Source: Candidatus Thorarchaeota archaeon (GTDB lineage: Archaea > Asgardarchaeota > Thorarchaeia > Thorarchaeales > Thorarchaeaceae). Taken from it: a DNA stretch of 29,929 bases. The stretch lies in contig DXJO01000029.1 of NCBI GenBank assembly GCA_019057475.1, positions 1 through 29,929 on the forward strand. The letters run 5' to 3'. Within the stretch, counting starts at the first letter, position 1, and every line of letters begins with the position of its first letter. The position numbers and the translations under genes were made by a program. Of the stretch, positions 1 to 29,929 are shown piece after piece. The notes under the pieces were generated by a model. That model saw only the letters and a program-made list of their open reading frames with translations. It ran no database searches and was not told the origin of the DNA.

Positions 1-6
1 CTTTGC

Positions 7-252
7 TTATTCATGCTCCTCAATTGTCACAATGTAATAGGTCGGCTCCAGGTCAGTCCACATGGTCGTGACGAATCGGCCTGTGTCACGGTGCCGTGTC
101 AGGTAATCTGTGAACCGCGATATCGGCTTCTCTTCACCTGGTTTCCATATGCTCACTTGGACTAGCCTGCCAACAAGCCGCTCCAGCTGATACGCAATCC
201 ACGCGGACTTGGAAGAGAGGTTCAGGGTGATGGAGCATGGCGGCACACTCAC
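7..252 (-). CDS. small hypothetical protein (island cargo)
   Basis: 81-aa ORF with no recognisable motif. Overlaps alternative ORF 134..355. Confidence 0.3.
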   Translation of the reverse strand: MSVPPCSITLNLSSKSAWIAYQLERLVGRLVQVSIWKPGEEKPISRFTDYLTRHRDTGRFVTTMWTDLEPTYYIVTIEEHE

Positions 253-411
253 CGGGAATCCACAGGACCCTCGAAGAGGGCGTGTCTGTTAGAAATCCCT
301 CATAGGTTTCAATCTTCCACTGACTGTCCATGAGAGGGCTTTCCACCAAAGGCACTTCATCTTAATGGTCTGATCAACAGCAGGAACGCGGTCGGGTCTG
401 ATAGTCTGATT

Positions 412-768
412 TCAGTCAACAATTTTGAGTGTCGACCCGCATCTGGGGCACACCACTCGGTCGCCATCCCTGACACCATCATCCGGTGTCTTGAAGGCCA
501 ATCGACAGGTTGGACAGTTAATCTCACCGTGAAGCTTTGGAGGCGAATACATCCTCCACTTGTTAGCGAGATAGACTCCAAGAATGGACAAGAGCGGTAG
601 AGGCACCACGTAGCCAGGACCTATGATTCCACGTCTCGCTATTAGCTCGGGCAACATCGTCAAAACAATGAGAATCGATGGGACGAAGTTCAGAACTAGA
701 AGGAGTCTGATGGGTCTAATCTTGGCTCTTCCAGAGCGCAATTTCCACAGACCAATGACGAGCATCAT
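412..768 (-). CDS. small membrane protein with C-terminal zinc ribbon
   Basis: Two hydrophobic segments followed by CPTC...CPRC. Confidence 0.6.
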   Translation of the reverse strand: MMLVIGLWKLRSGRAKIRPIRLLLVLNFVPSILIVLTMLPELIARRGIIGPGYVVPLPLLSILGVYLANKWRMYSPPKLHGEINCPTCRLAFKTPDDGVRDGDRVVCPRCGSTLKIVD

Positions 769-812
769 GTTGTACCAGAAAGATAAATACCCCTGAGTGA
801 GTTCATAGAAAT

Positions 813-1760
813 ATGACTCGCTACTGGGTTATTGCTCCGTATGATTCTCGGAATTGGAGGGTGTTCAACCATGTCTGGAATTATGACCTAGAACACGGAA
901 CGATAGCGGTTGGTTGGACATCCTTGGGTGATATAGGAGATATTGAAAAGGATAATCTCTGGGAACGGGTAGCAGAATGGCGAGAGGACTATCCTGATTC
1001 TGTGGGACAAAACGCAGTATCGTTAGATACCAATATGATATGGAACTTCCATCACAACATCAAACCTGGTGATAAAATCCTAGCTAGAAAGGGAAGAATG
1101 ATTCTATTAGCTGTAGGAACTGTAGTTGGTGAAGCCTATTTCGATTTGGAAAAGGGAAAGGAGCGAGTTGGTGACCATGGTGTAATTCCGTATCCACGCT
1201 TCATCGATGTTGAATGGAAGGAACTGAATATAGAGTTCGGAAGTATCACGTTCGCAATGAATACTATAACCGGATTTTTTGATGAGGACTACTATCAGAA
1301 TCTCATGCAAGACATCCAGGAGGATGAAAGAACTTCAGACATCGTCGGCTTCCGCTTAGAGAAGCATCTTGAAGATTTCGTAGTGACAAATATGGATATG
1401 ATATTTAATGGCGAATACGAGGTCTTCATTGATGATGATGGGCGCATAGGTCAGCAGTACCCCATCTATGGGGAATCTAGTAGACCTATAGGACACATAG
1501 ACATCCTTGCAAAGAGAGGAGAGGATGAATCATATCTGGTTATTGAACTCAAGAAGGGACAAAGCCCCGATGAAACAGTTGGTCAGGTTTTGCGGTATAT
1601 GGGTTGGGTCAGAGAAAACCTAGATGACAACGTGAAAGGCTTGATTCTCTGTACAGAGCGTGATGAAAGAATGGATCACGCAGTTTCGGTGGTTAGTGAT
1701 CTTGTTAGTATCAAATACTATGAGGTTTCATTCACACTTCATGATGAACCTCCTGATTAG
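813..1760 (+). CDS. restriction-like endonuclease: N-terminal EVE/McrB-N-like (PUA-type) domain plus C-terminal NucS-like PD-(D/E)XK domain
   Basis: N-term YWVIAP...IAVGW...IKPGDKILARKG...AVGTV. C-term LEKHLEDFV...GHIDILAK...LVIELKK...GQVLRYMGW. Confidence 0.75.
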   Translation: MTRYWVIAPYDSRNWRVFNHVWNYDLEHGTIAVGWTSLGDIGDIEKDNLWERVAEWREDYPDSVGQNAVSLDTNMIWNFHHNIKPGDKILARKGRMILLAVGTVVGEAYFDLEKGKERVGDHGVIPYPRFIDVEWKELNIEFGSITFAMNTITGFFDEDYYQNLMQDIQEDERTSDIVGFRLEKHLEDFVVTNMDMIFNGEYEVFIDDDGRIGQQYPIYGESSRPIGHIDILAKRGEDESYLVIELKKGQSPDETVGQVLRYMGWVRENLDDNVKGLILCTERDERMDHAVSVVSDLVSIKYYEVSFTLHDEPPD

Positions 1761-1782
1761 AGGAATCGGTCTTTAATTTGAA

Positions 1783-1817
1783 GGAGTTCGCGAGTTCAAA
1801 TCTCGCCCGGTCCACCA
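1783..1817 (+). repeat. tRNA-Ala 3' fragment (att-like direct repeat, copy 1)
   Basis: ggagttcgcgagttcaaatctcgcccggtccacca is a T-arm plus acceptor 3' strand plus CCA. Two mismatches to the 3' end of the tRNA-Ala at 8956-9059. No 5' half. Confidence 0.85.
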
Positions 1818-1912
1818 CATTTTACTTCTAATTCTTCGAGAATGACAAACATATCTCTCATATGAAGCGTGATTTCAGTTTGCTATTCAGGAGCCTATAG
1901 ATTCGTTTCAAC

Positions 1913-2206
1913 ATGACAAGACGTTTATTCACGGAATTGAAATTCAACATAGTTCAAGTCTGTGGAAGTGGAATAATGTCTAGAATGAAAACTGCATATC
2001 CAACAAAGCTCAAGCGATACAAAGAAGGTGGTTGGGTTGCTGTACTCCAATTTGATATGAAGGAAGCAGCAGCTCTAGTAAAAGCGTTAGGTAATGCCAT
2101 GTACGAGGCTCAGGAAACGGGTACGAACAAGATATATTTCAAGGTGCATGACAAAGGCAAAGCAGACTACCCCGAGGGGAAGGTCATAGTACAACCTAAG
2201 CCATGA
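1913..2206 (+). CDS. hypothetical protein
   Basis: 97-aa ORF (start possibly at a downstream Met) lying alone between tRNA fragments 1 and 2. Confidence 0.5.
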   Translation: MTRRLFTELKFNIVQVCGSGIMSRMKTAYPTKLKRYKEGGWVAVLQFDMKEAAALVKALGNAMYEAQETGTNKIYFKVHDKGKADYPEGKVIVQPKP

Positions 2207-2236
2207 ATGGTATTACGCGTGTGGTAATGACTGCAT

Positions 2237-2260
2237 GAGTTCAAATCACGCTCGGTCCAC
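2237..2260 (+). repeat. tRNA-Ala 3' fragment (degenerate att-like copy 2)
   Basis: gagttcaaatcacgctcggtccac is a decayed version of copy 1. Confidence 0.7.
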
Positions 2261-2353
2261 AAGTTCATAATTGTGCTAATTCTAAGTCACAGATTCAAAA
2301 ATTCTTTATGAATGACTTAACATGAACAATTCGTCTATTGGAGGAAAAGCATT

Positions 2354-2650
2354 GTGGCATCAGAAAAGTCATTGACTATTGATGTACCGAGTCCAAAGCA
2401 AAAGAGGAAGGTGAAGCTGGATTTGTTGGGTGTGGGATTCAGAGTTTCCTGGAGTAGTGGAGGTAGACCATTTCAGCAAGCATTTCGAGTAGATCTTCAA
2501 CTAGATTGGATTACTCGAATACCTACGAAGGATTCTGAAGCTGGTGAGAAAAGAAGAGATGATGTGGGAATTCCGATATGGCTTTACAGATACGTCTTGG
2601 GCCATGATTTGGATGAACTAAGAAAAGCTATTGAGAAACAACGAAAATAA
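2354..2650 (+). CDS. hypothetical protein
   Basis: 98-aa ORF with a GGAGG Shine-Dalgarno upstream of GTG, lying alone between tRNA fragments 2 and 3. Confidence 0.6.
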   Translation: MASEKSLTIDVPSPKQKRKVKLDLLGVGFRVSWSSGGRPFQQAFRVDLQLDWITRIPTKDSEAGEKRRDDVGIPIWLYRYVLGHDLDELRKAIEKQRK

Positions 2651-2684
2651 ACTTCATTGTTGATTCGAGATTGTTGTTCCATAA

Positions 2685-2760
2685 CCTTGGCAGCTGCGAC
2701 GCACTCCGCGTGCATCCAAAACGGAAGAGGTCCCGAGTTCGAATCTCGGCCGGTCCACCA
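2685..2760 (+). pseudogene. 5'-truncated tRNA-Ala(GGC) retaining its 37/38 intron (att-like copy 3)
   Basis: cc-tt-GGC-a, then an intron ending ccaa-aa (ttgg/ccaa BHB helix), then c-ggaag-aggtc, T-arm ccgag-ttcgaat-ctcgg and ccggtcc-a-cca. D arm and acceptor 5' strand are absent. Confidence 0.8.
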
Positions 2761-2976
2761 ATTCATTTCTCCTAGAAGGCCTCAATACCCGGTTATTGCT
2801 ACATGGTTTCCTATTGAAGGCATCTATGATTTTTGCAGGATGTGTATCGAGAATGATGAAAGTGATTACTACACTGAGAACTACAATATCTTTCTAAAAT
2901 GAATTCATTACTAGATTATGCGAGAAGTAATTTATAAGCTGCTCAAAAGTACATTCTATCATTAGGAGGAGAAAAG

Positions 2977-3576
2977 ATGGACCAAGCTGTCATCCAAATA
3001 GCACAGGAATTTGATTCCAAAGACGAGAAACGGGTTTATGATCCCATGGTGAAATATCTTCAAAATCAATTCACAACACTAAATTTTGAAAAAAAACGAT
3101 CACTACTCCTAGCATTCACTATGTTTTTCGACCGCAGCCATCCAGTCATTGGATTTTCTGGTTCAGAAGCAGATATTGTAGGATATTTCCCTCAGAAACA
3201 AATGAGAATCGATAAAAATGATATGCTCCTACGAAAAGGTGGAAAATACAAATTCGGAAAGAATGAGATTATCTATCCTTGCGTCATTATTCAAATCAAT
3301 ACATCTATGAAAACGGGAAAGTTGCAGCTAGAAAATATGAAAGCGCAAAATTGGAGGAAATTATTCCCACGGACGCTATTAGTGCTACTTGCAGGGCATT
3401 ATGGGGATAAGTTCGACATTCGGTTTGACAGGGAAACAAGTGCTTTTGATGAAGTAATTTCAGAACTCAGGAATCCGGATAGATGTCAAGTAGGATTGAA
3501 ACGTTTGTGTGAAGGAATGAAAACCCACATCGATACGAAATGGAGTGGAAGCGACGGGTTCTTTTCGGCTATCTAG
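2977..3576 (+). CDS. hypothetical protein, possible restriction-endonuclease-like fold
   Basis: AT-rich 199-aa ORF with GGAGGAG SD and upstream TTTATAA. E-A-D-I-V...I-I-Q-I-N-T-S-M-K resembles a divergent PD-(D/E)XK core. Confidence 0.55.
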   Translation: MDQAVIQIAQEFDSKDEKRVYDPMVKYLQNQFTTLNFEKKRSLLLAFTMFFDRSHPVIGFSGSEADIVGYFPQKQMRIDKNDMLLRKGGKYKFGKNEIIYPCVIIQINTSMKTGKLQLENMKAQNWRKLFPRTLLVLLAGHYGDKFDIRFDRETSAFDEVISELRNPDRCQVGLKRLCEGMKTHIDTKWSGSDGFFSAI

Positions 3577-4072
3577 AATCAGAAGGCGATCTGCCGGGCT
3601 GAATTACCGGCCCAGTTGCAAGGTATGAATTACATATCTGCGAGCGTGAATTGTATGTCTTTTTATCATCTGTTGGGCAGGCAGAGCGGTGAGAATGTCT
3701 GTCCAGTGGTGGGTTAATGTCTCTCACAGTAGAACATTGCAACAGGTAATACAGTTCTTGGTTGGATGAAAGCAACAGAGAAACTGCACGCAGTTTAGGG
3801 ACTTCAAAGGTTGAACAGACTTATTCTATAACTCTTACGAGTCTTCGAGACCCCTATCATTCAGGTGTAAAACATGAACTGTTTAAAACCGCTATACTGT
3901 TCATTGTAAGTTGGACAAACTTGGACAGGGAGTCTTTGTCCTCCCAAGAGCGGCATTGGGAACGTACTCCTTGAGGTCATTTTCCTGTCATTTAACCTCA
4001 AGAACTATTTTCACGACTTGAGTATATAATATCATATTCGAAAATGTCCGATATTGTACAGGTTAACGGCAG

Positions 4073-6631
4073 TTGTCCATAACCCTTTTAGGAGGCATCA
4101 CTTGTGCGTGGCTGAAGCGGTACAAGCCGACCCTTGCTGACATCAAGGAGACTGATGTTTTGCCAACAAAGTTCAAACCCAAGATAACGTCGAAGCGCTG
4201 GAAACCTGAATCCGAGGAGGAACTACTGAAGACGTGGTTCGATGAAGATCTCTATGCCTTTGATCCTGACTCGGGAAAAGAGATTTTCACGATAGACACT
4301 CCACCCCCTTACCTCTCAGGTCCAATGCATGTGGGGCAGGTTGTTCATTATACGCAAATAGACGAGATAGCTAGGTACCGGAGGATGCAGGGACTAGAGG
4401 TTAACTTCCCGCTAGGCATAGATCGCAACGGCCTCCCAGTGGAAGTGAGGGTTGAGAAAGATCTTGGGTTGAATATGCGTACCACTCCACGGGAGATATT
4501 CATCCAGAAGTGCAGAGAGCTGTTGGATGAGGATGAGAAAATCGCTCTTGCAGGCTTCAAACGACTTGGTCTTGGATTCAACACTTACGATGACGAAGGC
4601 AGCTATCGTACGGATAGTCCGAAATACAGAGCGGTAACTCAAGCCACATTCATCGATATCTGGAATAAGGGCTTAGTGTACAGTGGCGTACGACCCAACA
4701 ACTGGTGCTTTGAATGCGGCACAACAATTGCTGACGCAGAAGTTGAGTACTCAGAGCGCTCAACAACCCTGCACTACCTCTACTTCCAGGTTGAGGGACT
4801 CGATCCAATAAAGATAGCCACGACGAGACCGGAGCTGCTCTGTGCGTGTGGTGCCATATTCATTCATCCTGAAGATAAGCGCTATCGCAGCTATGTTGGT
4901 AAAAGAGCCAAGGTGCCGGTCTTTGGTCACGAGGTGCAAATCACTGAGAGTCCCACAGCTCAAATGGACGTTGGAACTGGTGCCTTGATGGTGTGTAGCT
5001 ACGGTGATCAAGCCGATATCATGGCGTTTCGTGATCATGCGCTGAAGCCCATAGCAGCCATCTCCCCTGATGGCACGATGACTGAGGCCGCGGGAGAATA
5101 CGCAGGTCTGACGATTGCCGAGGCACGGATGAGGGTGATCGAGTCTCTCGTGAGGGGAAAATTCCTGTTCAAGCAGGAGGAATCAGTACAGAGAGTACCC
5201 CTGTGCTGGCGCAGTAGAACTCCTATCGAATTCATAGCAATGGACGAGTATTACGTCAAACAAGTCGAGTTTATTGATGATTTGATGAAGATTGCTAATG
5301 AAACGCCGTTCTTTCCCAACTTTCACAGGCAGATACTCATTGATTGGTTGAACAGGGTTTCCGTGGATTGGCCAGTGAGCAGACGCAGATACTACGGCAC
5401 AGAGATACCAATCTGGTACTGCAATGCATGCGGAGAGCCTGTCTTGCCCGAATCTGGCGAGATTAGGTACTACCAGCCGTGGAAGGAGGACCCACCGTTC
5501 AAGAAATGCCCCAAGTGCAGTGCGGAAAAGGGTTTCAGAGGAGAAGAACGAACTTTCGATACATGGATGGACTCCTCAATAAGCGGCCTACAAGCAATTC
5601 ACTATCTGCGAGATGACAATCTCTTCAAGAAGGCATTCGGCAATGTTCTGCGACCGCAGGGCAAGGATATTGTAAGAACTTGGCTCTACTACTCTCTCCT
5701 GAGGACCTATCAGCTGACAGGGAAACCAGCTTTCAAGGAGATCTGGGTTTCAGGATTTGTGGTTGATGAGAACGGCGAGGCAATGAGCAAGTCAAAGGGC
5801 AACTCGCCGCCACCAATGCCGTTTGTGGAAAAATACGGCGCCGATGCAATACGGTTCTTCGGAGTGCTTGAGGCTGGACTTGGCAGCGACATACGCTTCT
5901 CAGAGGATCGACTTGCTGGCGTGTCAAAGTTCATGACAAAGCTCTGGAATATTGCACGTTTCATTTCCATGTTTCCGGTACCAGAGAAAATGAAATTTGC
6001 AGACCTGACTCCAGTGGATCAGTGGGTTCTTGCGGAGGCTAGCAAGACAGTCGAGAGGATACTGCCTGATTGTGACCTTCTGGACTTCCACAAGCCCGCA
6101 ATTGAAATCAGAAGGTTTGCTTGGAATTTCTTTGCGGACCACGTCCTAGAAATGCTCAAGGGACGGTGTTTCAATGGTGAAGGCACGTTCACTGAGAAGG
6201 AGCAAGAATCTGCATGGTTCGCTCTGCATGAAACATTGAAAATCATCCTGAAGACTCTGGCGCCCATCACTCCATTCATCACCGACCGGGTCTATCGAGA
6301 GCTCTATGATCCAAAGGGCATACACCGAAAGGCATACCCCTCCCCACAGGAAGAGTGGGTTTCAGAAATGACTGAGCACACGGGCCTGTTGATGCAGACT
6401 AATGCAGCATTCTGGAAATTCAAACGTGAGAGTGGGCTGTCGCTCCGCCAAGGAGTGCCCGAAGCCTATGTGTCAGACAAACTCAAGCAGTGGGCTAGGG
6501 ATTTGCAGGCGATGCACGGCATAGAAACGATTGGTTTTGGAAAACCATCAGGTGATGGCTTCGTTGACGTATTGATTCCAGAAACGGAGGAGGTAATATT
6601 CGTGAAACCGCCCCCGACAGAGCCTGAATAG
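4073..6631 (+). CDS. valS: valine--tRNA ligase (archaeal type); likely start TTG at 4160
   Basis: FTIDTPPP, HIGH-like HVGQ, IATTRPEL editing motif, DWPVSRRRYYG, DTWMDSS, RPQGKDIVRTW and KMSKS-like AMSKSKGN. Confidence 0.95.
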   Translation: MSITLLGGITCAWLKRYKPTLADIKETDVLPTKFKPKITSKRWKPESEEELLKTWFDEDLYAFDPDSGKEIFTIDTPPPYLSGPMHVGQVVHYTQIDEIARYRRMQGLEVNFPLGIDRNGLPVEVRVEKDLGLNMRTTPREIFIQKCRELLDEDEKIALAGFKRLGLGFNTYDDEGSYRTDSPKYRAVTQATFIDIWNKGLVYSGVRPNNWCFECGTTIADAEVEYSERSTTLHYLYFQVEGLDPIKIATTRPELLCACGAIFIHPEDKRYRSYVGKRAKVPVFGHEVQITESPTAQMDVGTGALMVCSYGDQADIMAFRDHALKPIAAISPDGTMTEAAGEYAGLTIAEARMRVIESLVRGKFLFKQEESVQRVPLCWRSRTPIEFIAMDEYYVKQVEFIDDLMKIANETPFFPNFHRQILIDWLNRVSVDWPVSRRRYYGTEIPIWYCNACGEPVLPESGEIRYYQPWKEDPPFKKCPKCSAEKGFRGEERTFDTWMDSSISGLQAIHYLRDDNLFKKAFGNVLRPQGKDIVRTWLYYSLLRTYQLTGKPAFKEIWVSGFVVDENGEAMSKSKGNSPPPMPFVEKYGADAIRFFGVLEAGLGSDIRFSEDRLAGVSKFMTKLWNIARFISMFPVPEKMKFADLTPVDQWVLAEASKTVERILPDCDLLDFHKPAIEIRRFAWNFFADHVLEMLKGRCFNGEGTFTEKEQESAWFALHETLKIILKTLAPITPFITDRVYRELYDPKGIHRKAYPSPQEEWVSEMTEHTGLLMQTNAAFWKFKRESGLSLRQGVPEAYVSDKLKQWARDLQAMHGIETIGFGKPSGDGFVDVLIPETEEVIFVKPPPTEPE

Positions 6632-6644
6632 TGTGCTATGCAGA

Positions 6645-7079
6645 TTACTTCACGACTACATGATTCTCGTGCTCGACAGAACATTTCATGCTGTTCGCTA
6701 CTAGGCAGTATTTGCCAGCCAATTCGAGAGCTCTCTCCGCCTTTGGCTTGAGATCCTCGGAGTCAACAGTGACAGTGGCCTTGAGCAGTATCTTCGTGAA
6801 CTGGAAGCCTTTCTCTACTCTTTCGAGTGTCCCTATGCCCTCACAGGCGAACGCCTGGTAGCCAAACCTCATCTTGTGAGTGAAGGTTACGAATGTAGTC
6901 ATCAGACATGATGCCGCGGCGGCGACAAACAGGTCCTCGGGCGACATGATGCCTTCAGGTCCTCCGAATTCCGGAGGTGAAGCCACCTGCACCTTTGGTT
7001 TTCCCTCAACAGTCAGGTCACCGGCTCGGTCATGTGTCCAGTCGATTGTTACATGATACTCATGGGACTCATCAGTCAT
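6645..7079 (-). CDS. OsmC/Ohr family protein (start at MTDESH)
   Basis: SPPEFGG...SPEDLFVAAAASC...KYCLVANSM, with the two catalytic Cys. Confidence 0.9.
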   Translation of the reverse strand: MTDESHEYHVTIDWTHDRAGDLTVEGKPKVQVASPPEFGGPEGIMSPEDLFVAAAASCLMTTFVTFTHKMRFGYQAFACEGIGTLERVEKGFQFTKILLKATVTVDSEDLKPKAERALELAGKYCLVANSMKCSVEHENHVVVK

Positions 7080-7155
7080 AGTGTACACCTGAGCATTTCT
7101 TGAGGGCGCCCTCAGGAAAAGGGTTTGGTTGTAGCTGTAACTCTTCGCGCCGTAG

Positions 7156-7602
7156 TCACTCCACAATCACCTCGGTTTCGTGCGTGATGGGGCATTTCAT
7201 GCTGTTGCCTACGAAGCAGTACTTGGCGGCAAGTTCCAGTGCTCTTTCCATCTTGCCTTTAATGCTCTCAGATTCAACGACCACCCTTGCTTTCATGTCG
7301 ATTCGTGTTATCTCGTAACTTCGACCTACCGACTCCAGTTTCCCTGTAGAATCGCACTCAAAGGACTTGAAACTAATGTGCATCTTCTTGGTGAACTCCA
7401 CGAAGCCGCTCATGAAGCAGGTTGTTGCTGACGCCACGAACAGGTCTTCGGGCGAGTGGAATTCCTCTTCACCTTCAAGTCCAAGCGGTGTGCCGATTTT
7501 GATTGTGGGCTTGTGTTTCACCATGAGGTCGCCTGATTTGCCCCCGGTCCAAGTGAGTCGGACTTCGAAGTTTTGAAAGTCTTCACTCAAGAGCTTCACC
7601 AC
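7156..7602 (-). CDS. OsmC/Ohr family protein (tandem paralog)
   Basis: SPEDLFVASATTC...KYCFVGNSM, clearly colinear with the neighbouring OsmC. Confidence 0.9.
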   Translation of the reverse strand: MVKLLSEDFQNFEVRLTWTGGKSGDLMVKHKPTIKIGTPLGLEGEEEFHSPEDLFVASATTCFMSGFVEFTKKMHISFKSFECDSTGKLESVGRSYEITRIDMKARVVVESESIKGKMERALELAAKYCFVGNSMKCPITHETEVIVE

Positions 7603-7652
7603 GTTCTTAGCTTGAATGCATACGGAAAAGAGTATGGGCGTAGTCGCGGCAT

Positions 7653-8435
7653 CTACGTTTTTTCTGCCTTGAATACAAGGAAGAATGGTATCCTTCTCTC
7701 TCGGTCGAAGAATGCGTTGTCAGTTACAGGTCTAGGTTCTTTAAGACTGACGAGTGAGAATCCCGTGGAAACAAGAGCATTAACGTAAGTGCTAATCGTC
7801 CTATGATAGAAACTGAACTGCTTGGGGAACTTCTCTCCCTTGCGCGTTCTCCAATAACGCAAATACTCCTTCTCATCGAAATACCTGTCAACCTTGAAGT
7901 ATTGTCCAGCTCTCCTCCGTGTCTTCGGGTCTTTTTCTCCCACCTCCCATGAACTTGGCCCATAGACGTTGAAAGCCGGGTGCACCAATGAGAACACCAG
8001 TATGCCTCCTGAACGAAGCACACGGCTGAATTCACTCAACGCCTCCTGAAAACACGCGATATTGAGAAGAACAAGGTTGCATAGTACTAGGTCAAACTCA
8101 GAATCCGATATGAAATGCAGATTGCAGATACTCCCCACACGGTAATTGACTTCCTCATGCGCAGCCATTTTCTTACAAATATCGATTAGTTTCTGCGACG
8201 TATCGACGCCCGTGACAATCGCTCCCTTGTGTGCGTAGTGTCGCGAGAGGTAGCCCTCACCACAGCCTGCATCCAGCAGCTTTTTTCCATTGACATCACC
8301 AAGCAGGCGATCGACGCACGGATTCAGAATCTCGCGATGATGAGGTGTCCCCATTCCATCTATGAGGTTGGCAAACACCTCAGCGTTTGTTTCCCACTGT
8401 TCAGCTATCCGCTCGTCCATGCCACAACGTGCCAA
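7653..8435 (-). CDS. class I SAM-dependent methyltransferase
   Basis: LLDAGCGEG motif I, VTGVD, FDLVLCNLVL, RVLRSGG. Confidence 0.9.
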   Translation of the reverse strand: MARCGMDERIAEQWETNAEVFANLIDGMGTPHHREILNPCVDRLLGDVNGKKLLDAGCGEGYLSRHYAHKGAIVTGVDTSQKLIDICKKMAAHEEVNYRVGSICNLHFISDSEFDLVLCNLVLLNIACFQEALSEFSRVLRSGGILVFSLVHPAFNVYGPSSWEVGEKDPKTRRRAGQYFKVDRYFDEKEYLRYWRTRKGEKFPKQFSFYHRTISTYVNALVSTGFSLVSLKEPRPVTDNAFFDRERRIPFFLVFKAEKT

Positions 8436-8485
8436 AGCGCGCTTACTGAATCTTTCGCCAAATCGGTTACGAATACTGCGAATGT

Positions 8486-8920
8486 CTAGATTCTGTCCCA
8501 GACCTTGTGCACTCTCTTGCCGGTTTCCTCTATCACTGGCGCCATCTTGTCTTTTGGTGCGAGACCGGTTTCAGCTGCAATTCTCATAATCGATGTATGA
8601 GCAGCGAAAATCTTACCTTTGTCCTCATAGACAACGAAACTGCACGGGAATATTGTTCCGACATCCTTGGACACATCTAATGCCATCTTGGCGAGCGGTG
8701 CGGCACACGCCAGAATGACCGTGTAACGAGGGTAGTTCTTGGCACCCAGCTTCTTCGCGAATATCTCGTCGACGCTTTTCGTTAGCATAACAGTGAAGCC
8801 CTCATCATTACATATCTGCTCGATTTTCTGAACAGCTTCATCGAACCCTTCGGAGATCTCCTTTCGTAGAACTTCGACCATATGAGCCGGGTGGGTAACT
8901 ATTGTTAAATTAGTTTGCAT
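8486..8920 (-). CDS. DUF302 domain protein
   Basis: FDEAV...GFTV...YTVILAC...GTIFPCSFVVYE pattern. Confidence 0.8.
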   Translation of the reverse strand: MQTNLTIVTHPAHMVEVLRKEISEGFDEAVQKIEQICNDEGFTVMLTKSVDEIFAKKLGAKNYPRYTVILACAAPLAKMALDVSKDVGTIFPCSFVVYEDKGKIFAAHTSIMRIAAETGLAPKDKMAPVIEETGKRVHKVWDRI

Positions 8921-8955
8921 AGTGACGAAGTGGCCTCTTCAAAGAAAATAGAGAG

Positions 8956-9059
8956 TGGACCGGGCGAGATTCGAACTCGCGACCTCCCGGACATTCGGCC
9001 TGCTGAACAAGCCAGCAGGCTTGCGAACCGAACGATCTACCAGGCTGATCTACCGGCCC
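8956..9059 (-). tRNA. tRNA-Ala(CGC) with a 30-nt intron at 37/38 (intron 8992-9021)
   Basis: Reverse complement folds as a cloverleaf: acceptor GGGCCGG/CCGGTCC with G3:U70, anticodon CGC, T-arm GCGAG-TTCGAAT-CTCGC. BHB helix ttcg/cgaa, intron hairpin gcctgctg/cagcaggc. Confidence 0.95.
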
Positions 9060-9120
9060 ATGACAATGCAACTGTCCAACTTGGACTTCTTAAAACTTTG
9101 CGGAAGAGGGACGATGCACG

Positions 9121-9414
9121 CTATATTTCGATGCCGAATGCTTCTGAGATTCTCTCAACTCTGACAAACTCCCTCAAGAATGCTCGTCCTTTTTCAGTCA
9201 GGGCGTAAACGCGATTATTAGATTCCGAGTCGGCTAGAATAACGAGTTCTTTCTCCACAAGTTCTAACAGATACTGAGTCAGTCTATCGTGAGACAGGTT
9301 CGCAGTGTAGAGAATTTTCGTCGGACCTGCACCATTCTCACCCTCACCTTGGATGGCGCGCATCATATCTGCGAGGATGCGCATCTTTGAACGGTAAGTC
9401 CGCTTTCCTTTCAT
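9121..9414 (-). CDS. winged helix-turn-helix transcriptional regulator (archaeal HTH_45-like)
   Basis: YRSKMRILADM...TKILYTANLS...YLLEL...YALTEKGRAFL. Confidence 0.85.
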   Translation of the reverse strand: MKGKRTYRSKMRILADMMRAIQGEGENGAGPTKILYTANLSHDRLTQYLLELVEKELVILADSESNNRVYALTEKGRAFLREFVRVERISEAFGIEI

Positions 9415-10043
9415 TACTCTCGGCCTGCCTTGTATAACATGACCAAGAAAGCTATGAAGCCTAGGAGCTGGAATGCTTGACTGAGGAGATAGGTCCCTAC
9501 ATTGTCAGCCGCCAGTATCAGGAACAAGTGACTCAACAGAAACATGGAGAATCCTGTGAGGACGTAGAGTGCGTAACGACTCCGGACGACGGCGTAGTTC
9601 ATGAATGCCTGCAGAACAACTACAAGCAATATGATAATCGTCAGGATTTCAAGATTGATATCGATCAGCACTGGGAGAGCTAGCAGCATCATAATCTCAG
9701 GTTGTTTAGTTCGCACACTGCGGCGAGTGGAAATCACGAAAAGAATGTAGGCCATCATTGTCAGAACATGATATGCGACGGTAACTAATACAATCAGACG
9801 CGTAAGGCTTGGGTTAATTTCCCCCTCAATCCCTAAGCGGACGAAGAAGTACCAAGTTCCACCCACGTGGCTAAACAAACCTGCTGCAAGGACGAGGAAC
9901 CCTGTTGATAGGTCCGACAACCTCTTTTGGCCTGTGAGGTTGAACGCCTTAGTGGCGTAGTAGGCCACCATCAGAGATATGATACCACCTATGGTCTCAA
10001 AGAGCAAATCCAACCTGATCAACGTGATTATTTGTTCCTGCAT
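9414..10043 (-). CDS. multi-pass membrane protein
   Basis: About 6-7 hydrophobic segments. Its stop overlaps the start of the wHTH gene. Confidence 0.8.
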   Translation of the reverse strand: MQEQIITLIRLDLLFETIGGIISLMVAYYATKAFNLTGQKRLSDLSTGFLVLAAGLFSHVGGTWYFFVRLGIEGEINPSLTRLIVLVTVAYHVLTMMAYILFVISTRRSVRTKQPEIMMLLALPVLIDINLEILTIIILLVVVLQAFMNYAVVRSRYALYVLTGFSMFLLSHLFLILAADNVGTYLLSQAFQLLGFIAFLVMLYKAGRE

Positions 10044-10235
10044 CGCTCTACGCCTATCCTAGACTTCACTATTCAGGTCTATATTATCGATGGATGAATC
10101 ATTCACGCTTTTGTGTTAGTTTATGATGTACTCTCCCTTTTCTTAGGCGAATGATTTAGCTATGTATGATTCATCTATCTGATTCCTTCATTGGTGCTTT
10201 ATATTCAATATTCGTAAGAATACATCGTGTAAGCC

Positions 10236-10787
10236 ATGAGACACGCCAGGAAAATCATACCATTAGCAGCGGCCATCTCAGTATTGGTCATAATCGTAGT
10301 TTCATCACTTGCTATGCCAACGGATGCAGCATCGGTCCTCGATACCGCATACGCGCCTGCAGCCTCCATTGGTGATGTCTTCAGCATTAAGGCGTGGGGT
10401 GAAATTGCAGCTAAGACCGATGATGATTTCTCACGAGCGCTCACAGAAATGCATCTGGAGTTTGAGCTTGTTGAGAAGGGACAGCGCGGGGTCAGGTTCA
10501 ACGTTCTCTCTGGTTATTTCATAATCAACTCGACGCGCTACGAGGTTACGGAAGGGGTTGGATTTGCTGGGGTCCCTGAAGAGGGCCGTTTCAATGGAAC
10601 GCTTGTCTTTGGTTTCCGTTTTAACATGACAGAATCTGGTGAGGAAATCGCGCAAGTCGGTTTTCTGGGTAAGGTTGTCAGGACAGAGGAACGCGGTCCC
10701 ATTCTATTCATGAGGGGCCGAATCTTAGTCGACGACCTTACCTATGCCCTCGGTCAGCGGGGACGGATACACAGAATAGAAACATGA
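10236..10787 (+). CDS. secreted or membrane-anchored hypothetical protein
   Basis: Basic plus hydrophobic N-terminus followed by a beta-rich domain. TTTATA upstream. Confidence 0.7.
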   Translation: MRHARKIIPLAAAISVLVIIVVSSLAMPTDAASVLDTAYAPAASIGDVFSIKAWGEIAAKTDDDFSRALTEMHLEFELVEKGQRGVRFNVLSGYFIINSTRYEVTEGVGFAGVPEEGRFNGTLVFGFRFNMTESGEEIAQVGFLGKVVRTEERGPILFMRGRILVDDLTYALGQRGRIHRIET

Positions 10788-10885
10788 TGGAAGAGATCGA
10801 CAACTGCAGGTACTGAGCAGAAATCTGAACTCCTCTGCTCGTTGAAAGGCGGGGAACTCCCGCCCTTCCATCACCCTTCATATTC

Positions 10886-13507
10886 TCACTCATTATCCGA
10901 CTTCTTTTCAGCCTCGACAAATGCTTCCACTTTGAAAAGACGATCCTTGAGGTCTCTATTCTCTTTCTCGAGTTCCTCGATGCTCTTCCGAAGTGAGTCA
11001 ATCTCTTTCGGCTCCTTCTTCTTGCTCAGGGCTCTCACAGCTAAACGTGCGCGACGGATAACGCCTGCGCTAACCTCACTCTCAGCCAGTTTCTGCAGCG
11101 CCGGTATCAATGCAGCATCCTCAAGCGTTTTTGCGGCGATGATTGCATAGACCTGCACGCGGAAGGACCCGTCATTCAACATCTTCTCGATGTCTGACCT
11201 AATCTCCGGATGCTTCTTCTTGTATCTCTTTCCAAGCTTTGCCAGATGCCCTGGGACAACTCTTCTGAGCTCATCTGGAGTCCCTAAGACCATGTATTCT
11301 CTAAGCACAGCAATGGCCTCTTCCTTCTCGGTTGCAGCTAAGCCCGCTAGGTAACCCTGTTGCACTAGGTGGTGCCAACTAGAGGGCGCAATCTTGAGAC
11401 CTGCCCGGAGAGTCTTGAACGCACCATCGTGCTTTGACTTACCAACAGACGTCGCGGCTGCCGCAGCCACGAAGTAGCTCTCCTTGTCCTTCATGAGTTT
11501 CTTGAGTGCTTTGAAAGCTCTATCATTCTTGTAGAATTCGCCAAGGGCCCTAGCAACACCTGTACGAGCTCTAGTGCTCCTCACATTCACACCCTTGAGC
11601 AGCTGATCCAGAGATGACTCATTCTTCACGGAACCAAGCACCTTGGCTACTTCCAGTTGGACGCCCCAGAACGAGTCTTCAGTAAGCGCCTTTCCCAGCG
11701 CCTCTAATGCCTTGGGGGTTGCTTTCTTTCCAAGCGCTTGAGCCGCCTTAATTCTCTGAACAATGTTGGTTCCAGTGCTGAGTTGCTCTATCCACATGGG
11801 CTCGGGTTTGTCAATCTTCCAGTCCATTAGTGTGGCATAGTCCGGGTCGATGATTATCTGTTTGGGCTTCTTTGAAACAGGATAGTAGAAACTATGCACA
11901 CGTTCTGTCACTTCCATGATGTAGCGTGTCCGATTATCATCTTCATCAACGAACTCCACTGTCAGAGGGAACTTGAAGATCTCTGGTGTCATATCGTCAT
12001 CATATTTCTGGGTTTGCTCAATCTTCACAAGGGCATGACCCAGCTTCTCATCGTATGAGCATTTAATCTTGCACTCTGGATACCCCGCCTTGTACAGCCA
12101 CTGCTCAAAGAACCAGCCAAAATCCTCGCCAGTCATCTCAGTGAATAAACTCTCGAGGTCATGAGTATAGACCGATTTGTAGGCGTAGCGCGTCTGCCAC
12201 TCGCCAAGTATCTTCCACCATCGTTCTTCGCCAACAAGGTGCTTCAACATGTAGTACCTCCAAGCACCACCAGGATACAGATGCCTATCGAAAACATCCA
12301 TCCCCCTCTCCCATTCATTCTGCACGATTGGGCGTCTGTAGTTCTGCTTGTCCTCAGTGAAGTACGCTTTTTGCTTGCCATACTGTTCGTAGAAATACTC
12401 GTCGTCACCCTTGTCGTGACGTTTCCATTCGTTCTGCATCTGAGTTGCCCAGCCCTCGTTTAGCCAACCATGACTCCATGTCCTACAGGTCACATTATCG
12501 CCACCCCAAGAGTGAGCCAGCTCGTGGGACACCAGTCCATCCGAATCGAAATCAAGATGGGCTTTTTCATCGTGGAATGTGGCATCGGTCTGGATTGTAG
12601 CGCTCACATTCTCCATTCCGCCCGCAATGAAATTCGCAGCTGTGACCTGTGCATACTTATCCCATGGAAAGGGTACACCAAGCTTCTCAACAAAGAACTT
12701 CGTCATCTCGGGCGTCTTGCCATACGAACGATATATCGTCTCTTTATCCCACTTTGTATGCGCATAATAGCTGATTTCCAATCCATCGAGGTCTTCCTTG
12801 TACTCTACAGCCTTGCTCACCCACACCATCATGAGATAGGCAGGCATAGGTTTCTCATTGTACCAGTGGAATGTTTCCATGCCATCCGCGCTCACCTTGC
12901 GTTCCTTGAGGACGCCATTGCTCATTGCGTAGAAACCCTTGGGGACTGTAAGAATAATCTCAACCGAGTGTTTGTGGCTTGGATTGTCGTAACAGGGGAC
13001 TGTGTATCGCGCGTAGTCATCTTGCAACTGCGTCCAGGCGCTGACTTCCACGTCTGGGAACTCGGGACTTGGACCAGTGAACCACAGGCCTGCTCTTGGA
13101 TTATCTATGGTGTAGATGAACGTGAGTTCCTCCCTCTTGCGTTCCTTGAGTGGCTTCCCGAGATAGACAATCATGGCCTCCTCGTCAGGTAGGAGATCAT
13201 ACTCCAGCTCATTACCTTTCGAGTCCCTCACACCTGTGATGTTCAACTCAGCAGCATGGAGAAACACCTTGCTCAGCTCGGGTGCGATTGACTTGATCTT
13301 CAGCTTGGATATTGCGTCAACTCGCTTCCCTTTGAGGTCCATCTTCCAATCGATTGTCAGATGCTCGATGTCATAATGTCGCGCCGGAGCCCACTGAGGT
13401 CGGGCGGTTGGGAAAGTGAATTCCTCCCTGTCCGCAGACAGCAACTGCTCTGCTTCGTGAATGCCTCCTCGCATTAGAGTTTCCAGATAATCATGAAAAT
13501 CAGTCAT
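10886..13507 (-). CDS. M1 family aminopeptidase with C-terminal HEAT repeats and coiled coil
   Basis: GGMEN exopeptidase motif, HELAH-x18-E (WLNEG) zinc motif, HEAT-like helical repeats. Confidence 0.92.
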   Translation of the reverse strand: MTDFHDYLETLMRGGIHEAEQLLSADREEFTFPTARPQWAPARHYDIEHLTIDWKMDLKGKRVDAISKLKIKSIAPELSKVFLHAAELNITGVRDSKGNELEYDLLPDEEAMIVYLGKPLKERKREELTFIYTIDNPRAGLWFTGPSPEFPDVEVSAWTQLQDDYARYTVPCYDNPSHKHSVEIILTVPKGFYAMSNGVLKERKVSADGMETFHWYNEKPMPAYLMMVWVSKAVEYKEDLDGLEISYYAHTKWDKETIYRSYGKTPEMTKFFVEKLGVPFPWDKYAQVTAANFIAGGMENVSATIQTDATFHDEKAHLDFDSDGLVSHELAHSWGGDNVTCRTWSHGWLNEGWATQMQNEWKRHDKGDDEYFYEQYGKQKAYFTEDKQNYRRPIVQNEWERGMDVFDRHLYPGGAWRYYMLKHLVGEERWWKILGEWQTRYAYKSVYTHDLESLFTEMTGEDFGWFFEQWLYKAGYPECKIKCSYDEKLGHALVKIEQTQKYDDDMTPEIFKFPLTVEFVDEDDNRTRYIMEVTERVHSFYYPVSKKPKQIIIDPDYATLMDWKIDKPEPMWIEQLSTGTNIVQRIKAAQALGKKATPKALEALGKALTEDSFWGVQLEVAKVLGSVKNESSLDQLLKGVNVRSTRARTGVARALGEFYKNDRAFKALKKLMKDKESYFVAAAAATSVGKSKHDGAFKTLRAGLKIAPSSWHHLVQQGYLAGLAATEKEEAIAVLREYMVLGTPDELRRVVPGHLAKLGKRYKKKHPEIRSDIEKMLNDGSFRVQVYAIIAAKTLEDAALIPALQKLAESEVSAGVIRRARLAVRALSKKKEPKEIDSLRKSIEELEKENRDLKDRLFKVEAFVEAEKKSDNE

Positions 13508-13687
13508 GTATAGTCAGTCTCCACTTTCAGTACGACAACTGATACCAAAGTCGGTAGGATGTCAGAAAAATGTCGAGCAACGCGTTATGAAGGTTTACAA
13601 TTGTACAAGATATTGTGATTTCGAGTGTGAAAATCACCTTTTTGGCCCAAGTCGGGCTCGCAACACCCCTTCTACATGAGACCATTG

Positions 13688-13702
13688 GAAAGGTTTTTAT
13701 TA
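13688..13702 (+). promoter_or_regulatory. putative BRE/TATA promoter for the 16S pre-rRNA
   Basis: gaaagg-tttttatta about 300 nt upstream of the 16S. Confidence 0.45.
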
Positions 13703-13865
13703 TTACTATTAGAAATTCATAGTGATTCGCGTCATACGGTGTCAGGCCTGATGCTGTCGGCGAATGCCATGCAATGATGGCCCGTGATTTCCAGATGCGA
13801 CTACAAAATGCGGACGTGAGATAGACTGGCGCAAAAAGTGCCAGATTCCCCTCAGGTCTAAGAAA

Positions 13866-13896
13866 TGCTCAGCAGTGTGCAGGTATAGGGGTAAGC
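13866..13896 (+). other. 5' strand of the 16S pre-rRNA processing stem
   Basis: tgctcagcagtg-t-gcag-gtat-aggggtaagc pairs with 15646-15672 (12 bp + 4 bp + 10 bp, bulge-helix-loop geometry). Confidence 0.8.
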
Positions 13897-13999
13897 CACC
13901 CAGCAGACCCTGTCATGCCTGTACTTTTACAAGCTAAGTTCAAGTGTGTTAGAATTGTGCATGAATCGCATCCTTGCTATCATGCGTAATTAAGGACCA

Positions 14000-15531
<1,532 letters not shown>

Positions 15532-15543
15532 AAGTTTTCACCA

Positions 15544-15690
15544 TCATAGATGGTGAGACGCTTGGCTCTGTCCTCGGACAGGGTAAGGTGCAGGCTAAGA
15601 CGGGGAAGCGGTGCAACTGTTCAGGTTGCCCCGACGCCATCGGGAGTTTACCCTTCTGCCCACTGCTGAGCACCCTTTTCCTTTTGCAAC
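15544..15690 (+). repeat. 16S 3' trailer, repeat copy 1 (structured; contains the 3' strand of the processing stem)
   Basis: Hairpins ctgtc-ctcg-gacag, gcaac/gttgc and cccga/tcggg. 15646-15672 is complementary to the 16S leader. Repeated downstream. Confidence 0.9.
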
Positions 15691-15747
15691 TGACATTACA
15701 GGTAGTTAGTGTTAGCTTCACGCCATGACCAGAGATCAAAGGGTATT

Positions 15748-18700
15748 TCACATTGCGCGCAGTATTCTTCTTCTGAGTCGTCGAGCTCCTGACAGGGCCT
15801 TCTTGTACGACTCGACCTTCCATCTACTGATGAATTCCTGATAGATCTCGATGCACTCCTCAATGTTGTCGAGTGACTCTCTCAGGCTTTTCCTCTTCAG
15901 ACGTAATGCAGCTAACTCATACAGAGCCTCAGCGACCTCAATAGAGGAGAACTCCTCGACAGCCTCTTCCCTCCTGAACTCAAGAATTGCTTCGAGCACT
16001 TCCTCCTCCGTATCTTCTCCCTCTACCTCTGTTTCCAGAAGTGTGATGTAGATGTCCCTGAGAATCTCCCTGCTTCTCGCGAGTAGCTCATCGTAGCCAT
16101 GGATTCTGTCACACGGTTCCTCCTCGTCATCGAAATAGTTCTGCACAATTTCTTGGATATTCTTCTCCATGAAATCTAGGCCATCTTGAACATCCACCCC
16201 TGGTTCCAATGTGACAGCAAGCCAAGAACAAACTTCATCTCCTGTCTGGTCCGACAAAGCAGTCAACTTGACCCCAGTCCCATCCCTGCACACAGAACAG
16301 GTAAGCTTCTCTTCCCTCATCTCGAGGTATGCCCCGGGTCTTGCCCTCTTCAGGCTCAGCTTGCGAGAAATGGGTCCACTCTCTCTAAAGACGACCCCAT
16401 CTCGAGTCTCTGGATCTGGACTGGCCTCAACATCAAACTCGTAGCGGGCAGTTTCCAGGAACACCCCTCCAGACATCAAGCCGACCACTTCATTGTCCGC
16501 CAGCGCCCCCTGGCTAAGTTCCAGAAGAAGGGAGTCATCAAGGTCAACTGGAAACTCTACCCGCCAACAGACACCATGCATTTCTGCGATGCCCTGTGCG
16601 ATAGGACACAGGCTCTCATCGTGTCTAATTATCATCGTTTCATATTCGACTTCTCGACTGGTCAGTTCTTTGGCTGTGAGAGGCAGCGGCAAACGTACAT
16701 TAATGAACGGGGTTCTCCGTTCGACGTAAGGTCTTAGAAGCTGCAGTTCTCCGTAGTCGATGTCCTTGTATGGATTCCACATGTAGTACTCTCTAGACTT
16801 CTTTGAACTTTGAAGGCTGACTCCATCCACCATCGGGCGTCTAAGGAGCTCGAGCAAGTCCGAGGTCCGAAAGATACTCCTTTGGTCGCAGGGTTCGTCA
16901 CCACCGGACTTGTCATAGAGATTCACTACGTACTTGCCCGAGTCTGTACTCAACTTACACTCAATGGAATCAACCTTCGAAAGCATCTTCGATATTGATC
17001 TGAGTTCCTTTTTCACTCTTGTTCGCAGACTGGGCTGTATAGTCAAGCCCTTGGGTTCTTCAGGTGTATTATCCGGTGAAACTGCATGTATTCCCAAACC
17101 TCTGATGGCAGTGATTGCACCCCTCTTGCGTCGTATCAGTGTCATCCTACCCAAGAGCTGCCACTTGCCAGCATCATAGGCCCAAAGGTACTCTGCGCCT
17201 GCGAAACTACTTACAGCTAGACTGTAGGACTCATTCGAATTCACACATATCGACGCACCCTTTGCTATAAGATCGTGTTGAGTGGTCGACCATCTAATCG
17301 TGTTTCTCAGTTCTAAGGGTCCTCGGCCAATCCAAAGCCCGTTCAGCATATTCCGTTTGTCATAGGAGTCCTCAATGGCTACCCAAGAGTACTGATTGTC
17401 ATCATCGTCTGAATGATAGAGAATCTGTCCAAAGACAACATTGGTGCATGACTCCCTAGGAACCTTCGCAAGGAACTCTGCTCTCTTTGAGAGGTTTGCC
17501 CAGATAGCCCTGACATCAAACTTCACACTTCTAGCTTGGGTCATCCTTGTCTGGTCTGGAGTGGTCCCCAGCTGCATCAGTTGCCATGGTTTCAGTACCT
17601 CCCATAGATGACGCAAATGTTCTTGGCTCAGGGATGGAAATCTTGTTCTGATTGCTGTCAAAAGGAGGAACAGATAGTTGCCATGGAACAATGCAAGGTG
17701 GGGTCTTGTTTCCATGAGAATATCTAAGGTCTGCTTGACTTCTCCTCTAAGACCTGAGGTCAAGCGACTCTCGCGAGTCCACTCAAGGGTATTCCAGAGT
17801 GATACGGACAGGGAATCGGTCTTCAGACAGTGTGCCACTTCATTGAGCATGTCAAGACTGATGGCATCTGTTTGCTTGGACACTATCTCTTGAAGATCAG
17901 AAAGCAGGTGTTCTTCCTCTTTGTTGTCAACCCCCTTATGCCCACTCCTTTTGTGCGCTGATAGGAACCTAATTGTTTGTCGGAGTCGACGAATTTCTAC
18001 TCTCTGAGCCCTCTTCTCGTTGGGATTGCCTAGTACTAGGACCCCCTCATTCGGTGGCCGGTGGGTCTGAGCAACAATCTCTCTCTCCAACCTATCTTCC
18101 CTATACTGTCTAGGGTGTGTGATTTTCTGAGTCGGCATTATTTCGCTGCTAGTGACAAATCCCTTCCCATGAGTGCCTGCATTTACTCGCGCGCGATATG
18201 ACATTCGTGACATGATTCCAGAGTGCTGAGCAGCTTTCTCCGGTAGCGGGGTGATCTCCAATAATGAGTCAGAGTCTGGTTTCATTTCCGCCTCTTTTTC
18301 AAATAAGGAAGGGTATAGAGCGCGCAGCCACGGGATTAGGTCAAGTGAGTCCCGGATGAGCTCAGCTCGAAAAGCAGCCCTTTGAGGACTGCTGATGACA
18401 TCACAAGCTAGGAGTGGACGTCGTCCTCGACCAGTCCTCTTCCTTCTTCGTGTAGCCTTTGCTTTTTCTCTCTTGCTCCAGAATCTCGAGGACCAGTCTT
18501 GAAGCGGGGGGACCTCGATGAGATTCCACTCGATATCTGTCTTTGAGTGTCTGATTATCACACGGACATTATCCAGTAAGGGAGTAGTTCGTCCATGAAT
18601 TGATGGTCTGACGGGGAGATTCCAGACTAAATCGGTTACATGATATCTGTGTGGTGAGTCCTCCCAGAAAGGCACTACACCCCTTCTCTGATAGATTGCC

Positions 18701-20829
18701 GAGGATAGATTCGAGGGTTTTGGCCTGACAAACCAAACAGTGGTACAACCGAGAGCATTCAACTCTCCAACAAATACACGTTCCAATTCCAGCAGTGCAG
18801 CCTTGAGCCTTTGAGGCGTTTCATTCTCCAATTCACCCCAGCCAGTCACTACAACTATCATGTCACTCGGCTTTTCCGATTCAGGTGATGTCAAGGAATC
18901 GATGTCCGGGATTTCTCCTCCTTTGAAGAGATAGTCATAAATGCTTGAAGACATGTCCTTGATTTCTATGGAGTTGAAGAACGTCCGAATGTGTTTCTGC
19001 TGGCTCTTGATTCTCAGCCTTGTTTCCGCTAATGGCTTGAAATGGAAGTTGCCTGCTAGATCCAACCAGACAACCTTGGACTTGTCCTCGGATTGCTTCA
19101 GGTCATAGAGGAATTGTAGTGCATGCCAATACTCTGCCGTCCATGCTGCAGTGGGCCCTGATCTCGAGGCACTTCTTACACTGAGATAGAGGATATGCCG
19201 TCTGTCCTTGGAGGTTGACCAAACGAAGGGATTGAAAGAAACACGTCGCTTAACCGGCACACCAGTCGTCCCGATTGCCATTAATTTCGTTTTCTCACAA
19301 CCGCACAGCAATATGGCCACTCTCTTTGCAGCTGGGTTCTTGCTCCTGATTGACATGCGCCGTGCCAGTCGTGTCTGATTCTGCCTTATGCTATCCCGAC
19401 ATATGTGTCGCACAAGCAACAGTAGCTGACTCTGTGCGATTCTGGCGTCCTGCTGCGTATCGACAAGTACAATTCCTCGTAGGATATCCACTGACTCCTG
19501 GTCCCCGGTCGCTTTCCTATACTCGTTTGCAATGCCTGCAGAATAGGCACCAAGTTGCTGGACATCGGTCTTAGTGGGTACTTCGGTTATTGCTTCTTCC
19601 CACTCCATATCGGTGAGTCCGCGCATTCGGGTTTCGAGCTTGGGGACCATCTTCTCACGTTTCTTCTCGGTTCCGTCAGCTCGTCGTTGCCCTCTCGGCC
19701 GCTTGGTCCGGACTTCCCAATGAAACGCTGTTCGTGTCTTGATATCGAAGACTGCGATTGGTTGCCATATCGTAAGTTTACCTGGATGTCTTGGATTCTG
19801 TATTATCCGACGCTTGAAGACGATAAGATCCGCTCGACCCTTGCCCATGGGTGTTTCCAAAGGAACTTCAGCAGCTATCAGAAGTTCTTCGCCGGAATCA
19901 GCTAAACGGTCACCATCCAGAATGACTGACCTCAACGTGAATGGCTGAGGAAGTCCATTGGCAAGTAGACTATGCCATCTAATGCCTGCCCATCTTGCTT
20001 TTCTAATCACTTCTCTTCTGAGTCGCTCCGCATCTTTATCCCGAAGCTTGGGCTTTTTGCCTTCAAGAAGCCTATCAAGAAGGGTTATCCAATCTTGTCG
20101 ATACTCCTGTTCGATATCAGCCAAGTCTTGACTAGAATGCTGGAGCTTGTGGATTTGGTCGACGAAGAATTGCCTACAGGCCTCGGGATTAGGCTCAGGG
20201 ATTCTGCTGGTTGGTGCAACTGCACGACCAGTTCTCTTGCCGTATAGAGCCTCAATCTCCTGCACCAAAGCCCTGAGTATCTGGTCAGCATCAGGACCCT
20301 GCTGTCTTTTCTTCGCCTTCTTGTTCCTAGCTCGTTTGAAACCCCTTCTACCGGATTGACCTGATGTATAGACATACTCGACAAAGGGGATGAGTTGCCT
20401 AATCAGAAATGACACGTAGCTACGCGCATCGCCGATGGGAACATTGTGAATGAATGCTTTGCGGCAGTATTCCCGGAGGTGTGATCTGATCATGTCTGCG
20501 AAGTCCAACTCTGGCAGGTCGGGGCCGTGAGCGACCGGAACGCTCCCATACATGGATCCCCCGTCATACCCCCTGATTGTTGTTCGTCCTTTGTTGCCTA
20601 TCACTATCGGTTCGGGGAATGGAAACAGTCGAAGGAAATAATCGCGAAGCTGTGCACCTGCCATGTTGAACAGTGCATTTAGAGGACCAACCACTCCTTC
20701 TTTCTCATTCTTGACTCGTTTTCGTTCAGTGTTTCCATAGCGTGCAGTTGTCATCCATGCATTCTTGAGTTCGGCGCTACGTAGATGCTTTTCCTGACCT
20801 GTGACGACTGAGAAGTCTGGTTTCTCCAA
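15748..20829 (-). CDS. very large protein with a RecB/Cas4-like PD-(D/E)XK nuclease domain, possible degenerate RecA-like NTPase fold and C-terminal TPR-like helices; frame stays open upstream to about 21003
   Basis: E321...RAD334...D362-I-K364...Q425-x3-Y429. Then LYLSVRSASRSGPT / VVWLD / IVVVTGW, and C-terminal EVAEALYELAAL...IEECIEIY. Confidence 0.75.
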   Translation of the reverse strand: MEKPDFSVVTGQEKHLRSAELKNAWMTTARYGNTERKRVKNEKEGVVGPLNALFNMAGAQLRDYFLRLFPFPEPIVIGNKGRTTIRGYDGGSMYGSVPVAHGPDLPELDFADMIRSHLREYCRKAFIHNVPIGDARSYVSFLIRQLIPFVEYVYTSGQSGRRGFKRARNKKAKKRQQGPDADQILRALVQEIEALYGKRTGRAVAPTSRIPEPNPEACRQFFVDQIHKLQHSSQDLADIEQEYRQDWITLLDRLLEGKKPKLRDKDAERLRREVIRKARWAGIRWHSLLANGLPQPFTLRSVILDGDRLADSGEELLIAAEVPLETPMGKGRADLIVFKRRIIQNPRHPGKLTIWQPIAVFDIKTRTAFHWEVRTKRPRGQRRADGTEKKREKMVPKLETRMRGLTDMEWEEAITEVPTKTDVQQLGAYSAGIANEYRKATGDQESVDILRGIVLVDTQQDARIAQSQLLLLVRHICRDSIRQNQTRLARRMSIRSKNPAAKRVAILLCGCEKTKLMAIGTTGVPVKRRVSFNPFVWSTSKDRRHILYLSVRSASRSGPTAAWTAEYWHALQFLYDLKQSEDKSKVVWLDLAGNFHFKPLAETRLRIKSQQKHIRTFFNSIEIKDMSSSIYDYLFKGGEIPDIDSLTSPESEKPSDMIVVVTGWGELENETPQRLKAALLELERVFVGELNALGCTTVWFVRPKPSNLSSAIYQRRGVVPFWEDSPHRYHVTDLVWNLPVRPSIHGRTTPLLDNVRVIIRHSKTDIEWNLIEVPPLQDWSSRFWSKREKAKATRRRKRTGRGRRPLLACDVISSPQRAAFRAELIRDSLDLIPWLRALYPSLFEKEAEMKPDSDSLLEITPLPEKAAQHSGIMSRMSYRARVNAGTHGKGFVTSSEIMPTQKITHPRQYREDRLEREIVAQTHRPPNEGVLVLGNPNEKRAQRVEIRRLRQTIRFLSAHKRSGHKGVDNKEEEHLLSDLQEIVSKQTDAISLDMLNEVAHCLKTDSLSVSLWNTLEWTRESRLTSGLRGEVKQTLDILMETRPHLALFHGNYLFLLLTAIRTRFPSLSQEHLRHLWEVLKPWQLMQLGTTPDQTRMTQARSVKFDVRAIWANLSKRAEFLAKVPRESCTNVVFGQILYHSDDDDNQYSWVAIEDSYDKRNMLNGLWIGRGPLELRNTIRWSTTQHDLIAKGASICVNSNESYSLAVSSFAGAEYLWAYDAGKWQLLGRMTLIRRKRGAITAIRGLGIHAVSPDNTPEEPKGLTIQPSLRTRVKKELRSISKMLSKVDSIECKLSTDSGKYVVNLYDKSGGDEPCDQRSIFRTSDLLELLRRPMVDGVSLQSSKKSREYYMWNPYKDIDYGELQLLRPYVERRTPFINVRLPLPLTAKELTSREVEYETMIIRHDESLCPIAQGIAEMHGVCWRVEFPVDLDDSLLLELSQGALADNEVVGLMSGGVFLETARYEFDVEASPDPETRDGVVFRESGPISRKLSLKRARPGAYLEMREEKLTCSVCRDGTGVKLTALSDQTGDEVCSWLAVTLEPGVDVQDGLDFMEKNIQEIVQNYFDDEEEPCDRIHGYDELLARSREILRDIYITLLETEVEGEDTEEEVLEAILEFRREEAVEEFSSIEVAEALYELAALRLKRKSLRESLDNIEECIEIYQEFISRWKVESYKKALSGARRLRRRILRAM

Positions 20830-21162
20830 ACGCTTGGTTTCTTTCCATTGAAACAGAGCCCTATTGAATCGTCGAGCTGACCTCTCGTAGATATGACGAG
20901 TATCCTTGATGACACGTTCACGGAGTATGTCCAGCAGAGCCCTCAGTCCAATTAGATGTCCTTCTGTGATGACTTCAGCGGGGTTTTCTGGAAACAGAAT
21001 TACTCACCTGAGTGTCTGGTGACAAATTCCGTGAATAAGGGGCGCGGGTAATTCCCTTATTAGTTCTGCGAGAGACGCCTTCTGAATTTAAAACATCGCC
21101 TTCTTAAAATATAGTCTTAATGAATTTATATATCCAAATACATCACAAAATGGTGGAGAATA

Positions 21163-21194
21163 TCATTCATTCTTCGTAATGAAAGAGTGAGTGA
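21163..21194 (+). other. hairpin at the putative left end of the tnpB unit
   Basis: tcattcattctt/aagagtgagtga 12-bp stem with G-U pairs, starting right after GGAGAATA. TTTATATA at about 21125-21132. Confidence 0.55.
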
Positions 21195-22933
21195 AACTCC
21201 CTTGGCCTGAAGCAGGTCGGGAATTTATATGTCCGAGGAGAAAATTCGTGGGTCGCTCTAGTGGCGTAATGATAACCGCAAAGGTCCCTGTCAGATGGGA
21301 TGTGTTGACTGCTAGGCAGAAGACACGCCTGTCTAGGATTACAAGCAGAGACACGCGAGTCATCAAGGCCTATCTTGGAGTGATTGAAAAGCATGAGAAG
21401 AATCTGCTCGTCGGAAAGAGAAAGAAGCGACTAAATGCTGGTACAATTGACGAACTGACTCTGAGAACCAAGAACCGGTCATCAGTGCCGCACGACTTCA
21501 AACGACGATTCAGCAACATCTCTGTCAACGAACTGCAAGAATGTCGAGACACAGCTATGGCCATGTGGCAGGTGTACCTTGCCCTAGGTAGAGGAAAGCC
21601 ACTAAGAGCCAAGGGCTACTGTTCTCGGAAGCTGCCTCGACATGTGTTCAAGCAGAGGTTCAAATTCCTCTATACTCCTAACAAGTCTATCAAGCATTGG
21701 CTAGTTATTCGTGACTCCCTAGACTCAGTAAGAGAGGGACGGGTCAGACACGACAAGCTGTCGATACCTTTGAATCCGTCCTCGTATCATCTGAACCGAT
21801 TGAAGTCGGGTGAGATCAAGTCTATACAGATTGTCAAGGACCACAGCAAGAAATGGTGGGTCTTGTTCAAGGTGAAGCTGAAACCTGAGCCCGTCGACAC
21901 GACCTCGAAGCCACCTGCGGTAATCGGAATTGACCTCGGCATCAAGAAGGCGGTATGTTCTGTCGTTCTTACACAGAAGGGTATGAAACACATCCAATTC
22001 TGGACCCAGAAGGATAAGGCTCGGCAGATTGAGCAATACGACCAGATGATTGCCAGTCTACAATCCAAGAAAGAGGATCTCCTGAAGCAGGGATGTTCAG
22101 CTGATGATGTCACTCAACGACTTCGACAATTGAGTTCGAAACGAGAGAACATCAGCTTCGACTATGACAGAAAACTAGTCAAACTGCTGAGCGAACACGT
22201 TCTGGAGTTATCTGACAAGTATGATGTCCATGTTGCTATTGGCCGACTCAAAGGAATTCGCAATCGGGCTAGAAGGGGAAACTACAGGGGTCCTAAGTTC
22301 CGCGGAATGATTCACAGATGGGCATTCGCTAGAATTACAGACTCGTTGAAACACAAGCTTAGCATGAATGGTTTCAGTCCCAAAAGAGTATTTGCAGTAC
22401 CTGAGGCTTGGACTAGCATCAAGTGCCATAAGTGTGGACACAAGGGCATCCGCCCCAAGCAGAGCTTCTTTCTCTGTCACACTTGCGGCTATCGTGACAA
22501 CGCCGACAAGAATGCCGCCATCAACATAGGAAGGCGGCTCATCATGCTCATTCCTTCACTGAAGGATGAGAAAGGACTAGGGATGTGGCTCCTCTCTCAC
22601 GAGAAAGCCGCCCCGAAGACCCGGAGGAGCAAACGCTCTAAACGGATGTCCTCACTCCCCAAGAGGTTGCCAATCTCGTCTGAGGGGAAGTCCGTGGCTG
22701 ACTGCATTCAGACATCTCTCGGGATGTTCAGCAGTACCGACCCCGCCATGGCAACAACCATGGAAACACCGTCTGCCGCTATGGATTCTGGCCCCCATAG
22801 CACAACAAGGCAGCGGACAGAGACTATGTCTGGGATGAGGAACTCTGTTCCAATGATGCCCAGCGAAACTCTTGCACAGCCAGCAGAAGAGGTTCTGTTG
22901 GTTGCTGGTGACAGCAGTCATGAGGAGGGCTGA
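21191..22933 (+). CDS. tnpB: TnpB/Cas12f-family RNA-guided endonuclease with rearranged RuvC-II; likely start GTG 21248 or ATG 21269
   Basis: RuvC-I GID248LG, canonical Glu position is Gly (AIG351RL), alternative E405 in VPEAWTS, Zn finger CHKC/CHTC, RuvC-III NAD439KNAAINI. GAGGAG SD before 21248. Confidence 0.9.
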   Translation: MKLPWPEAGREFICPRRKFVGRSSGVMITAKVPVRWDVLTARQKTRLSRITSRDTRVIKAYLGVIEKHEKNLLVGKRKKRLNAGTIDELTLRTKNRSSVPHDFKRRFSNISVNELQECRDTAMAMWQVYLALGRGKPLRAKGYCSRKLPRHVFKQRFKFLYTPNKSIKHWLVIRDSLDSVREGRVRHDKLSIPLNPSSYHLNRLKSGEIKSIQIVKDHSKKWWVLFKVKLKPEPVDTTSKPPAVIGIDLGIKKAVCSVVLTQKGMKHIQFWTQKDKARQIEQYDQMIASLQSKKEDLLKQGCSADDVTQRLRQLSSKRENISFDYDRKLVKLLSEHVLELSDKYDVHVAIGRLKGIRNRARRGNYRGPKFRGMIHRWAFARITDSLKHKLSMNGFSPKRVFAVPEAWTSIKCHKCGHKGIRPKQSFFLCHTCGYRDNADKNAAINIGRRLIMLIPSLKDEKGLGMWLLSHEKAAPKTRRSKRSKRMSSLPKRLPISSEGKSVADCIQTSLGMFSSTDPAMATTMETPSAAMDSGPHSTTRQRTETMSGMRNSVPMMPSETLAQPAEEVLLVAGDSSHEEG

Positions 22934-23041
22934 ACATGGAAGTTGAAGGTAGAGTGGAGTTTCACTCACACTATCAGCAACGGTCGGACGTCCCTGCTTC
23001 TTGCACACACCGCCTCAGGCAGGTCAGGCCTTGTTACGACT
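22934..23041 (+). ncRNA. putative 3' end of the omega-RNA with 16S-derived guide segment(s)
   Basis: 22988-23014 is identical to the spliced 16S. 23029-23041 is complementary to 16S 15484-15496. Position matches the TnpB guide location. The 5' boundary probably lies inside tnpB. Confidence 0.65.
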
Positions 23042-23184
23042 CTACAATCTTTGAACCTGGAGGAGTTGTGCAGGTTACATATCCGGAAGGAACCAGCTGG
23101 GGACCACCTCTTCTGTTTGTATTCACGGAAACCGAAACACAAAACTAGAAACAAAAGGAACCCAATCAAGGGAGAAGACAGGAT

Positions 23185-24201
23185 ATGAATCGTAAAGAGA
23201 GAATGAACCTTATCAAAGCACTTGAAGAGAATAGAGGATCAAGAGTGTTAGTTTACATGACAGGCGATCGTCGAGGCCTGGAAACCAAGATTGCCATGGA
23301 TATCTTTCCTATGTTTCATGAACACCTCACTCAGATCGGCAAACAGGATAAAATCGACCTTGTCCTCTATAGTTCTGGAGGCTTGACAATTGCAGGGTAT
23401 GCCCTTGTAAACCTGATTCGGGAGTTCTGCGAGAATTTCAATGTTGTTATCCCATTCAAGGCTCTCAGCACAGCTACAATCATCGCTCTGGGAGCGAATG
23501 AAATACTAATGACCCCGATGGGACAGCTTAGCCCCATTGATCCATCTGTAGAACATCCATTGGGGCCTATTGTTCAAATTCCCGGTCAAGCCCGGGGTGG
23601 AATAGCTCCTGTAAATGTCGAAGATGTAAGTGCTTTCATCGACTTGGCAAGAAAGGAGATTGAGCTGAAGGAAGAGGAATCCCTGAAGAGAGTATTCGAG
23701 CTCTTGGCTGAGAAGATACATCCATTGGTCCTAGGTGCAGTTCATAGGTCACGAGAACAGATTGGTTTCTTGGCTTCAAACCTGATGAAGTACCATTGCA
23801 GTGACGAGAAACAAATAGAGAGCATAGTCAGCGTTCTAACAAGAGAACGATTCTCGCATAGCTATATCATAAGTCGTCGGGAGGCGAAGGAGAGTCTGCA
23901 CCTGAACATAGTCGAACCTGATGATAAACAGACTGGAATCATCGTTGATTTGTTCAACGCATATGAACAGATTCTACAGTTGAGTGTTCCTTATCACCCC
24001 GAAACAACATTAGGTGATCAAAAAGTTGGTTCTGCTATCTTCAACAGGGGCATCATAGAATCAGTTGATATGACACATGTATTCCGCACCAACAAAGAGA
24101 TAAGAAGAGCGGAGATAAGACAACCAGGAATCCCAGTTCCTGTATTTGGCTACCAAGAGCGTATCCTTCAGGAAGGATGGCTTGTAGACAATAACCTGTG
24201 A
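23185..24201 (+). CDS. SDH/ClpP-class serine protease-like protein
   Basis: IDLVLYSSGG, PFKALSTATIIALGANEILM...QLSPIDP, FSHSYIISRREAK. Confidence 0.85.
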   Translation: MNRKERMNLIKALEENRGSRVLVYMTGDRRGLETKIAMDIFPMFHEHLTQIGKQDKIDLVLYSSGGLTIAGYALVNLIREFCENFNVVIPFKALSTATIIALGANEILMTPMGQLSPIDPSVEHPLGPIVQIPGQARGGIAPVNVEDVSAFIDLARKEIELKEEESLKRVFELLAEKIHPLVLGAVHRSREQIGFLASNLMKYHCSDEKQIESIVSVLTRERFSHSYIISRREAKESLHLNIVEPDDKQTGIIVDLFNAYEQILQLSVPYHPETTLGDQKVGSAIFNRGIIESVDMTHVFRTNKEIRRAEIRQPGIPVPVFGYQERILQEGWLVDNNL

Positions 24202-24202
24202 G

Positions 24203-24412
24203 GTGTATTATCTGATGACTGAAGAAGAAAAGGGCCTTCCCGTCATCACTACTTCTGGTACTAGCGGTCTTACCTCCATCCTGCAGTTTACTGAAGACAC
24301 CCCGAATGAGGTATTTGCAATAATACATAGCACATCCGGAACTGAAACAGTCCTAATTGTCAAAGCCCCTGTCGAGGAAGAGGGTCCAACTGAAGAGGCC
24401 AAAGAGGAGTAG
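24203..24412 (+). CDS. small acidic protein coupled to the SDH protease gene
   Basis: 69-aa ORF directly after the stop codon, GAGGTG SD, internally repeated T(T/S)SGT motif. Confidence 0.5.
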   Translation: MYYLMTEEEKGLPVITTSGTSGLTSILQFTEDTPNEVFAIIHSTSGTETVLIVKAPVEEEGPTEEAKEE

Positions 24413-24428
24413 TATTCCCTCCAATCGT

Positions 24429-24468
24429 GCCATCAGGAGTTTGCCCGCCGCTCACTGCTGAACACCCT
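24429..24468 (+). repeat. decayed partial copy of the 16S trailer repeat
   Basis: gccatcaggagtttgccc...cactgctgaacaccct aligns to 15636-15676. Confidence 0.75.
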
Positions 24469-24594
24469 ATCTTTCTATGAACCTGCGGCAGTATTCAGTG
24501 CGAGTGGCAACTGGATTCCAAGACCATCTGGCTATTCACAACTTCAGAATGATTCATCAATGAGAGTCGACATTATTGCTATGAGCGACCCCAC

Positions 24595-25470
24595 ATGATT
24601 TCAGAGTTTCAACACTTGTTTGTTGCGCCAGGGAACTATCGCGAGCTGTCCTATGAAGGAACTCGTACACAGGAGGATAACTGGCTAGAGGGACAGCTCT
24701 TCACCAAGGGGCACGACGATTTATTTCTAGTTCACAACGGAATACCCGACTTCACAGATGTGTCCAAGACAACATGGAGTGGTGGTGGGGTTGAGGTTAC
24801 TCCCACTATTGACTGGATTGAACGAAACTGGCTAGACCATCAGGAGAAGATGAGAGAACATGAAGATCATGATTACTATTCATTCGCACGTAGAATTGCT
24901 CATGATGGCGGACTTGTTCTTGATGTAGCTAGTGGTCCAGGAGGCGGTGCAATGCCAGCAATACTATTCTTTGACTCTGACGCGAAGGTTCTCATGAGTG
25001 ACCTTGGACCCTCCGTGCTTGACCTGTGGCGCCAGCATCTTGAGAGGACTCGCGAGGGCAGGAACGTGTCCTTTGTTGGAATGGACGCCACTGAGATGCC
25101 ATTAAGGCGTAATAGATTCGACTATGTTGTGGACTCCGGAGGGTTTGGCAACATCTCTCACACCGACAAAGCCCTTCAAGAGGCCCATAGAGTTCTAAAA
25201 CCCGGTGGCACGCTCTATCTGAACGACTCAATCACTGAGGGGCTTGACCAGTTCCCTCCTGAAGTCTACAGAACGCTTGTCGAGGCGAGTCCACAAGATC
25301 AGCATGGTTGGGAGCATGTCATAAGAGATGTTGGTTTCTCAATCGTAAGCACGAAGACTTGGTCCAGAAGACAGCTAGAATACGAGGAGAGCGACCTTGG
25401 TGCATTGGCCAAAGAACATGGAGTGAAGATTTGGTTTCTAGGTCTGTCTATCATTGCAGTCAAGTCATAA
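24595..25470 (+). CDS. class I SAM-dependent methyltransferase with Trm112-like N-terminal remnant
   Basis: VLDVASGPGG, DATEMPL...FDYVV, HRVLKPGG. N-terminal EGQL...FLVHNGIPDF. Confidence 0.85.
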   Translation: MISEFQHLFVAPGNYRELSYEGTRTQEDNWLEGQLFTKGHDDLFLVHNGIPDFTDVSKTTWSGGGVEVTPTIDWIERNWLDHQEKMREHEDHDYYSFARRIAHDGGLVLDVASGPGGGAMPAILFFDSDAKVLMSDLGPSVLDLWRQHLERTREGRNVSFVGMDATEMPLRRNRFDYVVDSGGFGNISHTDKALQEAHRVLKPGGTLYLNDSITEGLDQFPPEVYRTLVEASPQDQHGWEHVIRDVGFSIVSTKTWSRRQLEYEESDLGALAKEHGVKIWFLGLSIIAVKS

Positions 25471-25480
25471 TAGTTAGGCC

Positions 25481-25626
25481 TCATAGATGATGAAACGCTT
25501 GGCTCTGTCTTCGGACAGGGTAAGGTGCAGGCTAAGACGGGGTAGCGGTGCAATCGTCAGGTTGCCCCGACGCCATCGGGAGTTTACCCTTCTGTCATCT
25601 GCTGAGCACCCTTTTCATTTTGCAAC
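25481..25626 (+). repeat. 16S 3' trailer repeat copy 2
   Basis: Near-identical to 15544-15690, with a cUUCGg loop. Confidence 0.93.
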
Positions 25627-27572
25627 GTTTTTTCAAAAAGAAACCACATTCGATAGCAAGATTTTTCATCAAGCGAACTACCAAACAGATTTGCGCTGGG
25701 TTATGGAGGAATATCATTCTGCTATCTATTTACGAACGTTTGAAGATTGCATTTGAAGCGTCGGCTTTTGATACAAGGCCATTGGACTTTTCAAAGAAAG
25801 ATGATTTCTTTCTCTTGCAAACACTTGATGAAATTGAAGGCAACTCACTGCTAAGAAGCTCTCTTACTGACCCATTGAAACAAGAAACTCTGCTTCCTGG
25901 CAGTTCCAAATTCTACGGCCAACTTGCTGTTCTCTCGCCTGATGAAAGGCAAATACTGACTGCAATAGATCCTGACGGTTCTGAACTATTGCACCTGTGT
26001 CTACTTGACACCTTACCAAGTGTCAAGGAAACAGAGGACATGCAAGGAAGGATATTCACGGAAATTAAACCGCATCGAATCCTCTGGTTTAGTTGGTCCC
26101 CTGATGGAAAGAATATCCTCTACGCAGGTTCACGCGAAAAGAACTGCCACGTTTCAAGGATAGCCAATGATGTAAAGGCCACGCCAGAAGTAGTTCTAGA
26201 CGATATTCATGGTGTGTTGTGGTCCGAGTGGGGTCATCCTAAGTTTGCCTTTGTTCAAGGTGCTCGCCCGGGTGGAATGCGGGACGGGCTATTGACAGTA
26301 TTCAATCCAACAAGTGCAGAAGTTCTATCCGAGATATCCACACTGATATCTTTCTGGTTTTTCCAAAAATGGAATCCGGAAAGACCTCTTGTTCCCTTGC
26401 TTCAACCGTCAGGGGATTTTGGAAAGCTATCACTATACAATGCTGAGAGTGGAGAGTTAAGAGAAATTCCACAACCTGACGGAGAGATTGCGCAATGCAT
26501 TTGGAGCCAAGACGGAGAAAAACTCTTTCAACGATCAATGAGAGAAGGCCGATCGGTAGTTCATGAAATCAATATCGATGAGAATTCATTACGAATGCTT
26601 GACTTACCAGTAGGTACCAACACGCCATACTATGCACGAGAGTGGAACGGCAAACAAACCCTTTTCTTTGCGCATTCCGATGCTGTAGCGGCGAATGAGC
26701 TTTGGGTTCATAATCTTGAAACGGGTCTGAATGAGAAATTAACCCAATGGCGTTCAGCGGCTATCGGCACGGAAGATTTCCCTGTGGTTGAATCAAAATC
26801 AATTACTTACAAGTCCTTGTTTGATGGGACTACTATACATGGATTCTTGTTTCTTCCTTCCGAGTCACCACCTCCAGGAGGTTATCCTTGCCTAGCATAC
26901 ATCCATGGGGGTCCAATGTACCATTACTCAGATGAGTTCAATGGGATTTTTCAAGTTTTTACACAGGAAGGGTTTGCGATATTCGCACCAAACTTCAGAG
27001 GCTCAACAGGCTACGGACCGGCATTCATGAAATCTCTTTTCCAAGAGGCTGGGCGAGCAGATCTGCAGGATGTTAGTTCTGGAGTCGATCATGTTGTCGA
27101 GAATTTTGATATCAACCCCAAGAGAGTGGGTATTACTGGTGCATCTTATGGTGGTTTCATGACTTTAGCTGCACTAGCATTCCAGCCAGAGAGATGGGTT
27201 GCTGGATATGCTTCAGTTCCAGTCGCTGATTGGACATATATGGCGGACCATGGTGATGCGATATACAAGGAATTTATCGAGTACATGTGGGGTGACGTTG
27301 AGAAGAATCGACCTCTAATGTTGGAACGGTCGCCGATAAGCAAGGTTGATGATGTAAGAGCTCCACTAGGGATAAGTCAAGGTGCAAATGATAGTCGAAC
27401 ACCGTTTCCTCCAGTATTGGAGTTCGCTAATCGGCTTTATGCTCGTAGCCATACTCTCGAGCTTCATATCACGCCTGACTCCGGTCATCTTACTATTCGG
27501 AAAGATGAAATAATAAGGGACTATGCTGGTCGGGTGGCCTTCCTTAAAACCCACCTCACTTCTAAGGAATAG
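25548..27572 (+). CDS. S9 family peptidase (acylaminoacyl/prolyl oligopeptidase); true start probably about 25716-25740
   Basis: Beta-propeller WSPDG repeats, HGGP, NFRGSTGYG, GASYGG nucleophile, GANDSR, SGH triad. The first ~55 codons run through the repeat. GGAGG at 25705. Confidence 0.9.
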   Translation: MQSSGCPDAIGSLPFCHLLSTLFILQRFFKKKPHSIARFFIKRTTKQICAGLWRNIILLSIYERLKIAFEASAFDTRPLDFSKKDDFFLLQTLDEIEGNSLLRSSLTDPLKQETLLPGSSKFYGQLAVLSPDERQILTAIDPDGSELLHLCLLDTLPSVKETEDMQGRIFTEIKPHRILWFSWSPDGKNILYAGSREKNCHVSRIANDVKATPEVVLDDIHGVLWSEWGHPKFAFVQGARPGGMRDGLLTVFNPTSAEVLSEISTLISFWFFQKWNPERPLVPLLQPSGDFGKLSLYNAESGELREIPQPDGEIAQCIWSQDGEKLFQRSMREGRSVVHEINIDENSLRMLDLPVGTNTPYYAREWNGKQTLFFAHSDAVAANELWVHNLETGLNEKLTQWRSAAIGTEDFPVVESKSITYKSLFDGTTIHGFLFLPSESPPPGGYPCLAYIHGGPMYHYSDEFNGIFQVFTQEGFAIFAPNFRGSTGYGPAFMKSLFQEAGRADLQDVSSGVDHVVENFDINPKRVGITGASYGGFMTLAALAFQPERWVAGYASVPVADWTYMADHGDAIYKEFIEYMWGDVEKNRPLMLERSPISKVDDVRAPLGISQGANDSRTPFPPVLEFANRLYARSHTLELHITPDSGHLTIRKDEIIRDYAGRVAFLKTHLTSKE

Positions 27573-27616
27573 TGACCGTTCACTCGGAGAAATTTCCCGA
27601 TTATGAAGGAAAATTT

Positions 27617-27740
27617 GCTCTGTCTTCGAACGGGGTAAGGTGCAGGCTAAGACGGGGAAGCGGTGCAACTGTTCAGGTTGCCCCGACGCCATCGGGAGCT
27701 TACCTTTCTGCCCATTGCTGAGCACCCTTTTCATTTTGCA
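27617..27740 (+). repeat. 16S 3' trailer repeat copy 3
   Basis: Near-identical to about 15565-15688. Confidence 0.93.
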
Positions 27741-27760
27741 GATGTTTCCTAGCAGAGTTC

Positions 27761-28096
27761 GTGATGATTCTACAAGTTTATATTATCAAGAGGTTACCAA
27801 GTAACTGGGTGTTATCAGTGTCCACGGTGAAGTTTGACCTTCAAGATGACCTTGAAGAACTGCGGGCGCGTCTATACCTTGACACGGGGAAGCGGCTTAC
27901 CAAGAAGGAGATTCTAGAGCTGGTGTTCAGGATTGGACTACAGAACTATGACCTCATTGTCAAAAATGTACGATCTGAAGAACAGCCTCTTGGTGATGAA
28001 ACCATCCAGAAAGTCCTCTCCATGGCTGAAGACTTGGGGCCAGGAAGTGAAGATCTCTCGTCCAAGGTGGATGAAGTTGTTTATGGTGGCAGCTGA
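27761..28096 (+). CDS. putative antitoxin (VapB-like); likely start GTG 27818
   Basis: Small ORF with an acidic C-terminus ending ...DEVVYG, 2 nt upstream of the PIN gene. Confidence 0.7.
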   Translation: MMILQVYIIKRLPSNWVLSVSTVKFDLQDDLEELRARLYLDTGKRLTKKEILELVFRIGLQNYDLIVKNVRSEEQPLGDETIQKVLSMAEDLGPGSEDLSSKVDEVVYGGS

Positions 28097-28098
28097 AC

Positions 28099-28515
28099 AT
28101 GACTGTGCTCATAGACAGCAACATCATTATTTCACTGCTTAACTTCCGCGACAAGAACCACTCCAGAGCAGAAGACCTGCTCACAGAACTAAAGAAACCA
28201 GAGTATGGAATGAGAGTCACCACCGACTATGTCTTGGACGAAGTATTGACCACACTCTGGATGCACACTCATCGAAAGGACATTGTTGTCAAGGCGTACA
28301 ATCTGGTTTGTCATGCTCCCGAGTTCATCAGGTTCGAACACACAACTCCAGAAGTTCTAGATTTAGCATGGACGAAATGGGAACAATTGGCGAAATGGCC
28401 GGAGAAACCCTTGAGTTTCACGGATTGCTGCATTCTCTCGTTCATGGATAAGAATGTAGTCGGATACTTGGCTACATTCGACTCAGACTTTGATGGCCTA
28501 GCCAATCTCGTATAG
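28099..28515 (+). CDS. vapC: PIN-domain toxin (VapC family)
   Basis: VLIDSN, VLDEV, LSFTDC, LATFDSDF. Confidence 0.9.
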   Translation: MTVLIDSNIIISLLNFRDKNHSRAEDLLTELKKPEYGMRVTTDYVLDEVLTTLWMHTHRKDIVVKAYNLVCHAPEFIRFEHTTPEVLDLAWTKWEQLAKWPEKPLSFTDCCILSFMDKNVVGYLATFDSDFDGLANLV

Positions 28516-28526
28516 GGCCATGGTTG

Positions 28527-28667
28527 AGATGATAAGATGCTTGGCTCTGTTTTCGGACAGGGTAAGGTGCAGGCTAAGACGGGGTAGCGGTGCGACTGTT
28601 CAGGTTGCCCCGACGCCATCGGGAGTTTACCCTTCTGCCCACTGCTGAGCACCCTTTCATTTTGCAA
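28527..28667 (+). repeat. 16S 3' trailer repeat copy 4
   Basis: Near-identical to copy 1 over about 28539-28667. Confidence 0.93.
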
Positions 28668-29523
28668 TTTTGATTTTCTTTTTCTGGATTAGCTCACTTA
28701 CAATCGCCCAGAAATAAGATGGGTTCTCTGTATGAAGCCCATGTCCCGCATTAGGTATGAAGAGAAGCGGGAGCTGTGCATCTCTCACAAGCTTCTCAGA
28801 TGAGTAAACACCCCTATTATTCTCTCCGAAGATGAAATAACAAGGAAAATCACGATGTGCTAGCAGTCTGTTCAGTAAGTTTCCCTTTACAGAAAGCGGT
28901 GCCAAGTCTTTGCTGGATGCCCATATAGTGAATGGCCCTGCTTCTCGAAACGCCGAAATATAATCAATCATGTACTCTTCTTCAGAATCACCTTGTATTT
29001 TACTACAAATTGATTCAAATTCTTGTTGGAATTCTGAGAAAGACATCTCAGCAAACATGGATGAAAAGAATGCATCACCTGCGTCAAGATTCCCCTCCAG
29101 ATACAGCAATAGCTTGGGTTTGGTAATAGGTACACTCTGATAATCTAAAAGTTCAATCAGCGAAACTGCTATTGCCCCTCCCATAGAGTGAGCCAGTAGA
29201 GAGAGTTGCTTGACATTTTCCTTCTCAAGTACAGCAACTAGGTACTTAGCCTGTTGATTCATGGTATATGCTTCAACTTTATCACTCTTGGATGAGTCCC
29301 CGTGACCTAATAGATCTGGAATAATCCATGAGAAACTATCCAGTGAATAGGTAGTGAAGTGTTTGAGAAACCATTTGCGATTGTCCCCTAATCCATGAAT
29401 ATAGAGATTCACTAGGGGTTGGGTTGGATTCATGTGAGAGTAATACACTATAGTTCCGAAGTCAGTTTCAAGACTCGTTGTTTTCAACCTCGTCATAATG
29501 CAATAATAATGACTTCTGTTCAA
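28657..29523 (-). CDS. alpha/beta hydrolase
   Basis: YIHGLG, PDLLGHGDS, AHSMGG nucleophile elbow, NAGH. Stop codon falls inside repeat copy 4. Confidence 0.9.
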   Translation of the reverse strand: MNRSHYYCIMTRLKTTSLETDFGTIVYYSHMNPTQPLVNLYIHGLGDNRKWFLKHFTTYSLDSFSWIIPDLLGHGDSSKSDKVEAYTMNQQAKYLVAVLEKENVKQLSLLAHSMGGAIAVSLIELLDYQSVPITKPKLLLYLEGNLDAGDAFFSSMFAEMSFSEFQQEFESICSKIQGDSEEEYMIDYISAFREAGPFTIWASSKDLAPLSVKGNLLNRLLAHRDFPCYFIFGENNRGVYSSEKLVRDAQLPLLFIPNAGHGLHTENPSYFWAIVSELIQKKKIKIAK

Positions 29524-29571
29524 TTGGCTTTTTCTCTCTCAGAAATAGAGGCTGAAGGGGTCGGCTGAACA

Positions 29572-29722
29572 GGGAACTTTCCCTAACTGTACATTGTTGA
29601 GCACCCTCTATTTCTCACAACTAGCATTCCCGATAGTCAGTATTGGCCCACGTTATGGCCAGAGATTAGAAGTTATTTCAGATGGCGCAGAATTTTTCTT
29701 CTGAGTCGTCGAGCTCCTGACA
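29572..29722 (+). repeat. decayed trailer copy plus remnant of the 3' end of the large nuclease gene
   Basis: Colinear with 15642-15794 and includes the 27-nt identity ttcttctgagtcgtcgagctcctgaca. Minus strand reads LSGARRLRRKILRHLK* versus LSGARRLRRRILRAM*. Confidence 0.85.
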
Positions 29723-29929
29723 AGGGTGTGTAACAGCTGCAAAAAATCTGTACCAAACTGGACATCTCTTAGACGAATAGCGAATCGAAGATCCTTTTTT
29801 GTAGGTGTTAATATACTCCAGAGAGGGACCTGTACATGTAGTGTCAGTCCAGGACGAGAACCAAGTCCAAGGATGACTCTACCGTCAGTTGGCCGGGGAC
29901 GTAAAATGCCCGTGGAGAGGACGTAAGAC

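Follow-up and report, generated by a model that had tools for sequence, protein, structure and literature searches.

The locus behind the 16S rRNA gene

The window, that is, the whole 29,929-nt stretch of DNA that was analysed, contains a 16S rRNA gene followed by a 9.9-kb insertion, across which the 16S trailer is duplicated and which carries a large gene, aCas1, beside a tnpB gene with predicted RNA parts, guides and cargo. All coordinates are positions in the window, and residues of aCas1 are numbered with 21000 as residue 1 unless noted.

14000..15531, + strand, 16S rRNA gene, sole copy in the assembly; target 1 begins at 15348 after GAAT
15358..15387, + strand, intron in target 1, a 30-nt hairpin sharing 26/30 positions with its counterpart in the genome whose aCas1 is closest
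15545..15689, + strand, 16S trailer copy R1, which forms the insertion's left arm and includes an arm complementary to 13866-13882
15748..20997, - strand, aCas1 gene, 1,749 aa from a likely CTG start (ORF call, homolog alignment)
21118..21135, + strand, self-target, TAAT then the TATA-box region; 13/14 nt matched by the 5' guide
21150..21234, + strand, 5' guide cassette, structured RNA (z -3.96) with AGGTCGG at its end; the spacer, 21221-21234, is directed at the promoter of the element itself
21248..22933, + strand, tnpB, likely start GTG 21248; 3' tail overlapping the RNA scaffold
22550..22987, + strand, predicted omega-RNA scaffold with an approximate 5' boundary; 22957-22969 carries a motif of GTTCACTCA type
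22988..23014, + strand, guide 1, identical at 27/27 positions to the 16S genes, lacking the intron, of two genomes of this genus
23028..23041, + strand, guide 2, antisense to 15484-15497 in the 1492 region of 16S except for a mismatch at its first base
23185..25470, + strand, cargo in the insertion: SDH-type protease, degenerate trailer (24429-24468), methyltransferase
25481..25626, + strand, displaced trailer copy R2
27614..28667, + strand, trailer copies R3 (27614-27740) and R4 (28527-28667), one on each side of a VapC-type pair
29570..29726, + strand, fossil trailer with the last codons of an earlier aCas1 gene

As the initial annotation had described, aCas1 is divergent from tnpB and convergent on the 16S gene, whose end lies 217 nt away. 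The empty site is represented by same-genus genome G004, in which the R2 trailer and the peptidase behind it directly follow the 16S, and the element is also absent at this position in same-genus G006, while the cargo was not found in five same-genus genomes. Trailer copies have accumulated to at least 12, and the 5' edges of the remnants fall between -35 and +37, counted from the end of the 16S; with edges that vary by 70 nt, the idea that the 145-nt repeat is a true target-site duplication was rejected.

The aCas1 gene and its product

The aCas1 group reportedly goes back to Makarova et al. 2020. ORF calling placed the present gene at 15748-20829 on the - strand (1,693 aa counted from TTG), with 57 further open codons upstream of this TTG, to 21000, and this extension is kept in the family, in which homolog alignments begin at residue 1-7. 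Because the codon equivalent to CTG 20997-20995 is ATG, GTG or TTG in five close homologs, behind an SD of AGGTG or GGAG type, the CTG at 20997 is preferred to ATT 21000 and is the likely start, giving 1,749 aa, which bears out the initial proposal of a non-canonical start and a product of about 1750 aa. The protein is composed, from N- to C-terminus, of a Cas1-like domain, a nuclease with the motifs of the RecB-Cas4 type, a RecA fold without the Walker A lysine, a stretch of about 650 residues that match no family, and a variable TPR tail.

20281..20997, - strand, Cas1-like catalytic helical domain, residues 1-240 (predicted fold, conserved residues)
19381..20043, - strand, RecB/AddB/Cas4-type PD-(D/E)XK nuclease, about residues 320-540; H343, E378, D391, K421, Q482, Y486
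18499..19212, - strand, RecA/RadB/KaiC fold, residues 597-834; Pro in place of the Walker A Lys
16081..18078, - strand, well-folded region without a family, about residues 975-1640; helical bundle, then several beta-rich domains, pLDDT mostly >90
15751..16068, - strand, TPR-like acidic tail, subclade-specific, Z 12.4

The Cas1 fold of the N-terminal 240 residues had been overlooked initially and was revealed by folding. Nine Cas1 or casposase entries match this region in fold comparison, at Z 9.4-12.8, and the listing contains no unrelated fold there; the Z values are 12.7-12.8 against AfCas1 and I-F Cas1 and 10.7 against casposase, a Z of about 12.7 being close to the level that common helical folds can attain. 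Sequence comparison lends Cas1 weak support (hhalign E 0.033, probability 1.6%), and the Cas1 N-terminal beta (dimerisation) domain is absent, the fold match beginning at Cas1 residue 84-114. The domain contains E70, H158 and D169, in the order of the Cas1 motifs, together with R95, N108, D166 and R172, and the triad E70/H158/D(E)169 is retained in 83 Thorarchaeota homologs (E70 in 82) and in 8 distant homologs, 6 of them from clusters labelled Heimdallarchaeota. The Cas1 fold of residues 1-240 is assigned, and the protein placed in the Asgard aCas1-TnpB family, with high confidence; the big protein, which had been implied to be uncharacterised, maps to loci already described (PMC10691335).

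The nuclease contains all the expected motifs (GxxxH, E, D, (D/E)xK and QxxxY). In the RecB/Cas4-like set proposed at the outset, E321, D334, K364 and Q425-x3-Y429 (TTG numbering; E378, D391, K421, Q482 and Y486 from 21000) are invariant or kept in 82 of 83 homologs, whereas the position of D362 (TTG numbering) is mostly E; an additional motif, G339-x3-H343, is invariant in the 83. The feature search gave weak PDDEXK leads at 0.88, the fold lists being filled by other domains. Conserved Fe-S cysteines were not seen, and no conserved Cys occurs throughout residues 1-860 of the homolog alignment.

The earlier guesses of a RecA/KaiC-like fold, with SASRSGPT as a degenerate Walker A, have held up: the fold matches RAD51 paralogs (Foldseek E 2.5e-5; Z 11-12.6 over residues 597-834), and some homologs keep xSGK[S/T] at this stretch, with Lys present in 17/83. 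ATPase activity is probably absent from the RecA fold of this aCas1. The acidic TPR-like tail was correctly recognised as to its fold, but family-wide conservation was not seen. This tail aside, the C-terminal half yielded no fold match when searched as one 890-residue model, and for that reason a missing match is not proof of a new fold. Searches of the big protein against Pfam, PADLOC and NCBIfam gave no match, nor did both half-alignments against PDB sequences or a pattern scan of the genome contigs.

TnpB, its RNA and the self-guide

The RuvC site of TnpB is rearranged (D247, G352, E405 and D439 in 580-aa numbering), these residues being invariant in all 41 homologs, and since the compensating Glu is invariant the possibility that TnpB is dead was rejected. 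Within the 5' guide cassette, 21180-21200 is complementary to 22956-22976. A second guide matching the element's own promoter is found in 39/42 loci, and the notion of a mere TATA-consensus match was discarded, as the match is 13.0 nt within loci and 2.4 nt across loci; the targeted TATA box lies in the divergent promoter region common to both genes, and its orientation suits the tnpB side. The GGAGAATA stretch upstream of tnpB was considered as a 16S remnant and rejected, the same stem being present in mvhD-type loci. A weak GGATCACCTC-like stretch lies near 23100.

Guides against 16S and predicted protection of the host allele

The guides of this unit are internal pieces of 16S located 7.5 kb away from that gene. 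In the 16S subclade the guides form short arrays against four 16S sites, all of which follow a G[A/G]AT, a motif present at 26/3,004 positions. Each array comprises 2-3 spacers in units of 40-75 nt, directed at different 16S sites and at both strands, and every spacer begins exactly after the TAM, the repeats being only 8-11 nt long. In the 16S gene of the host itself, the intron interrupts the match of guide 1. More generally, mini-introns in the host's own 16S block 11 of 15 guide-site pairs, and three of the remaining four have a seed mismatch or only 7 nt. Introns also occupy 5/14 unguided sites and the genomes are related, so this association is not a formal test. The guides of the 16S branch are aimed at versions of the 16S gene other than the protected one of the host.

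Sister subclades follow the same scheme of guide and resistance with a recoded mvhD and with tRNA-Gly. In the mvhD subclade synonymous changes recode the TAM and seed of the resident copy, downstream of which there is a truncated copy that is susceptible; in the tRNA-Gly subclade a remnant that ends 8-10 nt into the target adjoins the aCas1 stop codon. The 16S guide arrays, the intron protection, the mvhD and tRNA-Gly equivalents and the promoter self-guide were not found in the published literature searched.

Distribution of the family

Hosts of aCas1 are labelled Thorarchaeota and Heimdallarchaeota, and aCas1 occurs patchily, in 24/36 genomes of the host family searched, with up to five intact copies per genome. 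Divergent pairing with tnpB was seen at 65/68 aCas1 loci, and a distant homolog also has an adjacent tnpB; the neighbourhood check thus confirms the pairing noted initially, tnpB being an obligate partner. The linkage to 16S ends proposed at the same time applies to one subclade (8 genomes, 7 genera), but most of the roughly 70 loci examined lie away from rDNA, as do all four other full copies in this genome, and the statement that the family targets rDNA was rejected accordingly. Three Cas1-containing ORFs of 1,320-1,370 aa from another Asgard family proved to be helicase fusions, not aCas1-TnpB. Fossils of earlier copies are found repeatedly. On the aCas1 tree two TnpB clades have been swapped repeatedly; several loci have lost or broken aCas1 and kept tnpB, solo tnpB copies with full RNA parts occur, and fixed-target copies keep an intact aCas1 across genera.

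Mobile paralogs, in which the right flank serves as guide, provide information on the ends. The C42 paralog and its internally deleted derivatives have defined common ends at many sites, and in five empty sites the C42-type right end is joined directly after AAT/AGT. At the paralog junctions there is a 3-nt duplication in one case and a deletion in three others (18, about 31 and about 42 nt). A search of the genome with PF01797 found no Y1 transposase; the genome encodes two resolvase/IS607-type recombinases, which could act in trans on the element.

Proposed mechanism and alternative explanations

On balance we lean towards aCas1 being the trimming and end-joining enzyme of a TnpB-directed, site-specific mobile element. 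TnpB and its RNA would find and cut an unprotected 16S 3' region adjoining G[A/G]AT, the nuclease domain of aCas1 would trim the cut ends, and its Cas1 domain would link element DNA to one of them; the other end would be closed by homology repair through the 16S-end/trailer arm, giving back a working, guide-resistant 16S end and displacing the old trailer outward. The same joining, in which the scaffold end is fused to DNA just 3' of a TAM, may also generate new guides, and the second short guide, on the shared promoter, may let TnpB dampen expression. The initial suggestion of a partner for end resection, recombination or integration is fitted by a Cas1-like integrase combined with a resection-type nuclease and a RecA fold. 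The defined ends of the C42 type, the joints after AAT/AGT and the negative search for a Y1 transposase in the genome support a joining role, whereas the paralog junctions, which are not casposon-like, count against the mechanism, as does the full rearranged active site retained by TnpB, unlike the dead effectors of known RNA-guided transposons; the repeated swapping of TnpB clades, for its part, does not suggest a tight co-evolved aCas1-TnpB interface. The complete scheme, natural RNA-guided Cas1-based integration in which TnpB cuts, aCas1 trims and joins, the joining writes new guides and the essential gene under attack travels with the element as a resistant copy, is advanced tentatively, as a possible but on the whole doubtful reading.

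An active-type RuvC and resistant resident alleles would also fit a process in which TnpB cut unprotected alleles and host RadA copied the element together with the resistant allele, in the manner of intronless or collaborative homing, aCas1 being only a guide-independent transposase for rare moves to new sites or a resection helper. The variable trailer edges, which resemble resection and not precise joints, the exchange of TnpB partners and the complete solo tnpB copies are also consistent with such homing without guided integration. However, a purely two-sided version makes no new remnants or cargo arrays, yet these many trailer copies have accumulated; furthermore, intact aCas1 is kept in fixed-target copies, and the distance from the TAM at which tRNA-Gly remnants stop, next to the aCas1 gene, is nearly constant. 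This explanation is considered unlikely.

It is less probable still that aCas1 serves as a one-chain adaptation module, with Cas4-like TAM trimming and Cas1 integration, which writes spacers into the TnpB guide arrays while the element spreads by homing. Arrays on both strands in exact TAM register cannot be simple flanks, guide 1 matches a sister genome perfectly over 27 nt and Cas4-Cas1 fusions are among the fold matches (7mi4), but a Cas2-like partner was not seen in the two-gene unit and the repeats are very short. Moreover, mobile paralogs use their right flank as guide, and therefore the spacers could be relics of past end-joining.

The initial annotation also considered a toxic effector, and a nuclease that kills cells losing TnpB, silenced by the promoter-targeting guide, would agree with the aim of the self-guide and with the toxin-repressing CRISPR-like regulatory RNAs that are known (10.1101/2023.03.03.530964). 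This is very improbable: no toxin or defence family is matched in PADLOC, Pfam or NCBIfam, toxicity needs neither a Cas1 triad nor a RecA fold, the targeted TATA box faces tnpB, up to five intact copies coexist and several loci have lost or broken aCas1 without losing tnpB. Finally, a domesticated, no longer mobile host defence against incoming chromosomes or competing elements with foreign 16S, tRNA or mvhD alleles could account for long residence at fixed sites across genera and for guides against alternative alleles of essential genes, but it is scarcely credible given the element's absence from the 16S of G004 and G006, the repeated fossils and the patchy distribution.

Implications

The aCas1-TnpB pair is known from computer analysis, and PMC10691335 identified neither its guide nor its targets. 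The present locus supplies a likely start codon, predicted catalytic residues, the register of the guides and the TAM (G[A/G]AT), together with natural targets, an allele that is resistant and a site that is empty; as a member of the 16S branch it resembles a naturally occurring, RNA-guided "cut, insert and rescue" element. Should aCas1 join DNA at the sites to which TnpB points, the pair would constitute a programmable integrase of two genes that has no relation to CASTs, and it would serve as a living model of how transposon Cas1 and TnpB gave way to CRISPR adaptation and Cas12. Cas1-based guided integration, if true, would amount to a prokaryotic cleave-and-rescue drive and would help to explain why the 16S genes of Thorarchaeota have so many ORF-less mini-introns. 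The locus offers a selective reason for ORF-less archaeal rRNA introns, located in universal primer sites, and for gene-cassette arrays behind 16S.

Comparison with known systems

Free-standing homing endonucleases with intronless or collaborative homing include T4 Seg/Mob and S-PM2 F-CphI, and, as in these, the cutter is encoded beside its target gene and the own allele is shielded by an intron or sequence changes; the present system differs in being RNA-guided, multi-target and paired with an integrase-like protein. Casposons insert at conserved genes, as this element does. Like them (casposase, 6opm), the element has a Cas1-family integrase as its only candidate transposase, but family B polymerase (PolB) is absent from the ORFs of this unit and of the four paralogs, terminal inverted repeats and a uniform target duplication are lacking, the ends are asymmetric, the 145-nt trailer repeat at this locus has a variable 5' edge, Cas1 is fused to nuclease and RecA folds, and an RNA guide would pick the target.

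CRISPR-associated transposons (V-K, I-F3) with homing spacers likewise have guides, separate from the flanks, to conserved host sites beside the element; here, on the other hand, a two-gene unit lacks TnsB, TnsC and TniQ, the effector keeps RuvC D/E/D in rearranged form, and the target allele is replaced or rescued, not left intact. With the TnpB (OMEGA) homing of IS200/IS605 and IS607 and with IStrons the locus shares a TAM-dependent guide against the empty allele and, in part, the right-flank guide of mobile paralogs; unlike in these, TnpA is absent from this unit, guides are internal, multiple and on both strands, and immunity is conferred by separate mini-introns or recoding, not by the insertion itself. 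Cas4-Cas1 fusion adaptation proteins (7mi4) also combine Cas1 and a PD-(D/E)XK nuclease in one chain, but in aCas1 the domain order is reversed, the Fe-S cysteines and the Cas1 beta domain are missing, and no Cas2 or canonical CRISPR array was seen in the aCas1-TnpB unit.

The closest relatives are the Asgard aCas1-TnpB loci of Altae-Tran et al. 2023 (PMC10691335), groups Cas1H-Asgard-1 and -2, for which a GTTCACTCA motif downstream of tnpB, flanking repeats and two TnpB groups were described, aCas1 was proposed as transposase, and a possible guide was placed upstream of the motif, targets not being named. The present locus shares the Asgard host, the diverged Cas1 homolog adjoining TnpB, the motif at 22957-22969 and flanking repeats, here the trailers R1 and R2; a division into two TnpB groups and a proposed transposase role are likewise common to both. 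It differs in that the guides lie downstream of the motif, as short arrays against 16S (or mvhD, tRNA), and it adds a resistant resident allele, an own-promoter guide, mapped ends and empty sites.

The aCas1 gene and its product

Features to which the text refers are as follows:

14000-15531, plus strand: host 16S gene, the single copy in the assembly
15545-15689: trailer copy R1
15748-20997, minus strand: aCas1 gene
21150-21234: 5' guide cassette
21248-22933, plus strand: tnpB, divergent from aCas1
22550-22987: predicted omega-RNA scaffold
22957-22969: GTTCACTCA-type motif
22988-23014: guide 1
25481-25626: trailer copy R2
29618-29726: fossil aCas1 tail

Counted from its annotated TTG, the aCas1 ORF (15748-20829, minus strand) encodes 1,693 aa, with the same frame open up to 21000. 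The non-canonical start proposed in the initial annotation is supported: alignments with homologs begin within a few residues of the N terminus of the extended frame and, because five close homologs carry ATG, GTG or TTG at the codon equivalent to CTG 20997, this codon is most likely the start, with a predicted 1,749 residues. Residues are numbered from 21000 (subtracting 57 gives the earlier numbering). Across 83 homologs of 25-45% identity, E378, D391, K421 and Q482-x3-Y486, the RecB/Cas4-like set noticed earlier, are invariant or almost so, as is G339-x3-H343.

AlphaFold2 models of the two halves are confident (pLDDT 90 and 88). In structure searches, nine Cas1-family entries align over their helical catalytic domain with residues 1-240, among them Archaeoglobus Cas1 (Z 12.7, rmsd 3.6, 188 residues), I-F Cas1 (Z 12.6-12.8) and casposase (Z 10.7). 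The family retains a candidate triad of E70, H158 and D169 (E70 in 82/83 homologs), as do eight distant homologs, three of which have Glu in place of D169. A profile alignment against 21 ordinary Cas1 proteins scores weakly (E 0.033), with E70, R95, N108 and D166-D169-R172 falling on corresponding Cas1 motifs. The degenerate RecA/KaiC-like segment and the TPR-like tail suspected earlier were both recovered: residues 597-834 match a RecA/RadB/KaiC fold in which another residue stands in for the Walker A lysine in this copy, a minority of homologs retaining the lysine, and the C-terminal tail resembles a TPR fold. The stretch before the tail (residues ~975-1640) matched no known fold in searches with a model of the whole C-terminal half. 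From these fold matches and the motif positions along the chain, the predicted order is a Cas1-like integrase, a RecB/Cas4-type nuclease, a probable pseudo-ATPase, and further domains with a TPR-like tail.

Distribution and pairing with TnpB

The aCas1 family was found in 24/36 genomes of the host family and in 0/24 other genomes covered by the same single-query search; searching 1.8 billion representatives with a profile yielded 201 matches. Homologs with a named source are from Thorarchaeota and the distant ones from Heimdallarchaeota. The window's genome holds five full copies and one fragment. Linkage to both rDNA and tnpB had been expected, and one half of this stands: tnpB is divergent from aCas1 in 65/68 loci with enough upstream DNA, the other three having just 1.1-1.4 kb each, while association with rDNA fails for the family at large, since most members sit away from 16S. 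Partner TnpBs come from two clades interleaved across the aCas1 tree. In the window's TnpB the RuvC-II Glu is changed to Gly, a later Glu being invariant among homologs, an arrangement read as rearranged and probably active by Altae-Tran et al. 2023 (PMC10691335).

One further copy in this genome (L043) has a longer, canonical-site TnpB and a guide resembling its right flank, and an IS607 transposase (L043:742-1272, contig C53) is convergent on its aCas1 gene. In another Asgard family, three loci (L130-L132) encode SF2 helicase-Cas1 fusions of 1,320-1,370 aa upstream of conserved small genes; profile search found them unrelated to aCas1.

Guides and resistant targets

The best-scoring homologs group with two mvhD-type copies in a single clade (tree support 1.0), and in eight genomes, which represent seven genera, aCas1 converges on the 3' end of 16S. 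Between one and three units, of ~40-75 nt apiece, lie downstream of the scaffold; each consists of a short repeat, with GGTCGG at its end, and then a spacer matching 16S. Four 16S sites are targeted, on both strands, every one preceded by G[A/G]AT, which occurs at 26/3,004 positions. Guide 1 is a perfect 27/27-base match to 16S in two same-genus genomes, and its site in the host's own 16S is interrupted by a 30-nt intron. Across the eight genomes, introns block 11/15 guide-site pairs; among the other four, three have a seed mismatch or just 7 matching bases, with one exception. Introns also occur at 5/14 unguided sites. As the genomes are related, these figures are counts and not a test; one site was judged by eye, and tnpB and 16S are on separate contigs in two genomes.

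More broadly, short introns (28-33 nt) occupy as many as six conserved positions in thorarchaeotal 16S genes (L021-L040), several of these positions being within universal primer sites, and two genes (L024, L039) have 700-900-nt inserts near position 875. In genome G009 (L030/L144), two back-to-back tnpB genes with 16S guides lie at the 16S 3' end; aCas1 is not detectable there, and by eye a short stretch between them resembles its TPR tail. An apparent doubling of the scaffold end and guide array in G007 C19 was discarded, as the L139:3544 and L026 coordinates overlap on the same DNA.

At mvhD-type loci an allele with CAA-TG fits the guide, and the full gene adjoining the element has been recoded to CAG-TGC or carries seed differences; in two loci, a second, 5'-truncated copy begins inside the target, one with a susceptible TAM. 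The guide of one element fits the allele of another, and vice versa. These mvhD/VhuD loci (L041, L067, L088, L095, L143, L148, L149), with mutually targeting, synonymously recoded GCMQC-motif alleles, occupy two separate branches of the aCas1 tree. At tRNA-Gly loci the element bears a complete tRNA whose anticodon stem is a variant, with several spacers directed at other variants. A remnant there breaks off 8-10 nt into the target, next to the stop codon of aCas1; since only a final T fits, the TAM is less certain. In L058, L066, L068, L071 and L090 the full gene lies between the scaffold and up to four such spacers.

A separate cassette immediately upstream of tnpB has a spacer repeating the TATA region of the element itself; this region lies 63-69 nt from it, following AAT in 16S elements or CAT in mvhD elements. 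The match is found in 39/42 loci, with a mean of 13.0 matching bases within loci vs 2.4 across loci, and spacer and TATA region co-vary in the window (21118-21234) and 38 other loci; the cassette may be an autoregulatory guide. Base complementarity between its stem and the 3' scaffold suggests a guide RNA split around the tnpB ORF.

Insertion anatomy

Because in genome G004 the DNA found after R2 (25481) in the window comes immediately behind the 16S and trailer, comparison indicates that ~9.9 kb is added at the window's 16S, with the trailer repeated. At least 12 trailer copies, with cargo genes between, run from 15545 past the window end into contig C41. Among longer copies in several genomes, 5' edges vary widely (-35 to +37 around the 16S end) and the 3' part is kept. 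From 15545 to 29726 and on C41 (L136), which overlaps the window end by ~130 nt, one or two cargo genes per interval (protease, methyltransferase, peptidase, VapC-type toxins, hydrolase, others) give a cassette-like array; comparable arrays occur in G004, G008, G029 and G031.

Both ends of the C42 paralog were mapped, being common to internally deleted derivatives at many sites in the genus. At empty sites the right end is joined straight after AAT or AGT, in the register of the 16S spacers; a loose RRWTCNN motif precedes the joined left end. One junction shows a 3-nt duplication, and three others have lost 18, about 31 and about 42 nt. Non-autonomous derivatives of ~600-800 bp, with both ends, lie at polymorphic sites (C18, C21, C34, C2, C37 and C38 of this genome; L164-L182). 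L168 joins flanks 46 kb apart in the window's genome, which suggests rearrangement between copies.

Past the aCas1 stop of the C18 paralog, mutually similar small ORFs (C18 37008-41204; C51 96668-98068), with a tnpB-tail remnant (34286-34765), look like another nested cargo array. In the window, a NucS/YhcG-type nuclease and several small ORFs of lower GC (813-3576), ahead of a tRNA-synthetase gene, are probably the end of another mobile island. An intron-bearing tRNA lies at 8956-9059.

Proposed mechanism

Given what is observed of the protein's domains and residues, its pairing with TnpB, the guides, the resistant alleles and the junctions, we favour, with moderate confidence, aCas1 and TnpB acting as a guided cut, trim, join and homology-repair element at 16S. 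TnpB would cut an unprotected allele, the aCas1 nuclease domain would trim the ends, the Cas1 domain would join element DNA to one end, and the arm bearing the 16S end and trailer would be repaired by homology, yielding a resistant 16S and a displaced trailer. Catalysis, physical coupling and the order of events are what we infer; guided integration by Cas1 is less likely than not.

Plain homing, with aCas1 an unguided transposase or helper, is unlikely. That aCas1 writes the guides is quite improbable, and that it is a toxin, as the initial annotation also entertained, very improbable; these three readings are compatible with one another. Domesticated defence is hardly credible.

Relation to known systems

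The features tested rule out casposon, CAST and IS605 identities for the window's element, and C42-type joints differ from those of casposons and of IS605 elements alike. The window's genome contains two serine recombinases, and a search of it for a Y1 transposase was negative. No fixed-target, multi-guide, rescue-carrying, self-regulating form turned up in the literature searched, which excluded the key 2020 aCas1 paper. Altae-Tran et al. 2023 (PMC10691335) described two groups of Asgard aCas1-TnpB loci with a GTTCACTCA motif downstream of tnpB, proposing aCas1 as the transposase and guessing the guide to be upstream of the motif; the family is therefore already known, through computation only, and the window's element is a member of this known aCas1-TnpB kind.

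Follow-up and report, generated by a model that had tools for sequence, protein, structure and literature searches.

Altae-Tran et al. (2023, PMC10691335) described TnpB proteins of Asgard archaea, Cas1H-Asgard-1 and Cas1H-Asgard-2, whose genes are adjacent to a Cas1 homolog (aCas1-TnpB) and are followed by a conserved GTTCACTCA-type motif. The guide was tentatively placed in the variable region before that motif, and function was left open. Proteins in which a Gly replaces a RuvC Glu and an alternative Glu is present were predicted to be active (PMC10691335), and the alternative Glu was essential for cutting in a Fanzor (PMC10530073).

We analyzed a window of 29,929 nt from Candidatus Thorarchaeota archaeon (GCA_019057475.1, contig DXJO01000029.1), and all coordinates given here are positions in that window unless a related locus is named. 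Its tnpB gene (21248–22933, + strand) is a Thorarchaeota member of the published Cas1-associated Asgard TnpB family, with which it shares the Asgard host, the adjacent Cas1 homolog and the conserved GTTCACTCA-type motif downstream of tnpB. Unlike the published placement, the guide here starts about 18 nt past the motif; beyond the published description, the motif was found to pair with an upstream leader, and targets and a TAM were identified. We lean, with a little better than even confidence, toward the view that the Cas1-associated Asgard TnpB behind the 16S gene is a free-standing homing endonuclease that is guided by RNA and keeps itself in check. No prior description of this guide architecture was found in the literature searched, which covered few subscription journals.

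TnpB and its Cas1/Cas4-like neighbor

The tnpB ORF scored above the cut-off for NF040570, its predicted fold was nearest to those of Cas12f and TnpB, and a homolog search identified hundreds of Thorarchaeota relatives. The folded core extends to near position 22600 (residues are numbered from 21266), and the last 110 residues are unstructured and overlie covarying RNA. The RuvC residues D223 and D414 and the alternative E380 were invariant in 38 proteins, and G326, which replaces the usual RuvC-II Glu, was also invariant, as were four zinc-finger Cys residues among the aligned TnpB proteins. As judged from these residues, the G326/E380 rearrangement is compatible with TnpB activity. A nuclease-dead TnpB repressor (TldR) was considered and rejected because both Asp residues and the alternative Glu are kept in all 38 proteins.

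Head-to-head with tnpB is a gene of the aCas1 type (15748–21000, − strand), which encodes a protein of ~1750 aa with a Cas1 helical domain followed by a Cas4-like PD-(D/E)xK nuclease, a domain order based on a wide structural search and motifs. The top nine hits of the structural search were all Cas1 (Z 6.9–9.1), and Cas4 was found at Z 6.0; with this large protein as query, Pfam, NCBIfam, the ESM Atlas, PDB sequences and Foldseek returned no significant hit. The head-to-head arrangement was present in 33 of the 56 loci having enough flank. The called ORF starts at a TTG (20829), and the frame is open for ~58 codons further upstream, to ~21000, with the extension aligning with homolog N-termini; the true start is probably an ATT or CTG after a GGTGA motif at 20995–21006 (− strand).

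The sequence-only reading had stated that no tnpA is present in the window. Neither a Y1 nor a serine TnpA was found in a scan of ten proteins of the window or among genes called at homologous loci, but the statement passes over the Cas1/Cas4-like gene next to tnpB. No relative of the query was found on viral contigs.

Omega RNA, guide array and 16S target sites

The omega-RNA scaffold (22640–22987, + strand) lies under the unstructured C-terminal tail of the tnpB ORF. Its consensus has 77 pairs, 48 of them with a compensatory change (covariation term −13.45). The terminal hairpin (22942–22981) holds the arm at 22956–22969, and the right-end motif GGTCGG (22982–22987) forms a covarying pseudoknot with 22737–22742, the pairs of which change together across clades (CCGACC/GGTCGG, AAGACC/GGTCTT, ATGACC/GGTCAT). 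In widely scattered copies the sequence past the right-end motif is unique to each locus. Since the motif ends the scaffold and locus-unique sequence follows it, guide 1 starts at 22988, one position before the 22989 given earlier. As in the TnpB/omega RNA of IS200/IS605 and IS607 (reviewed in PMC13565253), the scaffold overlaps the 3' end of the ORF and has an end pseudoknot, the TAM is 5', and the guide lies past the right end. Unlike in those elements, no Y1 or serine TnpA was found among the proteins and loci scanned, there are several guides, a second guide RNA is predicted to be loaded in trans, and the guide does not correspond to sequence bordering an empty site: the guides match stretches inside the 16S gene, on either strand, and that gene is intact 5.7 kb upstream. 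Truncated remnants of the scaffold and right end, with no intact tnpB, were observed in a related genome (G000 C18:34577–34835, C26:146583–147120 and C39:22137–22337).

The 16S rRNA gene (14000–15531, + strand; Rfam RF01959), the single 16S hit in the assembly, holds three guide target sites. Guide 1 (22988–23014) is a perfect 27-nt match to intron-less 16S at target 1 (15344–15404, + strand; TAM GAAT at 15344–15347, protospacer from 15348). In this host the target is split after 10 nt by a 30-nt bulge-helix-bulge hairpin intron (15358–15387; an insertion relative to relatives, with a 4-bp helix, 3-nt bulges and a fold z of −3.4), leaving guide 1 a 10-nt match to the host's own allele. The other two guides address sites at which the host intron is absent, and both carry seed mismatches. 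Guide 2, which is antisense to 16S and follows repeat 2 (23020–23027; unit 23020–23041), mismatches target 2 (15484–15501, − strand; TAM GGAT, protospacer from 15497 downward) at position 1. The decayed guide 3, which follows a degenerate repeat 3 (unit 23092–23112), mismatches target 3 (15516–15531, + strand; TAM GGAT, protospacer from 15520, the 16S 3' end) at position 4. A tRNA-Ala gene with a 22-nt intron also lies in the window (8955–9059, − strand).

The same pattern was seen in related arrays. In a TAM-agnostic scan of 22 arrays, 16S sequence followed 33 of 36 repeats, in 32 cases directly after AT. These comparisons, which are of sequence throughout, establish an omega RNA in the tnpB 3' end, guides after the motif and targets after an AT TAM. 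The 16S guides address only four sites, on both strands, of the 22 AT sites in the region, and these four are exactly the Thorarchaeota intron sites; in the 16S genes of relatives they carry introns of 29–33 nt in varying combinations. None of 28 guides matched its host's own allele over 15 nt or more, and matches of at least 11 nt numbered three, compared with 8.0 expected when arrays were reassigned to other hosts (P=0.013; the loci are related). Three hosts (G027, G018 and L164, the tnpB of G018 being broken) retain perfect self-matches of 12–14 nt with the TAM, for which reason we assumed a cutting threshold of ~15 nt. Guides in three loci (L168, G007 and L175) match another strain's exon-intron junction over 13–17 nt, and the guides were therefore probably copied from real alleles. 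In the only host of the 16S clade that lacks all of these introns, tnpB is broken. In a quick tree without bootstrap, 16S targeting appeared twice, in one clade located behind the 16S gene and, by a second origin, in a distant lineage; TnpB of the latter, also behind a 16S gene, targets two of the same four sites. Self-avoidance of the arrays at four polymorphic 16S sites is evident as a pattern, from which we infer the mechanism proposed below. As in homing endonuclease systems, the target lies in the adjacent conserved gene and the self allele is predicted to be resistant, with the three partial exceptions at 12–14 nt.

Guides of related clades were found to have other targets. A sister aCas1-TnpB clade precedes an mvhD-like gene (G000 C18:46502–48300; L012–L016, L018, L181), with guides aimed at non-self synonymous variants of the CMQC codons; in 8 of 8 loci, synonymous changes in the TAM or seed set the guides apart from the host's allele. 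In further clades, guides or flanks match the adjacent tRNA gene (L146, L147, L149, L152, L159, L162, L182), including a two-unit array against the tRNA-Asp anticodon arm (L182) and a degenerate tRNA copy of ~40 nt at the far end of another locus (L147).

An alternative explanation of the short guides, which is unlikely in our judgment, is a CAST-like role in which they recruit the aCas1 integrase without cutting to safe-harbor genes (the 16S 3' end, tRNAs, mvhD) and the element inserts alongside. The association of aCas1 with tnpB in 33 of 56 loci would be explained, as would guides pointing at the conserved gene that adjoins the element in the 16S, tRNA and mvhD clades and the many matches of only 10–14 nt. 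However, the distance of the target from the gene end (0–200 nt) and its strand vary, the nuclease triad is kept, and avoidance of the own allele would be unneeded for a guide that does not cut.

Short hairpin introns have been described in the 16S genes of Thermoproteales, where they are known to spread by co-conversion with a neighboring homing endonuclease (PMC4496867). The Thorarchaeota introns are likewise short and ORF-less with a bulge-helix-bulge junction. They differ in that nearly all are 30 nt, in their confinement to the final 200 nt of the gene, where their positions lie outside the 13 loci of PMC4496867 (by approximate numbering), and in having a putative partner nuclease that is RNA-guided and located outside the gene. 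Up to five ~30-nt introns per 16S gene were observed in Thorarchaeota (L063–L071, L124–L127, L135, L164–L171); long 16S introns with ORFs were also observed (L075 2464–3252, 849 nt, encoding a LAGLIDADG protein; L085 near 2513, 911 nt). One of the short introns splits what we take to be the 1492R primer site, and could hide these archaea from amplicon surveys.

A predicted leader RNA that pairs with the scaffold

A crRNA-like leader RNA of ~82 nt is predicted upstream of tnpB (21153–21234, + strand; putative start) from a fold z of −3.4, the alignment and a consensus fold. It consists of hairpin 1 (21155–21200), which includes the pairing arm (21180–21200), hairpin 2 (21201–21221), a repeat end (21213–21220) and a self-guide (21221–21234) that overlaps TATA box 2. 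The hairpin first proposed at 21163–21194 is part of hairpin 1, which also takes in 21155–21158 paired with 21197–21200. The leader ends in the same motif as the right end of the omega RNA, and the next 9–16 nt copy the locus's own TATA box in 49 of 60 loci (37 different 12-mers). The TATA-box self-target lies ~95 nt upstream of its copy and is preceded by T[A/C]AT in all 49. Here it spans 21118–21135 (+ strand), comprising the TAM TAAT (21118–21121) and TATA box 1 (21122–21135), the predicted promoter of the leader RNA. The TATA-like 10-mer was found at 21122 and 21221 only, the two positions initially reported. The downstream copy has no TAM and lies ~25 nt before the tnpB start, and is therefore probably the promoter of a leaderless tnpB mRNA.

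The leader was kept in nearly all loci with upstream sequence, including those lacking TATA box 1. In one locus (L029), at least three tandem copies of the leader unit form an array upstream of tnpB. In another (L170 9641–10001), a deletion from between the 16S trailer and the leader has removed aCas1, and TATA box 1 is lost, but the leader, tnpB and a three-unit array are retained.

The sequence strings quoted in the sequence-only reading were all located where it had placed them, and its observation that 21187–21200 is the exact reverse complement of 22956–22969 proved correct; a 14-nt perfect match arose in 0 of 1000 shuffles. The pairing, which connects the leader with the terminal hairpin of the scaffold at its loop and 5' arm, continues to 21180/22976 (19 of 21 pairs) but is patchy beyond, so that the earlier limit of 21174/22983 was generous. 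A second complementarity reported between 21204–21210 and 23024–23030 is real, but 21204–21210 is the local partner of the repeat at 21213–21220; the downstream copy straddles a mutated repeat/guide junction.

The arms are conserved in 51 homologs and covary, so the lack of conservation and covariation that the sequence-only reading had named as telling against its proposal was not what we found. The arm core is almost invariant in the 51 loci, with compensatory changes at flanking positions, and 653 arm pairs were formed compared with 586 ± 12 (maximum 633) in cross-locus shuffles, which ignore phylogeny. The cognate leader:scaffold duplex had a mean energy of −26.4 kcal/mol, versus −20.3 for non-cognate and −14.5 for shuffled partners and −10.8 for the cis hairpin, contrasts that relatedness inflates. 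The cognate leader ranked first among partners in just 7 of 50 loci, its median rank being 4. Covariation thus supports pairing of the leader arm with the scaffold, for which we suggest a regulatory function below. A bulge-helix-bulge between the arms that would splice out tnpB was also considered and was rejected, as the pairing register has no such motif.

Covariation alone cannot separate RNA pairing from pairing at the DNA level, and the arms could instead be sub-terminal inverted repeats recognized by aCas1, which would move the leader, tnpB and right end as a unit, with RNA pairing incidental. Casposases recognize terminal inverted repeats, and several aCas1-less copies begin near the leader 5' end. 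We nevertheless find this explanation distinctly unlikely: the arms are internal, with 18 nt of scaffold beyond one and the promoter and aCas1 outside the other; the pairing continues through bulges and G-U pairs; the downstream arm is unpaired in the cis fold in 30 of 45 loci; and the self-guide is left unexplained. Recognition of the arms as DNA would not exclude an RNA role.

The sequence-only reading had also suggested that the upstream segment is a separately transcribed tracrRNA-like partner. With its conserved and covarying inverted repeat, the leader does behave as a separate RNA partner, but the tracrRNA role looks inverted. The downstream omega RNA bears an anti-repeat and is complete in cis, and the leader bears the repeat end and a spacer. 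Because the upstream RNA is repeat plus spacer and the downstream RNA anti-repeat plus scaffold, the leader looks like a crRNA, presumably transcribed separately, that would join the omega-RNA scaffold in trans and so bring about self-repression. Were the upstream RNA instead an indispensable tracrRNA-like component of a split scaffold, required for all cleavage, this would account for the persistence of the leader in nearly all loci with upstream sequence, even after loss of TATA box 1, and for a trans duplex that is stabler than the cis hairpin. Such a role is nonetheless improbable, given that the downstream RNA is already equipped with a terminal hairpin, a pseudoknot and a guide and that the leader ends in repeat plus spacer, the anatomy of a crRNA.

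Origin of the unit, proposed mechanism and comparison with known systems

Copies of the 16S 3' end (25–43 nt, reference positions 1460–1502) were observed on the contigs of many relatives (L113–L118, L128, L131–L134, L140–L143). They often extend into the last intron, several share the same start base, and they look like attachment sites of tandem islands. The genes after the array are often restriction-modification systems (L112, L164, L167, L168, L172, L174), and the site is therefore a variable defense island. Both observations would suit a defense against integrative elements that bear a 16S 3'-end copy as attachment site, with the introns marking self. Such a role is very improbable, however, since the copies cover only positions 1460–1502, with two of the four target sites outside, and since it does not explain the mvhD-like clade.

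The sequence-only reading had further proposed that joining the flanks of the unit reconstructs an empty site within a 16S gene. The 8-mer GGAGAATA does occur at 21155 and at 15341, and the 34-nt join is exact, being this genome's 16S minus the 30-nt intron at 15358–15387. However, the GGAG of the 8-mer belongs to the leader, where it forms the 5' side of a conserved stem by pairing with CTCC at the base of hairpin 1, and it recurs in clades with targets other than 16S; the sequence preceding the 8-mer at 21155 differs from 16S. Two features located upstream of 21155, the promoter and the Cas1-like gene, are co-inherited with tnpB (33 of 56 loci); because they lie outside the 8-mer yet travel with tnpB, the empty-site interpretation is unsupported. 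The proposed search for homologs inserted within 16S found no tnpB in any fetched 16S gene, and hence none within an intron of its target gene, as would be expected of an IStron or rRNA-intron nuclease; the one long Thorarchaeota 16S intron tested (G014) encodes a LAGLIDADG protein. No target-site duplication was found for the 16S clade; two mobile copies lose similarity shortly beyond the stop codon of aCas1, where an AT precedes the break, but this is no more than suggestive. That the unit at 21163–22988 was formerly an IS or intron within a 16S gene and later left it, taking its flanks along, is thus, despite the exact join, scarcely credible and already largely refuted by the shared GGAG stem, by guides on both strands against four sites, often three per locus, by the tnpB-free 16S genes and by the co-inherited promoter and aCas1.

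Based on these comparisons we return to RNA-guided homing with self-control, in which transcription, loading, repression, cleavage and homing are all steps that we infer. The element would have settled behind a 16S gene. A leader RNA of ~82 nt made from TATA box 1 would pair with the loop and 5' arm of the omega-RNA terminal hairpin, replacing the cis 3' arm, and would bring a short (10–14 nt) guide against TATA box 1. This guide is probably too short to cut, so that TnpB would block the TATA box 1 promoter in a negative feedback. When DNA of a related strain shares the cell, TnpB would cut the other strain's 16S allele, and repair from the resident copy would cause the element and the resistant allele to spread or be retained (collaborative or intronless homing). 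Since the guides aim at 16S versions absent from the host, TnpB probably cuts rival 16S copies while tiny introns protect the host's own. In this host the 30-nt intron would protect target 1, and guides 2 and 3, which address sites left unprotected, have decayed.

The Cas1-Cas4 fusion is the obvious candidate for guide writing. Taken together, and only as a tentative proposal in which we place rather low confidence, the fusion may write guides from foreign alleles of the neighboring gene, cut next to AT, into the omega-RNA tail, making the locus a primitive adaptive, CRISPR-like inter-strain gene drive; the 30-nt 16S introns may be resistance alleles of an arms race; and the leader may swap guides by strand invasion of an intact omega RNA.

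These findings give an uncharacterized published TnpB family a TAM, a guide boundary and natural targets, and offer a testable reason for the ORF-less mini-introns of Asgard 16S genes. They suggest RNA-guided allele competition at an essential gene. A TnpB that seemingly uses both a cis guide and a crRNA-like guide loaded in trans would be an intermediate of the kind predicted for the TnpB-to-Cas12 transition, and if its Cas1-Cas4 partner writes guides, the locus bears on the origin of CRISPR adaptation.

The anatomy of the leader resembles that of CreR/crlRNA, which autorepresses Cas promoters, including that of Cas12a (bioRxiv 10.1101/2023.03.10.532045; 10.1101/2023.03.03.530964). In both, a degenerate repeat is followed by a short spacer that matches the effector's own promoter beside a PAM or TAM (here in 49 of 60 loci), and repression is predicted here. 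Unlike with CreR, a transposon TnpB that uses an omega-RNA scaffold takes the place of the Cas effector, the matched promoter element is an archaeal TATA box and there is no canonical CRISPR array: rather than regular direct repeats, only a ~8-nt motif recurs, in one to three units with irregular spacing. As in the split guides (tracrRNA:crRNA) of TranC and Cas12f (PMC13565253), a scaffold and a predicted separate repeat-spacer RNA would be joined by a duplex; unlike in those systems, the scaffold keeps its own cis guide, and the repeats have ~8 conserved nt with degenerate tails.

The functional parallel that we propose is with free-standing homing endonucleases, such as T4 Seg/Mob and F-CphI with the psbA intron (PMC13565253, PMC2790892, PMC6083498), in which a nuclease gene likewise lies beside a conserved gene. 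In intronless or collaborative homing, as at this locus, an ORF-less intron or substitutions distinguish the self allele from the target allele. Unlike in the T4 and F-CphI systems, the specificity here would come from exchangeable RNA guides and not from the protein, the host is a cellular archaeon, and cutting and homing are predictions from sequence.

Follow-up and report, generated by a model that had tools for sequence, protein, structure and literature searches.

TnpB, which is regarded as the ancestor of Cas12, is the RNA-guided nuclease of the OMEGA systems of IS200/IS605 and IS607 elements. It is a RuvC and zinc-finger protein whose omegaRNA scaffold overlaps the 3' end of the gene; the guide lies directly 3' of the scaffold and represents the flank of the insertion site, and the target is preceded by a short 5' target-adjacent motif (TAM). 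CRISPR arrays consist of regular direct repeats of about 23-50 nt with uniform spacers derived from foreign DNA, and are accompanied by cas1/cas2 for adaptation. Among TnpB proteins, the nearest described subgroup comprises the Asgard-linked, aCas1-associated groups, in which a conserved GTTCACTCA motif lies downstream of tnpB and the guide has been suspected upstream of that motif, its position being left open (PMC10691335). Two further systems are relevant. TldR proteins are domesticated, nuclease-dead TnpB repressors (PMC10705468). The LAGLIDADG homing endonucleases of archaeal rRNA introns, such as I-PogI, recognise an intron-less exon junction that the intron interrupts, and small hairpin introns, including 16S mini-introns of <50 nt, hitch-hike with them (Jay and Inskeep 2015, PMC4496867); such hairpin introns are known in the 16S genes of Thermoproteales (PMC4496867).

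We analysed a stretch of 29,929 nt from a Thorarchaeota genome (the window), in which a tnpB-like gene is followed by an omegaRNA scaffold and then by segments that match the 16S rRNA gene. The genome of the window is denoted G000, the genomes of Thorarchaeota relatives carry other G numbers, and L numbers denote loci. With the OMEGA systems the locus shares a RuvC and zinc-finger TnpB, a scaffold of about 250 nt that overlaps the 3' end of tnpB and runs straight into the guide, and a short 5' TAM. It differs from them in that no transposase was identified in G000, where a Pfam search for Cas1 found none; in being syntenic with the 16S gene rather than mobile; and in that its guide matches a gene 7.5 kb away rather than an insertion-site flank, with up to four tandem units. 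The aCas1-linked groups are closer, sharing the (G)TTCACTCA motif and a Gly in place of the RuvC-II Glu together with an alternative Glu (PMC10691335). Our evidence from 16S matches and a GRAT motif places the guide downstream of GTTCACTCA, after CAGGTCGG.

The likeness to TldR lies in an immobilised tnpB with a conserved guide to a host locus; here, however, the predicted catalytic Asp, Glu and Asp are conserved in a rearranged form, and the targets are intron insertion sites in an rRNA gene rather than promoters. As in the LAGLIDADG systems, the sequence to be recognised is an intron-less exon junction, and a classical LAGLIDADG intron occurs at another 16S site in the same Thorarchaeota family. 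Recognition would be RNA-guided here, with one putative nuclease serving several intron sites by means of several guides, and whereas the homing endonucleases are intron-encoded, tnpB lies 0.3-13 kb outside a 16S gene whose introns are 30 nt long. Type V CRISPR arrays and transposon-to-CRISPR intermediates resemble the locus in the pairing of a repeat with an upstream 'anti-repeat', in a different guide for each copy, and in the loss of units by what looks like deletion between repeats (G071 compared with G080). Unlike a CRISPR array, the locus has a repeat of only about 8 nt at irregular spacings of 40-110 nt, lacks Cas1 in G000, directs every guide at one host gene (16S), and keeps a set and order of units that are fixed rather than growing. 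A literature search for TnpB in connection with homing, guide arrays or introns of rRNA genes turned up no account of arrays of this kind.

A 16S-linked tnpB gene and its scaffold RNA

The two genes and the scaffold are placed in the window as follows.

14000 to 15531, + strand: 16S rRNA gene, with all four target sites inside (Rfam SSU_rRNA_archaea, 1317.8 bits)
21191 to 22933, + strand: tnpB-like gene of 580 aa with rearranged RuvC-II (Pfam Cas12f1-like_TNB, E = 1.2e-13; sequence matches to Cas12f/TnpB entries of the PDB)
22737 to 22987, + strand: omegaRNA scaffold of about 250 nt, delimited by DNA conservation among paralogues and orthologues (5' limit approximate)

The TnpB-like protein retains conserved CxxC...CxxC and NADxN motifs. 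D248, E405 and D439 were invariant in 16/16 aligned members, and the canonical RuvC-II Glu was replaced by an equally invariant G351. The AF2 model puts G351 in strand 345-353 and E405 at the end of the strand that follows, 400-405. TnpB clades with a rearranged RuvC-II, having Gly at this position and an alternative Glu on the next strand, are regarded as probably active (Altae-Tran et al. 2023, PMC10691335), and from sequence and model alike we consider that the nuclease of this locus is probably active as well.

The 16S gene and tnpB are 0.3-13 kb apart in at least 9 genomes, drawn from several genera, and this synteny marks tnpB as resident rather than jumping. Its left flank is non-16S sequence. 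The tightest linkage was seen in G009 (G009:C23:1-2300; L093, L127), where the array stands about 350 nt from the 16S 3' end on the opposite strand. In the window, the gap between 16S and tnpB is filled by a 1693-aa ORF without a Pfam match (15748-20829, - strand); the spacing is about 7 kb in four other genomes, which suggests that this ORF is conserved there.

When the 3' regions of the four G000 paralogues and of orthologues were aligned, conservation ran through TTCACTCAC, a short variable linker and (C)AGGTCGG, and then gave way to divergence. Scaffold conservation and covarying stems lie upstream of this point; right after GGTCGG the sequences either diverge or match 16S. Both the minimum free energy and the centroid fold of 22700-23045 closed the scaffold with a helix between CCGACC (22737-22742) and GGUCGG (22982-22987). 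This closing helix covaries across subfamilies, CCGACC:GGUCGG in some and AAGACC:GGUCUU in others: where AAGACC or AAGATC stands upstream, the end reads GGTCTT at four loci and GGTTTT at one, and the variants CCGATC and GGTTGG retain wobble pairs. The covariation implies that the 'repeat' is one strand of a guide-adjacent helix, so that the pairing of GGUCGG with CCGACC is the counterpart of a crRNA repeat pairing with its anti-repeat.

Nothing in 22450-23200 matched a family in Rfam. In one marine-sediment metatranscriptome, contigs from a 95-96%-identical relative covered only the 16S gene and 22567-22946; the latter interval corresponds to the scaffold part, and the remainder of tnpB and the neighbouring gene were uncovered, which is a weak hint of a stable omegaRNA. 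An apparent joint between 15177 and 22988 in the contig alignments was set aside, as it reflects an intron-less 16S contig aligning to the guide.

Guide units behind the scaffold and their 16S targets

The segments that follow the scaffold in G000 are listed here; a slash marks a junction between repeat and guide, or between TAM and target.

22988 to 23014, + strand: intact guide of unit 1, identical over 27 nt to the site 1 junction without its intron
23018 to 23028, + strand: GGCAGG 'anti-guide' fused to the decayed unit 2 repeat GGTCAGG; predicted hairpin, complementary to guide bases CCTGC
23029 to 23044, + strand: unit 2 guide remnant, a 13-nt 16S match followed by CTA, with the first guide base changed from A to G at 23028
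23095 to 23112, + strand: unit 4 remnant, agctgg/ggaccacctctt where relatives have GTCGG/GGATCACCTCCT, identified by alignment with the G008 array

The first-pass annotation had let the first guide begin at cgtccc. Since GGTCGG ends at 22987 and the next 27 bases match uninterrupted 16S, the guide starts instead at the A at 22988, straight after the repeat. The 27-mer at 22988-23014 matches the 16S gene of the host provided that the 30 nt at 15358-15387 are left out, and not otherwise; without interruption, the 27-mer is found exactly in relatives' genomes, in actual or apparent 16S genes. The match of guide 1 is 17-18 nt long in other genomes, and the 27 nt of G000 may indicate that its guide was renewed, with spliced rRNA or a 16S copy lacking the intron as the source.

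A second 16S match, CCTTGTTACGACT at 23029-23041, is the exact reverse complement of 16S positions 15484-15496, in agreement with the first-pass annotation, and the two 14-mers reported to precede the matches were also found in place (tcagcaacggtcgg at 22974-22987 and tcaggcaggtcagg at 23015-23028). The claimed similarity of these 14-mers was narrower than their length suggests: 8/14 positions are identical, and the common part is a core of 7-9 nt, (CA)GGTCGG, which in the second copy has the mutated form GGTCAGG. Because the second 14-mer overlaps the GGCAGG anti-guide, it may be a fusion of anti-guide and unit 2 repeat, in which case the likeness of the second repeat in G000 to CAGGTCGG may be less clean. 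The sequence GCAGGG(A), the complement of bases 3-10 of guide 1, follows unit 1 at a distance of 10-21 nt in at least 6 other genomes (L024, L025, L031, L032, L121, L122, L124); in G000 the pairing is between 23018-23023 and 22994-22998. Judged from base complementarity, such a hairpin would sequester the seed of guide 1, and it might serve as a terminator, as a processing site or for self-inhibition.

The bare 13-mer is not significant: about 1.3 exact 13-mers are expected by chance between 16S (both strands) and the other 28 kb of the window, and one further exact match does occur, at 11542. Its placement is more telling, as it starts 14 nt past the first 16S match (p of about 0.005 for proximity within about 50 nt). 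A comparison of the 3' flanks of homologous tnpB loci, as the first-pass annotation had proposed, carried the matter further. The 13-mer recurred, and the unit 2 junction GTCGG/ACCTTGTTAC was exact in 8/86 family genomes against about 0.5 expected; what the homologous loci keep of the repeat is about 8 nt, not 14. A 16-mer, CCTTGTTACGACTCTA, is common to G000 and to the arrays of G008, G097 and G046, three genomes from two other genera. Its last three bases, CTA, are not 16S sequence, so the four genomes must owe it to common descent rather than to independent matches. Among the archaea in a set of 185,579 genomes, one per prokaryotic species, the unit 2 junction was confined to two Thorarchaeota and two 'uncultured archaeon' contigs. 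An independent cold-seep metagenome contig spans 22803-23200 at 98% identity without gaps, and the arrangement is thus not an assembly artefact. On this comparative evidence, which we regard as decisive, the second 16S-like stretch is confirmed as real and not a product of chance.

In many genomes of the family the scaffold is followed by one to four units, each consisting of (A)CAGGTCGG and a segment that matches 16S over 12-27 nt; most guides match over only 12-17 nt. Each unit corresponds to one of four sites in the 3' domain of the 16S gene.

Unit of site 3: guide start ACTAGGGATTCC, 16S minus strand
Unit of site 1: guide start ACGTCCCTGCTTCTTGC, 16S plus strand
Unit of site 2: guide start ACCTTGTTACGACT, 16S minus strand
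Unit of site 4: guide start GGATCACCTCCT, 16S plus strand

The composition of the arrays varied among genomes.

G051: units 3, 1, 2, 4 (all four)
G008, G097: units 3, 2, 4
G080: units 3, 1, 4
G060: units 3, 1, 2
G071: units 3, 4
G000: units 1, 2, 4 (1 intact; 2 and 4 decayed)

The order was invariably 3-1-2-4, which is that of the sites along the 16S gene; it could stem from a single ancestral event and is uninformative on function. Exact junctions of unit 1 and of unit 4 were each present in 6/86 family genomes. Pattern matches with one mismatch and no scaffold context were dropped as chance, control counts being similar, and a recurrent variant, ACCTTGTTAG (four genomes), was rejected as an array unit because it sits within the body of another tnpB paralogue.

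Several properties of the arrays bear on how they arose and whether they are used. The arrays of G000 and G008 remain alignable from unit 2 across a GCAGG..ATATC linker to unit 4. Across genera, the downstream junction and the first 12-14 nt are exact, whereas the linkers cannot be aligned or contain indels. The 16S pieces are not collinear with the gene: they come from alternating strands, and a GGTCGG adjoins each. In G100 and G099 the scaffold-proximal junction is degenerate and the downstream CAGGTCGG and guide are perfect, and several downstream units match 16S over 7-9 nt only (G051, G060, G007). In G101 a full tnpB with unit 1 precedes the 3' remnant of a truncated tnpB that carries unit 2; the arrangement points to an origin of arrays from elements in tandem that lost their bodies by deletion.

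Sites 1, 2 and 4 are placed in the window as follows.

15344 to 15404, + strand: site 1; TAM GAAT at 15344-15347, protospacer split by an intron into 15348-15357 and 15388-15404
15484 to 15501, - strand: site 2; TAM GGAT at 15501-15498, protospacer ACCTTGTTACGACT at 15497-15484, intron-free in G000
15516 to 15531, + strand: site 4; TAM GGAT at 15516-15519, followed by GGATCACCTCCT at the 16S 3' end, intron-free in G000

The target regions coincide with the binding regions of the widely used 'universal' 16S primers 1390/1406 and 1492. GAATA at 15344-15348 and GGATA at 15501-15497 on the minus strand were found as reported, but the proposed shared TAM GRATA has to be shortened by one base. The bases before the four targets are GAGAAT, ACGGAT, GCGGAT and GCGGAT, and the transitions from motif to guide read GAAT/A, GGAT/A, GGAT/A and GGAT/G. 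Because the guide of site 4 begins with G, where the other three begin with A, the motif common to the four sites on both strands is GRAT, and the fifth base is the first base of the guide. A chance GRAT has a probability of 1/128 per site, and it precedes four independent sites on both strands; by its position it is the putative target-adjacent motif 5' of all four targets. We take this recurrence as strong sequence evidence for DNA targeting of the TnpB type and against an antisense role towards rRNA.

Tandem guides, as the first-pass annotation had supposed, are thus a conserved trait of this TnpB lineage, with up to four units (G051), and the 13-nt segment is homologous to unit 2; in G000, however, the unit is decayed. 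Where relatives read CAGGTCGG/ACCTTG, G000 reads CAGGTCAG/GCCTTG. The two substitutions fall exactly at the junction of repeat and guide (GGTCGG/A to GGTCAG/G): one sets an A against a C of CCGACC, and the other mismatches the TAM-proximal first guide base. Site 2 is intact in the host, as had been stated, with target and GGAT uninterrupted. G000 has a single 16S copy (in 56 contigs), and an intact unit 2 would face an uninterrupted, GGAT-flanked target in the only 16S of the host, for which reason we read it as a relic. Rather than a second guide that may bind without cutting, the segment, which reads GGTCAG/G against the GGTCGG/A of relatives, is most likely an inactive relic on this junction evidence, and so is unit 4 of G000.

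Mini-introns at the targeted sites

Archaeal bulge-helix-bulge (BHB) introns have a 4-bp helix flanked by two 3-nt bulges with the splice sites, and their removal restores the rRNA sequence. The interruption of site 1 in G000 is of this kind.

15358 to 15387, + strand: 30-nt BHB mini-intron in site 1, 10 nt from GAAT; absent from relatives' 16S

Its fold (z = -4.45) has an H helix of 5 bp, a bulge of 3 nt and a helix of 9 bp capped by a 5-nt loop. Insertions of 29-31 nt occur at all four target sites in the 16S genes of the family, and also at position 875. At site 2, 14 relatives carry a 30-nt BHB intron, and eleven have an intron of about 31 nt after GGA at site 4. In all 14 site 2 introns, exon 1 pairs with the intron tail in a 4-bp helix; next come a 3-nt bulge and a 9-bp inner helix that shows several compensatory changes and is capped by a 5-nt loop, and a second 3-nt bulge completes the pattern. 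Predicted excision at the canonical positions restores the universal AAGTCGTAACAAGG in 14/14. On sequence and predicted fold, the insertions at sites 1-4 are canonical bulge-helix-bulge introns.

The introns lie 3-10 nt past GRAT, within the seed of the matching guide. Guides would therefore read the intron-less junction, and a 16S gene that bears the intron should escape recognition. DNA contigs from three cold-seep studies contained a 16S 99.5% identical to that of the window and lacking the 30-nt intron, and intron presence is thus polymorphic among very close relatives. We also considered an origin of tnpB from inside a BHB intron, and rejected it: the GGUCGG at the scaffold end shows no pairing with the sequence that precedes GRAT, and a distance of 3-10 nt separates the introns from that motif.

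The state of the units agrees with that of the sites in G000 at 3/3: unit 1 is intact and site 1 has its intron, and units 2 and 4 are decayed and their sites intron-free. Among genomes with an intact unit and a known 16S 3' domain, the own 16S carried the matching intron in 13/18 cases, compared with 23/86 site-genome pairs without a unit, counts that take no account of phylogenetic relatedness. The five intact units with an intron-free own target are unit 2 of G046 and G009, unit 4 of G018 and unit 3 of G071 and G051; that of G009 is a bare junction match without a nearby scaffold motif and likely a chance one. These exceptions match over 12-14 nt, and over 14-18 nt (18/19) in unit 4 of G018. 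The likely reasons are that 12-14 nt of matching do not suffice for cutting, that downstream units go unused, or that strains are mixed in the MAGs. G001, G004 and G006, of the same genus as G000, have the site 2 intron in place of the one seen in the window; in these three, where introns are present, no guide was detected.

At position 875 (about 14870 in the window), the insertion is 30 nt long in most genomes and reaches 740-900 nt in others; in G099 it is a 740-nt intron encoding a LAGLIDADG protein. In the family (L065, L071-L094), seven or more positions of 16S were seen to carry BHB introns. Additional odd insertions occur close to the 16S 3' end in G024, and the 16S gene of G044, a complete genome, is in pieces separated by about 200 kb. 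Elsewhere in the window, a tRNA gene at 8956-9059 (- strand) measures 104 nt against a 71-position model and is probably intron-containing.

Possible roles of the array, and related loci

We consider it probable, on balance, that an ancestral guide array of several units followed the omegaRNA of this 16S-linked TnpB and that the 13-mer is what decay has left of its second unit; for the system we propose a homing or addiction role. In this proposal, a GGUCGG further downstream would form the same closing helix with CCGACC and present its own guide, so that one scaffold could serve several guides. The TnpB complex would recognise GRAT and the guide sequence in 16S DNA that lacks the 30-nt mini-intron, and would cut it; intron-bearing copies would be immune, their introns lying in the seed at 3-10 nt from GRAT. 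In effect, TnpB would behave as a homing or addiction nuclease by which mini-introns without an endonuclease of their own are retained in the linked 16S. Direct observation extends to the sequences and their conservation, the common motif, the intron structures and the closing helix; from these we infer that target DNA is cleaved, that downstream units are used and that the system has a homing or addiction role. Real use of downstream units is favoured by the junctions of G100 and G099, by the exactness of downstream junctions and by the deletion-like loss of units.

A chance match, a scrap of 16S pseudogene or an assembly chimera would each account for the 13-mer without any array. About 1.3 such 13-mers are indeed expected per window and the one at 11542 is another, yet the same junction and CTA tail recur in independent MAGs of several genera, the gap-free independent contig at 98% identity over 22803-23200 argues against a chimera, and the pieces are non-collinear with 16S, alternate in strand and each abut GGTCGG; we find these origins scarcely credible. 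It is also quite improbable that the segment is a working second guide in G000, directing TnpB or pairing antisense with the 1492 region and binding without cutting. Thirteen contiguous bases match, the host target and its GGAT are intact, and G046 tolerates an intact 14-nt unit 2 beside an intron-free target, which means that such pairing need not be lethal. Against this, both substitutions sit at the critical junction, in the closing-helix partner and in the TAM-proximal first guide base, and guides to both 16S strands, all after GRAT, fit DNA rather than rRNA targeting.

A stronger competitor, though in our judgement still an unlikely one, holds that the units are dead leftovers of tandem or nested tnpB elements stripped of their bodies, that only the scaffold-adjacent guide ever works, and that downstream units in G000 and its relatives are junk still awaiting decay. 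G101, with its full tnpB and truncated fragment carrying unit 2, offers a plausible route to arrays of this sort; units 2 and 4 of G000 are decayed, several downstream units (G051, G060, G007) match over 7-9 nt only, and G018 carries an intact downstream unit beside its own intron-free target. Leftovers would not explain, however, why the downstream junction and the first 12-14 nt stay exact across genera when the linkers do not, why G100 and G099 lost the proximal junction and kept a perfect downstream one, or why an intact unit goes with an intron in the own 16S in 13/18 cases, several of these units being downstream in their arrays.

The locus looks like a natural multi-guide TnpB locus resembling a forerunner of CRISPR arrays, and the proto-CRISPR arrangement suggested in the first-pass annotation may be apt, backed as it is by the covarying CCGACC:GGUCGG closing helix and the conserved downstream units. 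A fuller reading, comprising a multi-guide omegaRNA with alternative GGUCGG closings, RNA-guided homing or addiction of 16S mini-introns, and an intermediate between transposon RNA and CRISPR, is one that we advance only tentatively and would not yet bet on. The locus bears on the path from a single fixed guide to an array of repeat-guide units, since natural loci in which short repeats are a strand of the scaffold-closing helix, each with a different guide, make array ancestry testable. It also links an RNA-guided nuclease to archaeal rRNA intron insertion sites, a link that may explain the persistence of endonuclease-less mini-introns in the most conserved parts of 16S. Were the fuller reading true, the locus would be a living intermediate on the way from single-guide transposon RNA to CRISPR array and would give intron homing endonucleases their first RNA-guided counterpart; the nuclease, if active, would be a compact enzyme with a short GRAT motif.

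A second tnpB lineage, represented in G000 at C18:46457-48330 (L002) and elsewhere by L016, L020, L021, L022, L043 and L052, has a guide of its own that is conserved across genera, GGTCGG followed by TGCATGCA(G/T)CC(G/A)A. A search of G000 for the target of this GGTCGG/TGCATGCAGCCGA group (the C18 paralogue and six genomes), either contiguous or split by 20-900 nt after GRAT, gave chance-level matches only. Two of the tnpB paralogues of G000 contain in-frame TGA codons, two in C18:46457-48226 and one in C42:34402-36111, and may be pseudogenes or cases of recoding.
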